Source: Chloroflexota bacterium | GTDB taxonomy: Bacteria; Chloroflexota; Anaerolineae; J036; Brachytrichaceae | Assembly: GCA_025354985.1 (NCBI GenBank) | Contig: JANXLU010000087.1 | Span: 82,813-146,812 of the forward strand | Length of the DNA stretch: 64,000 nucleotides | Reading direction: 5' to 3' | Shown here: positions 1 to 64,000 of the stretch, piece by piece | Layout: each line of letters begins with the position of its first letter | Position numbering within the stretch: position 1 is the stretch's first letter | Position numbers and translations under genes: made by a program | The notes under the pieces: model-generated | Databases searched by the model: none | Seen by the model: only the letters and a program-made list of their open reading frames with translations | Told to the model about the DNA's origin: nothing

Positions 1-426
1 CCCATCCCCTTGCGTCGCGCCTTGCGAATAACCTCCAAGCGCAGCTCTGATCCAGACAATGATGACGCTTGGCGATAGAACTTGGCGAACATTGGCCCGG
101 GTAAGCCCATAGCTTTTGTAGGCCTCGGCGTCAACGTCTGAGAAACAGTCCACCCCGGGTGCACGCTCGGCGCAAAAAACCTTGGTATCGGCTGGTTTGC
201 TCATGGTAACTACCACAAGCCACGCACCGGCAGCTTCGATTTGAGGTCGGAGTTTGGCCAACCTGGCCAATTCTGCGCGGCAAAAGATTCACCCAAAGTG
301 ACGGACAAACGATAACAATACCAACCCGGTCGCGCAGACCTCGGACAGTGAACGTGTGGCGCTTTCAAAAGCAATAAGCGGTATGTCTGGAGCAACGTCG
401 CCAACAACCAGTCGATTGGATTTCAT
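1..426 (-). CDS. Peroxiredoxin-like (AhpC/TSA, thioredoxin-fold) protein with in-frame TGA, putative selenocysteine (UxxC); 3' end runs off the window
   Basis: ATG at 426. Translation is MKSNRLVVGDVAPDIPLIAFESATRSLSEVCATGLVLLSFVRHFG-[TGA 289-291]-IFCRAELARLAKLRPQIEAAGAWLVVVTMSKPADTKVFCAERAPGVDCFSDVDAEAYKSYGL..GDG. The frame is the same on both sides of the TGA. The TGA sits where Cys homologues carry the first Cys of the G-C-P-F-C type redox motif. Confidence 0.6.
254..270 (-). promoter_or_regulatory. SECIS-like hairpin downstream of the TGA in the peroxiredoxin-like gene
   Basis: mRNA UUGGCC-AGGUU-GGCCAA: perfect 6-bp stem with a 5-nt apical loop containing GGU. It starts 18 nt after the UGA. 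Confidence 0.4.
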
Positions 427-459
427 CACGCCAATCGTATCGCGCTTTCTCCCGCAAGA

Positions 460-951
460 TTAATCAACGTTATAGACCACTACGTCCTTGACACGGTAAC
501 CTAGCACGATTCCACACGGCTCGCTGGCCTTCATAGTCACCAGTGTTCGCGACAAACGAGGCGTATAGGAAGAGCGCGACTCTGGCGGGGCGATGGCCCA
601 CATACCCTGCAGTTCGACCAGCCAAACCGGCGTCGTTGGTGACTCATTGGTTCGAATCGTATTACGATCTGTGTAAATCTCGGCCATGGCATCTCCAAAC
701 GTGGACTGACGCACCGACACCACATTTTGTGCACCCACGCGTTGCCAGGGTCCGCGAGATCCCGCAAATCTCAAAACCATCCGAGCTGCTTGTTCCGGAT
801 TGCTCACCGGGCACGTAGCGGCAAATTTTTGGGCCTCCTCGAGTTGAATCGGTTCTCGTAAGTCGCGCGGCAGTGCATCCACGGCATCACATGCCAATAA
901 CAGCCCCGACAGAATCACCAGGAACACGAACCCAAAGAGCGAAATCCTCAT
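460..951 (-). CDS. Hypothetical secreted protein or lipoprotein
   Basis: ORF 460..969. The internal Met gives MRISLFGFVFLVILSGLLLAC, a hydrophobic signal sequence ending in a lipobox-like L-L-A-C. No recognisable catalytic motif. Confidence 0.45.
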   Translation of the reverse strand: MRISLFGFVFLVILSGLLLACDAVDALPRDLREPIQLEEAQKFAATCPVSNPEQAARMVLRFAGSRGPWQRVGAQNVVSVRQSTFGDAMAEIYTDRNTIRTNESPTTPVWLVELQGMWAIAPPESRSSYTPRLSRTLVTMKASEPCGIVLGYRVKDVVVYNVD

Positions 952-997
952 TGCTCGGCCATGATACAACCATCACAATCGGGTTACGATTGCTCCC

Positions 998-2398
998 ATG
1001 GCAACACAAACCACCCTAATCCGTCACGGCACCGTCGTGACCGCCATTGACGAATTTTCCGCTGATATCCTTGTCAAGGATGGACGCATTGCACAGGTGG
1101 GCACAAACCTGGACGACCCGGACACCAATACAGTAGTTGAGGCGCGCGGGATGTATGTTCTGCCGGGTGGCGTTGACATTCACACCCATCTTGCCACGCC
1201 GGGCGGTAACGGATTTAGCACGGCCGATGATTACTTTACCGGTCATCGTGCGGCTGCGTTTGGCGGCACCACCACCGTCCTGTCCTTTGCCGATCAATGG
1301 AAGGGCGCGACCATGAGACAGACTCTGGACACATGGCACGCCAAGGCGCGCGATAAAGCGGCTGTTGACTATGGATTTCACCTTATGGTTACCGACTGCA
1401 ATGACGCCGTTCTTGATGAACTGGCCGAATTTCGATCCTGGGGCGTCAACACCGTCAAGCTAATGATGGCATACAAAGGTCGGGCAATGGTCGACGATGC
1501 CGTGATCTTGCGCGTTATGCAGCGATGTAAGGAGCTGGGTCTGCTCACGATGGTCCATTGCGAAAATGGTGACGCGATTGATGTTCTACAGCGACAAGCC
1601 GTGGCTAATGGTCAGACCGCACCAATCTTTCACGCCCTAACCCGGCCACCACAGTTGGAAGCCGAGGCAACCGAGCGGGCCATCCAGCTGGCTCAGACCG
1701 CCGGTGGCGCCCCACTATTCGTCGTGCATTGCACGCATTCAGGCGCGCTCGAAGCCGTAGTTCGGGCCCGCGCCCGCGGCGAATCCGTAACGGCGGAAAC
1801 GTGCATTCACTATCTAAGTTTGACAAAGGACCGTCTGCGCGGCGCACCTGGCGACGCGTTTGAAGGTGCAAAATATGTTTGCAGCCCGCCGCTGCGCGAG
1901 GAAGCGGATATAGCTGCGCTCTGGCGCGGTCTGCATACCGGCGATCTACATTCCGTAAGCACGGATCATTGCCCGTGGCGATTTGACATCCACAAGTCAT
2001 TGGGGCGCCAGGATTTCACCAAAATTCCAAATGGAGCGCCTGCCATTGAAGAGCGGTTAATGCTCTTGTGGAACGATGGCGTAAATACCGGGAGGATAAC
2101 AAGGAGCCAGTTTGTGGCGCTTGTGAGCACCGAACCTGCAAAACTCTTTGGCATGCCAAACAAAGGCAGCCTGACGGTTGGAAACGACGCCGATATCGTG
2201 CTTTGGGATCCGGCTGCCACCCACACAATCAGTGCCGAAACGAACCACGGCGCAATGGACTATTCAATGTTTGAGGGTCGCATAGTCACCGGCATGCCAG
2301 CATTGGTTATGAGCCGGGGAGAAGTGCTTGTCAAAGGCGCGGAATGGCTTGGCAAACCCGGACGAGGCGTCTTTCAGCATCGCAATTCAAAAGTTTAG
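998..2398 (+). CDS. Dihydropyrimidinase / D-hydantoinase (cyclic amidohydrolase)
   Basis: 466 aa. N-terminal pattern IRHGTVVT...ILVKDGRIAQVG, metal-binding PGGVDIHTHL, VKLMMAYKG (carbamylated-Lys region), HCENGD. Typical length for the family. Confidence 0.85.
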   Translation: MATQTTLIRHGTVVTAIDEFSADILVKDGRIAQVGTNLDDPDTNTVVEARGMYVLPGGVDIHTHLATPGGNGFSTADDYFTGHRAAAFGGTTTVLSFADQWKGATMRQTLDTWHAKARDKAAVDYGFHLMVTDCNDAVLDELAEFRSWGVNTVKLMMAYKGRAMVDDAVILRVMQRCKELGLLTMVHCENGDAIDVLQRQAVANGQTAPIFHALTRPPQLEAEATERAIQLAQTAGGAPLFVVHCTHSGALEAVVRARARGESVTAETCIHYLSLTKDRLRGAPGDAFEGAKYVCSPPLREEADIAALWRGLHTGDLHSVSTDHCPWRFDIHKSLGRQDFTKIPNGAPAIEERLMLLWNDGVNTGRITRSQFVALVSTEPAKLFGMPNKGSLTVGNDADIVLWDPAATHTISAETNHGAMDYSMFEGRIVTGMPALVMSRGEVLVKGAEWLGKPGRGVFQHRNSKV

Positions 2399-3402
2399 CC
2401 GCGCCCTCCACCAAGCTCTACGACCATTCCAACACCTTTATTCATGGCTTGCTCGTATAGGTAATGTGCACTAGCCAGATCCTCAACCGCGATGCCAAGA
2501 GATTTGAACAGTGTTATTTCCGCCGGCGACGTTCGCCCCGTTCGCGATCCAATCAAAAGTTCACCAATTTCGCCCAAAATGTGGTTGTCGTCAATCGCGC
2601 CTTCTATCTTTGCCATTAAAAAGTCTCCCGATTCGTTCAATGTGGATTCGCGTCTATCAACAAAGAGTTGGCTGCGAGCCATCGCCATTGCATCCAGCTC
2701 GCGTGCATGCGCAACGCTTGAACCCGCCGCGTTAACGTGTGTACCCGAGGCAATCCATTCACCCATCAAGACGGGTTCACGCGAAGACGTCGTGGTGCAA
2801 ATAAGATCGGCGCCTTCAACCGCAGCTTGTGCAGACGGGCTTACTTCAACCGTTATGCCATGTACGGCCGATTCGCGCTCTGCAAACATGCGGGCATGGT
2901 CCGATGATCGGCTCCACACCCGCACGCGTCGTAATTTTCGGGCAACTGCCATTGCCTGCAAATGTGTCCGCGCCTGGGTCCCGCTGCCAAGTATGGCCAA
3001 GTCTCCGGCGTCGGGATTAGCCAGGAGCTTGGTGGCCACGCCACTAACGGCGGCCGTCCGGATTGCCGTAATCTCGGTTGCATCCATAAGTGCCAACAGT
3101 CGACCGTTTTTGGCTTCAAAAAGCATGACGGTGCCCTGGTGGGCATCGTATGGCGTGCCATGATTTCCCGGAAACACACTCACGACCTTGACGCCCATAT
3201 GACCCAATGCCGATGAATACGCCGGCATCATACCCAATGCCCCAAGCTTGTCAGGCAGCCACATGACCGGTCGCAAGGGCAAAATTACCTGTCCGCGAGC
3301 CGTGGCGCGCAATGCACCGGCCATCACGTCCATGCACTCGGGCATGGTCAACAACCGTCTCACTTCCGTCTGATTTAGGATGAGAATATGACCATCTTTC
3401 AT
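2395..3402 (-). CDS. Ornithine cyclodeaminase / mu-crystallin family protein
   Basis: Family-typical start MKDGHILILNQTEVRRLLTMPECMDVMAGALRA and Rossmann motif LAILGSGTQART. The 382-aa ORF was trimmed to the Met at 3402 (335 aa) because the upstream extension overlaps the divergent gene. Confidence 0.8.
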   Translation of the reverse strand: MKDGHILILNQTEVRRLLTMPECMDVMAGALRATARGQVILPLRPVMWLPDKLGALGMMPAYSSALGHMGVKVVSVFPGNHGTPYDAHQGTVMLFEAKNGRLLALMDATEITAIRTAAVSGVATKLLANPDAGDLAILGSGTQARTHLQAMAVARKLRRVRVWSRSSDHARMFAERESAVHGITVEVSPSAQAAVEGADLICTTTSSREPVLMGEWIASGTHVNAAGSSVAHARELDAMAMARSQLFVDRRESTLNESGDFLMAKIEGAIDDNHILGEIGELLIGSRTGRTSPAEITLFKSLGIAVEDLASAHYLYEQAMNKGVGMVVELGGGRG

Positions 3403-3420
3403 AGCTAATTTAGTCCTAAT

Positions 3421-4131
3421 ATGAATATCACCATTATCGGAGGCGCTGGCACCGTCGCCAGCCTGATCATTCCTTATTTGAGCGTGGATCATACCGTTCG
3501 GGTATATGACCTTAAACCACCGCCGGATCGCACACTCGCACACACCGTGGGGACGGTGAATGACTATCCTTTGATGCTCCAGGCATTACAAGGCGCAGAT
3601 TCCGTGATCTACATGGCAATGGGTACAATAAACTGGAGCGAACTCCAGGGAATAGATACCGGGTTTGACGCAAACGTCAAAGGCCTTTATCTTGCCCTCC
3701 GAGCCGCGCGCGAAGCAAATGTCGGGCACGCGATCTATACCAGCAGTATGTCGGTATATGACGGTGATCTGATGAGCAGATATTTCTACAATGAAGACCT
3801 TCAACCCGATGGCCGCAACCTTTACGCGCTCACCAAATATTTTGGTGAATTGGTGTGTCGAAACGCCTGTGTTGAATTTGGAATGAGTGTCAACGCCTTG
3901 CGAATGTGCTTTCCCGTCTCAGATGCGCACTGGCAGGAGTTGGTGGCCGCCGGTCAGTTTACGCTGCATACGGCCGCCAGTGATCTCGCCCGTGCAATGA
4001 ACGCCGCCCTGAGACATCGAAATGCGTTTCAGGTGTACACCATAAGTGGCGAATACGAAGGAAAAGTGTTAAATATGGACAAGGCCCGGCGCGAGCTTGG
4101 CTGGGAACCCAACGCACGACCAAACTCATGA
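3421..4131 (+). CDS. NAD-dependent epimerase/dehydratase (SDR) family protein
   Basis: N-terminal Rossmann motif MNITIIGGAGTVAS and a Y-x-x-x-K (YALTK). Its stop overlaps the next start (ATGA at 4128-4131). Confidence 0.7.
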   Translation: MNITIIGGAGTVASLIIPYLSVDHTVRVYDLKPPPDRTLAHTVGTVNDYPLMLQALQGADSVIYMAMGTINWSELQGIDTGFDANVKGLYLALRAAREANVGHAIYTSSMSVYDGDLMSRYFYNEDLQPDGRNLYALTKYFGELVCRNACVEFGMSVNALRMCFPVSDAHWQELVAAGQFTLHTAASDLARAMNAALRHRNAFQVYTISGEYEGKVLNMDKARRELGWEPNARPNS

Positions 4132-5243
4132 CAACCTCACTCCTTGCAGACCTTGGCATCCGCCCTTTGATAAATGCAAACGCGACGCTGACGCGTCTTG
4201 GCGGCAGCTTGATGCCATCCGAAGTCGTTGATGCCATGCGGGATGCGTCACACCACTGGGTGGATTTGGCTGAATTGCAACGTGCCGTAGGTGCGCGGCT
4301 GGCATCAATGACCAGGAACGAGGGCGCACTGGTATCAACTGGTGCCGCAGCCGGCCTGACGCTGGCCGCCGCGGCGCTCATGACCGGCGATGATCCATCG
4401 TTGATCGCCCGTTTGCCAGATGGCGGAGGCTTCGCGCGAAATGAATTCATAGTCCACAAATCCCACAGAAATGGCTATGACCACAGCATACGATCTGCAG
4501 GCGGAAAGATCGTGGAAATTGGTTCCGCATTGCAGACTCACGAATGGGAATTGACTTCTGCGATCAATCCGCACACTGCCGGGATTTTTTGGTTTCAAGG
4601 AGCCATGACCGGAATTGGCGATCTACCGTTTTCAACAGTTGTTGACATCGCCCGAGACCATCAAATTCCAGTTGTCGTCGATGCTGCCGCACAGTTGCCA
4701 CCCGTAGAAAATCTTTGGCGCTTTACACGAGCCGGGGCTGCGTTGGCGATTTTTAGCGGTGGCAAAGACCTGCGCGGTCCACAAACAACCGGGCTGTGCG
4801 TAGGCAATGCAAAGTTAATTGAAACGATGAGGCTCAACGGCAGCCCAAATCACAGCGTCGGTCGTGGATTAAAAGTGGGCAAGGAGGAGCTGGGGGGCTT
4901 GCTGGCTGCCGTAGACCGTTACCTAAAGTTGGATCACGCGGCACGATCCATTGAATGCGAGGCTGTCGTCGCACATTGGAATCGGGAGCTATGTCGCATA
5001 CCAGGGCTCCAGGCTGAACGAAGCTTCCCAAACGAAGCCGGACAACCCCTGCCCCGTTCACATGTAACGTTTGACGCATCGATCAGCGCTCAATCAATCG
5101 TGACCAAATTGATGGCGGGTGATCCAGCTGTTTCCGTTGCGTTTGGCCGGAATAATGACATATATTTAAATCCCATGACGCTTGAAAATCACGAGGATGA
5201 AATCGTGCTCAACCAACTTGTGTTAACGCTGACCAAACCATGA
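4128..5243 (+). CDS. SelA/DgaE-like PLP-dependent enzyme (not a canonical selenocysteine synthase)
   Basis: 371 aa. The FSGGKDLRGPQTTG motif resembles the PLP-Lys motif FSGDKLLGGPQ of the SelA family. It lacks the SelA N-terminal domain. Translationally coupled on both sides (ATGA overlaps). Confidence 0.6.
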   Translation: MTTSLLADLGIRPLINANATLTRLGGSLMPSEVVDAMRDASHHWVDLAELQRAVGARLASMTRNEGALVSTGAAAGLTLAAAALMTGDDPSLIARLPDGGGFARNEFIVHKSHRNGYDHSIRSAGGKIVEIGSALQTHEWELTSAINPHTAGIFWFQGAMTGIGDLPFSTVVDIARDHQIPVVVDAAAQLPPVENLWRFTRAGAALAIFSGGKDLRGPQTTGLCVGNAKLIETMRLNGSPNHSVGRGLKVGKEELGGLLAAVDRYLKLDHAARSIECEAVVAHWNRELCRIPGLQAERSFPNEAGQPLPRSHVTFDASISAQSIVTKLMAGDPAVSVAFGRNNDIYLNPMTLENHEDEIVLNQLVLTLTKP

Positions 5244-6472
5244 CACCAATCTACGATCTGTTGCTTCAAAATGGCCACGTGATTGATCCGCGCAATAACC
5301 GTGACGGCAAATATGACGTTGCCATAACCGGCGACAAAATTGCCGCGGTCGAACCCACCATCGACCCAAATTTAGCCCGTCGAGTCGTAAATTTGCAGGG
5401 TCACCTTGTCACGCCCGGGTTGATCGATATACATGTGCACGTGTATCACACAAGGGCCCCCGAGGGCTCACCAGAGGGCCTTAGTGTGGTGGCCGATGCG
5501 CATTCGTTCCGCAGTGGCGTAACAACCATGGTGGACACCGGCACCGCGGGCGGCCGGCATTTTCTGCACTTCAAAACCACGGTTATTGACCGACAGAAAA
5601 CGCGTATCTTCGCCTATATCAACGTCGTCAACCAAGGCATGTTGGGTGATTTTGAACAAGATCCGACAAATTTTGACGCTGAACTTGCGGCGTCAGTTGT
5701 TTTGGCGCACCCGGAAATCTGCGTCGGAATCAAAACGGCACATTATTGGACGAGATTGCCATGGGACAACCTGCATACGCCATGGGCAGCCGTTGATCAA
5801 GCCATTCGTGCGGCCGAACTGTGCAAACGTCATGTCATGTATGACTTCTGGCCGCGCCTGCCCGAGCGCAGCTATGAAGACCTCATCCTAAAAAAGGCCC
5901 GACCCGGTGACATTCACACCCATGTGTACGCCCAGCAATTTCCAATCATCCTTGAAAGTGGCGGTGTTAACCCGGCCCTGTTTGAAGCGCGGACGCGCGG
6001 CGTAATCTTTGACCTTGGCCACGGTGCCGGTAGTTTTTGGTATCGGAATGCCGCCCGAGCGATGGACCAGGGATTTTCACCCGACAGTATTAGTACCGAC
6101 CTTCACACGGGAAATATTCACGGTGTGGTGCTTGACATGATCACCACTATGAGCAAACTTCTCAACCTGGGTATGTCTCTTACCGAGGTCATTCGCCGGA
6201 GCACAGTTACACCCGCCGATGAAATCGGTCACGCGGAACTGGGCAGTCTAAGCATTGGCGCCTGTGCTGACGTTGCAGTTCTAACAATGCATACAGGCGA
6301 TTTTGGATTTGTCGACTGTGGTCGGGCGCGCATCCGCGGCAGCAGGAAACTGGAATGTCTCCTGACCGTTCGAGCCGGGGAAATCGTATTCGATGGAGAC
6401 GGCCTTGGCGCGCCGGACTGGACGTCCGCCCCGCCTGCATATTGGGTGGAACCTGATGTGCAACCAGCCTAG
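5240..6472 (+). CDS. Amidohydrolase-superfamily metallohydrolase (dihydroorotase/deacetylase-like)
   Basis: 410 aa. Contains VIDPRN...VAITGDKIAAV, PGLIDIHVHV (HxH metal site), and later H and D ligands (DLGHG, STDLH). Confidence 0.75.
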   Translation: MTPIYDLLLQNGHVIDPRNNRDGKYDVAITGDKIAAVEPTIDPNLARRVVNLQGHLVTPGLIDIHVHVYHTRAPEGSPEGLSVVADAHSFRSGVTTMVDTGTAGGRHFLHFKTTVIDRQKTRIFAYINVVNQGMLGDFEQDPTNFDAELAASVVLAHPEICVGIKTAHYWTRLPWDNLHTPWAAVDQAIRAAELCKRHVMYDFWPRLPERSYEDLILKKARPGDIHTHVYAQQFPIILESGGVNPALFEARTRGVIFDLGHGAGSFWYRNAARAMDQGFSPDSISTDLHTGNIHGVVLDMITTMSKLLNLGMSLTEVIRRSTVTPADEIGHAELGSLSIGACADVAVLTMHTGDFGFVDCGRARIRGSRKLECLLTVRAGEIVFDGDGLGAPDWTSAPPAYWVEPDVQPA

Positions 6473-6481
6473 AATAATAAC

Positions 6482-7618
6482 GTGGCCAATCTTTCTACCG
6501 AATTTCCGATCACACAATCAACCGCTTATTTGAACACCGCCGCCCAGGGGCCGTGGCCGACGCGTACGGTCGAGGCTGTGCATCAAGCTGCGCAACATGC
6601 CCAGTTTCTTGAATTCGACCGCGCGCATGGCGAACCGTCGATATTTCTCGAGACCCGCACCCGACTGGGTCGGCTGCTAAACGTCGACCCAGTCGATTTG
6701 ACATTTGGACCGAACACGACATACGGTCTAAATCTTTGCATGCATGGAATTGACTGGAAGGTAGGAGATAACCTGGTTGTGCCGTTTAATGAATTTCCTT
6801 CGGTGCAATATGCCATCGCGCATCTACCCAAGATTGGCGTTGAGGTTCGATTGGTAGCGTGGTCGGGTAGCGGACCCACTGTTCCACAAATCATGGAGCG
6901 GGTGGACGCTCGCACTCGGGCGGTCATATGCTCGGCAATCGCGTGGGACACCGGTTATCGCATGGATCTCGAATCCCTGGGAGCACGGTGTGAAGCGGCC
7001 GGGTGCCTGCTGGTCGTGGATGGCATCCACGCTGTAGGTTCCGAGCAGCTTGATCTTAAGGCCCTTCGTGTTTCCGCGCTCTCATTACATGGTTATAAGT
7101 GGTTGATGGCTGGTTTTGGATGCGGCGTGCTCTATGTCTCTCCAGCTGCAATTGACCGCATTGGCCCCTCGTTTATCGGCCCGCAAGGCGTATCGGGCAA
7201 CCAAATGTTGATGCATGCCGATCTGCCGTGGAAACCCGGGGCACAGCGATATGCGGCCGGGACAGGAAATCAAATCGGTGCAACCGCGGTAAATGCTTCG
7301 CTCACGCTCATTGAAGAACTTGGTATCGCCAACATTCGTAGCGCAAATCATGCACTAGCCGACGCCATAGAAGCCGGTGTTCGCCGGCAGTTACCCGGGG
7401 CCAACGTGCTTAGATCACATGACCCGGTCCATCAAAGCGCGATTGTGGTATTTACAACGGGTAGTGTTGATCGCGATACAGCCCTTATTAACCACTTGGA
7501 TGCGGCCGGTGTCGTTGTAGCGCTGCGACCCGCAGGGCTGCGCGTGTCGCCTCACCTGTTCAATTCTGAAGCGGATGTTGAACGCCTGTTGCGGGCTATC
7601 AGTACTTTTTCGCCTTAG
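6482..7618 (+). CDS. Aminotransferase class V / cysteine desulfurase-like PLP enzyme
   Basis: 378 aa with a GTG start. Contains YLNTAAQGPWP, LVVDGIHAVG, and LSLHGYKWL (PLP-Lys region). Last gene of the 3421-7618 co-directional run. Confidence 0.75.
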   Translation: MANLSTEFPITQSTAYLNTAAQGPWPTRTVEAVHQAAQHAQFLEFDRAHGEPSIFLETRTRLGRLLNVDPVDLTFGPNTTYGLNLCMHGIDWKVGDNLVVPFNEFPSVQYAIAHLPKIGVEVRLVAWSGSGPTVPQIMERVDARTRAVICSAIAWDTGYRMDLESLGARCEAAGCLLVVDGIHAVGSEQLDLKALRVSALSLHGYKWLMAGFGCGVLYVSPAAIDRIGPSFIGPQGVSGNQMLMHADLPWKPGAQRYAAGTGNQIGATAVNASLTLIEELGIANIRSANHALADAIEAGVRRQLPGANVLRSHDPVHQSAIVVFTTGSVDRDTALINHLDAAGVVVALRPAGLRVSPHLFNSEADVERLLRAISTFSP

Positions 7619-7726
7619 GTGCCGAACTCGTGGATGTTCGCTGAGTAACACCGCATGACACGAATAACGTTGTTTGGGTGACATGAGCGTCTATTTTTTC
7701 AGAAGTGCGCACCGTATGCTTGGATT

Positions 7727-8458
7727 GTGGGTTCAAACCAGCGGATTATTCGTAGCTACCTGCGCGGAGGCCTCCAGGCTGTAATTTTTGTAGCGGCTTT
7801 TGTTGCCGCCGAGCCATCGTCATTGCTGGCCGGTGAAACACATCCCTCCTGCCATGTGTTGGCATCACGCTGCATTCCATTGATCAGCGATGTAAACGCA
7901 AAATTCGCCCAAATCTATTCCCAGTCTCATGAGCTTGCACTGAATTACCCCGCAGATGGTTGTGCGCCGCGCGCGCACGTTATCAGCGAAATGTTCCTCG
8001 AGGCCGGCTACAGCCGACGGGTGATAGGAAAGATTTGGAATGTTGCAAAGCCTGAGGCAGAGGTCGAAAACGACCGAAATGTGCTTCATGTCATCACGCC
8101 TGCAAACGATCGATCGTCGGATGTGGAGCAAATCGACGTTTATTGGGGCTGGCACGTAGCTGTTACGGTTGAGGCATTGGACGCCCAGGATCACATAGCA
8201 ACCTACGTGATCGATCCGCTGCTGGCGAATCACCCTATTGAAGTAAACGACTGGCGGGCACGCATGAATGATCCCAGCGCCGAGCTTATTTTGACCCCAC
8301 TCGAGCAATCTCCAAGCGGTCATGGCATCGGCTATGGTGTCTCCGACGATGACGGCCTGACCTGGACGCAAATGGATGAGAGTGCCCGCTCGGCTCTGGC
8401 GGAATACTCTGCGAAATCAGAGTTCTTACCTGACGCGCCCGCTCACGCACCCTCCTGA
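7727..8458 (+). CDS. Secreted protein-glutamine glutaminase-like protein
   Basis: Signal-like N-terminus (LQAVIFVAAFVAAEPSSLLAG). YPADGCAPRAH...WGWHVAVTV...YVIDPLL parallels the Cys-His-Asp regions of Chryseobacterium protein-glutaminase (YPVDGCYARAH...WSYHVAILV...IIDPSL, recalled from memory). Confidence 0.6.
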   Translation: MGSNQRIIRSYLRGGLQAVIFVAAFVAAEPSSLLAGETHPSCHVLASRCIPLISDVNAKFAQIYSQSHELALNYPADGCAPRAHVISEMFLEAGYSRRVIGKIWNVAKPEAEVENDRNVLHVITPANDRSSDVEQIDVYWGWHVAVTVEALDAQDHIATYVIDPLLANHPIEVNDWRARMNDPSAELILTPLEQSPSGHGIGYGVSDDDGLTWTQMDESARSALAEYSAKSEFLPDAPAHAPS

Positions 8459-9063
8459 TCATTGGTCGCCGATAGACCATCTATGATGCCTTGCTTGCCC
8501 AAGCCAAGCGCATCGGCAACGCGATTCACGTAGTTAAACCAACCACATATCATGGTTATTTGCAGAATCGCCTGGTCATTAAATCCAACCATGCGCAAGT
8601 TTTGAACATCCGCTTCAATCATGCTGGCCGAGTATTTCGTCATCCGAACGCAATAGTCAACAAGAGCACGATCTTGAGCGTCCAGTTTGGCGGTCCTTGG
8701 ATCTCGACGCAACGCGTCGACCAGTTCCTTGTCGAGTGATACGACATTCAAGAACTGGCTGTGACTCTCTTCTCAGTAGACGCAATGATTCTGAGCACTG
8801 ACGATCGTCGCAATCATCTCATGTTGCCTGCGTGATAACGGCAATTCCGGCTGGATAAGTACACCATGGGCTGACATCATGTGCTCCATGGCGCGCGGAA
8901 TAAGGCTGTGGGCGGCCACAATGCTGTCCTCCGTACCATCGCTCTTTACCAACGCCGGGATGCTTTGCTTATATTCCGGTGGATATAACTGATAGATGCG
9001 CTGATAGACTGCACTCAAATCCCCGTTGGCTTGATCGGCTGTTATTGTCTGAATCCACGGCAT
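8443..9063 (-). CDS. Carboxymuconolactone decarboxylase / AhpD-like peroxidase-related protein with in-frame TGA, putative selenocysteine (CxxU)
   Basis: ORFs 8773..9063 and 8443..8751 are in the same frame, separated only by TGA at 8773-8775. Read-through gives ...IVSAQNHCVY-U-EESHSQFLNVVSLDKELVDALRRDPR.... C-V-Y-U-x-x-x-H matches the family motif C-x-Y-C-x-x-x-H. Confidence 0.65.
8721..8758 (-). promoter_or_regulatory. SECIS-like hairpin downstream of the TGA in the AhpD-like gene
   Basis: mRNA CCAGUUC(UUG)...(CAA)G-GAACUGG: 7 perfect bp plus 3 more across a 1-nt bulge. It starts 14 nt after the UGA. Confidence 0.4.
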
Positions 9064-9114
9064 ACCTCAAGGATACAGGATTTTGCCGCTGGTCTGCCAC
9101 TAAAATGACATGGA

Positions 9115-9624
9115 ATGGTAACGATACGCGCTGCCACGGTCGCCGACCAGGCACGTATTCAAGCGATTGTCCGCGCCGCCCGGATTAATCCACGGGCGCT
9201 TGGATGGCAGCACTTTATGGTGGCCAATTCTCCGGATGGCGCAGTTGTTGGTGTTGGTCAGGTAAAGGAGCACCGCCAAGGCACGCGCGAAATTGCCAGC
9301 ATAGCTGTAACACCCAGTCACATGAAGATGGGTATCGCGGCTTTGCTAATTGATGCGCTAGTCGCACGTGAAGCCGGCGACTTGTTCCTGTACTGTGAAC
9401 GAGGGCTTTCGCACTTTTATCGCAGATTTGGATTTCTCGAACTATCCGGAGACCATCTTGTCCCCGCAGACCTGCTGCATGAGGTAAAACTGGCACGGTT
9501 CGCAATGCGGGTTATCCGGCTTATTCGGCGATCCGAGCTGCAGCTTGTTGTCATGCGGCGCCTGGCAGAGCGACACCCCGCGACGTTCCGGGCCATGCTT
9601 CCCCCGCCAGCGGACTCGCCGTGA
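9115..9624 (+). CDS. GNAT family N-acetyltransferase
   Basis: 169 aa. IRAATVADQARIQAIV...IASIAVTPSHMKMGIAALLIDAL...FYRRFGF is a typical GNAT core. Confidence 0.75.
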   Translation: MVTIRAATVADQARIQAIVRAARINPRALGWQHFMVANSPDGAVVGVGQVKEHRQGTREIASIAVTPSHMKMGIAALLIDALVAREAGDLFLYCERGLSHFYRRFGFLELSGDHLVPADLLHEVKLARFAMRVIRLIRRSELQLVVMRRLAERHPATFRAMLPPPADSP

Positions 9625-9688
9625 TAAAATAGAAAGCTAGCACGTGAACGGCAACGTTCGCAGCTTTCCGCTTTTGGCAATAATGGCA

Positions 9689-9719
9689 ACGGGCGAGATC
9701 AACCATCCGCCCGTTTTTT
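9689..9719 (+). terminator. Rho-independent terminator after the GNAT gene
   Basis: Stem ACGGGCG / CGCCCGT (7 bp) followed by TTTTTT at 9714-9719. Confidence 0.55.
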
Positions 9720-9764
9720 GCGCACAAAAGCAGTCAACCTACCACGGAAAGAAACAATAGAAAA

Positions 9765-10136
9765 ATGGAAGTATTCACCCGCAACTACGAATTGACATAT
9801 ATCGGCAAACCCGATCTTGACACGGCAAACCTGGCCGCGCTCGCGGAAAAGGTAAAGGTTATCTTGGCCGAAGACGGCGGTAGCGTGGTCAAAAGCGATG
9901 CCTGGGGCATGCGCAAACTCGGCTACCCAATCAACAAATACAAAGAGGGACAATACGTGCACCTTGTTGTTGCGCTTAAGCCACAAGCCGTTATGCGCGT
10001 GGAGAGCCGCCTGCGTCTAAACGAAGATATCCTCAGACATTTGCTCGTTGTTGAAGAGGTGCATGTTGCACCGGTTTTCCCCGCTCCTGTAGCTGACGAG
10101 ACACCTTCAGCGGTGGACATGGCGCCCGCGGCTTAA
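9765..10136 (+). CDS. rpsF: 30S ribosomal protein S6
   Basis: MEVFTRNYELTYIGKPDLD...WGMRKLGYPINKYKEGQYV is the classic S6 sequence pattern, with an acidic or low-complexity C-terminal tail. Confidence 0.9.
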   Translation: MEVFTRNYELTYIGKPDLDTANLAALAEKVKVILAEDGGSVVKSDAWGMRKLGYPINKYKEGQYVHLVVALKPQAVMRVESRLRLNEDILRHLLVVEEVHVAPVFPAPVADETPSAVDMAPAA

Positions 10137-10203
10137 TCCAGGTTAGTGGCGATCAGATTCGGATCCGTCAGAATGCTGCGGCTCCGATCTTAAAACTCAA
10201 TCA

Positions 10204-11535
10204 ATGGCAGATCCACAAAAGCCCAGGGACGATTCTGGCAGGCATGATGCTGAAACGGCAAGTGAGCGACCATCGGTCAAAAGTTTGCGGTGGGCGGCGG
10301 CCAACCCAAACCTGCCGACGCCACGCGTAAGTAACGAGGCGCGTACACGCCGGATCGTCGTCTACGGAGCGCTCGCCGCCTTTGCGCTGACGGCACTTCT
10401 GATTGCGGCAGCCGTAATTCAGTTGTTTGTAATCGAGCCCCAGACTGCCGTAGCAGTCGTCGGCGCTACTAAAATCAGCAAAACTCAGTTGCAAAACCGA
10501 ATCAAACTCGATTTTTCAAACGTCGCATCCAGGTATTCCAATCTGCAGCAAACGGTGGCACAAGCGCAGGCGCAGAGCGATCCAGCCAGCCCGGACAACA
10601 ATTTCCTGCTGCAGTTTTACCAGCAGCAGCTGCAACAAGCCGGTAGTCAGATTGATGCCTCGCAAATTTCACGTGGCAGCCTGAACAGCCTGATCGACGA
10701 GCAGCTCATCCGCCAAGAGGCTGGCGCACGTGGCCTCACGGTCACCGGCGATGAGATTGACAAGGCCATCCAAAAGGAATTTGGTTATTTCCCTGAGCCG
10801 CTGCCCACCAGCACACCTCCCGCACCTCCCACTGCGGCGCCCGGTGCCACTGCAGAGCCGCCTGCCACCCCGGAACCTCTGCCAACGTCAGTAAGTGAAG
10901 CCGAACTACAAACGGGCATTAAGCGGGGCGAAGACTATTACAAATCTTTTGGATTCCCGACCACTGACTTTCGAGGATTGTTTGAACTCCGCCTGCTTGA
11001 CCAAAAACTTCACGAGGACTTTGGCAAGGCGATTCCCAAGCAGGATTCCCAGCTACAGTTTGACTACATCCGGTTTAACAGCGAGCAATTGGCAAACGAG
11101 GGACTTTCAAAGGCCAATTCCGACCCGGCTGGTTTTGCCACGCTGATCTCAACAACAAATGCGATCACGCTTCCCCAGCCAGTTGGAAGCGGAGAACATG
11201 TGGATTGGACGTTGAGTAAAAGCGTGGCGGCCCGCTATGGTGACTATGTGCTGTCTGCGCTTTCCGCCGGACAAATTGGCAAGGTGACCAGCGCATATTC
11301 TCCAACAATAAGCAGCTACTACGTGTTGGTGCCGCGTGGCAATGAAGTGCGCCCGTTGACCGACGCGGATATTAGCAGCCAACAAAAATCGCTCTACGAT
11401 TCCTGGCTCGCCAAGGCAAAGGATGCGGGTGGCAAGGTGACCGATAAGGTGGCAGATCCCACCACTTTAGTGCCGAAAACAATCAAGGATCAAATTACTA
11501 CATTCCAGCAAAATCAGTCTCGATCAGCCCCATAG
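10204..11535 (+). CDS. Membrane-anchored SurA/PpiD-like chaperone-domain protein
   Basis: N-terminal TM helix (IVVYGALAAFALTALLIAAAVI), SurA-N-like helical region (SLNSLIDEQLIRQEAGARGL), Pro/Thr/Ala linker, and a degenerate parvulin-like C-terminus. Confidence 0.45.
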   Translation: MADPQKPRDDSGRHDAETASERPSVKSLRWAAANPNLPTPRVSNEARTRRIVVYGALAAFALTALLIAAAVIQLFVIEPQTAVAVVGATKISKTQLQNRIKLDFSNVASRYSNLQQTVAQAQAQSDPASPDNNFLLQFYQQQLQQAGSQIDASQISRGSLNSLIDEQLIRQEAGARGLTVTGDEIDKAIQKEFGYFPEPLPTSTPPAPPTAAPGATAEPPATPEPLPTSVSEAELQTGIKRGEDYYKSFGFPTTDFRGLFELRLLDQKLHEDFGKAIPKQDSQLQFDYIRFNSEQLANEGLSKANSDPAGFATLISTTNAITLPQPVGSGEHVDWTLSKSVAARYGDYVLSALSAGQIGKVTSAYSPTISSYYVLVPRGNEVRPLTDADISSQQKSLYDSWLAKAKDAGGKVTDKVADPTTLVPKTIKDQITTFQQNQSRSAP

Positions 11536-11549
11536 GTTGATGCAAGATC

Positions 11550-11598
11550 AAAAAAAGAGCCCGATCCGGCGTGTATGTCGAATCGGGCTTCCTTTTTT
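11550..11598. terminator. Bidirectional rho-independent terminator between convergent genes
   Basis: A-run 11550-11556, stem AGCCCGAT (11558-11565) / ATCGGGCT (11582-11589), T-run 11593-11598. Confidence 0.6.
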
Positions 11599-11613
11599 GT
11601 CCAGTGGTCTTAT

Positions 11614-12696
11614 CTATCTGAGTTTTAGTTGCTGAAGGACATCGCCCAGTACTTCAATCGCATCGTCGATGTCAGCCTCGCTTGTTTGACCCATGTGGCC
11701 AATGCGCAAGATTTTGCCTTGTAGTCGGCCCCACGAACTGCCAAATTCCACGCCGCCAGCACGCGCCAATGTGCGAACGTCATCACTATTTACACCATCC
11801 GGCATGGACACAGCAGTAAGCGTTGGCGAATAGCCATTCGGCCGCGCAAACAACTCCAGCCCCAGCGCCCGTACCCGTTGCCGGGTAAACGCCGCCACTC
11901 GTTCATGTCGTGCGTAAACGGACGGCAACCCCTCGTGTTCGATAAGTTCTGCCGCACGCGCCAGCCCGTAGATGACGGTCAACGCCGTGGTTGATGGCGT
12001 GGTATACATTTTCATGTTATCCCGGTATGTGTTCCAGTCCCAGTAGTAACGTGGATTCTTGCACTTCGTATGGGCCGCCCATGCCCGTTCTCCAACAGCC
12101 ACGAGTGCAAGTCCGGGCGCGCCCATAAGGGCCTTCTGCGAGGCAGTGCTCAACGCATCCACGCCCCATTCGCCCATATTGGTCTCAACTGCGCCAAGGG
12201 CACTTACCGAGTCAACAAAAAGTAAAGCATCGGAATTCGCCCGCACCGACGACGCAATGGCCTGCAGCGGATTTATCGCGCCGGTAAAGCTCTCGTTGTG
12301 GGTCATCACCACCGCCTTAACATCATGCATCGTACGCAACTTGGCCGACACCGCATCCGGGTCAATTGTGTGACCATCCGGAAACTGCAAATACGTCACA
12401 TTTGCGCCAAAAGTGGACGCCATTTTGCCAAACACATCACCAAAATGCCCGGCCGTAAGTGCAAGAACCTGTTCACCAGGTGAAATCGTATTCACAAGAA
12501 TGCTCTCCACTCCGCCCCAGCCGGAGGATGTCATTAAAAAGACATCTCCCGGGGTGCCTGCCATCCGCTTGATAAGCGAGGTGATTGTCTTGATCATCGC
12601 CTGCGATTCAGTGCCGCGGTGATCAATTATTTGCCGGCCATGGGCGGCGAGAATTTCGTCTGGAAGCGGTGTGGGACCGGGAATTCGCAAGTTCAT
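11614..12696 (-). CDS. Class V aminotransferase (serine/alanine-glyoxylate aminotransferase type)
   Basis: 360 aa. MNLRIPGPTPLPDEIL is the typical AGXT/SGAT N-terminus; SQKALMGAPGL is the PLP-Lys region. Confidence 0.8.
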   Translation of the reverse strand: MNLRIPGPTPLPDEILAAHGRQIIDHRGTESQAMIKTITSLIKRMAGTPGDVFLMTSSGWGGVESILVNTISPGEQVLALTAGHFGDVFGKMASTFGANVTYLQFPDGHTIDPDAVSAKLRTMHDVKAVVMTHNESFTGAINPLQAIASSVRANSDALLFVDSVSALGAVETNMGEWGVDALSTASQKALMGAPGLALVAVGERAWAAHTKCKNPRYYWDWNTYRDNMKMYTTPSTTALTVIYGLARAAELIEHEGLPSVYARHERVAAFTRQRVRALGLELFARPNGYSPTLTAVSMPDGVNSDDVRTLARAGGVEFGSSWGRLQGKILRIGHMGQTSEADIDDAIEVLGDVLQQLKLR

Positions 12697-12801
12697 TTGC
12701 CCAATTATGCGTGGCTGGCCGCCGATTTTCGCCAGTACGCGTGAGGGCGTTAGTTTGCTTGCTCGGGAGCAATCATCACTACGAAACCAAGGAATAACCG
12801 C

Positions 12802-14352
12802 TTATCTTGCCTTGAATTTCTCAGCCAGTTCGCCCTTGACTACCTTTCCCATGGCATTGCGTGGCAGCGAATCCATAAAAAAAACGGTGCGTGGCTTTTT
12901 GAAGCTGGCTAAGTGCGCCTTGCAATGTTGGATCACGTCTTCCGGCGTCGGCTGCGGATCATCACAGACCAACGCGGCACAGACGCGTTCACCATAGTCC
13001 GGGTCGGGCATTCCAAATACCGCAACCTCCCGCACACCCGCGTATTGCTGCAGTACCTCCTCAACCTCGCGTGGATAGACGTTTAGCCCGCCCGTGATAA
13101 TCAACTCTTTTGCCCGGCCACAAATGGTTACATAACCATCAGAACTGATGGAACCCAAATCGCCAGTCCTAAACCACCCTTCGGCGTCAAAACTAGCCGC
13201 CGTGGTCTCCGGCTGGCCAAAATACCCGGCAAAAACGTGCGGACCACGAACCTCTATTTCTCCGATATCGCCAACCTGTACCGGCTGGCGCGAATGCAGG
13301 TCCACGATCCTGGCTTCCTGGTTGGGAAATGGGCGCCCAACGGTGCCCGGTCGGCGCTCGCCATGAAGCGGGTTGGTAAGGTTCATCAACGTCTCGGTCA
13401 TGCCATACCGTTCGAGAATGGTGTGTCCAAACGTGTCCTGAAACGCTGCAAATGTTTTTGGACTTAGCGCCGCGCTCCCGGAAACAAACAGACGCATTCC
13501 AGGCAACTCCAGGGTTGCCCGCGCACTCAGGTGACGTTCTTCGATTTCCGAGATCAACCGAGAGTACATGGTCGGCACTCCAAAGAACAAAGTAAATGCG
13601 CCAGACTGCAACCGATCAAACGCAACGCCAGCTGCAAAACCTGCGTGTAATTCACAGCTTGCGGCGGCGACAAGCGTCCCCGAAATCCCGACAAGCAGTC
13701 CGTGAACATGAAAAAGCGGCAGCATTAGCAACAGGTGGTCGGTTGCCGACCATTCCCACGCCTGGCAAACGTTCCTGGCATTTGCAAGTATGTTTCGGTG
13801 TAACAGCACGGCGCCCTTGCTACGACCGGTAGTTCCGCTCGTATATCCTATTACTGCCGGGGCGTCCGGCGGCGGTGAAGAAACTGTTCCCTCCCGCATG
13901 CTTTGCCCGGAGATAAATTTATCCCACGACGGTCCCAGGGTAATTACAGTTTGAAGATCCACCAAGCGATTTCGAATCAATTCCAATTCTGGAAGTTGCC
14001 GTTCCCCGGTTACGCAAAATCGCGCTCCGCTATCCTTAATAATATGGGCCAGCTCGGTTTGCCGATAGGTACTGTTAATCAGAACCACGACCCCGTGTGC
14101 GAGCAATGTGCCAAAGTATGCGACCAGGTAGGACAAACTGTTGTCCATATACAGCGCCACGCGGTCCCCGGCACCAAGCATTGCCCGGAGCAACGCTCTT
14201 CCAAACGACGTTGCCAAATCCAACATTTCCCGGTAGGTGACTGCCTCACCTTCCCAAATTATGGCAGTCCTGTCAGGGACGGTCCGGGCATTTTCGATCA
14301 AAACCTGGATCATGGTGGCCGGCTCGGAATTTGTGTCATTCACATTGTTCAT
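12802..14352 (-). CDS. AMP-dependent acyl-CoA synthetase/ligase
   Basis: YTSGTTGRSKGA (AMP-binding P-loop), YGMTET, GDLG...DGYVTICGRAKELI, GKV near the C-terminus. Start set to the Met at 14352, which forms an ATGA overlap with the upstream stop. Confidence 0.85.
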   Translation of the reverse strand: MNNVNDTNSEPATMIQVLIENARTVPDRTAIIWEGEAVTYREMLDLATSFGRALLRAMLGAGDRVALYMDNSLSYLVAYFGTLLAHGVVVLINSTYRQTELAHIIKDSGARFCVTGERQLPELELIRNRLVDLQTVITLGPSWDKFISGQSMREGTVSSPPPDAPAVIGYTSGTTGRSKGAVLLHRNILANARNVCQAWEWSATDHLLLMLPLFHVHGLLVGISGTLVAAASCELHAGFAAGVAFDRLQSGAFTLFFGVPTMYSRLISEIEERHLSARATLELPGMRLFVSGSAALSPKTFAAFQDTFGHTILERYGMTETLMNLTNPLHGERRPGTVGRPFPNQEARIVDLHSRQPVQVGDIGEIEVRGPHVFAGYFGQPETTAASFDAEGWFRTGDLGSISSDGYVTICGRAKELIITGGLNVYPREVEEVLQQYAGVREVAVFGMPDPDYGERVCAALVCDDPQPTPEDVIQHCKAHLASFKKPRTVFFMDSLPRNAMGKVVKGELAEKFKAR

Positions 14353-15599
14353 TCCATCGTCGTGCCACAAATTGTTACAAACGAGGTTTGAGTCTCGTCC
14401 GCCACGCAGGTGTCATAAAAAATCGGGCCACTGGTGCTTTCGCCAAGTTGTTTTAGGGTTAGGTAAAACGGCGCCAGACCACAAACGTTGGTCATGTTGC
14501 GGGTTTGCCGGACCAAGCGATAGAAGCTCTCTCCATCACCCATTCCGATTTGTTGCAGCAACTCACCATCTATGCCTTGAAGCGCCGTGCGCGCCTTACC
14601 ATCCACTGGTTCACCACCAAACGCCGTGCCAACATGCGAGAGGTCACCGGACGCCACAAAAAGAACGCTGCGACCCGCAGTAAGAGCATGCAACGCGCTC
14701 ACAAAAGAACGAATTTCTGCAGTCGATGACGGACTTTCCTCCGTTCCAAAGTAGCGATCCAGTGATCCGACCAGAATCGGAATAACCTCGCAGGGCGCGC
14801 CACTTCGCATGTGCTGCAACCAAACAAGTGGCAGCTCAAGTGAATGCTCAATCGTGTGGCGCAGCTCACCTTTAAATGCAGCATTGCGACCCACCGCATC
14901 CGCCAGATCGTCAACCATTTTCACAGCAGTCGGCAACACGCCAAGCGGCGAACTGTAATGCTGACGCGTGAGCGTAAACAAGTCATGCCCAAAGTGATCC
15001 GTGCCAATTATGACCACCAGGTCAGCGTCCCTGGCTGCCTGCTGCGCTTGCAGCCAGGTCCTGGCATACGTGGCGCCACCCCGGGCGTAGTCAATATGTG
15101 GTGACAGTATTGCACGCGGCGCCGCGCTACTGAGCTGCTGAAGTTCCCGCTGATCCCTGGTCATTTGGATCAGCTCATCAAGTTTTGCACCTAGGTCTGT
15201 TCGTGAAGCTGGATAGGAACCGCCGACACAAATTGGAGAGCGAAATGGCTGCTTTCGATAGCGTTCCAGCGACTGATCGAGCGCCGCACGTGAGCGCAAC
15301 CCATCAAGCAGCATGGCAGAATCCAGCGCCTCGCACATTGCGCGCAAATCCTTTGACCGCAGTTCAAAATCAAAGTGCTGTATTACCTGTTGCTGAATGC
15401 CGGCGTAATCATAATTGCCGTCAAAATAATTGAGCGCAACCGCCATCCACGCCGGCAGCCCCACCTGTTGATCACTCAGCTCAAACCGATCACGGAGCGC
15501 ATAAAACTGCTTGCCATCCTGCATAACCGGTATCGCTTCAACCTGCGAACGCAGTTTAGGGTGTGAAAGACTGGCATCTGGTGGACTCTTACGCGGCAT
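14349..15599 (-). CDS. MEMO1 / AmmeMemoRadiSam system protein B family protein with an N-terminal extension of about 115 aa
   Basis: Core motifs GGSYPAS, SPHIDYARGG, IIGTDH, ASGDLSHVG. At 416 aa it is longer than the ~270-300 aa I recall as typical for this family. Confidence 0.7.
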   Translation of the reverse strand: MPRKSPPDASLSHPKLRSQVEAIPVMQDGKQFYALRDRFELSDQQVGLPAWMAVALNYFDGNYDYAGIQQQVIQHFDFELRSKDLRAMCEALDSAMLLDGLRSRAALDQSLERYRKQPFRSPICVGGSYPASRTDLGAKLDELIQMTRDQRELQQLSSAAPRAILSPHIDYARGGATYARTWLQAQQAARDADLVVIIGTDHFGHDLFTLTRQHYSSPLGVLPTAVKMVDDLADAVGRNAAFKGELRHTIEHSLELPLVWLQHMRSGAPCEVIPILVGSLDRYFGTEESPSSTAEIRSFVSALHALTAGRSVLFVASGDLSHVGTAFGGEPVDGKARTALQGIDGELLQQIGMGDGESFYRLVRQTRNMTNVCGLAPFYLTLKQLGESTSGPIFYDTCVADETQTSFVTICGTTME

Positions 15600-15657
15600 A
15601 ACGCCAGTATACGGATTTTGACCTCTAACCTATACTACTTGTTCAGGAAAATACACC

Positions 15658-18600
15658 ATGTTAAAAAATTTGATGAAGGCGATGCCATTTCGAAACTTGG
15701 GGCCATCACGCGGAGGTCGCGTTGTGGCGGTTGCAGGGGATCCATCCAACCCTGCCGTTTACTATTTTGGATCAGTCTGCGGTGGCGTATTTAAGACGAC
15801 TGATGCCGGCATCACCTGGTTACCTGTAAGTGACGGTCAATTTAAGACGGGTAGCGTTGGCGCCCTTGTCGTGAGCTCCAGCGATCCGAACATTGTTTAT
15901 GCCGGGATGGGTGAAGCCACGATCCGCACGGACGTCAGCTACGGAGACGGTGTTTACAAAAGTAATGATGCTGGAAAGACCTGGAAGCATCTCGGCCTCA
16001 CCGACACCCGACACATTGGCAAGATGGTTGTGCACCCTAAGAACCCTGACATTTTGTATGTTGCGGCACTTGGTCACGCCTTTGGCACAAATACCGAGCG
16101 CGGCGTATTTCGTACCCGGGATGGTGGCGCGACTTGGCAAAACGTGCTTTTCAAGAGCGACCATGCGGGAGCCATCGATATCACCATTGACCATAACAAC
16201 CCAGATGTCTTATATGCCAGCGTTTGGCAGGTGTATCGTAATTTTTGGGAGCTAAGCAGCGGTGGGCCGGATAGCGGGCTGTACATAAGCAAGGATGGCG
16301 GAGACACCTGGACGGAGATCACCCGGAACAAGGGCCTGGAAAAGCTGGGACTCATCGGCAAAATCGGTGTGAGTGCATCGCGCGCCCAGCCTGGCCGCGT
16401 ATATGCGCTGATCGAAGCCAAGGACAAGCCCGGCATGTATCGCAGTGATGACTTTGGCACAACCTGGGCGCTCGTCAGTGAGCTGGGTGACTTGCGCCGT
16501 CGCCCGTGGTACTACATGCACGTTGACGCCGATCCCGTGGAAGCGGATACTGTTTACGTAAACAACCTAAATTTCCTAAAGAGCACCGACGCGGGCAAAA
16601 CCTATGTTGAAATCCCCACCCCGCACGGTGACAACCACGCGATATGGATTGACCCGGGCAACAACAAGCGCATGATTCAGGGCCACGATGGCGGTGCAAA
16701 TGTGAGCTTCAATGGTGGCGAAACATTTAGCAGTATTTACAACCAGCTCACAGGACAGTACTATCACATGGACGCCGACAACCAGTTCCCATATCGGTTG
16801 TACGCGACGCAACAAGACAACAGCTCCATCAGCGTGCCGAGCGATTCAATCGGGGGCGCTGTCAGCTGGGCGGATTGCTACGTCGCTGGCACGGGCGAGA
16901 GCGGCTACATTGCCGTGAAACCCGACGATCCCAACATCGTGATTGTTGGCGCGGTTGGCAGTTCACCCGGTGGTCTGGGAGCGCTCCAAAAATACGATCA
17001 CCGCACCAAACAAATCCAACTGATCAACATTTGGCCCCAACCCTACGGTGCGGTCGATCCAAGTACCTTCAAATACCGCTTCCCATGGACATATCCAATT
17101 TTGTTCAGCCCGCACGACAGCAATACCCTATATGTGTGCGGCAACATTGCCTGGAAGAGCGCGGACATGGGTCACTCTTGGACGGCAATCTCCCCGGACT
17201 TGACCCGCAACGATCCGACAAAGCTCAAAGCCAGCGGTGGTCCCATCACATTGGACACGAGTGGCGCAGAGTTCTACTGCAATATCTATACATTCCGCGA
17301 GAGCCCGCACGAAAAGGGTGTGTTCATGGCCGGCTCCGATGACGGTCTGGTGCATACCAGCTCCGATGGCGGCCAAACATGGGTCAATGTCACGCCAGCC
17401 GGGCTGCCGGAGTGGGCTTTTGTCCGAACGATTGAACCCAGCCCCCACAAGGCCGGTACCTGGTATTTGTGCGCAACAAAGTACAAACTTGATGATACCA
17501 AGCCCTACCTTTTCAAAACAGCGGACTCCGGCAAGACCTGGCAGGGCATCACCAATGGTATTCCAGACTCCGATTACACACGCGTCATTCGCGCCGATCC
17601 AAAACTCGACGGCTTGCTTTTCTGCGGCACGGAAACCGGCCTGTATGTTTCGCTGGACGATGGCACAAATTGGCAACGATGGGACGGCGTCAATGGCACC
17701 GGAGGCAAACTTCCCGCTATGCCTGTCTATGACATGATGATCAAGAACGACGACCTGATCATCGCCACACACGGACGAGGTTTTTGGATTTTGGACGACC
17801 TTGGCGCGCTTCGCCAGCACACGCTTGCTACTGGCGATTCCCACCACCTATTTTCACCCGGCCCGGCATATCGGATTGCGCCGGATATTACGGCAAGCTG
17901 GGGCGATAGTGAGGGGAAATCTTATGGATTGGGTATCGGAGTGGGTGCAATTACGTCCGCCAAGAGGGATGATAACGGTGTATTGAAACGCACGTTTATT
18001 GATTGTGGCGCCGGACGCGAGCGTGGCGTTATTCTTTATTACAACCTTGCCGAAATCACCGTCGGATCACCAAAACCAATCTTGGAAATTGCAGACGGAG
18101 CCGGCAAAGTGATTCGCGCATACACAACCAAGCCTGCAGATTGGGACACATGGGATGAAAAAAAGAAGAGCTTGGAGGCCATGCCATGGCTGCCTGCGCA
18201 GCCTGGCCTAAACCGCCTCGTGTGGAATATGCGCCATCAAGGCGCAACCAGAGTAGCAGGCAACAAGACAGCCGCCGAGGCGGTTGATGGCCCGCTGGTG
18301 GTTCCGGGTTCGTATAGCGCGACGCTAAAGATTGGAACTCAAACGCTCACAGCCACGATAAACGTAGTGGCTGACCAGCGCATCCTGGAGACCGCGATTG
18401 AACTTCAGGAACAGGAACAGATGTTGCTTGACCTGCGCGACAAAATCAGCAGCGCCCACACAACGGTCAACAAATTGCGCGACATACGGGATCAGGTGGT
18501 TGCGTGGAAAAAACGCGCGGGTGCCCATGCCGAGGTGAGTGCTGCATGCGATGCCGTGCAGAAAAAATTTGATGCCATTGAGGATGAGCTGATATTGCCC

Positions 18601-18843
18601 GGCGAACAAAAGGACAGCTATAGTCTTGTCAGCCGGACGCGCCTCAATGCTGCGCTTGGCCTGTTGATAAGCGTCGTCAACAGCGCTGACACCAAACCCA
18701 CAGTTAGCGCCCGACAACTATATGGCGAGCATGCCGCAGCAGTGGATTCCCAAGTAGCCGCGTTCGAAGGGGTGCTAAAAGGTGATATTCTGGCTTTGAA
18801 CACGCTTATCGCCGCATCTCAAATTCCTGCAATTGTTCTGTAG
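15658..18843 (+). CDS. BNR/Asp-box repeat protein (sortilin/VPS10-like, GH74-like double propeller)
   Basis: At least 10 S/T-x-D-x-G-x-T-W/Y motifs (TTDAGITW, SNDAGKTW, TRDGGATW, SKDGGDTW, SDDFGTTW, STDAGKTY, SADMGHSW, SSDGGQTW, TADSGKTW, SLDDGTNW). 1061 aa. No obvious signal peptide. Confidence 0.7.
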   Translation: MLKNLMKAMPFRNLGPSRGGRVVAVAGDPSNPAVYYFGSVCGGVFKTTDAGITWLPVSDGQFKTGSVGALVVSSSDPNIVYAGMGEATIRTDVSYGDGVYKSNDAGKTWKHLGLTDTRHIGKMVVHPKNPDILYVAALGHAFGTNTERGVFRTRDGGATWQNVLFKSDHAGAIDITIDHNNPDVLYASVWQVYRNFWELSSGGPDSGLYISKDGGDTWTEITRNKGLEKLGLIGKIGVSASRAQPGRVYALIEAKDKPGMYRSDDFGTTWALVSELGDLRRRPWYYMHVDADPVEADTVYVNNLNFLKSTDAGKTYVEIPTPHGDNHAIWIDPGNNKRMIQGHDGGANVSFNGGETFSSIYNQLTGQYYHMDADNQFPYRLYATQQDNSSISVPSDSIGGAVSWADCYVAGTGESGYIAVKPDDPNIVIVGAVGSSPGGLGALQKYDHRTKQIQLINIWPQPYGAVDPSTFKYRFPWTYPILFSPHDSNTLYVCGNIAWKSADMGHSWTAISPDLTRNDPTKLKASGGPITLDTSGAEFYCNIYTFRESPHEKGVFMAGSDDGLVHTSSDGGQTWVNVTPAGLPEWAFVRTIEPSPHKAGTWYLCATKYKLDDTKPYLFKTADSGKTWQGITNGIPDSDYTRVIRADPKLDGLLFCGTETGLYVSLDDGTNWQRWDGVNGTGGKLPAMPVYDMMIKNDDLIIATHGRGFWILDDLGALRQHTLATGDSHHLFSPGPAYRIAPDITASWGDSEGKSYGLGIGVGAITSAKRDDNGVLKRTFIDCGAGRERGVILYYNLAEITVGSPKPILEIADGAGKVIRAYTTKPADWDTWDEKKKSLEAMPWLPAQPGLNRLVWNMRHQGATRVAGNKTAAEAVDGPLVVPGSYSATLKIGTQTLTATINVVADQRILETAIELQEQEQMLLDLRDKISSAHTTVNKLRDIRDQVVAWKKRAGAHAEVSAACDAVQKKFDAIEDELILPGEQKDSYSLVSRTRLNAALGLLISVVNSADTKPTVSARQLYGEHAAAVDSQVAAFEGVLKGDILALNTLIAASQIPAIVL

Positions 18844-18907
18844 TGCCTCACGACCGGCCAGATTTCACACCGTGGAATATGGTTGGATCTGAGGCTGGCG
18901 CAACATA

Positions 18908-19978
18908 TTGAAAACATATACGGCAGCAGTTATCGGTGCCGGCACGGGCGGCCAGCTAAGCATGGCCGCCCTGGCAAATTCGCCAAGCTACGAGCTTGTT
19001 GCGGTCGCGGACCTGTCTCTTGAAGCACGGGCGGCGGCCAGCGCGCGATATCCGAACATCAACGCCTTCTCAAGTTATCAGCAGTTGCTTTCGGACTGCC
19101 CGACCGACATCATATGCGTGGCAACTTGGCCGACCTCCCACCTTGAGATCGCGCATGCTGCCGTGGCCTGTGATCTGACGGGAATCCTAGTCGAAAAGCC
19201 AATGGCGGAGACCGCGGTCAACGGCAGGCAAATTCTCAACGCCGTTCAGGCACGCCGGCTGCCAGTCGCCGTGCCTCATAACCTGCTTGTCATGACCCAC
19301 ATACGTGAAATCCTTGCTCGTGTTAACAACGGTGAAATCGGCGACTTGCGGCTGGTGGAAATTGAATGCTCAGGCTGGGACATTATTAACGCCGGTATTC
19401 ACTGGCTAAATTTCGTGATCACGCTGGCAGCTGGTGACCAGCCTGTCTCGGTGTTAACTGCGATCGATAAGACAAGCCGAACATATCGCGATGGCATGCA
19501 GGTCGAAACCGAAGCAGTGACCTACGTTCAGTTTGAGTCCGGTATGCGTGTTGTCATGCACACGGGCGATTACATCCGAATTGCAGAACCCGGGCGTGAC
19601 ACGCTGTTCCGTCTCATAGGAACACAGGGATCAATTGACTTCTATGCATGGCAATCATGCTATTCCATGCAAAATGCCCAATTCCCGAACCGACAATTGA
19701 TCGATGTTTCACCCGCGGCTAGCTCTGGTCACCAGCTTCATCTCGATCGCCTTGCCGAACAGATGAGACTGGGTGTGGCAGATTACACCGTGGCGGAGTC
19801 TTCGCTGGCCGCGCTCGAGTTGTGCGAGGCTGCTTATCTTTCAGCAACACATGGCTGCGTGGTGAACCTGCCCCTTTCCGCGTTCTCGCCACCTCCAAAC
19901 GCGGATTGGCATCCAGGCAGGGCCTACTTGGGTCATGGAGGCGGTCGCGACGGACGTCGGTTGCCAAAAAAAACCTAA
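18908..19978 (+). CDS. Gfo/Idh/MocA family oxidoreductase
   Basis: TTG start. N-terminal Rossmann motif AAVIGAGTGGQ, and the family EKP motif (LVEKPMA). Confidence 0.75.
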   Translation: MKTYTAAVIGAGTGGQLSMAALANSPSYELVAVADLSLEARAAASARYPNINAFSSYQQLLSDCPTDIICVATWPTSHLEIAHAAVACDLTGILVEKPMAETAVNGRQILNAVQARRLPVAVPHNLLVMTHIREILARVNNGEIGDLRLVEIECSGWDIINAGIHWLNFVITLAAGDQPVSVLTAIDKTSRTYRDGMQVETEAVTYVQFESGMRVVMHTGDYIRIAEPGRDTLFRLIGTQGSIDFYAWQSCYSMQNAQFPNRQLIDVSPAASSGHQLHLDRLAEQMRLGVADYTVAESSLAALELCEAAYLSATHGCVVNLPLSAFSPPPNADWHPGRAYLGHGGGRDGRRLPKKT

Positions 19979-19990
19979 ACTGCAAAACCC

Positions 19991-21070
19991 ATGATTAACT
20001 TTGGCGTTGTTGGCACCGGTTGGCGGGCCGAATTCTTCCTCCGCATTGCAACCGCCTGCCCGGATAAATTTCGCGTGGTCGGAATTGTTGGGCGCAACCG
20101 GCAAAAGGCAAATGACGTTGGTCATCGATTTCGCACGACCGTCTTCGATTCGCTTGAGGATTTGGTAAAACAAGGCAAGCCCGACTTCGTGGTGTTGAGC
20201 CTGAGCCGGGGCGCCACTGTGCCAGTAATCGAGCAGTGCGCGAGGCAGAACATACCAGTATTGGTGGAAACACCACCCGCAGAAACATTGGACGATTTGT
20301 TCCAGGTGTGGGACCTTGTAAATCATGGTGCAAAAATTCAAGTTGCGGAACAGTATTGGGCGCAACCCCACCATGCGGCACGGTTGGCGCTGGTAAAACG
20401 TGGTTACCTTGGCACTGTCACACAGGCGCAAATTTCAGTGTGTCACGGGTACCACGGAATCAGCCTGATGCGTCGCTTTCTCGATGTAACGTTTGAAAAC
20501 GCAACCATCACGGCCTCGGGTTTTAGCTCTCCGATCGTCGAAGGTCCCGGACGAAACGGCCCGCCCAAAACCGCAACGGTGGTCAGCTCGAAACAGGTGA
20601 CAGCGAGGTTTGATTTCGGCGACAAACTCGGCATCTATGATTTCACCGGCGACCAATACTTCTCCTACATCCGGGGCCAGCGCGTCATGGTGCGTGGTGA
20701 TCGCGGAGAGCTTGTGGATGAGCACGCTGTCTATTTGAAAGACAGTGCAACGCCCCTGCACGTGTCACTTGCAAGACAAAGCGCCGGGCAAAACGGCAAC
20801 CTAGAAGGGAATTTCCTAAAAGGTATTGAGGCTGGCGCAGAATGGCTTTACGTCAATCCGTTGCGACCGGCGGCGCTCTCCGATGAAGAAGTGGCAATTG
20901 GCACGTGTCTATTGGCAATGTCAGACTACGCATCTGGCGGCAAACCGTTCTATAGCTTTGCCGAGGCTGCCCAGGATCGCTATCTGGATCTGCTCATGGA
21001 GCGCGCACTTGCCACCCAGCTAGCGGTTCAATCTCAAACCCAACCCTGGCACGTCGGTCTTGATCGATAA
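19991..21070 (+). CDS. Gfo/Idh/MocA family oxidoreductase
   Basis: MINFGVVGTGWRAEFF Rossmann start. Tandem to the previous paralogue. Confidence 0.65.
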   Translation: MINFGVVGTGWRAEFFLRIATACPDKFRVVGIVGRNRQKANDVGHRFRTTVFDSLEDLVKQGKPDFVVLSLSRGATVPVIEQCARQNIPVLVETPPAETLDDLFQVWDLVNHGAKIQVAEQYWAQPHHAARLALVKRGYLGTVTQAQISVCHGYHGISLMRRFLDVTFENATITASGFSSPIVEGPGRNGPPKTATVVSSKQVTARFDFGDKLGIYDFTGDQYFSYIRGQRVMVRGDRGELVDEHAVYLKDSATPLHVSLARQSAGQNGNLEGNFLKGIEAGAEWLYVNPLRPAALSDEEVAIGTCLLAMSDYASGGKPFYSFAEAAQDRYLDLLMERALATQLAVQSQTQPWHVGLDR

Positions 21071-21095
21071 CAGGCGCGACACCCGCGCGCCAACA

Positions 21096-22565
21096 TTAAT
21101 ACGCTCCACGCGCGGTCAACAAGTAGACCGGTGTCCGAAGCATGATCCGCATGTCAAGGCTGAAAGTCCAGTTTTCGATATAGTAAAGATCAAGCAACGC
21201 GGTCTCGTCAAACGCAAGCTCGCTGCGCCCGCTGATTTGTGACAGCCCGGTGATACCGGGGCGCATGGTCAGACGTGGTCGGTGCCAGTCGGCATAGGAC
21301 GCAACTTCCGGTGGTACATGCGGGCGCGGCCCAACTACACTCATGTCGCCCTTTAAAACATTCCAAAACTGCAGGAGTTCGTCAATACTCGTGCGCCGGA
21401 TAAATCGCCCAACACGCGTGGTTCGAGGATCATCCTTCATTTTAAAGAGCGGTCCATCGGCCTCATTTTGAGTCATCAGCTCCTGCTTGACTTCCTCGGC
21501 ATTGACGCGCATCGAACGCAATTTGTACATGCGAAAGTGCCGGCCATTCCTACCAACCCTGATATGCGAAAAAATTGGTGAGCCCGGAGACTCGAGACTG
21601 ATTAGCACACACATTATTGCGATGATGGGTGCGCTAATCGTCAGCATCACCAAACTCACAACGATATCCGCCACGCGTTTTATCAGCTGATCCGTGCCCG
21701 TGATCGCATGCTCACCAGATGTCAACAAAGGAATACCACCGTAGTCGTCCACGTCCATGCGAAACAGGTTTAGCTGCATCAAGGACGGCGAAACCCGCGC
21801 CACAATCTTGTGGCGGTTGCAGAGCGCCACCAATTCAAATATGCGTGATTGCGCCTGCCAGGGGAGGGTGATCACCATTTCATCAACACGTTGATTTTGC
21901 AATATTGCCGCGATGTTGTTGCAGTGACCAAGCGCGGGAAAGCGCCCAATGTCCGTGGTTCCGCGCTCGGGATCGTCATCCACAAACCCAATGCATCGCA
22001 GCCCCAATTCCGGGCGCGCAACCACGACCCGCATGACCGCCCGGCCAACTTCTCCGGCGCCGACAATCAACACATTTGCAACTCCAATTCCGTTCTTTAG
22101 TCGATTTTGACCAATCGAATCGATCACCACACGCAGCACAATGGTCAGAAATATTGCGATGCCTCCGGCCTCAACCAGCATCAATCGCGAATACACCAGA
22201 GGCCGATACACAAAGATGATCGCCTGCAGGATGATCATGGCTTTCAGGCTCGCATTAACCATTCCATACGCCTGGTCAAACCAATCAAACGTACGCCGGT
22301 CTGCATAGACATGATCAAGGCGAAACATCAGCAGAAACGTTACCGTGAAAATGATTTCGATGGGCAGATAATCCCAAAAACTCGCTTCATATCCGATCTC
22401 CGCAAACCACCGCCAAACATATCGGATGATATAGCCCAGCACAAAGCCCACGTTGATCAACAGCGCATCAGCCAGAACCAGCAACCAATGACTGACAATC
22501 GTCTGCGCAGACCGACGGGCCTGCGCAACAGACGAAGTAAGCGTTGATTGGGAAGTCATGTCCAA
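21096..22565 (-). CDS. Exopolysaccharide priming polyprenyl-phosphate hexose-1-phosphate transferase (bacterial sugar transferase, WcaJ/WbaP-like)
   Basis: Multiple N-terminal TM helices, central Rossmann region (LIVGAGEVG), and a C-terminal sugar-transferase domain with KLRSM, DELLQFWNVLKGDMSVVGPRP, PGITGLSQI. Confidence 0.85.
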   Translation of the reverse strand: MDMTSQSTLTSSVAQARRSAQTIVSHWLLVLADALLINVGFVLGYIIRYVWRWFAEIGYEASFWDYLPIEIIFTVTFLLMFRLDHVYADRRTFDWFDQAYGMVNASLKAMIILQAIIFVYRPLVYSRLMLVEAGGIAIFLTIVLRVVIDSIGQNRLKNGIGVANVLIVGAGEVGRAVMRVVVARPELGLRCIGFVDDDPERGTTDIGRFPALGHCNNIAAILQNQRVDEMVITLPWQAQSRIFELVALCNRHKIVARVSPSLMQLNLFRMDVDDYGGIPLLTSGEHAITGTDQLIKRVADIVVSLVMLTISAPIIAIMCVLISLESPGSPIFSHIRVGRNGRHFRMYKLRSMRVNAEEVKQELMTQNEADGPLFKMKDDPRTTRVGRFIRRTSIDELLQFWNVLKGDMSVVGPRPHVPPEVASYADWHRPRLTMRPGITGLSQISGRSELAFDETALLDLYYIENWTFSLDMRIMLRTPVYLLTARGAY

Positions 22566-22571
22566 TTTCTC

Positions 22572-23747
22572 TTAGTTGACGGGCGCGTCGTAAATACGAT
22601 AAGTGCGATAAACAGTGCCACCACCCAATTTGTTTACCTTGTTCATCGCGTCGTTATTTTCCAAAATCCAGCTCAGTTCGCCACCGACATATCCCTTCTG
22701 TATCGCGGTTTTGAGGGTTTCCGCGATAAGCGCGGCATCCACACCCGCGGCCCGATAATCGGGTAGTACACCAAGGAGCATAAATCGGCACGAGTTGATG
22801 GTTTTTCGCACTTTCCAATGCCATATCATTTTGATCAAAGTTATGACTTCCGGCGTCCCGGGTTTTGGATAGGCCAGCCGAAGCGGTGTGCTGACATTGG
22901 GAAGAGAAATAGAAAACCCAATGGGTTCGCCATCCTTCTCCGCAATATAAATCAGGTCATTGTCGGCAAATCCCTTCAAACCCTGCACAATGTGATTTAG
23001 TTCGTGCTCGGTCACCGGCACATGACCCCAGTTCTCAGCCCAGGCGCCGTCGTAGCTTGCCCAAATTTTGCGAATGACACCCACCTCGCGTTCCAGGTGC
23101 TTCTGAATGTCAGCCTTGCGCAATGTGAACTTCCCGCGTTTCTTGGAAATCTCGGCCACCCGCATGACTTTGTCATCGACTTTGCTTTGGCCGGGTTGGA
23201 TTGGGTTCCACCAAGCCCACAGATCCATGGCTTTCTTAAATCCATAACCATCTACCAGGCCAACGTAATAACGTGGGTTATAGGTCATGAGTGGTTGCGG
23301 TTGACCATCAAATCCATCCACAAGTAGCCCGACCTCATCATTGATGCTTACGGTCATCGGTCCGCGAAGTACCGCATCACCCTTGCCCGCCACCCAGGAT
23401 TTGGCCCGATCAAATAGCGCCCGCGCCACAGCCGGATCATCGATGCATTCAAATCCACCAAAAAAACCGGTATTTTCCTTATGCAACTCGTTATGCCGGG
23501 TATTGTGAATGGCCGCAATGGTGCCCACAATTTTGCCATCCCGACGTGCGACAAACATCTGCGCGTCACTATGCTCATAAAACGGATTTTTACTTTTATC
23601 CCAAAATGCCGTTCTTTCACTTAGCAAAGGTGGTACCCAGTACGGGTCGCCTTTGTAAATTTGCCACTGAAAATTAATAAATTCGCTGCGCTCGGCGGGT
23701 GTGGATGCGGGGGAAACAATAATTTCTGTCATTGATGTAGATATCAA
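22572..23747 (-). CDS. GNAT-like acetyltransferase-fold protein (conserved uncharacterised family)
   Basis: FINFQWQIYKGDPYWVPPLL...GFFGGFE...RGPMTVSINDEVGLLVDGFD matches by eye a widespread family usually annotated as N-acetyltransferase. Confidence 0.45.
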   Translation of the reverse strand: MISTSMTEIIVSPASTPAERSEFINFQWQIYKGDPYWVPPLLSERTAFWDKSKNPFYEHSDAQMFVARRDGKIVGTIAAIHNTRHNELHKENTGFFGGFECIDDPAVARALFDRAKSWVAGKGDAVLRGPMTVSINDEVGLLVDGFDGQPQPLMTYNPRYYVGLVDGYGFKKAMDLWAWWNPIQPGQSKVDDKVMRVAEISKKRGKFTLRKADIQKHLEREVGVIRKIWASYDGAWAENWGHVPVTEHELNHIVQGLKGFADNDLIYIAEKDGEPIGFSISLPNVSTPLRLAYPKPGTPEVITLIKMIWHWKVRKTINSCRFMLLGVLPDYRAAGVDAALIAETLKTAIQKGYVGGELSWILENNDAMNKVNKLGGGTVYRTYRIYDAPVN

Positions 23748-23762
23748 AGTTTAAGTGTAAAG

Positions 23763-25427
23763 CTAAAATCCGCCAACGGGTGTATAGGCTCCAAATGCAT
23801 CTCTCAATACGCGCCCCATTTCACCAACAGTAACCGCCCCTTCCGCGCATGCCACCAGAATGGGCATGACATTTTCATGACCGCGCGCCGCTTCGCCCAG
23901 ACGATGCATAAGTGCCAGGCATTTTTGATTGTCCCGATTTATCCGCCAGTAGGCCAGTCGCTGCCGCTGGTTTTGTTCTATTTCCGGCTTTACCCTAAAT
24001 GCCGGTATCGTCTGTGATTTGGCGCCACCCGACTCATCCACTTCATCCTGGAACTGGTTGACCCCGACCACGATTTCCGCCGCCCGCTCGACACTGCGCT
24101 GCCAGGCATAACTCGCCTCCGCGATTTGCCCTTGCATCCAGCCATTTTCAATAGCTGCCACGGCTCCGCCCATTTGATCGACGCGCTCAATTAGTTCGGT
24201 CGCACGCGTTTCTATTTCATCGGTCAAGTACTCGATCACATATGAGCCGCCAAGGGGATCGACCGTATCTGTCACGCCACTCTCGAATCCAATGATCTGC
24301 TGCGTGCGAAGGGCCGTGCGGACCGCCTCCTCAGAGGGAAGTTGTAGGGCCTCATCCATGCCGTTGGTGTGCAGACTTTGTGTGCCACCCAGCACCGCGG
24401 CCAACGCTTGTATCGTAACGCGCGCAACATTGTTCATTGGTTGCTGTGCGGTCAATGTACTGCCGCCAGTCTGCGCGTGAAAGCGCAGCATCTGACTCCG
24501 CGCGTCTTTCGAACCAAAACGATTCCGCATGATGCCGGCCCACATTCGGCGCGCCGCACGGAACTTGGCCACTTCCTCAAGAAAGTTATTGTGCGCATTA
24601 AAGAAAAACGCAAGCTGACCGGCAAACTCGTCAATCGCCAGACCGGCATCAAGAGCGCCCTGAACATACGCAATGCCGTTGGCCAGGGTAAATGCAACTT
24701 CCTGTACGGCGGTGCTTCCCGCTTCACGTATGTGATAGCCACTGATTGAAATGGTGTTCCACTGGGGCATGTTCCGTTGACAAAATGCGAACACATCCGT
24801 AACCAGGCGCATACTCTGGCGTGGCGGAAAAACATACAGACCGCGGGCGCCAAACTCCTTCAAGATATCATTTTGTACGGTGCCACGCAGTTTCGCCACA
24901 ACAACATCTGGAGGCAGTTCATTGCCGCTTAACTTTGCTTGTTCCTTGGCAACGGCTATGTAGAGCGCCAGCAGAATAGCCGCCGGCGCGTTGATCGTCA
25001 TACTTGTGCTGACGTCTGTCAACGGAATTTCCGCAAATAGCTCGCGCATATCGCCGAGCGTGCTAATGGACACTCCGACGTTTCCAACCTCGCCACGCGC
25101 GAGCTCGTCGTCCGCGTCCATCGCAAGCTGCGTCGGCAGGTCAAAGGCTACGCTCAATCCATTTTGGCCCTGCCCCAGCAGATATTTATATCGTTCGTTG
25201 CTTTCTCGAGCGGTGGCAAAGCCGGCATATTGGCGCATCGTCCATAACCGTGACCGATACATGGAGGAGTGAATGCCACGCGTAAACGGATATTGACCGG
25301 GCCAATCCGCCAAATCATCCGGTCCGTGAACGATCTGCAACGGAATGCCGGACGGCGTCCGATGGTCGGGCTTGCGTTCCTTGGGCGTGCCCAGCGTTTC
25401 GCGCTGCCAGTGTTCTCGATTAGTCAT
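23763..25427 (-). CDS. Methylmalonyl-CoA (acyl-CoA) mutase, large catalytic subunit without B12-binding domain
   Basis: 554 aa. Contains [89 protein letters not shown]. No DxHxxG cobalamin-binding domain at the C-terminus. Confidence 0.9.
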
Positions 25428-25463
25428 TACATTTGCAAAAAGTCGGAAGCTTTGAACAATGGT

Positions 25464-26360
25464 TTACGCGCTGCGAATTTCCTTGCTCAGCGCCGCACCA
25501 CCCCGAACTGAAAGACCTGTGCGCACGCACCAATCTACAAAACCGTTACTGGTTGCCCGGTAATGCTTTGAATAAAACAACCACATAGCCCGTGTAAATT
25601 CGTATTTGGCACGAGAACTGTGCCTGCTTGCCGCACGCTTGACATGGTGAATGGTCACCGACGGCAGATAAAAGACGCGATACGGATTTGTTTGGCCCGA
25701 CACACGACATTGCTTCGCCCGCAAACACCAATCGATGTCTTCACCGTACATAAAAAAACGCTCATCAAGCAACCCGATTTCTCTGATCAACTCCCGCCGC
25801 AACATCATGCACGCACCCACGACCGCATCCACATCTGCTGGACTATTCTCATCCAAAAACGTCATGTTGTAGCGCCCAAATCTCGGACTTTTTGCGAAGA
25901 CCTTGCTTAAGCCGGTAAGTTGATACAAACTCACAGCAGGCGTGGGGAAACCGCGCCGGCATGCCTTGTCGAGCGTGCCATTAGGTAGCATAAGCTTTGG
26001 CCCAAGAATGCCAATATCCGTGTGCTGGTCGGCATAGTCCACCATTGCTCGCAATGCCCCTGCCGGCACCAAGGTGTCCGGATTTAGCAGCATGGCATAG
26101 CGTGCCTCTCCCATACTCGGAAAGCCGTGGGCGCGCAGCCCCAAATTATTACCCGCTGGATACCCATTATTCGTTTTGCTCTGGATCAGATCGACTTCCG
26201 GGAACACCTCCCTGACCAGCGCCGCGCTGTCGTCGGTTGAAGCGTTATCCACAACGCATGTAATAGAGTCCACGCCCTCCTGATCATGCAATGAAGCCAG
26301 GCAATCATGTAACAACGCGCGCGTGTTGTAGTTCAGTATCACAATCAACAGGTCATGCAT
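25464..26360 (-). CDS. Glycosyltransferase family 2
   Basis: LLIVILNYNTRALL...VVDNASTDDS...NNGYPAGNN...EDIDWCLR are the canonical GT2 (GT-A) motifs. Confidence 0.85.
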   Translation of the reverse strand: MHDLLIVILNYNTRALLHDCLASLHDQEGVDSITCVVDNASTDDSAALVREVFPEVDLIQSKTNNGYPAGNNLGLRAHGFPSMGEARYAMLLNPDTLVPAGALRAMVDYADQHTDIGILGPKLMLPNGTLDKACRRGFPTPAVSLYQLTGLSKVFAKSPRFGRYNMTFLDENSPADVDAVVGACMMLRRELIREIGLLDERFFMYGEDIDWCLRAKQCRVSGQTNPYRVFYLPSVTIHHVKRAASRHSSRAKYEFTRAMWLFYSKHYRATSNGFVDWCVRTGLSVRGGAALSKEIRSA

Positions 26361-26427
26361 TTGAATTCGTAATCATACCCGGGAAGACGGATGAAAAGGG
26401 CTTCGAATAACCATAGAATTCAAGCCA

Positions 26428-29070
26428 ATGATCACATACGACCTGACTATCAGCGAAAGTGAAATCGAGGTGTCCGTTGGCAGCCGATTTGACAAAGTTG
26501 CGCTACAGTTACCTGATCATACGGCGCTTCTTACGGACCATGCTGCAATTAGCTATTCCGAACTCGCCAACAAATCTTCAGCAATAGCAAAAGGAATACT
26601 TCACCGCATTGGCGTAGAGTGGGCGCCCGTAGCGGTTCTGATCCACGATCCAATCCTGCGAATCGCCGCAATCCTGGCCCTACTAAAGGCAAATAAAGGA
26701 TTCAGCTGTCTTGATCACTCCTTCCCTAAAGCTCATCTCGACGCAATTGTGTCAAATCTTCAACCGCAAATTATGATTTGTGATGCCCCATGTTTCAAAT
26801 TAGCCTGCGAATTGGCATGTGAATTTGGCGATGGGGCGGCGGAGTTCGTCGTTGACGTTGAGGTTTTGCGATATTCACGTTCAAACGACCAGTTACCAGA
26901 CCAAACCAAACCTGACACTGTTGCCGCAATAATCTATACCTCGGGTTCCACGGGTATCCCAAAAGGTGTCATGCGTGAACATCGAATGATCCTGAACCGA
27001 GCCAGAATGGCGCAACTACTTGGAGAACTAACGTACGGCGATAGACATTTGGTATTAGCCTCAAGTTCGTTTTCAGCCGCACTAAATGGAGTATTCAATG
27101 GCTTACTTGGTGGCTGTTGCGTCTGCCTGACATCCTTTGAGGAGATTGGCGTTCAACGACTCGCTAATTGGCTCGATTTACACCTGATAAGTGCGCTTTC
27201 CATCAATGTTTCGCTGGCACGGCACTGGCTTGACTGCGTGCCTTTGTCGATACATCTTCCAAGTATGCGGCGAATTCAATTACTTGGCTCCGCCGCACTG
27301 AAACGAGACGCGGTAGCACTTCGCGAAAAAATACTTGGCAAATGGGAACTCTGGTACACCTACTCCTCAACGGAGGCTACGGTATGCATGTCTCATATCG
27401 TTCCAGAAAACAGTAGCCTAGCCGACGGTCAACTTCCAATTGGAAAACCAAATCCAGATAGGGAAATTCAAATTTTGGGCGCCAATTGCGAGCCTGTTCA
27501 TCGCGGGGCAGTTGGCGAAGTCACCGTCACCAGCCAGTATATTGCGAAGGGTTATTGGCGCATGCCTGAATTGACTAAACAGAAATTTCTCGTCCACAAG
27601 ACACGCGCAGACATTAGAACATTTCTAACTGGCGACTACGGTCGAATTACCGAGTCTGGTGAACTGGAACTTGTGGGGAGGCTGGATGACATGGTAAAGA
27701 TCCGCGGCTTTCGCGTGGACACCAGTGCAGTTGAGCGTACCCTTCTTGGAATGGCGCACATAAAGGAAGCGGTCGTTTTGACCAAGGAATCTGATGGCGG
27801 TGAAATCAGCCTATTGGCATATGTGGCTCCAACGAGCGACTTTGGGCTAACCAAGCGCGACGTTCGTATTGGACTGGCAAAACGCCTTCCTGCATATATG
27901 CTGCCATCTGAAATCAAAATTATCCGAAGGTTCCCATTGCTAACCAACGGCAAACTGGATCGAAGAGGCCTTGTTGAACTTTGTGCTGAACAGGAGGATG
28001 ACAACCCTGCAGTCGAACCAAGAAATAGCTGGGAACGAATTGTTTTGCAGGCGTGGTGCACCGTGCTTAACAAAACACGGATCGGTATACATGACCACTT
28101 TATGGACGTTGGTGGCGATTCCTTCTCAGCTACTGCGCTTGAAATCGAGCTTTCACGCCTTTTGAACAGAACGGTCAAACTGTCAGGTCTGGCAACCGCT
28201 CCTTCTATAGCCGAACAAGCAGAGTTTCTTACAAATTCCGCGGACTTGGCTGATTCCCCGCGACCGATCCCAATTACTGACAATGACGGGACAGACCATC
28301 CGATATTTTGCCTGCCAGCCAACGATGGATCAACCCATCACTTCAGACCGCTTACGCGCCTGCTTGACAGACGCGCCTATAGCCTTGTATTACCGAACCT
28401 AGCCAGGGCTGGGCACGCATCTGATTCTCTTGCAACTATTGCTCATGCGTTGTTGGCACAAGTGCGAGTGGTCCAGCCCCATGGTCCAATCACAATAATG
28501 GCAAGTTGCAACATGTGCAGACTTGCGCTTCAATTATGCGACGAGCTGATCAATTCAAAAATGACGGTCGATACCGCTATTCTTATTGACGTCCCAGTAA
28601 CGCCTCTCAAATTTAGAGAATCTTCGAACAAGCTTGCAAACAGTAGCGCATGGTTGAGAACCATATTGCGGGCAATTCTAAGAGAACTGCGACTTTCAGG
28701 CGCACGCTACGTGTTGTCGTTGCTTTGGTGCACCCTGAAAGATATTATGCGGCGCGTAACGTCACCTTTGGAGACCCGCATGAGTGCGAACCAAAAACAC
28801 CTGCATAATCGACTGATTGAGTTGGGAGATAGCTTTATCCCAAAACCGATCGATTTTAGGGTCATTTTCGTAAAGGGCGCGTGGAGCCAAATAAGCAGAT
28901 ACTATGACGGGGACAGCCAAATGATGGGCTGGGACAGTTTGCTGAAGAACGCAGGATTGATCGTTGTCCCGTCAAGTCATTCCTCAATGCTCAAGGCCCC
29001 GTTTGTTAGGTCACTTGCACGTGATTTGTTAAATTCACTGCGACAGGTTAACAACCAGTCAGCCAGGTGA
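26428..29070 (+). CDS. Stand-alone NRPS-like enzyme: adenylation - thiolation (PCP) - thioesterase-like domains
   Basis: Adenylation-domain core motifs IIYTSGSTGIPKGV, YSSTE, GDYGRITESGELELVGRLDDMVKIRGFRV, NGKLDRRGL. PCP motif DVGGDSFSA (Ser codon 28120-28122). C-terminal ~250 aa alpha/beta-hydrolase-like (IFCLPANDGSTHHF) with an atypical nucleophile stretch M-A-S-C-N-M-C. Confidence 0.8.
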   Translation: MITYDLTISESEIEVSVGSRFDKVALQLPDHTALLTDHAAISYSELANKSSAIAKGILHRIGVEWAPVAVLIHDPILRIAAILALLKANKGFSCLDHSFPKAHLDAIVSNLQPQIMICDAPCFKLACELACEFGDGAAEFVVDVEVLRYSRSNDQLPDQTKPDTVAAIIYTSGSTGIPKGVMREHRMILNRARMAQLLGELTYGDRHLVLASSSFSAALNGVFNGLLGGCCVCLTSFEEIGVQRLANWLDLHLISALSINVSLARHWLDCVPLSIHLPSMRRIQLLGSAALKRDAVALREKILGKWELWYTYSSTEATVCMSHIVPENSSLADGQLPIGKPNPDREIQILGANCEPVHRGAVGEVTVTSQYIAKGYWRMPELTKQKFLVHKTRADIRTFLTGDYGRITESGELELVGRLDDMVKIRGFRVDTSAVERTLLGMAHIKEAVVLTKESDGGEISLLAYVAPTSDFGLTKRDVRIGLAKRLPAYMLPSEIKIIRRFPLLTNGKLDRRGLVELCAEQEDDNPAVEPRNSWERIVLQAWCTVLNKTRIGIHDHFMDVGGDSFSATALEIELSRLLNRTVKLSGLATAPSIAEQAEFLTNSADLADSPRPIPITDNDGTDHPIFCLPANDGSTHHFRPLTRLLDRRAYSLVLPNLARAGHASDSLATIAHALLAQVRVVQPHGPITIMASCNMCRLALQLCDELINSKMTVDTAILIDVPVTPLKFRESSNKLANSSAWLRTILRAILRELRLSGARYVLSLLWCTLKDIMRRVTSPLETRMSANQKHLHNRLIELGDSFIPKPIDFRVIFVKGAWSQISRYYDGDSQMMGWDSLLKNAGLIVVPSSHSSMLKAPFVRSLARDLLNSLRQVNNQSAR

Positions 29071-29138
29071 CGTCCTTCATTGCGATACTGCCAATGTGAC
29101 TACAGTAAGCTCATCATCTCCTGAGACAATCCTTCTGA

Positions 29139-29819
29139 ATGGACAACGAAGATGACTTTGCCCTCCGTGACATATCTGCATTGGCCGCAAACAACCATGA
29201 CGATTCGTCAGGAGACTTGTGCGCAGTCGAGTATGTCAACTACGTAGCCGGTCACCCACACTCGGATCGTGGGAACGAAGTTGTAAGCGAAGTACTCGCA
29301 TCATATGGTCGTGAAGCCAATGATCACAATGAAGCCTTTAGAAAACTTGCCATGACCACGGGACACACCGGAAAGCCCGTCATCTTGGCGATGCTAAATA
29401 CGGCGGGAGACATCGCCCTTGAGCGCGAACGTGCCTACTATTTTGCAAACCTCGCGCGGCATGCAGCCACGCGCGCGCTCGAAACCGCCGGGCTATTCTC
29501 CGATGCAGACGCGCTGCGCGCGCTACCGTCCATAAAGGACCGGGACAGCGCCGAGGCCACCTATGGCGTTTGCACAAAAATTAACCTCGCTCATTCGGAT
29601 GATCTCCCTCGCCGCTTCGCAACCCATGTGATCGCCAGCGCCGGGGACTCGGCGCGTCACGCCAGCGCTCCGGAAGATTCAATCGCGCGATGCGCTGCCG
29701 CGGCAAAATCCGCCTACGAAGCCATTGATCCAGATGGAATAAACGCGGAAGGCGTGTTGGAAGCATTGCTTGAAGCCTGCAATGTGCGCCCACCGACTCC
29801 GGTCGCACCAGTAACGTAG
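29139..29819 (+). CDS. Hypothetical protein (Ala-rich, helical; no recognisable motif)
   Basis: 226-aa ORF on the same strand 69 nt after the NRPS-like gene. I recognised no motif. Confidence 0.4.
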   Translation: MDNEDDFALRDISALAANNHDDSSGDLCAVEYVNYVAGHPHSDRGNEVVSEVLASYGREANDHNEAFRKLAMTTGHTGKPVILAMLNTAGDIALERERAYYFANLARHAATRALETAGLFSDADALRALPSIKDRDSAEATYGVCTKINLAHSDDLPRRFATHVIASAGDSARHASAPEDSIARCAAAAKSAYEAIDPDGINAEGVLEALLEACNVRPPTPVAPVT

Positions 29820-29864
29820 TGCGCTGTTAGGCTGGCAACAACTCTTGAACAGTTCATTCAGTCG

Positions 29865-30038
29865 TTCTATGCACAACTACGGCCGACAGCCCACCAACTT
29901 GTCGCCAAGGGTCATATCCATCCAGCCCATAATAACGTGCCGGCCATAATGAAATACCAGTCCCATGAGCGACCACAACGTTGCATCCTGATCGGGGTTG
30001 ATCATCGGCTTGGCGTGTCTGACATAAATCAACTGCAT
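29865..30038 (-). pseudogene. Possible remnant of a histidine phosphatase (phosphoglycerate mutase-family) gene
   Basis: The ATG at 30038 gives MQLIYVRHAKPMINPDQDATLW (RHA/RHG-type N-terminal motif). A +1 frame continues VVAHGTGISLW...GGLSAVVVH (C-terminal xHG motif). The ~120 aa that normally lie between these two motifs are missing. Confidence 0.3.
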
Positions 30039-30045
30039 GAAATTT

Positions 30046-30600
30046 TCACGCCGTTAGCTCAACGTGACCAAGTTCAGAATAGACCGCTCCCCCGTTGGTC
30101 AATTCGCTCTGAAATAACCCAATTCGCCCAACCCAGAGTGTCATCGACACCAAGCCCGGTTCAACCGACGCACGGTCTGAAAACCCTTCCGTGCACTTTC
30201 CAAGAGTGATGTGCCCGCTAAAATCTTTACGCTCCGCAGGCACTCCCAACCTTACCGTCTGCTCTTCGATCATACGAACCCAACCCATGAGCGTCGGATT
30301 GCGTGCAACACGACATACGACAACGCGTGGATGCAACGGATTGGGAAAGAAACTTGCCTGGTGCAGCACGCAGCTGAAACGGCGCGGATGATTAACCGCC
30401 ACGGTCCGCATGACCTCAATCAGTCCCGGGACGTCAGAATTTGCCACGCCGTCACCAAGAAACTTGAGCGTCATATGCATCTCACCCGGCTTTGTCCACC
30501 GTACTTTGTGTGCCCAGTAAAGCTGCTGGCATGCCACTTGTTGTGATTCAAGAAACGCCAGTGCTTCGGCATTCGGTTCAACCGCGTAGAAGCATCGCAT
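30046..30600 (-). CDS. thpR: RNA 2',3'-cyclic phosphodiesterase (2H phosphoesterase, LigT/ThpR)
   Basis: 184 aa with the two H-x-T-x motifs (HMTLKFLG and HITLGK) at the expected spacing. Confidence 0.8.
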   Translation of the reverse strand: MRCFYAVEPNAEALAFLESQQVACQQLYWAHKVRWTKPGEMHMTLKFLGDGVANSDVPGLIEVMRTVAVNHPRRFSCVLHQASFFPNPLHPRVVVCRVARNPTLMGWVRMIEEQTVRLGVPAERKDFSGHITLGKCTEGFSDRASVEPGLVSMTLWVGRIGLFQSELTNGGAVYSELGHVELTA

Positions 30601-30634
30601 GATGCCATGCTATTATAGATTTGCGAAGACCCCA

Positions 30635-32305
30635 ATGACAACCGAAACTGTCCCCGCGCCTCACGAATCGCCAATCCCTAACACAAGCGCCGCAGTTCAG
30701 GATTTCGATAACCCGCAAAAACCAGCGGCTTTTTTGCTTGAGCCTGCACTACCACTCTCAGACTCGATCCTGTGGAAGATTCAGAGAAGTTATTACGAAA
30801 GGCTCGGCGTGGACGCCTGGCGCAAAGGGCTCATCCCTCATTACGTCACGAGCAACGCCTGGGTGGCCCACCAGTATGCCCTGCTTGTGTTGGGGTTCCT
30901 ACGCGACATCGCCAATGCCCTTCCTGCGGTCACGCAGGTTCAAATCATAGAGTTGGGTGCCGGCAGCGGCCGATTCTCATTCCATTTCCTGAAGAAGTTC
31001 ATGGCAATGCATGCCCAATCTTCGGTTAGCCATGTCAAGGTGCGGCTGATCATGACAGACCTGGCCGACCGGAATATCGAATTTTGGCGGAAGCATCCAT
31101 CACTTGCGTCCTTCGTGGCATCTGGTCTCTTGGATTTCGCCCGGTTTGACGTGGAAAATCCCGCGCCACTCCACCTGATCAATACCAACGAAATACTTGG
31201 CCCTGCAAGCGGGTCACCAGTTATCGTGTTCGCCAACTACGTGTTTGACACGGTGAAGTGTGATCTTTTCAGCGAGGAAAATGGCAATCTATATGAAGAA
31301 CGCGTTGTCCTCAAGGGACCCGAGCCAAACCCAAACTTTGACGAAGAGAAGCTCATCAACAAGCTGACCATTGAGTTTGAGCGGCGCATGGTCGTCGAAC
31401 CCCCCTACGGCGGGTCCGCCATGGACATGATCCTTGCCGGATACCGGCAAGAACTTTCCAACACGATGTTTAGCGTTCCCACCGGCGCCACTTCCTGTCT
31501 CACCTGGCTCACCGGGTTGGGCGACGGACAACTCTTTGCCGTGGTTGCCGATCGTGGCCATTGCACGCTCGAAGCGATGATCGATGAACCCGGACCGGCG
31601 CTTGCGGTTCATGATGGATGCTTCTCGCTCTTGGTGAACTTCCACGCACTGGGTCGCTGGGTGGAGCTAAACGGTGGTGTGGCCCTGCATCCGGCAAACC
31701 GGTCAATTGACCTCACGCTATCGTGCTTTGCTTTGGGTTTGCCTGCACCGCAGCTCCGTGAAACTCGGTTGGCATTTTCTCAAACCGCGCTTCTACGCGG
31801 ACCAGAGACCTTTCACCGGCTTAAAACCACACTGGATAAATCATTCGAGAATCTGGACATCGATTATGTCCTGGCGATGATGCGGCTGTGTGAGTGGGAC
31901 GCCTCGCCGTTTATGAGTGCCCTTCCCCACATCGTGGCCAAGCTGCCATCCGCCAGCCCGGCGACGCAACGAGAGCTTCAGTGGACTATTCATAACGTCT
32001 GGAACAATTACTATACGCTGGGTGAACCCAACGACCTCGCGTTTAATATGGCGGGCCTGCTATACGAAATGGGATGCTATCCAGAGGCTGCTACGTACCT
32101 GCAACATTCCCTGGATGTTTATGGCCCGGATCCGGGCACCATATTCAACCTCGCCCGGTGTGCGTTTCGATTGCGCAGGTTTACTGAAGCACTGGACCTG
32201 ACAAACCATGCACTGTCGCTTGATCCCAATCTGAGCGCCGCCCGCGTAATGCGCACGAGGCTGCTTGGCGAACTCAACATCCACGGCGAAAGCGTTTATG
32301 GCTGA
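30635..32305 (+). CDS. Class I SAM-methyltransferase-like (MidA/DUF185-like) protein with C-terminal TPR repeats
   Basis: IIELGAGSGRFSFHFL (motif I), VFANYVFDTV, and a C-terminal TPR-like region (YEMGCYPEAATYLQHSLDV..FNLARCAFRLRRFTEALDL). The ORF opens at 30599; the Met at 30635 avoids overlap with the thpR start. Confidence 0.5.
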   Translation: MTTETVPAPHESPIPNTSAAVQDFDNPQKPAAFLLEPALPLSDSILWKIQRSYYERLGVDAWRKGLIPHYVTSNAWVAHQYALLVLGFLRDIANALPAVTQVQIIELGAGSGRFSFHFLKKFMAMHAQSSVSHVKVRLIMTDLADRNIEFWRKHPSLASFVASGLLDFARFDVENPAPLHLINTNEILGPASGSPVIVFANYVFDTVKCDLFSEENGNLYEERVVLKGPEPNPNFDEEKLINKLTIEFERRMVVEPPYGGSAMDMILAGYRQELSNTMFSVPTGATSCLTWLTGLGDGQLFAVVADRGHCTLEAMIDEPGPALAVHDGCFSLLVNFHALGRWVELNGGVALHPANRSIDLTLSCFALGLPAPQLRETRLAFSQTALLRGPETFHRLKTTLDKSFENLDIDYVLAMMRLCEWDASPFMSALPHIVAKLPSASPATQRELQWTIHNVWNNYYTLGEPNDLAFNMAGLLYEMGCYPEAATYLQHSLDVYGPDPGTIFNLARCAFRLRRFTEALDLTNHALSLDPNLSAARVMRTRLLGELNIHGESVYG

Positions 32306-33240
32306 ATCAGCACACTCAAATCCGCATTGCCTCCACACATGAATACACCCACGCGCTCAGTGGGCAGCGGCTTATAAACGCCGCTCAGCAACGCAGCCAG
32401 CGCCGTCGCGCCGCCCGGCTCCGCAATCATGCGAAGGTGCTGCCATACCAACCCCTGGGTTTCAAGGATTGCCGCATCAGTAACTGTCACGGCGCGTTCG
32501 ACATGTCGCTTACAAATTTCCCACGACAGCTCACCAATTCGGGTCGCGCCGAGTGAATCTGCCGCAACGCCCCCTACCGAAACATCAACTGGATGACCTG
32601 CGCGCATGGCTGCCGCAAGACAGTGACTTGACTCCGGCTCAACCGAAATCACCCGCGCAGACCCGGCATACCAGGCCGCGATCCCTGCAATAAATCCGCC
32701 ACCTCCGGTCGCCACCAGCACCGTGTCCAGCCCGGGTTCCTGCCAGTTCAGTTCGCGCCCGCAGGTCCCCTGGCCGGCCAATGTTTCGGGTTTGTTATAA
32801 GCATGCACGTCCAGCGCCCCGGTTTGTTTCTGTCGCTCAATGCAAGCCGCCAGCGCACCATAGTAGTTATCGCCAACCACATTCAAAACCGCGCCGAGGT
32901 CCCGCAGTCGCCGCTGTTTGACTGGCGAGCTGATTACCGGTACAAAAATTTCCGCGCGCAATCCCAATTGTCGCGCGGCGTAGGCCGTTGCAATTCCGTG
33001 GTTTCCACCGCTCGCCGCGATTACGCCCGCCTCCTTCGCCCGATCAAGCTGAGACAGAATGCTGTTAAATGCACCCCGCGGTTTAAACGAGCCGGCCACC
33101 TGAGTCAATTCAAGTTTAAGCGTGGTCGGCGATTGCAACCGACCATCAAACGCTCATTGCTCCAGATTCAACGTGGGTGTAATGCGCACATGGCCTGCAA
33201 TCCGTTCCCATGCGCGGTCAATATCGCCTCTTGTGATCAT
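32296..33240 (-). CDS. PLP-dependent threonine/serine dehydratase-like gene interrupted by one in-frame TGA (pseudogene or recoding)
   Basis: The ATG at 33240 gives MITRGDIDRAWERIAGHVRITPTLNLEQ-[TGA 33154-33156]-AFDGRLQSPTTLKLELTQVAGSFKPRGAFN..., all in one frame. SFKxRGA is the PLP-Lys motif. The called ORF (32296..33138, TTG start) lacks the conserved N-terminus. Confidence 0.6.
33124..33145 (-). promoter_or_regulatory. Hairpin immediately downstream of the TGA in the dehydratase-like gene
   Basis: mRNA U-GGUCGG-UUGCAAUCG-CCGACC-A: 7-bp stem starting 8 nt after the UGA. Confidence 0.25.
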
Positions 33241-33282
33241 CTCGCATCCAAGTTTAGCGGATGTAATGGTAAAACTGAGGGA

Positions 33283-34257
33283 ATGTCAATCACAGAAATT
33301 GCGTTGGTCGGATGTGCCCACATTCACACGCCTGGTTTCATCAAACGCTTGCTCGCGCGATCCGATGTAAAGGTCACCCGTGTTTGGGATCATGAACGCG
33401 CGCGCCGCGACCTGCGCGCAGCCGAGCTTGGCGCCCTTGCCACCGGTGACCTGCGGGAAATCTTGGCCGGCAACGAAAGCGCAGTCATCGTGTGCGCGGA
33501 GACCAACCTTCACCAGGAGTTGGTGTTGCCCACAGTGGCCGCGCACAAGCACCTGTTTGTTGAAAAGCCTCTGGGGTTCGCGAGTGCGGACGCACACGCC
33601 ATGGCAACCGCAATTGAAGCCGCCGGCGTGCTATTCAGCACCGGCTACTTTCAGCGCGGCGAACCTATCAACCAATTTCTTCGTCAACAAATCACTGCCG
33701 GAGCATTTGGAAAAATCACCCGTGTTCGCAAAAGTAACTGCCATAGCGGGTCTCTCGGAGGCTGGTTCGATACGGATTGGCGCTGGATGACCGATATTGC
33801 CCGGGCGGGTGTGGGTGCGTTTGGCGATTTAGGCACCCATGCGCTCGACATTTTGATGTGGTGGCTTGGAAATGTAACCAGCGCCCATGCTGAGCTTGGC
33901 GTAGCAACGGGCCGGTATGGCGCTGCTTGCGACGAATTTGGTGAAGGCACGTTGCGCTTTGAAAACGGTGCCATTGGAACCATCGCCGCCGGCTGGGTGG
34001 ACGTTGCCGATCCAATCAAAACCGTCATCAGTGGTACGGAAGGCTACGCCCATGTGATTGGCGACGCGCTTTACTTTCAGAGCGCGCATGTATCCGGTGC
34101 TGACGGAAAACAACCCTGGCTCAGTCTCCCCCCGGCCTGGCCTCACGCATTTGAAAACTGGCTGGACGCAATAAGCGGCAAACAGCACGCACCACTGGTA
34201 CCTGCGCGGGAGGCCGCCGCCAGGAATACAGTCATGGAAGCGTTGTATAAAAAATAA
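33283..34257 (+). CDS. Gfo/Idh/MocA family oxidoreductase
   Basis: MSITEIALVGCAHIHTPGF, VEKPLG. GAGGGA lies upstream of the ATG at 33283. The first 160 codons of the 484-aa ORF are antisense to the dehydratase gene. Confidence 0.75.
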   Translation: MSITEIALVGCAHIHTPGFIKRLLARSDVKVTRVWDHERARRDLRAAELGALATGDLREILAGNESAVIVCAETNLHQELVLPTVAAHKHLFVEKPLGFASADAHAMATAIEAAGVLFSTGYFQRGEPINQFLRQQITAGAFGKITRVRKSNCHSGSLGGWFDTDWRWMTDIARAGVGAFGDLGTHALDILMWWLGNVTSAHAELGVATGRYGAACDEFGEGTLRFENGAIGTIAAGWVDVADPIKTVISGTEGYAHVIGDALYFQSAHVSGADGKQPWLSLPPAWPHAFENWLDAISGKQHAPLVPAREAAARNTVMEALYKK

Positions 34258-35324
34258 TGAAAAAACTAAACGTAGCTTGCATTGGAACCGGCGGAATCGT
34301 AAATTCGCACATGCCCGGCTGGGCGGAATCGCCATACGCCCAGGTGGTGATGGGTTGTGACATATACGAACCATCTATTAAGGCCTGGGGCGCCAAGTAT
34401 GGTGTCACGAACCTGACCACCAACGTTCAAGACGTTCTCAGCAATCCCGATATTGACGTGGTGGACATTTGCACACCGAACATGCTACACACGGATCTGA
34501 CGATCGCCGCGTTAAACGCCGGCAAACATGTGCTGTGTGAAAAGCCCCTGGCCCCCAGCCCTGACGACATCCGCAAAATGATCGCCGCGCGTGACGCAAA
34601 CGGCAAAATGCTGATGACCGCCCAGCATTTTCGATTTTCCGGGACCTCTCAGGCCATGAAGGCGGAAATCAACAGCGGCGCCTTGGGCGAAATCTATCAT
34701 GCTCGCAGCTGGATGCTCCGCAGAAATTTCCTGCCTACCCGCCCAACCTTTGTGCATAAAGAGCTGAGCGGTGGCGGTGTTTGTATCGACATCGGCGTGC
34801 ACATCCTGGACCTGACGCTTTGGTTTATGGGTAACCCAAAACCGCTCAGCGTCAGTGGAACCGCGCGGACAATTCTTGCCAAAAAGCCCGGCGCATTTTC
34901 AGCATGGGACGGCGGCGTTGGCATGCCCGAACGCAACGATGTGGAAGAACTGGCAACCGCCTTCGTCCGCTTCGAAAACGGTGCGTCGCTAATTCTCGAA
35001 GTCAGTTGGATGCTACACCACGATGTGCCAAACCCGGGCTCGGCCGAAGACATGCAAATGTGGCTTTATGGCACCGACGGTGGCGCCCAATGGCCGAAAT
35101 GCGAAGTGTATTCCTCCAACAATATAACCCGCCAGCACTACAACAAGCAACTGCGACTGACCCGGGACAAAAACGAAGCCCACAAGCAGGAAGTGCTCGA
35201 CTTTGCAAAGGCGCTGGCAGACGGAGCGCCTTCACCCGTTCCAGCCGAGCAAAGCCTGCAGGTGATGACCATTCTGAATGCCGTGTATCGCAGCCAAACA
35301 GAAGGGCGCGAAGTCCAGCTCTAG
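34257..35324 (+). CDS. Gfo/Idh/MocA family oxidoreductase
   Basis: MKKLNVACIGTGGIVNSH Rossmann start and CEKPLA motif. Its start abuts the stop of the previous paralogue. Confidence 0.8.
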   Translation: MKKLNVACIGTGGIVNSHMPGWAESPYAQVVMGCDIYEPSIKAWGAKYGVTNLTTNVQDVLSNPDIDVVDICTPNMLHTDLTIAALNAGKHVLCEKPLAPSPDDIRKMIAARDANGKMLMTAQHFRFSGTSQAMKAEINSGALGEIYHARSWMLRRNFLPTRPTFVHKELSGGGVCIDIGVHILDLTLWFMGNPKPLSVSGTARTILAKKPGAFSAWDGGVGMPERNDVEELATAFVRFENGASLILEVSWMLHHDVPNPGSAEDMQMWLYGTDGGAQWPKCEVYSSNNITRQHYNKQLRLTRDKNEAHKQEVLDFAKALADGAPSPVPAEQSLQVMTILNAVYRSQTEGREVQL

Positions 35325-35384
35325 CCGCCCGCCGACTTGTTGCGACATCGCATCAGCGAGCAATCGTTTAACCAAGATTACGAC

Positions 35385-35924
35385 ATGTCTACCGTAGTGA
35401 CCGTTTCCAGTTCTTCAGATCATTCGTTCAGCAAAAAACCGGTCGATCAAATTGAACTCATTGCGGGTATTGGTGTTGCCGGAGATGCACATGCGGGAAA
35501 AACGGTGCAACATCTCTCCCGCGTAGCCAAAGATCCGACCCAGCCGAATCTGCGCCAAGTGCACCTTTTACACACCGAACTGCTTGACGACTTGAATCTC
35601 AAGGGTTTCAAGGTGTACCCGGGTGACATCGGTGAAAACATTCTTACCCGTGGTGTTGATCTGCTTGGCCTCGTTACTGGCACGAAGCTGCACATTGGAT
35701 CGCACGCGGTCGTCGAGGTAACCGGCTTGCGAAATCCCTGCAAGCAGATTGAAACTTTCCAATCGGGCCTCCTAAGCCAGGTTGTAAGTCGCGATACATC
35801 CGGTCATGTGATGCGCATCGCCGGCGTAATGTCGATCGTGCTGACAGATGGCATGGTGCTCCCCGGCGATAACATCCACATAGAACCACCGCCCGCACCT
35901 CATCGCCCGCTCGAATACGTTTAG
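35385..35924 (+). CDS. MOSC domain-containing protein
   Basis: GIGVAGDAHAG...RQVHLLHTELL...PGDIGENILTRGVDL...LHIGSHAVVEVTGLRNPC is a typical MOSC beta-barrel with the conserved Cys. Start trimmed to MSTVVTV. Confidence 0.7.
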   Translation: MSTVVTVSSSSDHSFSKKPVDQIELIAGIGVAGDAHAGKTVQHLSRVAKDPTQPNLRQVHLLHTELLDDLNLKGFKVYPGDIGENILTRGVDLLGLVTGTKLHIGSHAVVEVTGLRNPCKQIETFQSGLLSQVVSRDTSGHVMRIAGVMSIVLTDGMVLPGDNIHIEPPPAPHRPLEYV

Positions 35925-35984
35925 CGTTCGGCCGGCCCTAATCTTGCGTACCTGCAGGCGCGGATCAGAAACACGGCATGTTGT

Positions 35985-36013
35985 TTGACCCGCGTTCGCC
36001 GCCGCATTACACT
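35985..36013 (+). promoter_or_regulatory. Sigma-70-like promoter (TTGACC-17 nt-TACACT) positioned for a leaderless transcript of the EssC-like gene
   Basis: -35 element at 35985-35990 and -10 element at 36008-36013. Only 7 nt (ATAAGTA, no Shine-Dalgarno) separate the -10 from the ATG at 36021. Confidence 0.35.
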
Positions 36014-36020
36014 ATAAGTA

Positions 36021-39000
36021 ATGGCACTTGAATATATTGACCGACCGCCGCGCATCCAGCCCGAGTTGCCTGTAGACAAGCACACGATTCCTGCACCGCC
36101 CACCCAGGAGCGGGATGGCATTGAACAAATAATTCAGAGCGTCATGCCGCTGATCGGCATGCTGGGTTTTGCCTTCGCCTCCGGCAGCGGAAACCCGCTC
36201 GCCATGGCTCCCATGTTTCTCATGATGGGTGGCACCATGGGCTTCAGTTTTTGGCAGCGTGGCCGCCAAAACGCAAAATTAGCCGTCAAACAGCGTCTGT
36301 ACACCCAGCATCTATTGGAACTTCGGCAGGACATGACCCGCGAGCACAACGTGCAACGGCTGCACTATCGCCACGTCTATCCCGATATTCCCACGGTGCT
36401 TGAAATCGCAAATCGCCATGAGGCCAGCCGATTTGGCAACCGACTTTGGGAGCGTCGCCCGTCCGACCCTGATTTTGGCGTGATCCGGCTGGGCATGGGC
36501 ACGCGCCCCTCCACGGTCAACTACATTTTCGACAAGCAAAACAACCCACTTGAAGACACCCCTCTCCACAAGGATGCTCGCAAGCTGTCCGAAGACAGCG
36601 CAATCGTGACCGACGCTCCGGTAACCATCAACCTCAGGCAGTGGACCAAGGCGGCGGTGACGGACGAAACCCAATCATCGGACGCCACTGCCGTGCCACC
36701 TCGTCATTCCGTGGGCCTGTTTGGCAAAAATCCCACCGCAACAAGCGATTTTGCCCGGGCCATCCTGGCAAACTTCTGCGCCTTTCATAGCGCGCAAGAC
36801 ACCCGGCTGTGGGTGATTGGTCACGCCAAGCAATCTCACGGCTGGCAATGGGCCGAATGGATGCCTCACGTAAATATCCGCGGCATCGGCGACGACGATG
36901 AAGACTCGGGCAAACCGCGCGCCATTCCGCAGCTGTGTTTTTCCGACGAACTACCCACGGTAAAGAACTTCTGGAAGCTCATCAAAAAGGAACTTGACAC
37001 CCGTCAGGTGCGTCTGCGTGACAAGAAGGATGACGACAAAGGCGGCAGTGACGTATCACTGCCCATGCTCCTGGTTGTGGTCGACATGGTGGGTGACTTG
37101 CCCAAGGACCATCCCTTGCGTGATGTCGCCAGCGAGGCTGTGGTCGCCCAGATCAACAACAATGGTCCGCAGTTGGGCGCCGCGATCATTTACCTGGGCA
37201 ATGATCCAACCCGGGTTCCAAGCGACTGCCAGGCCATGGTCGAGGTCTCGCCAACGGGCAACGAAGTCGTTTTCCGCTATACGGAAGTTGGGCTAAACAG
37301 CCCGCGCTACATGGGCATCGCCGATCTTCTAAACGCCGCCGATGCCCGTGCAAATTTTGCCGCCCGCATTCGCCGCCTGGAGCTTGCCCGCCCGTTTGGT
37401 TCAGACCTACCCCGCGCCGTCGATCTGTTGCAAATGCAATCGGTGGTCGAGGGCAAACGAGTCGACACGCTCGATAAATACGCGATCAACGACAAATGGC
37501 AGCGCAGCATCGTTCCCAAAAATAGCGAATGGCTGAATGCACCGCTCGGCATGCTCAGCATGAAGGACGTCCGCTCGCTGATCTTCAGCGCCAAGGAAGG
37601 CGGAGACGGTGTACATGGCATGATCGCCGGAACCACTGGATCCGGCAAGTCCGAGCTGCTAATGACCTTGATCGCCGGTCTCGCCGCCAAATACGACCCG
37701 CGCATTTTGAACCTTGTACTGGTGGATTACAAAGGCGGTTCCACTATCGAGCCCTTCCGCCACCTACCCCATACGGTCGATTTGCTGACCAACATGCAGG
37801 CGAATTCGGTTGAGCGCATGTTCGTGGCCATTCAAGCAGTCATGACAAAGCGAAGTGCGCTACTTGCCAAGGTTGGAGCCAGTGATATCGTAAAGTACCG
37901 ATCCGACATCGCACCAAAGCTTACCGAAAACGATCCCGAACCCAAAACCTTTCCGCACCTCTTCATCATCGTCGACGAGTTCGCGGAGATGATCACCGCC
38001 AACCCGGATTACAAGGCCAAGTTCGAAAGTATCGTGCGCCTTGGCCGTGCTTTTGGTGTAACCCTGATCCTCGCCACCCAGCGACCCGCCGGCGTAGTCA
38101 CCGATCAAATGCGTGCCAACATGAAGTTCCGCATTTGTCTGCGTGTTGAAACTCCTGATGACAGCAAAGAACTGCTCGGCACTGCTGATGCCGCCTTCCT
38201 GCCAAACCTGGGTGGCCGCGGATATATCCAAAGCGGCAACGAGCTGATGGCCGGAATTCAAGTGGCCTGGGCCGGAGGACCGTATTCCGAGGATCACAAG
38301 GTCTCGTTAAAGGATGTGATCTGGCTGGATGAAGAATCCATGCCCGCGGATGCCAACGAAACCAGTGAATTCACGGCCAGCGAAGTGGCGGAGGCCTTGC
38401 ACTTAAAGGAAGGCGAGTTGCCCAAAACCGTCCTTGAATGGATGGTGGGCAGCATGGCCCTGCGCGCAAAGCGGGACGGTGTTCCGCAACAGCGCAAACC
38501 CTGGCCCGAGCCACTTCCCGAGTTCCTCGCGCTCACCGATCCGGTCGACGCAAGCTATCTGAACACCGACCGCGACTTGCTCGCCGGCAAGAAAATTGTT
38601 ATCAATACCCTGGTCGATTCCTGGCTGAACAACGAAGAAGACAAAAACCTATGGCCAGCATTTAGTTGGAAAGATTACAAACCCCTCCGCGTTGACATTG
38701 GTCTCGTGGATAATCCCTACGATGCCGAGAATCGTCTGCTGACCATTGACCTGAGCACCGATCCATTGGCCGTGTTCGGCGCCGCTGGTCGCGGCAAAAC
38801 CACGTTCGTCAAGTCCTTGCTTACCGCGCTTGCGGCGCAACGGTCACCCGACGAGCTGCACATGTATGCGCTCGATTTTGGTCGCGGTGGTCTAAAGTCA
38901 ATAACCGCCCTGCCGCACATGGGCGCCAGCATCGATGCCAGCGAGACGGCCCGGGTCGATCAGCTCATCCGCATGCTGCGCAACTTCGTAAACGAGCGCC

Positions 39001-42000
39001 AGGAGCGCATGGCGAAAAGCACCGCAAATTCGCTTTCCGAATTTAACGCCTCAAGCACCACCGGAATTTTCCCGGAAATCGTCTGTGTCATCGACGGATT
39101 TATCGAGTTCAAGGAGAGCTATGAACATCAGATGGGCGAGCTGATGGGTCTCATCCGTGATGGACGCCAGTTTGGCGTGTATTTCGTGATAACGGCAACT
39201 GGGCTCGGCGACCTGGGCACAAAACTCTTTGGTGCCATGACGCAACGGGTCACATTTGCCCAGGCCGATGCCGGTCTGTATTTGGATTTGGTCGGCCGCG
39301 GTGCGCGTCCTTTCGACAACGTCCCCGGTCGCGGGCTGATTCCCGTGGCGATCAAGGATCAACCAATCCCGCTCGAGTTCCAACTCGGCGTACCCGGCAC
39401 CCCGGACCTGCATAACGATGCCGACCAAATAGATGGCTTTCAATTAATCGCCCAGCGCATGGAAAAGGTCTGGCTCGACATGGGCCGCAGCCGCCCCGCC
39501 GCAGAACTTCCACGCGCCATTAACATGTTCGAGATGATGGGCTTGATCGAGACCGGAAAAACGGACACCTTCAAGCGTGTGGGCGAGCTGCCCTTCCCTG
39601 AGCGGTGGGTCGAGAGCATGAAGCCTGGTAATCAGGAGTGGCTGAAGAGCGCGGTCGGGCTTATTTCAAGCAAAGACATCCGGGTCATGAACTTCCAGGC
39701 CCAGGCCGATGGCGTCCACGGCATGATCGCCGGCACCACCGGTAGCGGCAAGTCAGAGCTGTTGCAAACGCTGGTACTCAGCATGGCCATGCGCTACGAC
39801 CCGCGCATCGTCAACTTTGTGTTGGTTGACTTCAAGGGTGGCGCTACCATCGAGCCGTTCAAAAAGCTCCCCCACGTGGTCGATATGGCCACCGACCTGC
39901 AGGGCAATGCGGTCGAGCGCATATTTATCGCCATCAAGGCCGAGATGGATCGGCGCGCCGCATTGTTGGCCAAGGCTGGCGTCAGTGAATTGATCGCGTA
40001 TCGCAAGGACATCATCCCCAAACACCGCTCCGACCTTGAACCAACCTTCCCACACCTGTTTGTGGTCGTCGACGAATTTGCCGAGATGATCGCGCAGAAC
40101 CCGGACTATCGTCTGCAGTTTGAAAGCATCACCCGCCTGGGTCGCGCCTTTGGCGTCAGTTTGATCCTGGCCACCCAACGGCCCGCTGGCGTGGTCAGCG
40201 ACCAAATGCGTGCTAACATGAAATTCCGCATTTGCCTGCGCGTGGAAACCCCGGACGACAGCAAGGAACTCCTCAAACGACCGGATGCCGCCCGCCTCCC
40301 CCAAATCGCCGGTCGCGGCTATATCCAGGCCGGCACCGAGACCCTGACCGAAGTCCAGTCAGCATACTCCGGCATCAACTACAACGATGACATCCCCGAT
40401 CCGCGCTATTCCACGCAGGAAATTCTGGATGCGCTCGAGCTCGACGCCGAGAAAAAACCCGGCAAGCTCATCAATTGGCTGGTCGGCGCCATCGCCGTCG
40501 AGGCCAAGCGCCAGGCGATACCCAAACAGTTCAAACCCTGGCCCGATCCACTCCCCGCCCCGCCCGATCCCAAGGTGCCCGAGGATGTCAACTGGAAACG
40601 CTGGCCGATGCCGCTCAACAAGCATGTGGACGCGAGCTATATCAAAACGATCACCGAAACCGGCGCAACATCAGTTGTGCTGTCACCCCACCTCGCAGAC
40701 TGGATAACGGTGATCGAAAGCAAAGCAATTGACACCAAGGCCTTAAAGGGTCGCCGTCTGACCCAGGAGCTCCCGCTCGGCAACGCGGTCGTGTGGAAAC
40801 CCTGGACTTGGAAGACACCCTTGCCCATTTGGGCACATGTCGGCGTGGTGGACAATCCATTCCGCAGCGAACAGCGCACTCTCAGCCTGAATGTCGGAGG
40901 TGACCCAATGGTCATTTATGGCGCAAGTGGCAAGGGCAAGACGACTATTCTCAAATCCATTGTCTTTAGCCTGTGCGCCCAGTTCAGCCCCGCCGAGCTC
41001 AACGTCTATGCGCTTGACCTTGGACGTGGCGGTTTGCGCTCCTTCAAAAACCTGCCGCATTGTGGCGCGGTGATCGATGCCGCAGCAGCCGACCGCGTGT
41101 TGCAGTTGTTCCGCATGATCCGCAGCCTGATGGCCGAGCGTGAGGAGCGCCTGGCCAAATATGCCGATATGGCGGACTACAACGCCCAGATGCAAAAAAC
41201 CGACAACCCGGACGCCATGTTCCCTGGCGTTGTCGTCGTTGTCGATAACTTTGCCGAATTCAAGGAAACATACGAGAATCTGCTGCCCGACCTGATGGCG
41301 CTGGTTCGTGACGGTCGCCAATTTGGCATTCATTACATCCTCACCGCCAACGTGCCAAACGATCTGGGTAACAAGCTCAGCAACCTAATGGGTCAGCGCA
41401 TGACGTTTACCATGGCAGATGCATCGCAAATCCCCGAGGTGGTCGGTCGCGGCGCGCTCAGCCTGGCCAACCAGCCCGGTCGCGGCTTGATCAACATCGA
41501 GGGCCAGCCCCTGGAGTTTCAGGTGGCCATACCCGTCATGGAAAATGCCAAGGACCCATACTTGGTCATTGCCGATGCCATGCTCAGTGTCTGGACCGCG
41601 ATGGGCGGCAAGCAGCCCGCCGCCGAGGTTCCCAAGAGCGTGACAATGCTGGAGATGTGGCAGCGCATCGAGGGTCGCCGTGTTGACGTGCTCAGCGATC
41701 TCGATATCGCCGCTCGCTGGAAGCGCAGCATGGAACCCGCCAACAGCGAATGGCTCAGCGGCCCGCTTGGGTTGATTAGCAGCAAGGAAGTCCGCAACAT
41801 TTGGTTTACCGCCAAGCCCGGTGGAGACGGCGTCCACGGCATGGCCGCCGGAACCACTGGATCCGGTAAATCCGAACTCCTCCAAACGTTGATCGCTTCG
41901 CTGGCCATCAAGTATGACCCGCGGATCGTAAACTTTGTGCTCATCGACTATAAGGGCGGTCCAACCGTCGAGCCCTTCCGCAAGTTGCCACATTGCGTCG

Positions 42001-44909
42001 ATCTTGCCACCAACCTGGATGGAAACGCGGTCGAGCGCATCTTCACCGCCATGACCGCCGAGATGAATCGTCGAAGCGATATTCTTGCCAAGGCCGGCGT
42101 TGCCGATCTCGTCGATTATCGCAAGAAGGTGATCCCGACTCTCAAGCCTGATTCGCCGTTTCCGCGCACCTTCCCGCATCTGTTTGTGATCGTCGACGAG
42201 TTTGCCGAAATGATTGTGGCCAACCCGGACTACAAACAAAAGTTCGAAAGCATTACCCGCCTCGGACGTTCCTTCGGGGTCACCCTGCTCCTGGCCACAC
42301 AGCGCCCAAGCGGCGCGGTGACCGATCAGATGCGTGCGAACATGAAGTTCCGCCTGTGCCTGCGCGTTGAAACAAGCGATGACTCCAAGGAGATGATCGG
42401 TCGCAATGATGCACAGACGCTGCCAGCCATTCCTGGCCGCGGCTATATCCAGGTCGGCGGCGGTCCCGTCAGCGAAATACAGGCCGCCTATAGCGGCGGC
42501 AACTATGACGAAACCCGCGATCAGGTCTATTCCGGCGACGAAATCCTTGCCGCGCTCGATCATCCCCTCGATGCGCCACGGTCGCTGTTGGGATGGCTCG
42601 TGGGTGCCACCAATGCCGAGGCCCGCCGCCAGGGTATCCCCAAACAGTTCAAACCCTGGCCCGATGGTCTGCCGGTCAAGATGGGCTTGAACATGCCGTT
42701 TGACGCCACTTACTTCCCGCCGAAAGGTGTACCCAAGCCCCAAATGATCCTGAACCGTGGCGTCAAGGCTTGGTTGGAAAAAGACCTGACCGGTCTGGAT
42801 GAACTACTTGAGATGCGCCGGCTACCCGCCGAAGTTCCGCTGGTCAACGGGGTAAAGTCACTTTGGCCTGCTCATGATTTTGCACAAGGTGGCATTCCGC
42901 TAATCGCCAGTGTCGGTCTCGTCGACAACCCTTGGTACGCCGAACAACGCCTGATGGACGTCGATTTGGCCGGTGATCCCATGGTGGTGCTGGGCGCCAG
43001 CGGACGTGGCAAAACCACGTTCCTAAAGAGCCTGATGTTGTCGCTCGCCGCGCTGCGCTCACCGACCGAGCTGCACATGTATGTGCTTGACTTCGCACGT
43101 GGCGGCCTCAAGGCACTGCGCACTTTGCCCCACGTAGCCGGCATCGTGGACGGCAACGAAGACGAGCGCGTCGAGCGCTGGTTCCGCATGCTCCGCGGCA
43201 TCATCGATGACCGCCAAACCAAGCTCCAAGCGTACGATTCCGTAGCCGACTATAACGCCAAGAACCCAAACGACATCATGCCCGGTGTCCTTGGTGTGAT
43301 TGACAACGCAAGCGAGTTCAAGGAAGCCTACGAAAAGTATCAGCTTGAGCTGATATCCCTGGTGCGCGATGGCCGCGCGTTCGGAGTGCACTTTGTCGTC
43401 AGCGCCACTCTGGCAAACGATGTGCCAACAAAGCTTTACAACATCCTCACCCAGCACATAACCTTTACCCAGAGCGATGTTTCCAACTACAACGACATAG
43501 TCGGGCGCGGCTGGCAGCGCTTTAACGACACGCCCGGTCGCGGGTTGTGCACCGTAGATTTGGGCGGGCAACCCGTGCCACTGGAGTTTCATACTGCCAT
43601 CCCGCTGGATGCAAACAACAACGATGCCAGCCGTGACCTGGTCAAACGCATGGCAGATGGTTGGGCTCTGCTCGAAAAAGCCGACAAAACTCTCCGCTTG
43701 CGCAAGCCCAAACCCATCGAACCCCTCACCAGCATGGTCGATGAAGTTGGCATGCTCGGTGAGTTGGGTCAGGGCAAACCCGGCACGTTACAGGTTCCGC
43801 TTGGCATAAACGACAAAGACCGCGAACCGCTGATCATCGACCTGAAGAACAAGGGTCCCCACCTCATGATCATCGGCCCACCGGTCACGGGCAAGACCAC
43901 CGCACTACGGTCGCTGGTTCTTGGCCTAACCCACGCCTATACCCCGGAGCAACTCGGTCTTGTCTTTATCGATCCATCCGACACTGCGCGCCGTTTCTGG
44001 AATTATGGTGCCGAAGGAGACGACATACTGCTCAACATGCCCCACGTTCTGGGCACCATAACCAACGGCAAAGAACTCGATACCGTGCTACTCCGCCTCC
44101 GCGCGGAGTTTGACGACACTGTGATCAGTAAGCTCACCGGTACTCCAGGCTTTGAGGCTCAGGACAACGCCAAGCGCTGGATCGTCGTCATCGCCGATCA
44201 CTACGACGATATCGAACAAATCAACAAGACCGCCCCACGCGGTGTCAGCATGGCCACGCTTGCTGACATCGGCAAGGGCAAGAACATGAGCATCATCATG
44301 GCCGGTTCACTCGGCATCCTGCGTATGGGTGGTGACGAAGTCCGCCGCCGCGTCGAATCCACGCGCTACAGCGTCGTGCTCCAGGACTTCGAAACTGTCC
44401 GCAGCATGGGCGTGCGGATATCCGGCGCTCCGACAAAAGAACTCCCACCCGGTCGCGGCTGGATCGTAAAAGCTGTCACCGGTGGTCTCATGCAGGTCTC
44501 TATACCAGTGGTTGAAGGCAAGGGTGGCCGCACCAGCGAAGATCAATTGGCCCGCGTTCTTGGCGACATCCGCCTTGAATGGTCAAAGGCAAAATGGAGC
44601 TACGCCAGCGATGACCTCACGAATCTGATCAAAGCCGTCAAGGGTGAAGAAACCGCCGCAGCCGCGGCCGAGGCATTGGGCGCTCACGTCCAGATGACCG
44701 GTGCCGATCAGGCCGCGAAAATGTTCAGCGACCTCGAACGTCTCATGGCCGAACAAGCCGCCATGAAGCCACTCGAGTTGCCGGAAGTAACCAACCTGAT
44801 CTCACTCGAGCGCGATGCCGACGATCCCCGCCTCATCGAACAAGCCAAAAAGGACGCCGAAGCAAAAAAGAAGGCTGAAGCCGAGGCCAAAAACGGCACC
44901 GTCGCCTAA
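36021..44909 (+). CDS. Giant FtsK/SpoIIIE-family ATPase, EssC/EccC-like, with 8 P-loop-type domains
   Basis: 2962 aa. EccC-like N-terminus (IDRPPRIQPELP..IPAPP) and two TM helices (aa ~38-78). A degenerate domain lacks GK[ST] (aa ~225-460). Three domains carry GTTGSGKS with VDEFAEM and FR[IL]CLRVET.DDSKE...GRGYIQ. Three domains carry GA.G[RK]GKTT. One terminal domain carries GPPVTGKTT. Lys/Ala/Glu-rich tail. Confidence 0.85.
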   Translation: MALEYIDRPPRIQPELPVDKHTIPAPPTQERDGIEQIIQSVMPLIGMLGFAFASGSGNPLAMAPMFLMMGGTMGFSFWQRGRQNAKLAVKQRLYTQHLLELRQDMTREHNVQRLHYRHVYPDIPTVLEIANRHEASRFGNRLWERRPSDPDFGVIRLGMGTRPSTVNYIFDKQNNPLEDTPLHKDARKLSEDSAIVTDAPVTINLRQWTKAAVTDETQSSDATAVPPRHSVGLFGKNPTATSDFARAILANFCAFHSAQDTRLWVIGHAKQSHGWQWAEWMPHVNIRGIGDDDEDSGKPRAIPQLCFSDELPTVKNFWKLIKKELDTRQVRLRDKKDDDKGGSDVSLPMLLVVVDMVGDLPKDHPLRDVASEAVVAQINNNGPQLGAAIIYLGNDPTRVPSDCQAMVEVSPTGNEVVFRYTEVGLNSPRYMGIADLLNAADARANFAARIRRLELARPFGSDLPRAVDLLQMQSVVEGKRVDTLDKYAINDKWQRSIVPKNSEWLNAPLGMLSMKDVRSLIFSAKEGGDGVHGMIAGTTGSGKSELLMTLIAGLAAKYDPRILNLVLVDYKGGSTIEPFRHLPHTVDLLTNMQANSVERMFVAIQAVMTKRSALLAKVGASDIVKYRSDIAPKLTENDPEPKTFPHLFIIVDEFAEMITANPDYKAKFESIVRLGRAFGVTLILATQRPAGVVTDQMRANMKFRICLRVETPDDSKELLGTADAAFLPNLGGRGYIQSGNELMAGIQVAWAGGPYSEDHKVSLKDVIWLDEESMPADANETSEFTASEVAEALHLKEGELPKTVLEWMVGSMALRAKRDGVPQQRKPWPEPLPEFLALTDPVDASYLNTDRDLLAGKKIVINTLVDSWLNNEEDKNLWPAFSWKDYKPLRVDIGLVDNPYDAENRLLTIDLSTDPLAVFGAAGRGKTTFVKSLLTALAAQRSPDELHMYALDFGRGGLKSITALPHMGASIDASETARVDQLIRMLRNFVNERQERMAKSTANSLSEFNASSTTGIFPEIVCVIDGFIEFKESYEHQMGELMGLIRDGRQFGVYFVITATGLGDLGTKLFGAMTQRVTFAQADAGLYLDLVGRGARPFDNVPGRGLIPVAIKDQPIPLEFQLGVPGTPDLHNDADQIDGFQLIAQRMEKVWLDMGRSRPAAELPRAINMFEMMGLIETGKTDTFKRVGELPFPERWVESMKPGNQEWLKSAVGLISSKDIRVMNFQAQADGVHGMIAGTTGSGKSELLQTLVLSMAMRYDPRIVNFVLVDFKGGATIEPFKKLPHVVDMATDLQGNAVERIFIAIKAEMDRRAALLAKAGVSELIAYRKDIIPKHRSDLEPTFPHLFVVVDEFAEMIAQNPDYRLQFESITRLGRAFGVSLILATQRPAGVVSDQMRANMKFRICLRVETPDDSKELLKRPDAARLPQIAGRGYIQAGTETLTEVQSAYSGINYNDDIPDPRYSTQEILDALELDAEKKPGKLINWLVGAIAVEAKRQAIPKQFKPWPDPLPAPPDPKVPEDVNWKRWPMPLNKHVDASYIKTITETGATSVVLSPHLADWITVIESKAIDTKALKGRRLTQELPLGNAVVWKPWTWKTPLPIWAHVGVVDNPFRSEQRTLSLNVGGDPMVIYGASGKGKTTILKSIVFSLCAQFSPAELNVYALDLGRGGLRSFKNLPHCGAVIDAAAADRVLQLFRMIRSLMAEREERLAKYADMADYNAQMQKTDNPDAMFPGVVVVVDNFAEFKETYENLLPDLMALVRDGRQFGIHYILTANVPNDLGNKLSNLMGQRMTFTMADASQIPEVVGRGALSLANQPGRGLINIEGQPLEFQVAIPVMENAKDPYLVIADAMLSVWTAMGGKQPAAEVPKSVTMLEMWQRIEGRRVDVLSDLDIAARWKRSMEPANSEWLSGPLGLISSKEVRNIWFTAKPGGDGVHGMAAGTTGSGKSELLQTLIASLAIKYDPRIVNFVLIDYKGGPTVEPFRKLPHCVDLATNLDGNAVERIFTAMTAEMNRRSDILAKAGVADLVDYRKKVIPTLKPDSPFPRTFPHLFVIVDEFAEMIVANPDYKQKFESITRLGRSFGVTLLLATQRPSGAVTDQMRANMKFRLCLRVETSDDSKEMIGRNDAQTLPAIPGRGYIQVGGGPVSEIQAAYSGGNYDETRDQVYSGDEILAALDHPLDAPRSLLGWLVGATNAEARRQGIPKQFKPWPDGLPVKMGLNMPFDATYFPPKGVPKPQMILNRGVKAWLEKDLTGLDELLEMRRLPAEVPLVNGVKSLWPAHDFAQGGIPLIASVGLVDNPWYAEQRLMDVDLAGDPMVVLGASGRGKTTFLKSLMLSLAALRSPTELHMYVLDFARGGLKALRTLPHVAGIVDGNEDERVERWFRMLRGIIDDRQTKLQAYDSVADYNAKNPNDIMPGVLGVIDNASEFKEAYEKYQLELISLVRDGRAFGVHFVVSATLANDVPTKLYNILTQHITFTQSDVSNYNDIVGRGWQRFNDTPGRGLCTVDLGGQPVPLEFHTAIPLDANNNDASRDLVKRMADGWALLEKADKTLRLRKPKPIEPLTSMVDEVGMLGELGQGKPGTLQVPLGINDKDREPLIIDLKNKGPHLMIIGPPVTGKTTALRSLVLGLTHAYTPEQLGLVFIDPSDTARRFWNYGAEGDDILLNMPHVLGTITNGKELDTVLLRLRAEFDDTVISKLTGTPGFEAQDNAKRWIVVIADHYDDIEQINKTAPRGVSMATLADIGKGKNMSIIMAGSLGILRMGGDEVRRRVESTRYSVVLQDFETVRSMGVRISGAPTKELPPGRGWIVKAVTGGLMQVSIPVVEGKGGRTSEDQLARVLGDIRLEWSKAKWSYASDDLTNLIKAVKGEETAAAAAEALGAHVQMTGADQAAKMFSDLERLMAEQAAMKPLELPEVTNLISLERDADDPRLIEQAKKDAEAKKKAEAEAKNGTVA
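37407..43691 (+). repeat. Three tandem in-frame copies (~2.1 kb, ~700 aa each) of a two-ATPase module inside the EssC-like gene
   Basis: Units start at LPRAVDLLQM (37407), LPRAINMFEM (39507) and VPKSVTMLEM (41628). Walker A GTTGSGKS codons start at 37629, 39732 and 41850. Second P-loops start at 38778 (GAAGRGKTT), 40920 (GASGKGKTT) and 42993 (GASGRGKTT). Confidence 0.8.
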
Positions 44910-44916
44910 TCACCGG

Positions 44917-44983
44917 TATGGAGTGCGTGCAACCTGCGCCTGTTGAAGGGATGCACGCGTATGGAGCGCGGGCATCCTGCCCG
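44917..44983. repeat. Two tandem copies of a short GC-rich hairpin repeat (family B)
   Basis: GTATGGAGTGCGTGCAACCTGCGCC (44917-44940) and GTATGGAGCGCGGGCATCCTGCCCG (44959-44983). CGGGCA/TGCCCG can pair. GAGCGCGGGCATCCTGCC recurs at 48550. Confidence 0.6.
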
Positions 44984-45175
44984 TTCCTTGAGTAACGCTT
45001 GCTGAACTTTGCGTTGCAAATGGCACGCGTCTGCCGATATTACTCAAAGGGCTCACGCACGTGTTTTGTCCACTGCAAAACAGCGCACTCAGTACTTACG
45101 TATTTCTCCTCCTGATCACAAAGTGAACAGCATTTGGTCTGGCCGGCGATCAGTCTGCCGGCCACAATCCTATTC

Positions 45176-46597
45176 ATGAAACACGCAATCGTAATCGGAG
45201 GCAGCATGGCCGGGCTGCTTGCCGCCCAGGCCCTCAGCACTCACGTGGATCACGTGACGGTCATTGAGCGCGACGTCCCAGGCAACAAACCAGAACCCCG
45301 TAAAGGTGCCCCGCAGGGGCGTCACATTCACGCCCTCCTTGCCCGAGGCGCCCGCATTCTTGAGCGGCTGCTACCCGGCCTACAGGACAACTTGGGCGCG
45401 GCCGGTGCTCCCTTGGTCGATTGGATTGGCGACAGCTGCGTATCGAACCAATTCGGCGCAATGCCCCGCTTCACCAGTGATCTCCGCACCCGCGCCTGCA
45501 GTCGACCGCTGCTTGAATTTGTCATCCGCAATCGGGTGCTGCAAAATCCCAGGGTCACATTTCAAATGGAAACCGATGCCTGGCAATTGGTAACGACCGA
45601 TGACCACGCCAGAGTGATCGGTGTAAACCTGCGCCACCGCGCCACGGGCGCGCTCTCAACCCTTCTGGCCGACCTTGTGGTTGACGCCAGCGGTCGAAGT
45701 TCCAAGGCCTTCGAATGGCTCACCGCTCTTGGCTTAACCCCACCAACCGAGCAGGTGGTCAACAGCGCGCTCGCTTACGCCAGTCGTGTCGTCCGCATGC
45801 CGGCTGACTTCAAGCCGGACTTTAAGCTTTTGATTCAGCGCATTCGCCCCCCTCACGGTCGCCGCGGCGGCGGTATGTACTTGATTGAAAACAACACCTG
45901 GATGGTGACGCTGGGTGGCGCAAAAGATGAACAACCACCCCTCGACGATTCCGGATTCATTGAATTCGCCCGCCAGCTTGATCCAAACCTGATAACACCC
46001 AACGCCAGCAGCTCCGCCCCCCTGTTGCATGACCTGCTCGCCCGGTCCGAGCCACTAACACCAATCGTGGGCTACCAACGCACCGAAAATCGCTGGCGAC
46101 ACTTTGAAGAGTTGGAGCGCATGCCCGCCGGGTTTGTGCTTATGGGTGATGCCGTGTGCGCCTTCAACCCCGTCTACGGTCAGGGCATGAGCACTGCAGC
46201 CATGGGTGCCGAGCTGCTCCAACAGTGGGTTGCCGACGGTGGATCCGCCAAGGTTAATGGCACCCGCGCGTTCCAAAAGAGCCTGGCTAATCTGGTGCGC
46301 ACGCCATGGTTGCTGGCAACCGGTGAAGATGCACGGGCTGTGGGCATTGTGGATCGCACGCGCGCCGTGCGCTTCAATCACGCCTATATCGATGCGCTCC
46401 TGGGGCTCACAAACTCAAATCATAAAATCTGCAAGGCATTTCTGGATGTCGCCCACCTTGTCAAACCACCCGCGTCATTATTTGCACCCGGGATCGCGCT
46501 ACCGGTGTTGATCCGCATGGTGGCCACTACGGCCTCCAAACGCTCAAAACCATCTCCGCGACCGACAAAAGCAGAAGCCCTCGTCCCCATATCCTAA
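45176..46597 (+). CDS. FAD-dependent oxidoreductase/monooxygenase-like protein
   Basis: MKHAIVIGGSMAGLLAAQAL...VTVIERD is a dinucleotide-binding motif. DLVVDASGRSS is a GD-type motif. Start trimmed from 45134. Confidence 0.6.
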   Translation: MKHAIVIGGSMAGLLAAQALSTHVDHVTVIERDVPGNKPEPRKGAPQGRHIHALLARGARILERLLPGLQDNLGAAGAPLVDWIGDSCVSNQFGAMPRFTSDLRTRACSRPLLEFVIRNRVLQNPRVTFQMETDAWQLVTTDDHARVIGVNLRHRATGALSTLLADLVVDASGRSSKAFEWLTALGLTPPTEQVVNSALAYASRVVRMPADFKPDFKLLIQRIRPPHGRRGGGMYLIENNTWMVTLGGAKDEQPPLDDSGFIEFARQLDPNLITPNASSSAPLLHDLLARSEPLTPIVGYQRTENRWRHFEELERMPAGFVLMGDAVCAFNPVYGQGMSTAAMGAELLQQWVADGGSAKVNGTRAFQKSLANLVRTPWLLATGEDARAVGIVDRTRAVRFNHAYIDALLGLTNSNHKICKAFLDVAHLVKPPASLFAPGIALPVLIRMVATTASKRSKPSPRPTKAEALVPIS

Positions 46598-46611
46598 CGT
46601 TCGTAATTACC

Positions 46612-47178
46612 ATGGCAAGCAACAACTATCATTTCATTACAACCTGGCACGTGCGCGGCACCTGCGAAGAAGTAGCCACCGTTCTTGGCGATGCCCTGGC
46701 TCTCGCACGGTGGTGGCCCAGCGTCTACTTGGAGGTCACCGAGCTTGCACCCGGTGACCCCGTAACGGGCCTTGGCCGCCAAATCGGTTTGTTCACCAAA
46801 GGCTGGCTGCCCTACACCTTGCGCTGGCGGTTCACGGTCACCGAGAGCAATTTTCCACTCGGATTCAAAATTATTCCGCGTGGAGACTTCGTGGGCCGCG
46901 GAATTTGGACCCTCGTGCAACAGGGTGATCAAACAGTGGTGACATATGACTGGAAAATCACGGCGGAAAAGGGTCTCCTAAAGCATCTCTCGTTCATAAT
47001 GAAACCCATCTTTGGGGCCAACCATGAATGGGCCATGGCCCGAGGCCAGGAAAGCCTTCAACTTGAGCTTCGCCGTCGCCGCGCAACCACGCAAACCGAG
47101 TTGGACGCCATCCCGGCGCCACCCGGCCCAACATTTACGCGTCGCGCCCGCTCCGAAAGCACCGTGATGGCCGCATGA
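46612..47178 (+). CDS. SRPBCC (polyketide cyclase/dehydrase-like) family protein
   Basis: 188 aa. The pattern YHFITTWHVRGTCEEVATVLGD...WWPSVYL is typical of SRPBCC/START-like proteins. Confidence 0.6.
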   Translation: MASNNYHFITTWHVRGTCEEVATVLGDALALARWWPSVYLEVTELAPGDPVTGLGRQIGLFTKGWLPYTLRWRFTVTESNFPLGFKIIPRGDFVGRGIWTLVQQGDQTVVTYDWKITAEKGLLKHLSFIMKPIFGANHEWAMARGQESLQLELRRRRATTQTELDAIPAPPGPTFTRRARSESTVMAA

Positions 47179-47375
47179 TCGAGGTCTAGTGGAACATAAC
47201 CGATGCTGAGCTTGTCAAGGCACGCCGCCCCAGCCACAAGCGATGTAGCCTGACCCTCCCGGATTGTGCGCCCACGCACATTAGTGCAGCAAATCAACGC
47301 CGGCCTTGCCTTTAAGAAACGTACACCATGACGATGTTTTCCCGCACCTGCGGCTGGCATAATAAAGGTGCAACC

Positions 47376-47786
47376 ATGACTGACGAACAAGAAATTCGCG
47401 AGCTGGTGTCAACCTGGCAAACCGCTTCAAAACTGGGCGACACCACAACCGTGCTGTCTCTCATGACCGAAGACGTCGTGTTCCTCACTCCGGGCCGCCC
47501 GCCAATGATTGGGCGCACCGCATTTGAAGCCGCGACCAACGCCGCGGCGTCGTCCACCGGTACCCGACCTCAGATTGACGGCACAACCGACATAAAGGAA
47601 ATCACGGTTTTTGGGAACTCGGCGTATCTGTGGTCCCACATCCGCGTGGCAGTAACACCACCTACAGGCGGCAACCCGCTGATTCGTTCCGGCCATACGA
47701 TTACCGTTTTTCGCCGTGAATCCGGCAAATGGATGATCTGCCGAGACGCCAATATGTTGACCCTGGAAAAAGAACCCGGGCAATAG
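47376..47786 (+). CDS. SnoaL-like / DUF4440 (NTF2-fold) protein
   Basis: MTDEQEIRELVSTWQTASKLGDTTTVLSLMTEDVVFLTPGRPPM...WMICRDANML is a typical NTF2-like signature. Start trimmed from 47328. Confidence 0.65.
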   Translation: MTDEQEIRELVSTWQTASKLGDTTTVLSLMTEDVVFLTPGRPPMIGRTAFEAATNAAASSTGTRPQIDGTTDIKEITVFGNSAYLWSHIRVAVTPPTGGNPLIRSGHTITVFRRESGKWMICRDANMLTLEKEPGQ

Positions 47787-48123
47787 CGTCGCACCCCAAC
47801 CGGCTTCTCACCTATTCGTTTGCACCCGGCATCTTGCATACGACCATTGCGAGGCATCTCCTGCCCACTGGAGTCGGAACCTTGTTAATTCCAACTGCCA
47901 GACCAGTCTCGTCGACCGCTTCCGCACACTCTTTCCAGATACGTTTACCGTTGAAGGTAGTCGAGGCATCATGATTCTAATCGGCCGTGGCTCGCGCAGA
48001 GCTCGCTCAATGCATCCGGGCCCCGTTGACCCATCATCTGACCGAGAAATAACTTCTCCGGCCTCACCAGCGTGTGCCACGCCCGGATCGGCCGGGCTCC
48101 CGGACATTATAATCCATTCAATT

Positions 48124-48513
48124 ATGAAAGCAAGATGGATGAACATCCCGGTCAATGACCAATCTGCGGCCCTCGGGTTTTACACGTCGAAGTTGGGGTT
48201 CATTGTCAAGGATGACATGCCTATGGGCCCCATGCGCTGGCTCACCGTGGTCTCGCCCCACGACCCGGACGGCGTGGAAATCGTGCTCCAAGCCACTGCA
48301 TTCCCGGGCGCTGCCGCGCTGCAACAAGCCCAGTTTGCTGCAGGCATGCCGGCCGCTGCCTTCCATTCCGCCGACGTGCGCTCCGAATACACCCACCTAA
48401 AACACCTCGGCGTCACGTTCCGTGGCGAGCCTGTGTCCATGGGCCCAATCACCGCAGTGCTTTTCGAAGACACCTGCGGCAACCTGATCAACCTCGTCCA
48501 ACCCGCCACCTAG
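48124..48513 (+). CDS. VOC (glyoxalase/bleomycin-resistance) family protein
   Basis: MKARWMNIPVNDQSAALGFYTSKLGF...FEDTCGNLINLVQ. Start trimmed from 47971. Confidence 0.75.
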   Translation: MKARWMNIPVNDQSAALGFYTSKLGFIVKDDMPMGPMRWLTVVSPHDPDGVEIVLQATAFPGAAALQQAQFAAGMPAAAFHSADVRSEYTHLKHLGVTFRGEPVSMGPITAVLFEDTCGNLINLVQPAT

Positions 48514-48529
48514 CATCCCCTGCCCATCA

Positions 48530-48592
48530 TTGGCCGCGGGCCAACCATTGAGCGCGGGCATCCTGCCGCTATTTGCCGCAGGCCAGTCTTCG
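48530..48592. repeat. Family B GC-rich hairpin repeat copies
   Basis: GGCCGCGGGCCAACC, GAGCGCGGGCATCCTGCCGC (48550-48569) and TTGCCGCAGGCCAG. Shares the core GAGCGCGGGCATCCTGCC with 44964-44981. Confidence 0.55.
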
Positions 48593-48614
48593 ACTACCCC
48601 ATATAGCCCTCACC

Positions 48615-49175
48615 ATGGCCCCCAAATCCCTGATGCCTCCCTTCGACCAAATCCAAACTCCCCGCCTGCACCTCCGTCGCCTAACCCTAGCCGACGCCGA
48701 GCCTCTTGCAACGTATCGCGCCCTCCCCGAGGTCATGCGCTTGCAACTATGGGATCACTATGACCTCGAAACCGCCCGCACTCTTATCTCCGCAGTCAAC
48801 CTCGTCGAGCCTTTCACTCCTGCGAGCGCTTACCAGTTCGCTGTAGAGCTATGCGCAACTGCCCAACTAATCGGCGACCTGTATTTCAAGACCGACGACG
48901 CCGGCACCCAGGCGGAAATAGGTTGGACGTTTTCACCCGATTTTCAGGGTCGCGGCCTTGCAACGGAGGCCGCCCATGCGCTGATCGACCATGCATTTCG
49001 CAACCTGGGCTACCACCGCATATATGCCATCACCGACCCGCGACACACCCAATCCATGCGCCTGATGATCCGGCTTGGCATGCGTCAGGAGGCCCATTTT
49101 CGCCAGAATCTCTGGTTCAAGAGTGCATGGGCGGATGACGTACACTTTGCGGTGTTGGCTCAGGATTGGTCATAA
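48615..49175 (+). CDS. GNAT N-acetyltransferase (RimJ/RimL-like)
   Basis: IQTPRLHLRRLTLADAEPL...FQGRGLATEAAHALIDHAF...HRIYAITDPRHTQSMRLMIRLGM. Confidence 0.75.
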   Translation: MAPKSLMPPFDQIQTPRLHLRRLTLADAEPLATYRALPEVMRLQLWDHYDLETARTLISAVNLVEPFTPASAYQFAVELCATAQLIGDLYFKTDDAGTQAEIGWTFSPDFQGRGLATEAAHALIDHAFRNLGYHRIYAITDPRHTQSMRLMIRLGMRQEAHFRQNLWFKSAWADDVHFAVLAQDWS

Positions 49176-49177
49176 TC

Positions 49178-49849
49178 ATGCACATAGGTCTAATCGGAGG
49201 AATCGGCCCCGCCGCCACCCAGTTTTACTACCGCGGTCTTGCAGCCGCCTTTGCGGCAGCCGGCCGGCCCATGGAGCTCACCATGGTCCATGCCGACCTC
49301 GCCACACTATTCCGAAATGTGACTGCCGGCGATGGTCACGCCCAGGCTGCGGTCTACAAAAACCTGACCAATCGCCTAAAGGCGGCCGGAGCGACGACCG
49401 TGGCAATTACCTCGGCCGGCGGTCATTTCTGCATTAAAGAGTTCGAACCAATTTCACCCTTGCCCGTGTTCAACATCCTCAAGGTGATCACCAGCGAACT
49501 CCAAAACCGCGGCCACAAACGTATTGGGCTGATCGGCACCCGCGGTGCGATGACATCTGGCATTTTTGGCGCCTTGGCGCCATTCACCGTCGTTATTCCC
49601 GAGGGTGCCAGCCTGGACGCCGCTCACACCGCATATATCGGCATGGCGACGGCTGGCTCCTGTTCACAGCAGCAGCGTGATATCGTCTTTGAGATTGGCT
49701 CTGATCTCCACCACAACCACGGCGCGGAGATCATCGTCCTGGGCGGCACTGATTTGTTTCTTGCATTCGATGGCCGCGCCTGCGGCTTCCCGACCTTGGA
49801 TTGTGCTCAAGTCCACATCGAGGCACTCGTTTGCGCCGCCCATGCGTAA
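49178..49849 (+). CDS. Aspartate/glutamate racemase family protein
   Basis: MHIGLIGGIGPAAT start and VLGGTDL near the C-terminus. Confidence 0.7.
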   Translation: MHIGLIGGIGPAATQFYYRGLAAAFAAAGRPMELTMVHADLATLFRNVTAGDGHAQAAVYKNLTNRLKAAGATTVAITSAGGHFCIKEFEPISPLPVFNILKVITSELQNRGHKRIGLIGTRGAMTSGIFGALAPFTVVIPEGASLDAAHTAYIGMATAGSCSQQQRDIVFEIGSDLHHNHGAEIIVLGGTDLFLAFDGRACGFPTLDCAQVHIEALVCAAHA

Positions 49850-50777
49850 TGCAAGCGCCCAATCCCGCCCACTCGACCTCGTCCATGACCGCTCTGCGAT
49901 GCTACATTTGGCAGATATCTCGGACCTTGGTCCGCCGCACATGGCAGATTGGCCCTACCGCCTGTCATCGCCGGCTCTGCACAACCCGCGAAACACCCGG
50001 GGTTGGTTTGACGCTGCCAATAATCTGGTCGCATGGGCCGCCATGCAAACGCCATTCTGGGCAGTCGATGCATTGGTCAGCCCAACAGAGCCCCAGCAAA
50101 CATACAAACTACTGCTGACATGGGCCCGTGACCGCGCAGCAGAAATGCAACGCGAGGGCGTTGGCAGACCAATCTGGTTTATTTCCATAACCGAAACCGC
50201 CACCCATCAACGTGCGATCCTTGAGGAGTGCGGTTTTTCAGACCAGGCCCACGTCGCTGAAAATCCCTGGTCAAAAGTCCTGTTTGTGTTGCCTCCCGAG
50301 GTTGATGTGTCACCACCCAATCTGCCGCCCGGCATGACCATCCGTCCGATACACGCCGGCACCGAGCTGGCATCCTACGTTGACCTCCACCGTGCCGCGT
50401 TTAACAGCGACAGCATGACCGTTTCATGGCGCATCGAGGTGACCTCCGATCGGGGCTATAGCAACGACCTGGACCTCGTTCTGTGTGATGCTGCTGCCGG
50501 TCTTATTGGATTTTGCATTACGTGGCTTCGTCACCGTGCCACCGGCGAACCAGTTGGCCAAATAGAGCCCATAGGGCTGCACCATGCTTTTCGCGGGCGC
50601 AGGCTCAGCCGACAGTTAATGACAGAAGCCGTCTCTCGCCTCCGCGCAGCCGGCGCACACCAAATTTTTGTAGAATGTAACCGGCAAAACGCGGCGGGCA
50701 TGGCAGCCTATCAAGCCATGGGGTTTCGCGTTATCCACCAAATCCACGTACACCGATATGATGTCCCTTCCGTTTAA
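49842..50777 (+). CDS. GNAT family acetyltransferase (two-lobed, MshD-like)
   Basis: Acetyl-CoA motif HHAFRGRRLSRQLMTEAVSRL...AAYQAMGFRV. The 403-aa ORF was trimmed to the Met at 49842 (8-nt overlap with the racemase stop). Confidence 0.55.
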   Translation: MRNASAQSRPLDLVHDRSAMLHLADISDLGPPHMADWPYRLSSPALHNPRNTRGWFDAANNLVAWAAMQTPFWAVDALVSPTEPQQTYKLLLTWARDRAAEMQREGVGRPIWFISITETATHQRAILEECGFSDQAHVAENPWSKVLFVLPPEVDVSPPNLPPGMTIRPIHAGTELASYVDLHRAAFNSDSMTVSWRIEVTSDRGYSNDLDLVLCDAAAGLIGFCITWLRHRATGEPVGQIEPIGLHHAFRGRRLSRQLMTEAVSRLRAAGAHQIFVECNRQNAAGMAAYQAMGFRVIHQIHVHRYDVPSV

Positions 50778-50789
50778 GCCACCAGAATA

Positions 50790-51362
50790 ATGATCTCGTC
50801 CAAGAATTCAATCCTCATTCTCACTGCATGTGTGCTGCTTTTGTCAACCGCATGCACCACCACAAATCCAACCCAGGTGCCCGCCGCTTCCGCCACCAAT
50901 CGACCCCGCACCGTGCCATCCACAGGCGGCCAGGCTGGTGCGGCACCGGTTGGCAATGCCTCTGTGATTCCCGCCGAACCAACGCCTACCGGTCTGGGCC
51001 CGTTTGCCGTCAAACAAATTGAGTCGGGCGCCCCCGAGGTGTTTTCAGGCGATGTATGCAACGTCAGCGAGGCCTTTAACGTAAACGTCAAAACGTCCGA
51101 CGTGGCTTACATTTTCAAGTTCCAGCCGGCCAATGCGACCGGCGGCAAATGGGAATACGCCTATCTCATACCCGCGGCCTCAGAACGACACAACGCGACT
51201 GGCATGTACACTCTTACCGTTGCCGCATCAGATGGCTCATTTTTGATGAGCATGCAGGGCACCGACCGCGCAACGTTCAAGGGGGCTGATGCAAACCGCG
51301 CGGTGTCCTACCAGTTCAATCTCCTGCCGGTCCAAAAATCGACCTGTAGCAAGACCCGTTGA
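50790..51362 (+). CDS. Hypothetical lipoprotein
   Basis: MISSKNSILILTACVLLLSTAC (lipobox-like L-S-T-A-C) followed by a Thr/Pro/Ala linker. Confidence 0.45.
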   Translation: MISSKNSILILTACVLLLSTACTTTNPTQVPAASATNRPRTVPSTGGQAGAAPVGNASVIPAEPTPTGLGPFAVKQIESGAPEVFSGDVCNVSEAFNVNVKTSDVAYIFKFQPANATGGKWEYAYLIPAASERHNATGMYTLTVAASDGSFLMSMQGTDRATFKGADANRAVSYQFNLLPVQKSTCSKTR

Positions 51363-51395
51363 CCTCAATGAGCCTGAGGATCCGTGAGATGCACA

Positions 51396-53000
51396 ATGCT
51401 GAGACTGAGTGAGATCAAGCTCCCGCTGGATCATCCCGCTGATGCGCTCACGACCGTCATCCTGGCGCACCTGCACATCCAGGCGTCCGAGCTGATCACG
51501 TTTACGATCTTCAAGCGCAGCTACGACGCGCGCAAAAAGACCGCGATTTTGCTCGTATATGCCCTCGACATTGTGGTCGCGCCAGATCTTGAAGCACGGC
51601 TTCTAAAGCGGTTTGCCCGTGATCCGCACATCTACGCCTCGCCCGACACGTCCTATCGACTTGTGGCCCGGGCGCCCGCCCGGTTGAATAATCGGCCAGT
51701 CATAATCGGAACCGGCCCATGCGGCATCTTCGCCGGTTTGGTACTTGCCCAAATGGGCTTCCGACCCATCCTCCTGGAACGCGGAAAATCCGTGCGCGAG
51801 CGCACGGTGGACACGTTTGCATTTTGGCGCAACAAGGTGCTCAACGCCGAGTCAAACACCCAGTTTGGCGAGGGCGGCGCGGGCACGTTTTCCGATGGCA
51901 AGCTCTATAGCCGTGTCGGTGACCCCGATCACTATGGTCGCAAGGTGCTCTCCGAATTTGTCAAGGCTGGCGCCCCCGATGAGATCATGTACGTAAGCAA
52001 ACCCCACATCGGCACCCTGCGACTGGTGGCCATCGTCCAGCGCATGCGCGCCGAAATCGAGTCGCTTGGCGGCGAATTCCGCTTCCAATCCCGAGTTGAT
52101 AAGCTGGATATCAAAGATGGCGCGGTCCGCGGCCTGACCCTTGCCAGCGGGGAAACCATCGCAGCGGATTACATCATCCTAGCCATCGGTCACAGCGCCC
52201 GCGACACCTTCCAAATGCTGCACGACCGTGGTGTGTTTATGGAGGCCAAACCCATATCGGTCGGCTTTCGCATCGAGCACCCCCAGTCCATAATTGATGG
52301 CGCCCGCCTTGGCCCGCACGCCGGCAACAAGACGCTGGGTGCCGCCGATTACAAATTGATCCATCATGGTTCAAACGGACGTTCGGTCTACAGCTTCTGC
52401 ATGTGCCCGGGTGGTACCGTCGTAGCCGCCGCTTCGGAGCCGGGTCATCTGGTGACCAATGGCATGAGCCAATACTCGCGCAATGAACGCAATGCCAACA
52501 GCGCCATTGTGGTGGAGTTAAACGTTTCAGATTACCCCGGGCACGTTCTGGCCGGCATGCACCTGCAACGCACATTGGAAGCCGCCGCTTTTACCCTGGG
52601 TGGCGGAACCTACCAGGCCCCCGGACAGCTCGTCGGAGACTTTCTGGCAAACCGCGCCTCGCAATCCTTCGGTGCCGTCCTGCCGTCCTATGCGCCCGGT
52701 GTAACAATGACCAACCTCGGCCACAGCCTTCCATCGTTCGCCATAGACGCCATCCGCGAAGCCTTGCCCGTGTTCAACCGCCAGATCGCCGGCTTCACCA
52801 TGCACGATGCTTTGCTCACCGGTATCGAGACCCGCACCTCCTCGCCCATCCGCATCACCCGCAAGCCCGATGGCCAGAGCGTAAACGTTCTGGGTCTGTA
52901 CCCTGCGGGTGAAGGTGCCGGCTATGCCGGTGGCATCCTGTCCGCCGGCATCGATGGCATAAAAACCGCCCAACATGTCGCGCGCAGCCTGGCCCGGTAA
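51396..53000 (+). CDS. NAD(FAD)-utilising dehydrogenase (COG2509-type FAD-dependent protein)
   Basis: MLRLSEIKLPLDH..., VIIGTGPCGIFAGL, GEGGAGTFSDGKL, YPAGEGAGYAGGI. Confidence 0.75.
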   Translation: MLRLSEIKLPLDHPADALTTVILAHLHIQASELITFTIFKRSYDARKKTAILLVYALDIVVAPDLEARLLKRFARDPHIYASPDTSYRLVARAPARLNNRPVIIGTGPCGIFAGLVLAQMGFRPILLERGKSVRERTVDTFAFWRNKVLNAESNTQFGEGGAGTFSDGKLYSRVGDPDHYGRKVLSEFVKAGAPDEIMYVSKPHIGTLRLVAIVQRMRAEIESLGGEFRFQSRVDKLDIKDGAVRGLTLASGETIAADYIILAIGHSARDTFQMLHDRGVFMEAKPISVGFRIEHPQSIIDGARLGPHAGNKTLGAADYKLIHHGSNGRSVYSFCMCPGGTVVAAASEPGHLVTNGMSQYSRNERNANSAIVVELNVSDYPGHVLAGMHLQRTLEAAAFTLGGGTYQAPGQLVGDFLANRASQSFGAVLPSYAPGVTMTNLGHSLPSFAIDAIREALPVFNRQIAGFTMHDALLTGIETRTSSPIRITRKPDGQSVNVLGLYPAGEGAGYAGGILSAGIDGIKTAQHVARSLAR

Positions 53001-53003
53001 ACC

Positions 53004-53618
53004 ATGAAATCCACCGTCTTTATCGCCACCAGTTTGGACGGGTTCATTGCCCGCGCAAATGGGGCTATAGACTGGCTACCAACCGATGATCCCTCGTCGC
53101 CCGACGCTCCTAGAGTTGAAGAGCACGGTTACGAGGCGCTCATGAACAGCGTTGACGCATTGGTCATGGGTCGCAACACCTTCGAGCTGGTCCTGACCTT
53201 TGACCCCTGGCCCTATGGTTCCAAACCCGTTATCGTGCTCACCAGTCGCCCACTTATGTTGCCACCTCACCTGCCAAACACGGTGGAGCAGCGCAACCTG
53301 CCACCAGCCGCGCTCATAGACGAGCTCACCCGGCGCGGCATGCACCACCTCTATATCGACGGCGGAGTCACAATCCAGCGCTTTCTCGCCGCTGGCCTCA
53401 TCGACCAATTGATCATAACCCGCATCCCGATCCTCCTCGGTGCCGGCATCCCCCTGTTCGGCCCCTTGCCTCAAGACATTCGCCTCCACCACGTCTCCAC
53501 CCGCTCCTTTGCCTCCGGCCTGGTCCAGAGCGAATACCTGGTCATTCAGCAGCAGATTACCCAGCCGCGGTCACTGAGCGAAGCCGCAGTGACGCTGCCC
53601 CAAATCGCCATTCGTTAA
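53004..53618 (+). CDS. Dihydrofolate reductase-like (RibD C-terminal domain) family protein
   Basis: MKSTVFIATSLDGFIARANGAIDWL...YIDGGVTIQRFLAAGLIDQLIITRIPILLGAGIPLF. Confidence 0.75.
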   Translation: MKSTVFIATSLDGFIARANGAIDWLPTDDPSSPDAPRVEEHGYEALMNSVDALVMGRNTFELVLTFDPWPYGSKPVIVLTSRPLMLPPHLPNTVEQRNLPPAALIDELTRRGMHHLYIDGGVTIQRFLAAGLIDQLIITRIPILLGAGIPLFGPLPQDIRLHHVSTRSFASGLVQSEYLVIQQQITQPRSLSEAAVTLPQIAIR

Positions 53619-53815
53619 CCCCGCCCTTGCCAGTTCCCTCTCCTGTCAGTGGGCCCGCACCCGTTCCGCCACCCGCCTTTTCCCAGCCCACTGAACGGGA
53701 GAGGGCGGGGGTGAGGGCCTCTGTGACTCTCCCCGCCCTTGCCAGCTCCCTCTCCTGTCAGCGGGCCCGCACCCTTTCCGCCACCCGCCCTTTCTCAGCC
53801 CACTCAACGTGATGC
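53619..53815. repeat. Tandem direct repeat (period 112 bp, about 1.7 copies) of a GC-rich palindromic intergenic element (family A)
   Basis: CCCCGCCCTTGCCAG[T/C]TCCCTCTCCTGTCAG[T/C]GGGCCCGCACCC starts at 53619 and again at 53731. In copy 1 the left arm CCCCGCCCT..CCCTCTCCTGTCAGTGGG pairs with CCCACTGAACGGGAGAGGGCGGGGG (53687-53711). Confidence 0.75.
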
Positions 53816-53841
53816 CGGCCCTTTCGATTACCATCACCCCC

Positions 53842-54330
53842 ATGCTCACCACCACCCTGCTCGCCGCCGTCCAGCGTGCCATCACCCTCGCGCAACAAGC
53901 GCGCGACCACGGCAACCACCCATTTGGCGCAGTCCTCCTCGACGAGAACGACCACGTTATCCTGGTCGCCGAAAACACCGTTATCACCGGGCGCGACGTC
54001 ACCAACCACGCCGAGACCAACCTCGTCCGGCTTGCCAGCCAAACCCTCCCGCCCGAAAAACTCCGCCAGTGCACCCTCGTAACCAGCACCGAACCCTGCG
54101 CCATGTGCGCCGGCGCCATCCATTGGAGCCACATTGGACGCGTAATCTACGCCCTAAGCGAGGTCGAGCTCTACAACATCATTGGCCCCTCACCCGAACA
54201 CCTCCAATTCCCATGCCGCGACGTATTTGCGCGCGCTGCCGCACCCATGATTGTGATCGGTCCCATTGAGGAAGTGCAAGCCGAGGCACATGCGGTTCAT
54301 GCCGAGTTCTGGTCTACACTCACCTCGTAA
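53842..54330 (+). CDS. Nucleoside/guanine deaminase (CDA fold)
   Basis: HAETNLV (H-A-E zinc site) and TEPCAMCAGAI (PCxxC). The ORF opens at 53809 inside the repeat; the Met at 53842 is more plausible. Confidence 0.75.
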   Translation: MLTTTLLAAVQRAITLAQQARDHGNHPFGAVLLDENDHVILVAENTVITGRDVTNHAETNLVRLASQTLPPEKLRQCTLVTSTEPCAMCAGAIHWSHIGRVIYALSEVELYNIIGPSPEHLQFPCRDVFARAAAPMIVIGPIEEVQAEAHAVHAEFWSTLTS

Positions 54331-54354
54331 CCAAAACTGTAGGTAACAGCCTCG

Positions 54355-54672
54355 TCAATCCAGGTGAAAGTATTCGGTTAGTTCCATAAAGTTCTCGTCC
54401 GCTCGCGCCGCGCCATCCATAAATCCGGCCATAAACTCCTGCCAGCGCGTGTTCACATCCAGCGCTGCCATCGCAGCCTGTGCCTCGTGCAGGCTGTGCG
54501 CGGTCTCAAAATAGCCAAAGATCAGCCCATCCGCCCGCATAAACAGCGTGTAGTTTCCCCACCCAGTTGCCCGCAGCGCGGCCAGCATCTCCGGCCAAAC
54601 ATGCTTGTGATGTTCGTTGTAATCCTCAAGTCGATCCGTCCGAACCTTAAATTGAAATCCCACGCGTTTCAT
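54355..54672 (-). CDS. rhaM: L-rhamnose mutarotase
   Basis: MKRVGFQFKVRTDRLEDYNEHHKHVWPEMLAALRATGWGNYTLFMRADGLIFGYFE is the family signature. About 105 aa. Confidence 0.8.
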   Translation of the reverse strand: MKRVGFQFKVRTDRLEDYNEHHKHVWPEMLAALRATGWGNYTLFMRADGLIFGYFETAHSLHEAQAAMAALDVNTRWQEFMAGFMDGAARADENFMELTEYFHLD

Positions 54673-54726
54673 CATCCCCTCCTTGCAAGCACCGGTGCTC
54701 AACCGGCGCATTTCCAGATTCCGGTT

Positions 54727-56169
54727 TCAGCACACCCGTGCAAATCCCACACCCAAAATCTGCGCCAGCTTTTCAAGCTTGTCCGCAATATGCCCCACGC
54801 CGATCGCACAATGATGCGACGGCCCGGCCTTGGCCCACGCAGTCACATACGCCTTTGCCCCAATCGAGAACCGATACCGGCTGTTGGTGTTCCCAATATG
54901 TAGCGTTGGACCGGCCACGCTCTCACCTTCGGATACCAGCAGCCCCACCGACCCATCCCGATGTTGACACACCGACAAAATCGTCACCGGACCATGCCGT
55001 ACGCTCATTTGAACCGACAACCCTTTGCCCGGCTTGCCGTGATACACATTTAGCGGCACCAGTTGCACCCTGCCTTCCGCAATCCCCGCATGCGCCGGTC
55101 CGTCGTGACCCAACAACACCACGTCATCCACAAAGTCCATAAGGTAAAACTCGGAAAACGAACCACCCGCGCCAAACGCATCCATAATCTTCATGGCCAC
55201 CGCGTTCTTCACCTCATACTCACCCGCCACCGGCACGTTTCGCGCCGTCAGCAGCGTGTTACCGGCAATAACCGACGTTGCCACATCCTCGTGCGCGCTC
55301 CCGGGTAGGCCCTCAAAGTAGGTCGCCATGCCGCCCAAGCGACGGTGTATCACCAACTTGTGCAACGCCACGCTGGTTCTGGCTGCACGACGCAGCTCCT
55401 CAAACGTGCAACCCGCACTGACGTCAAACATGTCGCCAAAGTCTTGCACCATGGCATCCACCTCTGCGTCGGTTGCCGCCGCCCGCAACCCGGCAAGCTC
55501 ATCAAATTCGATAAGCTCAAAATGTGTCCCAAACGCGCTGGCCAGCTGTGTATAGTCCGAATACACATCCAGCATTCCGTTGTAATAGTGTCCCATCAGT
55601 CCGATCCGCGTCTGACCAAGCACCTTCGCCACCCGCACCGCACCCACCCAGCTATCTATCTCCGCCCATGTTTCCGAATCCGCAAGCGTGCCGGTCACCA
55701 GGTGATATGGTTTGCCAACACGGTCAAACACACTGGCCAGCTCGGGCACACAACACGCCTGACAGTGCGCCAACCATTCTCCGGTCATGGCTTCACGGCT
55801 CTCAAGCGCATTAAAAGCCGTATAGTCAATCTGCGCCACCGGCTGCAGGTTAAGCACCACCACTGGCACCCGGCTCCGTTGAATAACCGGCAACACCGTC
55901 GAGCTCAGCGCATAAGTCGAGATATACAAAAACACAACGTCAACGTCTGCCGTCGAAAGCTGCCTTGCTGCCCGCGCCGCCGCGTCGAGGTTATCCACAA
56001 GGCCACAGTCAATCACGGTCGCGCCCGATCGCTCCAAGCCCGTCTTGATCCCGGCCAAATAACGAAGCAGCCGCTCGTGCAATCCGGAAAACTGCGGCCA
56101 ATAGGTGTCCAATCCAATCCCAAACAACCCCACTCGTACTGTTTCTGCAGGTGACTTCATAATTTGCAT
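54727..56169 (-). CDS. L-fucose/L-arabinose isomerase family protein
   Basis: 480 aa. VRVGLFGIGLDTYWPQF...VVFLYISTYALSS...GHDGPAH. Next to rhaM. Confidence 0.65.
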   Translation of the reverse strand: MQIMKSPAETVRVGLFGIGLDTYWPQFSGLHERLLRYLAGIKTGLERSGATVIDCGLVDNLDAAARAARQLSTADVDVVFLYISTYALSSTVLPVIQRSRVPVVVLNLQPVAQIDYTAFNALESREAMTGEWLAHCQACCVPELASVFDRVGKPYHLVTGTLADSETWAEIDSWVGAVRVAKVLGQTRIGLMGHYYNGMLDVYSDYTQLASAFGTHFELIEFDELAGLRAAATDAEVDAMVQDFGDMFDVSAGCTFEELRRAARTSVALHKLVIHRRLGGMATYFEGLPGSAHEDVATSVIAGNTLLTARNVPVAGEYEVKNAVAMKIMDAFGAGGSFSEFYLMDFVDDVVLLGHDGPAHAGIAEGRVQLVPLNVYHGKPGKGLSVQMSVRHGPVTILSVCQHRDGSVGLLVSEGESVAGPTLHIGNTNSRYRFSIGAKAYVTAWAKAGPSHHCAIGVGHIADKLEKLAQILGVGFARVC

Positions 56170-56234
56170 TATTTACACAATCCGCGATACCCACGCGATT
56201 CTAGACCCGATGAAGGCGATAATAAATCGCACAC

Positions 56235-57173
56235 ATGACAACACTCAAAGTTGGGTTTATTGGATTGGGCACGATGGGCGGTGCCGTTGCCCGCAACATC
56301 CAGCGCGCCGGGTTCCCAATCGTCGTTCATGATCTCAGCGTTGATGCCGCGGCCACCTTGCGCCACCATGGCGCAACCTGGGCCGCAAGCCCGGTTGAAG
56401 TAATCAACCAGGTGGATATCGTGGTCACCATGGTCTTCGGCCCCAAACAGGTTGATCAGGTCCTCCGTGGCCCGGCCGGTCTAACCTCCGGCAACTGCAC
56501 CGATAAAATTTGGATCGATTGCACTACCGGTGGCCCCGCATTTGCGCGCGAGCTTGCCACGGGCTTTAGGTTGGCCGGCGGCCATGCCATCGACGCACCG
56601 GTCACCGGCTCGGTCGATTCCGCAATCCGTGGGGACATGATCATGTTTGTTGGCGGGGAGGACGACATCATCAAAAAAGCCGGACCTGTGCTCATGGCCA
56701 TGGGTGAATCGCGCCGCGTTGGCGTGTTTGGCAACGGCCACATCGCCAAGCTTGTGAATAACCAACTTTGGAAAATTCACGCCGCCGCCATTGGCGAAGC
56801 GATGGTCACCGCAAAAAAAGCCGGGTTGGAACCCGACGTGTGGTGGGCCGCCATGAAGGGCGGCGCAGCCGACAGCTTCGTCTTGCAGCATGACGTGCCA
56901 TCCATATTCGCCGGCCACTATGACCCCTCCTTTCGACTCGCCTTATGCCTGAAGGATCTTGGGCTCATCACCGAATTAATCACCGAAACCGGCACCCGCG
57001 CCGAGCTCACCCAGGCCACTTACACCCGCTTTCGCGAGGCCGCCGACCGGTATGGTGAGGACGCCGGTGAAATGAGCGTCTGCCGCCTCATCGAAGATGA
57101 CGCCGGGGTCAACCTCCGTGTCTCCGGCGACTGGTTACCACCCTGGCAAGTAAAGCACCCGGACGACCAATAG
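56235..57173 (+). CDS. NAD(P)-dependent 3-hydroxyisobutyrate/6-phosphogluconate dehydrogenase-family oxidoreductase
   Basis: KVGFIGLGTMGGAVARNI, DAPVTGS, and the KLVNN motif. Confidence 0.8.
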   Translation: MTTLKVGFIGLGTMGGAVARNIQRAGFPIVVHDLSVDAAATLRHHGATWAASPVEVINQVDIVVTMVFGPKQVDQVLRGPAGLTSGNCTDKIWIDCTTGGPAFARELATGFRLAGGHAIDAPVTGSVDSAIRGDMIMFVGGEDDIIKKAGPVLMAMGESRRVGVFGNGHIAKLVNNQLWKIHAAAIGEAMVTAKKAGLEPDVWWAAMKGGAADSFVLQHDVPSIFAGHYDPSFRLALCLKDLGLITELITETGTRAELTQATYTRFREAADRYGEDAGEMSVCRLIEDDAGVNLRVSGDWLPPWQVKHPDDQ

Positions 57174-57177
57174 TCAC

Positions 57178-58113
57178 ATGAATATTGCACCCGCACCCCT
57201 CTTTCGCGACCCCATCTTTGACGGCGCCGCCGACCCCACCATCATCTGGAACCACTTGGAAAATGCCTGGTGGCTGCTATATACCAACCGTCGCGCCAAC
57301 GTGGCCTGCAAGCGCTTCGCTTGGGTTCATGGCTCCGATATCGGCATCGCCAGCTCGACCGATGGTTCAAACTGGCTGTATCGGGGCACGCTTCCCGGGC
57401 TTGAATTCGAACCCGGACGCAACACCTTCTGGGCGCCCGAGGTGATCTGGTGCGATGGCCAGTACCACATGTTTGTCAGCTACGTCCCCGGAGTTCCGTC
57501 CGATTGGACCGGTCCGCGCCACATCGTGCACATGACCAGTCCGAACTTGTGGTCCTGGAAATTTGAATCCAAACTGCCCCTGTCGTCCGACAAAGTCATC
57601 GACGCGTGCGTTCTGCGCATGCCCACTGGTGTTTGGCGAATGTGGTACAAGGACGAAACCAACCACTCACACACCTGGCTGGCCGAAAGCCCCGACCTAT
57701 ACACCTGGTGCGTGGTCGGCGCCGTCATAACGGACTGCCCGCACGAGGGTCCAAATGTCTTTTTCTGGCGCGACCAATATTGGATGATTACCGACACCTG
57801 GCACGGTCTCGGCGTGTACCACTCACACGATGCCACAACATGGACGCGCCAACCCGACATTCTCAACACCCCGGGCACGCGGCTCGACGACGCACCCAAC
57901 GGCCTTCACGCCGACGTGCTGATCAACAATGACCGTTCGTTCATCTTCTACTTCACCCACCCCGACCGCACCTCACCCGCAGAGCCCCCGGATCCGCACC
58001 CGCTTTGGTTCAAACGCACATCTCTCCAAGTCGCCGAGCTCGAGCTCTCATCCGCTACACTCACCTGCGACCGCGACGCTCCGTTCGACCTCACCCTGGC
58101 CTCCGCCGCTTAG
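57178..58113 (+). CDS. Five-bladed beta-propeller glycoside hydrolase-like protein (GH43/GH32-clan like)
   Basis: RDPIFDGAADPTIIW...WWLLYT...IGIASSTDGSNW...FWAPEVIW..QYHMFVSY repeats the D-P...W / S-x-D-G-x-x-W blade pattern. Confidence 0.5.
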   Translation: MNIAPAPLFRDPIFDGAADPTIIWNHLENAWWLLYTNRRANVACKRFAWVHGSDIGIASSTDGSNWLYRGTLPGLEFEPGRNTFWAPEVIWCDGQYHMFVSYVPGVPSDWTGPRHIVHMTSPNLWSWKFESKLPLSSDKVIDACVLRMPTGVWRMWYKDETNHSHTWLAESPDLYTWCVVGAVITDCPHEGPNVFFWRDQYWMITDTWHGLGVYHSHDATTWTRQPDILNTPGTRLDDAPNGLHADVLINNDRSFIFYFTHPDRTSPAEPPDPHPLWFKRTSLQVAELELSSATLTCDRDAPFDLTLASAA

Positions 58114-58120
58114 GCCTACA

Positions 58121-58159
58121 CCCGTCCCTACCAGTTCACTGAACGGATAGCGCATGAAG
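58121..58159. repeat. Partial copy of the family A intergenic element
   Basis: CCAGTTCACTGAACGG...CATGAAG. Compare CCAGTTCCC...CCCACTGAACGG at 53631-53698 and CCCACTGAACGGCATGAAG at 63110-63127. Confidence 0.5.
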
Positions 58160-58525
58160 AGTGCCGCGTCCATTCAGCAGGCCCACGTGTGTCCGTTAGT
58201 GTGGTCAAAATTGAAACTGTTTTTGGTAAGAAGTGACCAGCTCGGCGACGTTACAGCCAACGTCATCGCCACAGGGATTTTTGCTGGGTGGGCGTGGGTA
58301 CTTCGCGGGTTGGATGGCATGGCAGTGCGGTCATGACGATCAATAGAACATATGTTCTTTAGTGCCGGTTGAGCGCCGGGAGGATACCAGCGGGTGCCTG
58401 GCCTGGGCGAGGGTGGGCGCTTCAAGTGCTGCGCTATGCGGCGTCCTCGTCGGATAAATCTCATGTGAGAGAACGATCCAAAAATCTGAGAGACCATATC
58501 CGCCCATATAGTTAAAATCACTCTA

Positions 58526-61500
58526 ATGGAAAACGCCATAAATTGGTCAATTGCGAAGCGACTCTCCGTTGCTGCAATCTGTGCGGCGCTTCTCTCGGCC
58601 CCTCAAATCGGATCGGCGCGCTCCACGGTCTCCTCCATAGCAGCAAGCCAGGTCACCATAACGGTCAACACGCTGGATGACAAAGTCGACCCCAATGATG
58701 GCAAATGTTCCTTCCGCGAGGCCATGGGCCGCGCTTTTGGCGCACCAGGATCCAATCTCAGCGAGTGCCCGGCCAGCCAGGGCAACACGCTGATCAAGTT
58801 CGCGATCGCCGGCACAATTGTGCTCAGTGCCAACCCTGGCCCCGGTCTTTCCGGACGCCTGCCCGATACCACCGGCCTGGTCACCATCCAGGGACCCATC
58901 ACTATCGACGCCGGCGCCATCCAGGAGATTCCGTTCAACATCAACAGTAACGGCAAATTTAACCTAATCAACGTCAACATCAAGAACGCTACCTACTCAG
59001 CCATCGATAGCACTGGTGATGTCAAGATCGTCGGCGGAAAATTCGAAAACAATTCCGTGGGCGGCGCGGGCGGCGGCGCAATCCGGAGCGGCGGTACGGT
59101 AAATATCGCCGGCACCAGCTTTAAAAACAACAATGCCGTGCACAAGCCCAACGAAAGCGGCACAAAAGATGGCGGCGCCATTCGCACCAGCTGGGTGCTC
59201 ACCGTGGCTGGCGCAAAGTTTGAAGGCAATGTCGCCGATGGGGAAGGCGGCGCGATCATGTTCGTGGCCGGGCGTATGAGCATCGCCGACACCTCGTTCA
59301 AGGCCAACGTGGCCAAGGGCCAACCCATCGATCTCGACTACTCCGGTGACGGAGGGGCCTTTGGCGATGGGGGTGGCGCAATCGCCACCGGGGCCAGCGG
59401 CAACACCTATCCAATTACCATCAAACGCAGCACCTTTGAAGGCAACACGGCCAGCGAAGGGCAGGGCGGCGCAATCTTTCACAATGGCGGCACCGATCTG
59501 ACCATCACTGACTCGTCCTTCCAAGGAAACCACGCCGGCTCTCCCGGCAAGCTCCGTGCCGGCGGCGCCATATATAACGTCTCCAGCCTTATCACCAAGC
59601 GCACCGTCTTCATCGGCAATTCGGTCGAGGGCGATGGTGGTGCGCTGGCCAATGACAATGCCGGCACCGCCAAGCTGCTCATGGCGGCATTCACTGGCAA
59701 CAATGCCAGCGGAAAAGGCGGCGCCATTGCCAACATGAACCTCACCAACAGTGCCGCCACAATCAATGCCATAGGCACGGCCATAAACGGCAACATCGCC
59801 GGATCCAAAGGTGGCGGAATATACAACCACGATTCGAAATATGACACTGCCGCCTTCCGCATGAGTGTGTTCTCCGGTAACCTGCCGCAAAACTGTCGCG
59901 ACAAAACAACCGCCGACGAAAACACGCCCGACCCAAACGATACCGAGCAGTGGCCGCTTGACAGCAAAGGCCAGAATTCCTTCAGCGATGACTCCTGCGC
60001 TGCCCCGGATAAGGACGACGAGAAGGACAGCACGAAAAAATTTGAGACCGTACCTGCGCCAAATGGCAGCACTATCCCCGGCATGCTGGTGCAAATGCCG
60101 CTGATCACCAGCACCCTGGTGGACACCATGACCGAGGCGCAATACAACCCGGACCACGATCCTGATCTCGAAGACACCGACATCCGTGGCCTGCCGCGCC
60201 TGGCCAATGGCAAAGGCTTTGGTGGCCCTCCACTGTTTGACATCGGCCCGGTGGAGCGTGACAAAGCGACGCCCGAATTCAGCAGTCTGCCCGCACCCAA
60301 TAAGACAATCGATATTGGCAATGCCGCACCTGGAACCTTTGTCACCAAGACCAACGTGCTGCGTATATTTGACGCTGGTGGCAAGGCGCTTACGCTGTCC
60401 GGACTTGCCGTCACCGGAGATTTCAACTTCGAGCTCCTCCCGTCGGTGGTCAGCCCGCTCGGCTCCATGGGCTACGATGTCGGTTGCAAACCCGCAGCGC
60501 TGGGCAATCGCACCGGCACGCTATCATTCAATACCAACGATCCCGACAAAAGTCAGGTTTCCTACAGTCTGACATGCACCGGTGTAAACATCCCCACGCC
60601 CGGCTTCAGGTCCGCACCGATCGCCCCGGGTCCGCTCAGCGCGGTAGCCGCACTCGGCACACCGATCCAACTGGCGCTGGTCGTCTCAGAGTTGGGAAAT
60701 GGCGCGCTCACGCTATCAAACCCGGCACTCCAGTCCGATCCGCCTGGTGCACTCACCCTGACCTCCGCTTTCCCGGTGAACATTCCCAACGGCGGCGCTC
60801 CAACCACGGTGCAGGTGGCATGCACCTCAGCGGCGCTCGGTTTGGCCACCGGCACACTGAACTTCACCACCAACGATCCGTCTCATCCGGCGATTTCCAT
60901 CAACCTTACCTGCGATGTGCAAAAGCCGGCGGATAAGGTCTTCCCGGTGTTCTATTGGGGCACCAGCGGCCTCACGCCAAACCCTGGGCCCTATGGTATC
61001 GCGCTCAGCCCGGATGGTCACTTTGCCTACGTCGCCGATGAGGGCAGCAGCAAAATCGCGGTCTTCGACGCATGGAATGAAAACACCGACAAGAGCTGGG
61101 ACCTGAGCTTCAAGTCATCATTCGACAGTGCCTCGCTCGCCGCGGGCAATCGCTTCACCAGCCCGCTTCAGGTCGCAGTCAGCCAGGGTGGGCGCAACGT
61201 GTATGCAGCCGGCACCGGCGCAGATTCAATTGCGTCATTTACCCGCAACGAAGTCGATGGCTCGCTCACCTGGTTGGATACCGTTCACCAGGGCGATGGT
61301 TACGGCTGTCATCTGTTCCTGCCCTGCGTGGGCGCCGTCAGCGGGTTAAACGGCGCATATGGCATGGCGCTCTCGCCCGATGGCAATTTCGTCTACGTCA
61401 GCGCGATCAACGACAGTGCCGTCGTGGTCTTGCTTCGCGATTCGACCACGGGCGCGCTTACCTCGGTCGAGAGCAATCCGCCTTTCTCCGTGCGCAGCGC

Positions 61501-63019
61501 CAGCTTCGTTCAGAAATATACAAACCCAAACCTACTCTCGGCCTACGGCATTGCGCTCAGCCCAGATGGGGGCCAACTCTATGTGACGGGCTACTCCAGC
61601 AATTCACTGCTGGTGCTGCAGCGCGATCCCATCAGCGGCACGCTTGCCACCGCTCAGGTGCTCACCACCAGCGTCAGCCCCGGGTTGGAAGGTGTCTTCC
61701 GCGTTATCGTCAGCAGCGACGGCCGCTTTGTTTACACCGCCGGCGGCAATACCGGCACCGGCGGCGTGTGTGCGTTTAAGCGCAGCGCAATCGATGGCAC
61801 GCTCACCCGCCTCGGCGGTTGCTATGTGGATTCCCCGCTTCGCGCCCTCGATGGCGCCAGCGACCTGGCGCTCAGCCCCGATGGTCGCCGCCTGTTTGTC
61901 ACCTCGCGCCTTGAAAATGGCATCAGTGCATTTGATCGAAATCCGCAAACCGGCTTCCTCACATTTGTGGAGTCATCCTCCGGAACGGGCACGGTCGGCC
62001 CGGTGAACTTCCCGCCTTTGGGCACCGCACGCGGTGTGGCGGTGGCGCCGGATGGCAACTACGTTTATGCTACCGGGTTTGCCGATGACGCCGTGGTGTC
62101 GTTTCCGAAACCCAATCCCGTGCCCGTGCTGACTGCGCTTACGCCGGCCTCGGCTGTCGCCGGGTCGTTCACCACCACCGTGTTCGTCAATGGCGAGGGC
62201 TTCGTCCCGGCCAGCGTCGTCAAGCTGGGTGGTGCACAGCGCGCCACATCGTTCGTCAACGAGACCCGGCTAAAGGTGATCCTGAAGTCATCAGATCTGG
62301 CCGCAGTAGGCGCGAAGAATCTTACGGTGGAAACCCCCGGACCCGGCGGCGGTGTCACGTTACCGTTCGCGTTCAACGTCGTGGCAGGCATCTCCGCGCT
62401 CATCCCGGCTGTCGACAATATCAGCGTGCTCGGGCTGGTTGCCGGCAGCGCCCAATCACAGATCACCATCAATGGCCGCGACTTCGTCCCGAGTGCCGTC
62501 GTGTTTTGGAACGGTTCGCCGCGCCCAACCACCTTTGTCAATAATCAGCAACTGACCGCCCTGATCCAGTCGGATGACTTGACCCAAGCCGGTGAAAGTG
62601 TGGTCACGGTGAAGAATACCGCCGTACTCGCCCGCACGTCGGTCGCGTCTGCTCCTTCAAACAAAGTGGCGATCACCGTGGTCTCGCCCAACGCCAACCC
62701 ACCGCCTGCGCTCACCTCAATGAGTCCAACCAACATTCGCCAATTGACCGACATCACTCAACTGGACGTGCTGCTCGTGGGCAACGGCTTCAGCGAGGCT
62801 AGCGTCGCCTTGTGGAACGGCAACATCCGGCCCACGCACTTTCTCGATGCCACCCACATACGCGTCACGCTCAACGGCGCAGATACCGTTGATCTCGGTC
62901 GGCAAAGCATCACCATCGAAAACCCGGCTCCGGGCGGTGGTATCTCAAACGTGCTCGGCTTCGAAGTGCTTCCGCCCACTACACCAAGTCCGGTACTCCT
63001 TCCACTGCTCATGCGCTAG
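58526..63019 (+). CDS. Large secreted multidomain protein: Pmp-like beta-helix repeats, 2 choice-of-anchor-D-like domains, lactonase-type beta-propeller repeats, 3 IPT/TIG-like domains
   Basis: Signal peptide (RLSVAAICAALLSAPQIGSARS). At least 9 GGAI-type repeats (GGGAIRS, DGGAIRT, GGAIMF, GGGAIAT, QGGAIFH, AGGAIYN, DGGALAN, KGGAIAN, KGGGIYN). GTLSFNTNDPDKSQVSYSLTC and GTLNFTTNDPSHPAISINLTC. Repeated G(I/M)ALSPDG..(Y/F)V blades. Three L(T/I)..(T/S)P....G......(V/I)NG.(G/D)F units. Confidence 0.75.
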   Translation: MENAINWSIAKRLSVAAICAALLSAPQIGSARSTVSSIAASQVTITVNTLDDKVDPNDGKCSFREAMGRAFGAPGSNLSECPASQGNTLIKFAIAGTIVLSANPGPGLSGRLPDTTGLVTIQGPITIDAGAIQEIPFNINSNGKFNLINVNIKNATYSAIDSTGDVKIVGGKFENNSVGGAGGGAIRSGGTVNIAGTSFKNNNAVHKPNESGTKDGGAIRTSWVLTVAGAKFEGNVADGEGGAIMFVAGRMSIADTSFKANVAKGQPIDLDYSGDGGAFGDGGGAIATGASGNTYPITIKRSTFEGNTASEGQGGAIFHNGGTDLTITDSSFQGNHAGSPGKLRAGGAIYNVSSLITKRTVFIGNSVEGDGGALANDNAGTAKLLMAAFTGNNASGKGGAIANMNLTNSAATINAIGTAINGNIAGSKGGGIYNHDSKYDTAAFRMSVFSGNLPQNCRDKTTADENTPDPNDTEQWPLDSKGQNSFSDDSCAAPDKDDEKDSTKKFETVPAPNGSTIPGMLVQMPLITSTLVDTMTEAQYNPDHDPDLEDTDIRGLPRLANGKGFGGPPLFDIGPVERDKATPEFSSLPAPNKTIDIGNAAPGTFVTKTNVLRIFDAGGKALTLSGLAVTGDFNFELLPSVVSPLGSMGYDVGCKPAALGNRTGTLSFNTNDPDKSQVSYSLTCTGVNIPTPGFRSAPIAPGPLSAVAALGTPIQLALVVSELGNGALTLSNPALQSDPPGALTLTSAFPVNIPNGGAPTTVQVACTSAALGLATGTLNFTTNDPSHPAISINLTCDVQKPADKVFPVFYWGTSGLTPNPGPYGIALSPDGHFAYVADEGSSKIAVFDAWNENTDKSWDLSFKSSFDSASLAAGNRFTSPLQVAVSQGGRNVYAAGTGADSIASFTRNEVDGSLTWLDTVHQGDGYGCHLFLPCVGAVSGLNGAYGMALSPDGNFVYVSAINDSAVVVLLRDSTTGALTSVESNPPFSVRSASFVQKYTNPNLLSAYGIALSPDGGQLYVTGYSSNSLLVLQRDPISGTLATAQVLTTSVSPGLEGVFRVIVSSDGRFVYTAGGNTGTGGVCAFKRSAIDGTLTRLGGCYVDSPLRALDGASDLALSPDGRRLFVTSRLENGISAFDRNPQTGFLTFVESSSGTGTVGPVNFPPLGTARGVAVAPDGNYVYATGFADDAVVSFPKPNPVPVLTALTPASAVAGSFTTTVFVNGEGFVPASVVKLGGAQRATSFVNETRLKVILKSSDLAAVGAKNLTVETPGPGGGVTLPFAFNVVAGISALIPAVDNISVLGLVAGSAQSQITINGRDFVPSAVVFWNGSPRPTTFVNNQQLTALIQSDDLTQAGESVVTVKNTAVLARTSVASAPSNKVAITVVSPNANPPPALTSMSPTNIRQLTDITQLDVLLVGNGFSEASVALWNGNIRPTHFLDATHIRVTLNGADTVDLGRQSITIENPAPGGGISNVLGFEVLPPTTPSPVLLPLLMR

Positions 63020-63054
63020 GCCGGCCCCGGAAATCGTTCCGGCCGCCCTTATTT

Positions 63055-63127
63055 AGCTCCCTCTCTTGTCGGTGGGTGCCTGGCCTTCCCACCATGCGCC
63101 TCCAGCTGCCCACTGAACGGCATGAAG
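63055..63127. repeat. Copy of the family A intergenic element
   Basis: AGCTCCCTCTCTTGTCGGTGGG...GCCCACTGAACGGCATGAAG, related to 53634-53700. It sits just after the stop of the 1497-aa gene, following a short CCGGAA-ATCG-TTCCGG hairpin (63027-63042). Confidence 0.55.
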
Positions 63128-63290
63128 GCTTTTGGTCAGTAGCCTGACGTGTCAGGTCCTGTTCGCCAAACCCTGCCATCAAAATTGCGGGCAAGCCGAA
63201 CCTCTCATGCACCCTACCTGTATCCGGGCCACGGACCAAAGCCCTCAATTTTGAATGCACCTTCTCCTCGTAATGGACAATAGTCATCAC

Positions 63291-64000
63291 ATGTCTGAAA
63301 CCAATTTCCACACGGTCGTCGCGGTTTCTGATCCCAGCTCATTGCCCTCTTGGCTGGCACTGGCTCGTGCCATGTCACCCGCAAACACCCACCTGGAGTT
63401 GCGTGCACTCGTGACCATACCCGCCGGCCATTCCGAAAACGTGGCTGGCCCAACTGTGCGCAGATGGTGGCACGTCCTCGCCGATCTGCAACAACTGGAC
63501 CGGCTCGGCGATGTTACAGCCAACATCATTGCCGAACACAAACCCATGACCGCTTTGCAAAAAGAACTCCGGATCGTTGGCGCCGACCTGCTGCTGGTTC
63601 AATGGGCCGGCCCATTTTCGACCGGGCCGGAATCCGAAAGCGACCTCTTTGTCCAGGATTTCCCGTTCGACGTGGTTCTCCTCGCCCGCTTTGATCAGGA
63701 CATTCAGAATCTGCCAAGCCCGGTGCTTTTGCCGTTGCGTGGTGGACCCAATCTCTCCATCGGCTTGCGCGCCGCGCGCGCGCTCGCTGCCAACGCGGGC
63801 ATCACCCTGCTAAATGTATCTGATTCTCAAGCGCTCGCGGCAAATCTCGATCCATTCTTGTCACGCGAGCCCAATGTAACGCGCACACGCTCGGAACTCG
63901 GCGAACCATCTGCCATCGTGTTGCAGGAATCCCTCCGCCACAAAGCCATCGTCTTCGGCTCCGGTCGTGCCATCGCCGCCGTTCCACCCCTTCTCAAAAG
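63291..64000 (+). CDS. Universal-stress-protein-like (tandem USP-fold) protein, partial; runs off the window
   Basis: Open frame to the window end, so it is absent from the ORF track. MSETNFHTVVAVSDPSS...GADLLLVQW...VLLPLRGGPNLSIGLRAARALA...ITLLNV. Alternative in-frame ATGs at 63255 and 63273. Confidence 0.4.
   Translation, partial: MSETNFHTVVAVSDPSSLPSWLALARAMSPANTHLELRALVTIPAGHSENVAGPTVRRWWHVLADLQQLDRLGDVTANIIAEHKPMTALQKELRIVGADLLLVQWAGPFSTGPESESDLFVQDFPFDVVLLARFDQDIQNLPSPVLLPLRGGPNLSIGLRAARALAANAGITLLNVSDSQALAANLDPFLSREPNVTRTRSELGEPSAIVLQESLRHKAIVFGSGRAIAAVPPLLK

Follow-up and report, generated by a model that had tools for sequence, protein, structure and literature searches.

The window, that is, the whole stretch of 64,000 nucleotides analysed here (G000:C91:82813-146812), cuts through a gene at its first position. 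On its minus strand, a single frame runs from an ATG at 426-424 through one TGA at 291-289 and stays open to window position 1, as had been reported in a preliminary description of this DNA made from the sequence, and beyond the window it continues for 41 further codons to a TAG stop (G000:C91:82687-82812, 126 nt), which gives a whole gene of 183 codons and a product of 183 aa. The read-through protein is MKSNRLVVGDVAPDIPLIAFESATRSLSEVCATGLVLLSFVRHFG-U-IFCRAELARLAKL...AITPVR, and the surroundings of its predicted redox motif read ...LVLLSFVRHFG-U-IFCRAELARLAKL... (Table 1). Because no clear Shine-Dalgarno sequence was seen upstream of ATG 426, this codon was taken as the start from the lengths of the orthologues, whose own starts fall 42-50 codons before the U; a GTG at 429 is an alternative start. 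The default ORF listing contains here only an out-of-frame ORF of 65 aa (210..407), the same shadow ORF to which the preliminary description had drawn attention.

The ORF upstream of the gene, of 169 aa, had no Pfam or NCBIfam match; it begins with a hydrophobic stretch ending in L-L-A-C, which is lipobox-like, and its N-terminus looks like a lipoprotein signal. The downstream neighbour is rpe (TIGR01163, 270 bits). Neither of them was adjacent to any of the orthologues, and no flanking ORF family common across lineages was found, the sole shared "family" being the gene's own antisense shadow. Given that no neighbour is conserved, the genomic context provides no functional clue.

Table 1. Location of the predicted selenoprotein gene and its elements, the upstream ORF (window positions) and the selenium machinery of the same genome (contig positions).
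Feature	Location	Strand	Basis or remark
Predicted UxxC selenoprotein gene, in-window codons 1-142	1..426	minus	SelL-related / Prx-like2 thioredoxin-fold family
Predicted Sec codon, in-frame UGA (U46), first position of the U-I-F-C redox motif	289..291	minus	Column comparison and PRXL2B 9us9 alignment
TGC codon of Cys49, second residue of UxxC	280..282	minus	Invariant C in the family alignment; aligned to 2cx3
Bacterial SECIS core (predicted), 7-bp stem UUGGCCA/UGGCCAA, loop GGU at 261-263	254..270	minus	Fold and comparison
Upstream neighbour, 169-aa ORF	460..969	minus	End lies 33 nt upstream of the selenoprotein start
tRNA-Sec (selC)	C45:85632-85724		65.3 bits; ARAGORN likewise SeC/tca
selB	C68		317 bits
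selA	C45:142369-143706		510 bits
selD	C61:49614-50549		381 bits on TIGR00476; one in-frame TGA

Conservation of the TGA column and selection downstream

Orthologues were collected from 40 related genomes and, by extension, from a 400-genome sample of the phylum, which together yielded 46 family members. A strong orthologue was present in 12 of the 40 related genomes, 11 of them with exactly one TGA (FLRHFG-U-xFCR) and the remaining one, genome G012, with TGC. Phylum-wide, the motif was UxxC in 27 members, UxxU in six and CxxC in 13; the gene studied here, with one TGA and a TGC at the second position, is not a UxxU form. The earlier proposal that the TGA stands in place of the first Cys of a CxxC motif agrees with this column, in which 33 of the 46 relatives carry TGA and 13 carry Cys. 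A non-Cys residue at this position had been named as evidence that would count against the proposal, and none other than Sec or Cys was found among the 46 relatives, the codons being only TGA (33) or TGC/TGT (13).

The same description had also considered that orthologues in close relatives might end at the TGA. They do not: the same TGA is read through, and across five closely related pairs (dS 0.36-1.45) the 128 codons after it had a dN/dS of 0.083-0.134, from which it follows that the downstream part is translated. Judged from the sequences compared, the recurrence of the same TGA column together with the hairpin described below in 33 relatives is more than chance.

The candidate SECIS element

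The hairpin listed in Table 1 lies within the codons for L-A-R-L-A-K, its stem beginning 18 nt and its loop 25 nt after the UGA; an alternative pairing has 6 bp with an A-GGU-U loop and a spacing of 24 nt. Folded alone it reaches -9.5 kcal/mol (z = -2.5). The published bSECIS model calls for a loop of 3-9 nt, a stem of 4-16 bp, a distance of 16-37 nt from the UGA to the loop and an MFE of at most -7.5 kcal/mol, together with a G in loop positions 1-2, typically in the form N-G-[G/U]-N-N (PMC13188914), and the hairpin at 254..270 lies within all of these limits. A hairpin with a GGU apical loop, previously suggested as a bacterial SECIS, is therefore present and fits that consensus. When the 70 nt downstream of the UGA were folded as a single sequence, the MFE structure was another one (z = -0.97 against shuffles), and because the favoured structure is different and its energy not unusual, the case for the hairpin rests on comparative evidence.

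RNAalifold recovered the same helix from 11 orthologues, with 92% of cells paired and double changes at three of the seven stem pairs, and when the partner column was shifted by 1-3 positions the pairing fell to 4-58%. The double changes are TTG/GCC to TTA/GCT at all four sites and are confined to one AT-richer sub-lineage, in which codon usage could contribute, and for this reason they were weighted below the conservation of the AGG codon in the loop; the relatedness of the sequences also makes their counts dependent on one another. Of the 12 Sec forms with Arg in the loop, 11 encode it by AGG, a codon that makes up 5.2% of Arg codons genome-wide; for the Arg four codons upstream of the loop only CGN codons occur, and at the loop itself the Cys-form sister from G012 has CGC. 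The AGG codon would thus represent a cleaner SECIS signal than the double changes in the stem.

Across the family, a hairpin was counted when it had at least 5 bp, a G in the loop and a start 14-24 nt after the Sec or Cys codon. Such a hairpin follows 31 of the 33 Sec forms and three of the 13 Cys forms, a difference whose nominal P of 4e-6 is overstated because the sequences are related. In a more distant subclade, the stem has another sequence with the same geometry and an AGUU loop. Within the taxonomic family of the studied gene, the sole orthologue with Cys is that of G012 (L026, G012:C4:3682-4203). It has a stable GC-rich hairpin of -14 kcal/mol at the SECIS position, left over perhaps from a recent switch from Sec to Cys, or else simply the coding palindrome of L-A-R-L-A.

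Selenium machinery and the use of TGA in the genome

The preliminary description had proposed a search of the genome for selB, selC, selD and a full-length selA, and all four genes were found, each above its curated cut-off (Table 1). SelD of the same genome is probably a selenoprotein too, as indicated by its in-frame TGA. TGA terminates 784 of the 2215 long open frames in the genome and is the commonest of the three stops; it is an ordinary stop here, and therefore the code is not reassigned. Among the relatives, selB was present in nine of the 11 carriers of Sec forms, the other two being MAGs that are 87% and 67% complete, and the well-completed genomes without selB had no copy of the gene. 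This co-occurrence is consistent with the use of Sec but weakly discriminating, as 33 of the 41 relatives carry selB.

A selA-like gene within the window, at 4128-5243 (+), was considered as selA and rejected, since it belongs to the DgaE family (selA_rel, TIGR01437, 197 bits) and reaches 46.7 on the selA model, whose cut-off is 267.9; its product is a PLP ammonia-lyase-type protein. At 6482-7618 (+) there is a gene of the class-V aminotransferase / cysteine-desulfurase family, flanked on one side by the DgaE-like and amidohydrolase genes, and its similarity to the selenocysteine lyase SclA is weak (81.6 bits, cut-off 525).

Family assignment and fold

The full-length protein matched NCBIfam NF040769, "SelL-related redox protein", with 124.6 bits (cut-off 120; E = 3e-36), over residues 12-178 and model positions 3-172 of 173, while the window fragment alone scored 88.1 bits. 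With this fragment, the Pfam matches were AhpC-TSA (47.5 bits), Redoxin and AhpC-TSA_2 (PF13911; 30.2 bits, threshold 27). The nearest PDB structure by sequence was human PRXL2B (9us9, E = 0.005), in which RRFG-C-VV-C aligns with RHFG-U-IF-C.

In the alignment with a BCP peroxiredoxin (2cx3), Cys49 is matched to the peroxidatic Cys, and U46 takes the place of the Thr/Ser in the peroxiredoxin TxxC. The PxxxTxxC motif is absent, and the protein has instead R-H-F-G-U-I-F-C, with an invariant Arg at the position of the Pro and Sec or Cys at that of the Thr. With U46 at the Thr/Ser position and no Pro of PxxxT, it was regarded as a peroxiredoxin-like protein carrying a thioredoxin-type motif. The description of the product as a peroxiredoxin-like AhpC/TSA protein holds with respect to the thioredoxin fold and the AhpC-TSA match, but it does not extend to a strict peroxiredoxin, as PxxxTxxC is missing. 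By sequence, the protein is assigned to the Prx-like2 / SelL-related oxidoreductases of CxxC type.

A structure model was built for a Cys homologue (P0004, 44% identical) from a 24-sequence alignment, and this model stands in for the Sec protein. The model reached a pLDDT of 91.9, with the CxxC (residues 50-53) at the junction of a strand (39-45) and a helix (51-66). Its best PDB match was again PRXL2B (E = 2e-10, TM 0.70/0.81), followed by AhpE, Tpx, BCP and ResA/TlpA.

Distribution, paralogue and phylogeny

The named relatives are mostly Anaerolineae/Chloroflexota, with farther members in Saprospiraceae, Myxococcota, Armatimonadota and others. The maximum-likelihood tree of the 46 sequences separates an RHFG-UxxC/CxxC clade, which includes the gene studied here, from an R[HW]L[GA]-Uxx[C/U] clade. 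A minimum of six changes of the Cys label, or of eight changes across the three states, is needed on this tree, and its well-supported branches force at least two Cys-label changes. The G012 Cys form is the sister of the studied gene inside a Sec clade, and UxxU arises at least twice. On three MAG contigs from Anaerolineaceae/Anaerolineales/Chloroflexi (L069, L072 and L076), two family copies each were observed within ~4-6.5 kb, namely a TGA form (U-[IM]-F-C-REWLAQL) beside a TGC form (C-I-F-C-REWL[HY]K).

Outside the window, the same genome encodes a SelL-type paralogue (G000:C66:48583-49113; locus L036, ~1474-2070, + strand) with the motif FLRHLT-U-HF-U-TDYLVQL and two in-frame TGAs three codons apart, which scores 107 bits on NF040769, below the cut-off of 120. 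Its hairpin, CUGGUGC-AGUU-GCAUCAG (-9.2 kcal/mol, z = -3.9), lies 18 nt from the first UGA and 9 nt from the second, and one SECIS could serve both UGAs. The same UxxU gene is present in the congeners G002, G004 and G005.

Representation in public databases

In a search of 5.8 billion predicted proteins, the matches were mostly C-terminal fragments of 109-148 aa, which correspond to 60-73% of the query, and the gene is therefore systematically truncated in annotation. Some of these fragments begin with MFCRSELARLA, their first codon being the one that immediately follows the TGA. The full-length public entries are Cys forms only, and for N-terminal fragments of 45 aa and 46 aa nothing is on record in the public data. 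Public gene calls break the gene at the TGA; the preliminary description had likewise spoken of a probable UxxC selenoprotein missed by ORF calling.

Discussion

The gene shares with the NF040769 SelL-related proteins the R-H-F-G-[U/C]-x-x-C motif and a length of ~180 aa, and there is no difference of substance between them, the studied copy being the Sec (UxxC) form shortened by gene callers. SelL, a selenoprotein of eukaryotes and marine bacteria, has a diselenide motif, UxxU. By the name of the NCBIfam model, it belongs to the same superfamily, and its redox motif occupies the corresponding place in the thioredoxin fold, but the studied gene has UxxC with one Sec and falls in a different tree subclade from the UxxU forms. 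PRXL2B (PDB 9us9/9usa), the prostamide/prostaglandin F synthase of the AhpC-TSA_2 (PF13911) family, is the top match in the PDB by both sequence and fold, with its CxxC aligned to the UxxC, although it is eukaryotic, has Cys instead of Sec and is only ~22-26% identical; nothing in the bacterium pointed to a prostaglandin-type substrate. Typical peroxiredoxins (BCP/PrxQ, AhpE, Tpx) have the same fold, with Cys49 on their peroxidatic Cys, but they carry PxxxTxxC where the studied gene has R-H-F-G-U-x-x-C, a motif that suggests thioredoxin-style CxxC chemistry instead of the peroxiredoxin mechanism.

Selenoproteins of this kind have been known since 2004-2005, and the family, its use of Sec and its type of SECIS are already described. 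Prx-like proteins with a thioredoxin-like UXXC were among the selenoproteins of the Sargasso Sea survey (PMC1088965), and the GOS survey listed "Prx-like 1" (pfam00578, UxxC), counted in 225 Sec and 2,740 Cys forms, and termed SelL "a Prx-like protein" (PMC2398784). Later catalogues include a "Prx-like thiol:disulfide oxidoreductase" (PF00578, UxxC/UxxU) as a high-confidence prediction (PMC9312934, PMC13188914). This catalogue family has in common with the studied gene the AhpC-TSA domain, a bacterial SECIS within the coding sequence, many Cys homologues and a function that is predicted only, and both have a thioredoxin-like UxxC where Sec-peroxiredoxins have TxxU. That its representative WP_010940744.1 and the studied gene belong to one HMM family is something we infer from the description only.

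The current study showed that the gene is continuous through the UGA, that the UGA column of the family holds only Sec or Cys, that the SECIS is conserved, that the codons past the UGA are under purifying selection and that the genome has the Sec machinery, and we consider it very probable that the in-frame TGA is a selenocysteine codon and that the locus holds a real selenoprotein gene of a known Sec-using family. Its product would be one thioredoxin-fold thiol/selenol oxidoreductase of 183 residues in the SelL-related (Prx-like2) family. SelB and tRNA-Sec would recode the UGA at 291-289 to Sec, recruited through the in-coding SECIS 18 nt downstream, and Sec46 would be placed at the N-terminus of the first helix, the site of the attacking cysteine in CxxC proteins. 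Sec46 and Cys49 may then cycle between the selenol/thiol and the selenenylsulfide, and such a cycle would reduce or isomerise some disulfide or oxidised substrate; we infer the insertion of selenium, the redox cycle and the substrate from the sequence of the gene and of its relatives.

Other explanations of the in-frame TGA were weighed against this reading. A pseudogene or split gene, in which the TGA is a true stop that leaves a 45-aa N-terminal peptide and perhaps a separately initiated C-terminal fragment, appears very improbable. TGA is the commonest normal stop of this genome and the Sec forms are represented in public sets by C-terminal fragments only (109-148 aa), but such database fragments are the default of gene callers at any in-frame TGA, and in the structural model a C-terminal fragment would be left without the initial beta strands of the fold and without its redox motif. 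Moreover, 33 genomes from many families share the TGA at this column, both halves of the gene are in one frame, and beyond the TGA dN/dS is ~0.1, at dS values of up to 1.4. The probability that the base itself is wrong, the real codon being TGC or TGT, is slighter still and close to negligible: the genome is a 98-contig draft, but the same TGA with a matching SECIS and the AGG codon recurs in at least 30 other, independently assembled genomes, and a single-base error would create neither a SECIS nor an AGG codon.

The UGA might also be read without Sec, either by near-cognate insertion of Cys or Trp or under a reassigned code, which would give CxxC or WxxC and no selenium. Bacterial Sec-UGA codons are misread at a low level under selenium starvation, and the Cys forms of the family (13 of 46) are evidently functional. 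Against this stand the role of TGA as an ordinary stop, the complete Sec machinery and a SECIS with a SelB-type, G-containing loop that is tied to the TGA forms and for which a general suppressor has no need, so that we give this explanation as little credence as the split gene. Insertion of selenocysteine at the UGA is thus the reading adopted here.

With regard to the history of the family, we also considered that it toggles repeatedly between Sec and Cys, with the SECIS held as a standby element. This idea comes from the near-palindromic L-A-R-L-A peptide, the G012 hairpin, the changes on the tree (at least six of the Cys label, eight over all states) and the repeated appearance of UxxU, and we regard it as rather unlikely. 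The UxxC and UxxU paralogues of one genome could be stages of such toggling or partners in a selenium-based redox relay.

Overall, the main value of these results lies in a correction of annotation, namely a gene of 183 aa whose catalytic residue is predicted to be selenocysteine, for which, as for dozens of its relatives, the public calls are fragments without the active site. The gene adds to what is apparently a selenoprotein-rich genome, which also encodes a SelD that probably contains Sec and the UxxU paralogue.

Follow-up and report, generated by a model that had tools for sequence, protein, structure and literature searches.

The gene described here occupies positions 36021..44909 (stop codon included) of the window, the 64-kb stretch of DNA that was analysed. 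On the combined evidence of the ORF list, its translation, and Pfam and NCBIfam searches, it encodes a type VII secretion ATPase of the EssC/EccC family, 2962 amino acids in length. All features given below lie, like the gene itself, on the forward (+) strand. The ORF starts with ATG and is uninterrupted over 8.9 kb; its product, with a mass estimated from its length at ~325 kDa, is identical to a protein in the public collection (P0001). A weak promoter-like sequence, TTGACC-17-TACACT, was picked up by a consensus scan at 35985..36013, ending 7 nt before the ATG; the number of such sites around 36021 is not above that expected from shuffled sequence, and no Shine-Dalgarno-like sequence is visible before the ATG. 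The protein is built, in order, of two apparent transmembrane (TM) segments, a degenerate ATPase-like domain (DUF), three successive pairs of D1-type and D2-type ATPase domains, a single D3-type domain and a C-terminal tail.

The N-terminal portion (36021..36260) contains a motif, IDRPPRIQPELP, that is kept in all homologues, along with two hydrophobic segments, both probably membrane-spanning according to the hydropathy scan, at aa 37-55 (nt 36129-36185) and about aa 58-78 (nt 36192-36254); its PDB sequence matches are the N-terminal parts of EccC5, EccC3 and YukB. The stretch from aa 81 to 2962 would be cytoplasmic. The stalk and DUF are encoded by 36261..37406. The DUF has a P-loop remnant, GLFGKNPTA (nt 36714-36740), and a Walker-B-like LLVVVDMVGD (nt 37068-37097), and a motif scan found no GK[ST] in this region. 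The NCBIfam EccCa model aligns over aa 25-755, and the PDB sequence matches to the DUF region are YukB 227-485 and EccC3/EccC5. The hydropathy profile, the EccCa model and the PDB matches thus bear out the sequence-only reading of an EccC-like N-terminus with two TM helices and a degenerate domain lacking GK[ST].

The three D1-D2 units that follow are each about 700 aa long and begin at aa 463, 1163 and 1870 (nt 37407, 39507 and 41628), just where they had been placed by the sequence-only reading, as the unit alignment confirmed; each consists of a linker, a D1 and a D2. Unit 1 (37407..39506, aa 463-1162) was delimited by unit comparison, by AF2 modelling with Foldseek and by alignment to Thermomonospora curvata (T. 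curvata) EccC (4NH0), the first half matching D1 and the second half D2 (E 1.4e-67). Its D1a core spans nt 37581-38300, with Walker A at 37629-37652 and Walker B, LFIIVDEFAEM, at 37959-37991; its D2a core spans nt 38661-39350, with Walker A at 38778-38801 and the strand IVCVIDGFIEF at 39078-39110. Unit 2 (39507..41627, aa 1163-1869), likewise drawn from the unit comparison and with D1b included in the AF2 model, has a D1b core at nt 39690-40394 (Walker A 39732-39755, Walker B 40056-40088) and a D2b core at nt 40803-41495 (Walker A 40920-40943, VVVVVDNFAEF 41229-41261). Unit 3 (41628..43700, aa 1870-2560; unit comparison) has a D1c core at nt 41802-42515 (Walker A 41850-41873, Walker B 42180-42212) and a D2c core at nt 42873-43559 (Walker A 42993-43016, VLGVIDNASEF 43287-43319). 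The single D3-type domain (43701..44495, aa 2561-2825) was recognised from its PDB match, the top match of its N-terminal ~90 residues being the D3 of T. curvata EccC (4NH0 residues 898-982), and from the best stretch of the NCBIfam EccCb model, aa 2289-2825. Its Walker A, GPPVTGKT, lies at nt 43875-43898, and its Walker-B-like strand, VVIADHYDD, at nt 44184-44210. The remaining 137 aa (44496..44906) form a tail in which, by composition count, Ala (25), Glu (15), Lys (13) and Leu (13) abound, for which no family match was found and which is covered by no Pfam or PDB match.

Walker A motifs (GxxxxGK[ST]) are found at aa 537, 920, 1238, 1634, 1944, 2325 and 2619, the last being the D3-like motif that had been placed at nt 43875, exactly where it lies. 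One more match, the eighth, falls in a linker at aa 1174 (GLIETGKT) and was set aside as due to chance. Every D1 copy combines GTTGSGKS with LF[IV][IV]VDEFAEM (aa 537/647, 1238/1346 and 1944/2054), in agreement with the earlier claim of an intact Walker A and a Glu-bearing Walker B in each, and all three have the full catalytic set of Walker A Lys, hhhhDE, [TAS]QRP, RxCLRVE and GRGY. To judge from these motifs and the model described below, all three D1 copies are probably active. All of the D2 copies and D3 keep the P-loop and lack the catalytic Glu, as do canonical D2 and D3 domains; the Walker B strands of the successive D2 copies read IDGF, VDNF and IDNA, and that of D3 reads A-D-H. The missing Glu of D2 had been correctly noted, but it is no peculiarity of this protein: the D2 of T. 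curvata EccC reads VVDNW, D-N without Glu being the canonical D2 state. Among 111 three-unit homologues the catalytic motifs of D1 and D2 are at least 90% conserved in every copy, each D1 keeping Walker A and hhhhDE and each D2 keeping GxxGxGKT and D-N.

Profile searches support the FtsK/SpoIIIE domains that had been read from the sequence: Pfam finds seven FtsK_SpoIIIE stretches (E 4.9e-168), and the top NCBIfam match is EssC (TIGR03928, 1507.9 bits against a cut-off of 778.4), together with EccCa (TIGR03924, 1045.7 against 509.15) and EccCb (TIGR03925, 838.8 against 346.55), scores that are inflated by the repeats and still far over the cut-offs. TM pair, stalk and DUF, intact D1 and degenerate Walker B in D2 and D3 all agree with assignment to EssC/EccC; in place of the canonical four NTPase-type domains there are eight, namely the DUF, D1 and D2 three times, and D3. 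The earlier count of eight P-loop-type domains holds if it is read as the degenerate DUF together with seven domains that can be recognised as FtsK-type, and the general description, an ATPase of the EccC/EssC family in which D1-D2 is triplicated and followed by one D3 and a charged tail, was upheld by profiles, unit alignment and motifs. An AlphaFold model, which the sequence-only reading had called for, was made of D1a-D2a-D1b (pLDDT 86.3, pTM 0.73); in Foldseek it superposes on 4NH0 D1-D2-D3 over 1019 alignment columns with a TM score of 0.76 normalised by target, the model being a monomer and possibly biased by the presence of 4NH0 in its training set. This superposition predicts that the stack of canonical EccC carries on across the new D2-to-D1 junction.

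As members of the FtsK/HerA superfamily, with weak Pfam and NCBIfam matches to FtsK, TraB and TrwB, the domains might instead make up a translocase for DNA or conjugation akin to FtsK/SpoIIIE/TraB; we regard this alternative to a protein secretion motor as very improbable. FtsK and SpoIIIE share the RecA-like motor fold and the hexameric superfamily (Foldseek matches to FtsK, E about 1e-16), but each of their chains carries a single motor domain and a gamma DNA-binding domain, and their N-terminus is different. Here the FtsK model NF007615 reaches 165.4 of the 1566 bits set as its cut-off, and TraB 131.6 of 800, while the EssC and EccC models lie far over theirs; no gamma domain match was seen, the best FtsK stretch being the motor, positions 1008-1223 of a 1355-position model. 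The N-terminus and DUF match EccC/YukB, and in relatives WXG100 genes adjoin the ATPase gene.

The units align end to end, with 46-50% identity by BLASTP and about 52% by MAFFT. Protein identity between units is 67-69% in the D1 cores, 46-49% in the D2 cores and 28-47% in the linkers, so the copies are two-thirds identical in their cores, as had been estimated by eye, for D1 only and not for D2. DNA identity is 68-69% and is confined to the cores; with protein identity at about 52%, synonymous sites between the units are saturated. Mis-assembly is a well-known hazard of ~2.1-kb tandem repeats and could have expanded a normal one-unit essC, but units with at most 69% DNA and about 52% protein identity are so different that reads would map uniquely. 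Each unit also has its own positional orthologue in 53/54 same-lineage relatives, and the same three-unit build recurs on very long contigs that, judging by their names and their size (14.3 Mb, 1.65 Mb and 549 kb), probably come from long-read assemblies. For practical purposes this explanation is refuted, with next to no probability left to it, in keeping with the earlier judgement that the repeats are no artefact; the 2962-residue protein is real and intact, with three D1-D2 pairs in place of one. D1a, D1b and D1c are equally conserved among orthologues (given as 79-82% and as 79-88%), and the D1 domains of this protein are on average 75-76% identical to their orthologues, on par with the orthologues among themselves, so that no sign of relaxed selection on the units is seen. 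The purifying selection, the unit orthologues and the equal conservation of the D1 copies agree with the proposal of an old, selectively kept triplication.

The three-unit build is common in the Chloroflexota class Anaerolineae, where over 100 clusters of proteins about 2850-3000 aa long share it, and is uncharacterised. Among the matches listed, about 110 of 120 clusters are 2750-3140 aa long and 34-62% identical to this protein, the named ones all being from Chloroflexota, and 67 related loci were found among GTDB species genomes. The literature search turned up no paper describing a triplicated D1-D2 type VII ATPase, nor any experimental work on Chloroflexota type VII systems; the sequence-only reading, too, was aware of no described example, but the architecture is not rare. 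In the survey of Garrett, Higginson and Palmer, 2024 (PMC11217815), which covers Bacillota and Actinomycetota only, four NTPase domains are given for every type VII ATPase of all subtypes. Canonical EccC has two TM helices, a stalk, the DUF and D1-D3, with D1 alone fully active and with D2 and D3 keeping the P-loop and having a degenerate Walker B (PMC11154593).

With the EccC of T7SSa (T. curvata 4NH0, mycobacterial EccC3/EccC5), the protein shares the TM pair, stalk and degenerate DUF, the lack of an N-terminal FHA domain, a D1 in which Walker A and hhhhDE are complete, and D2 and D3 domains that retain the P-loop without the Glu. It differs in having seven FtsK-type domains after the DUF where EccC has three, three catalytic D1 domains, and the 137-aa charged tail; its relatives have a pseudokinase and FHA proteins for partners instead of EccB/D/E or mycosin. 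With EssC/YukB (T7SSb of Bacillota) the common ground is the EssC model as top match and putative WXG100 substrates, and the tail-anchored pseudokinase neighbouring the relatives' ATPase resembles EssB/YukC in topology; unlike EssC/YukB, the ATPase has no fused FHA domains, the relatives' FHA domains being on separate proteins, and its D1-D2 is multiplied. No EsaA or EssA homologues were seen in the loci examined. The relatives resemble TscC/T7SSc (PMC11217815) in that their FHA-less ATPase has a membrane kinase-like protein, a PP2C/PPM phosphatase and VWA proteins, VWA-FHA among them, as neighbours, none of which occurs in the window; the relatives' kinase-like protein has no HRD/VAIK, however, and their loci also differ in holding four WXG100-like paralogues (A-D) and an ATPase whose D1-D2 units number 1-4. 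One-unit Anaerolineae ATPases have the canonical four-domain build, yet share the N-terminus (up to 44% identity) and the A-D small genes, pseudokinase and FHA neighbours, and their single D1-D2 unit is sister to the multiplied units in the unit tree.

In the relatives, the gene order is four small WXG100-like genes (A-D), the tail-anchored pseudokinase (~375 aa, Pkinase-like, lacking HRD/VAIK, with a C-terminal membrane anchor), the ATPase and then an FHA gene (~209 aa), and these loci also hold PP2C and VWA proteins, including VWA-FHA. Linkage to WXG100 genes was seen at L003-L005, L007 and L008 and at most loci with intact upstream flanks. The window is different in this respect: by tblastn and Pfam, no WXG100, pseudokinase, FHA, PP2C or VWA genes occur anywhere in its 64 kb. 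None of 38 partner proteins from L003-L005 gave a tblastn match at E <= 0.01, Pfam assigned only metabolic and housekeeping families among about 40 of its ORFs, and its flanks show no synteny with 78 related loci. This absence of type VII partner genes had not been raised in the sequence-only reading.

With no partner genes within 64 kb, the ATPase gene is orphaned in the window, and a secretion role in this organism rests on unseen partners, which presumably are encoded elsewhere in the same genome. It could instead be a remnant that has lost its partners and dropped out of secretion, either decaying or reused for some other ATP-driven task. Besides the lack of partners and of flanking synteny, this would fit with the locus being the most isolated of those examined: L001/L002 retain the pseudokinase, L017, L020, L026 and L027 retain the FHA gene, and P0015, the closest relative in the unit tree, keeps a full locus. 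Against it stand the uninterrupted reading frame, the catalytic motifs intact in all seven P-loop domains, and units as close to their orthologues as those are to each other. Several relatives, moreover, have no WXG100/pseudokinase block in the 9-10 kb upstream, so split loci are normal in the family; on balance we think the loss of function rather unlikely.

The same locus type in relatives includes ATPases with one, two, three or four units, the one-unit proteins (for example P0124 and P0128, and those of L060, L061, L066, L067, L073 and L074) being 1404-1570 aa long. A rule by which the small WXG100-like genes would number one more than the units was tried, three-unit loci having four and the four-unit locus L005 five; it was rejected, since A, B, C and D are all present at one-unit loci too, and L046, with three units, has A, A, B, C and D. 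In the two-unit loci L009 and L010 the contigs end within the WXG block, and the small-gene count is unreadable there. The extra D2 copies bear no relation to how many substrate genes there are, and the suggestion that the repeats provide several substrate-docking tiers found no support, one-unit and three-unit ATPases adjoining the same four WXG100-like genes.

In the unit tree, the units of three lineages cluster by lineage and not by position, a sign of either repeated expansion or concerted evolution. We consider it an evenly balanced proposition that D1-D2 number is a freely evolving "length setting", with the canonical one-unit form having gone to three units independently at least three times and with gain and loss ongoing. 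A single ancient triplication, its copies since kept alike by gene conversion, is possible but on the doubtful side. It would account for there being exactly three units in all three lineages, and for the distance pattern common to them, U2-U3 closest and U1-U3 farthest; homogenisation or re-duplication does occur, as the sporadic clustering of units inside one protein in P0056, P0040 and P0113 shows. Yet a region-by-region test found no positional orthology of units between lineages in any sub-region, and one-unit proteins lie beside each multi-unit lineage, both in the unit tree (P0128 with g2, 89%; P0124/P0126 with g1, 68%) and in the N-terminal tree. The multi-unit proteins form a single clade in 0/100 bootstraps, and in g1 the units remain distinct across the whole radiation, so that conversion cannot have been continuous.

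Taken together, the protein is probably an intact, membrane-anchored type VII motor ATPase of an Anaerolineae-specific lineage in which D1-D2 has been multiplied between the DUF and D3. The multiplied module would consist of a catalytic D1 in tandem with a D2 partner that binds nucleotide without hydrolysing it. If, as for EccC, the protein forms a hexamer beneath the membrane, which sequence and the AF2 monomer model would allow, the extra units may turn the four-ring cytoplasmic stack into one of eight rings, placing three hydrolysis-competent D1 rings in series with a regulatory ring after each. ATP turnover in D1a-c would then power the export of WXG100-type substrates, taken up by D3 and possibly by the D2 copies as well. 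Unit number, found as 1, 2, 3 and 4 on one locus background, is probably an evolvable parameter of the motor, three units having arisen, or been re-homogenised, separately in at least three lineages.

The comparison shows that the Chloroflexota type VII systems are a distinct, unstudied variant, with four WXG100-like paralogues, a tail-anchored pseudokinase and FHA proteins, that falls outside the published subtype surveys. For annotation, the roughly 2900-aa "FtsK/SpoIIIE domain-containing proteins" found here should be taken as secretion motors, not assembly errors. To our knowledge all of the type VII motors studied have a single D1. The three-D1 family, with its one-, two- and four-unit relatives in the same locus type, bears on how EccC/EssC couples the ATP hydrolysis of D1 to substrate recognition by D2/D3 and to pore opening; it is a natural comparative series, which could show whether catalytic rings work in series, whether D2 domains are spacers, brakes or docking sites, and what length of chamber is needed. 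If repeated expansion is correct, it would mean convergent selection for three catalytic rings in series, and would provide natural variants for testing the division of labour between D1 and D2 rings.

A single uninterrupted open reading frame of 2962 codons occupies window positions 36021-44909 (+), and everything that a sequence-only reading had described in its product was found again, at the coordinates given, in the ORF list, translation, motif scan and unit comparison. Seven Pfam FtsK_SpoIIIE stretches uphold the FtsK/SpoIIIE assignment. The protein scores far above the curated cut-offs of the NCBIfam EssC, EccCa and EccCb models and far below those of FtsK and TraB, and is very likely a member of the EssC/EccC family. 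P-loops of the form GxxxxGK[ST] are found at aa 537, 920, 1238, 1634, 1944, 2325 and 2619 (one more, at aa 1174, sits in a linker and was discounted as a chance match). Residues 1-462 are matched by the N-terminal and DUF regions of YukB, EccC5 and EccC3; two hydrophobic segments lie in this part, and GK[ST] is absent from it. Of the last domain, aa 2561-2825, only the N-terminal ~90 residues resemble solved structures, EccC D3 being the best match. Canonical EccC consists of two TM helices, a stalk, a DUF and three ATPase domains, with a fully conserved Walker A and hhhhDE in D1 only (PMC11154593). Set against this layout, the domain matches give a build of TM-TM, DUF, (D1-D2) x3, D3 and a 137-aa tail rich in Ala, Glu, Lys and Leu. 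A 452-aa antisense ORF at 41385-42743 (-), inside unit 3, is in all likelihood no gene and results from the high G+C content of the coding strand.

Cut at aa 463, 1163 and 1870, the unit starts proposed earlier, the three ~700-aa units can be aligned end to end; BLASTP gives identities of 46-50%, a multiple alignment about 52%. Identity is 67-69% in the D1 cores, 46-49% in the D2 cores and 28-47% in the linkers, so the estimate of cores "two-thirds identical" holds for D1 and fails for D2; DNA identity between units reaches at most 68-69%, in the cores only. In an alignment of unit 1 with the Thermomonospora curvata EccC crystal-structure sequence (E 1.4e-67), the first half corresponds to D1 and the second to D2. 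The D2 Walker B strands do lack the Glu, as had been observed (IDGF, VDNF, IDNA), but the canonical D2 in this alignment likewise has D-N, so that this is the normal D2 state and no peculiarity.

The tripled D1-D2 ATPase is real and ancient, is kept by selection and occurs widely in Anaerolineae. Searched against 5.8 billion proteins, it gave 228 matches at E <= 1e-10; of the 120 clusters listed, about 110 are 2750-3140 aa long and 34-62% identical to the ATPase, and those listed with a named source are all from Chloroflexota (Anaerolineae, Anaerolineales, Caldilineaceae, Promineifilaceae, Aggregatilineales). In GTDB species genomes 67 loci were found, in Chloroflexota save for two short contigs. 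The latter, L048 (3.9 kb) and L077 (1.8 kb), hold ATPase fragments 62-65% identical, filed under Alphaproteobacteria and Intrasporangiaceae MAGs, and are probably binning contamination rather than transfer. By a unit profile, 111 of the 120 homologues have three complete units. In all 111, each D1 copy retains G[TSG]TGSGKSE, hhhhDE[FY]AEM, [TAS]QRP, RxCLRVE and GRGY at no less than 90% conservation, and each D2 copy keeps GxxGxGKT and IDNFxEF. Conservation among orthologues is alike for the three D1 copies (79-82% in the query's lineage) and 62-66% for the D2 copies; by this comparison no copy is under relaxed constraint. Several of the relatives' loci lie on very long contigs (14.3 Mb, 1.65 Mb and 549 kb), whose sizes and names suggest long-read assemblies; recurrence of the three-unit build in relatives, several of them on such contigs, confirms that it is no assembly artefact. 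In L029, L055 and L041 the ATPase gene and the FHA genes beside it are broken into several ORFs (two of these MAGs carry MFD-type names), which look like assembly frameshift errors and not real pseudogenes. Five relatives of 2066-2376 aa (P0141, P0169, P0170, P0183 and P0150) have one unit and owe their length to roughly 200 additional residues between D1 and D2 and to long C-terminal extensions.

Gene neighbourhoods of the relatives, including a survey of 77 loci, reveal one conserved locus: four small genes, A to D (~100 aa each), on the same strand as the ATPase gene, a divergently oriented Pkinase-like gene (~375 aa), the ATPase itself and an FHA gene (~209 aa). Membrane FHA proteins of ~650 aa, PP2C and VWA proteins and larger proteins with an N-terminal WXG100 domain are also encoded nearby. 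A to D form four conserved WXG100-like families upstream of the ATPase (L003-L008); A and B lie above the Pfam WXG100 cut-off, while C and D match weakly, the D proteins having a hydrophobic centre in place of WxG. A is tandemly duplicated in L005 and L046. The kinase-like protein (L004, 8610-9740 (-), with equivalents in L003, L005, L007 and L008) begins with a Cys-rich CxxC...CxxxxC stretch; since neither HRD nor VAIK is present and its C-terminus is a hydrophobic anchor, the protein is a pseudokinase anchored by its tail, similar in topology to EssB/YukC. Type VII loci of this kind are outside the 2024 subtype survey, which covers Bacillota and Actinomycetota only and gives every ATPase four NTPase domains (PMC11217815); elsewhere in the literature searched, Chloroflexi are mentioned solely as holders of WXG100 genes. 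The build is common in Anaerolineae, yet no description of a multiplied D1-D2 module was found in full text, and as far as searched the tripled ATPase is, as supposed, undescribed.

One-unit ATPases share exactly the A-D/pseudokinase/FHA locus of the three-unit ones. In the survey of 77 loci, counts of WXG100-like genes are not tied to the number of units, and substrate docking by extra D2 rings, the "several docking tiers" once suggested, is therefore unsupported. One MAG, DATEVL01, holds both kinds of locus (L057 and L059): one with a one-unit ATPase (1552 aa, 45% identity), the other of the query's lineage (59% identity, cut short where the contig ends). Both come with A-D genes and a pseudokinase of their own, so that, provided the binning is correct, the two kinds can exist side by side as separate systems.

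In the window the ATPase gene is orphaned. Searching the 64 kb by tblastn with 38 partner proteins gave nothing at E <= 0.01, and Pfam on about 40 ORFs found metabolic and housekeeping genes and no partner. Unrelated metabolic genes flank it on both sides: upstream (30599-35924, +) a TPR/methyltransferase-like gene, two GFO/IDH/MocA oxidoreductases and a MOSC gene; downstream (45134-49175, +) FAD monooxygenase, polyketide-cyclase-like, SnoaL-like, glyoxalase and GNAT genes. These two stretches contain no mobile-element genes to account for a relocation, and the flanks have no synteny with related loci. P0015, its closest neighbour in the unit tree, retains the complete locus. Split loci occur in other relatives (L001/L002 retain only the pseudokinase gene, and L017, L020, L026 and L027 only the FHA gene within 9-10 kb), but the window's gene is the most isolated of those examined. 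Since it is nonetheless fully intact, with every motif present, it is more likely that the partners are encoded elsewhere in the genome than that the ATPase is decaying. Elsewhere in the window, 26428-29070 (+) encodes a stand-alone 880-aa NRPS-like protein with AMP-binding, PP-binding and thioesterase domains and no condensation domain, and 12802-14370 (-) a second AMP-binding enzyme. A 1497-aa protein at 58526-63019 (+), with Chlamydia-PMP-type repeats and lactonase/SGL/NHL beta-propeller matches, is probably a large surface protein; a 1061-aa protein at 15658-18843 (+) has Sortilin-Vps10 and BNR/Asp-box repeats.

The evolution of the units follows an unexpected pattern. Three lineages were distinguished: g1, the query's (54 proteins), g2 (8, including both Aggregatilineales-named ones) and g3 (49, including those named Caldilineaceae and Promineifilaceae). 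Within g1 the units are positional orthologues, the U1, U2 and U3 clades each holding 53 of the 54 proteins; the triplication is thus older than the g1 radiation, in keeping with the age and selective maintenance proposed from the sequence. Between g1, g2 and g3 no positional signal was found in any sub-region, and Kimura distances are 0.5-0.8 between units within a lineage, against 0.87-1.04 between lineages. An exhaustive search with the single-copy N-terminus showed the nearest relatives to include many canonical one-unit proteins (1470-1580 aa, identity up to 44%) and a two-unit protein. In a bootstrapped unit tree, the g1 units form one clade (100%) with one-unit P0124/P0126 as sisters (68%), the g2 units another (100%) with one-unit P0128 as sister (89%), and the g3 units join those of two-unit P0163 (62%); in the N-terminal tree, multi-unit proteins form a single clade in 0 of 100 bootstraps. 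The simplest reading is that a one-unit ancestor expanded repeatedly. A single ancient triplication, its signal erased by concerted evolution, is possible though somewhat doubtful. Turnover of the units is continuing: P0002 has four, the additional one being of U2/U3 type; P0059 and P0060 each have two units in a complete gene that lies between pseudokinase and FHA genes; the three units of P0056 cluster together (100%), and u2 and u3 pair up in P0040 and likewise in P0113.

An AlphaFold2 model of aa 463-1560 (D1a-D2a-D1b), built from an alignment of 56 sequences, has a mean pLDDT of 86.3 and a pTM of 0.73. Foldseek superposes it on 4NH0, the structure of EccC D1-D2-D3, with 1019 columns aligned, a TM of 0.76 (normalised by target), an rmsd of 6.6 Å and an E of 7.7e-54, though 4NH0 was probably within the training set; on this fit, the D2-to-D1 junction is predicted to carry on the canonical stacking. 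For this ATPase the order of the domains, the integrity of the motifs, their conservation, the gene neighbourhood in relatives and the continuity predicted for the stack are established, and a stacked three-motor mechanism is plausible by analogy. EccC and FtsK are hexamers, and D3 is the receiver of the substrate signal in canonical systems. If the ATPase is likewise a hexamer, its cytoplasmic part would have eight tiers, against the usual four, in which three hydrolysis-competent D1 rings would each be followed by an ATP-binding, non-hydrolysing D2 ring and the stack would close with D3.
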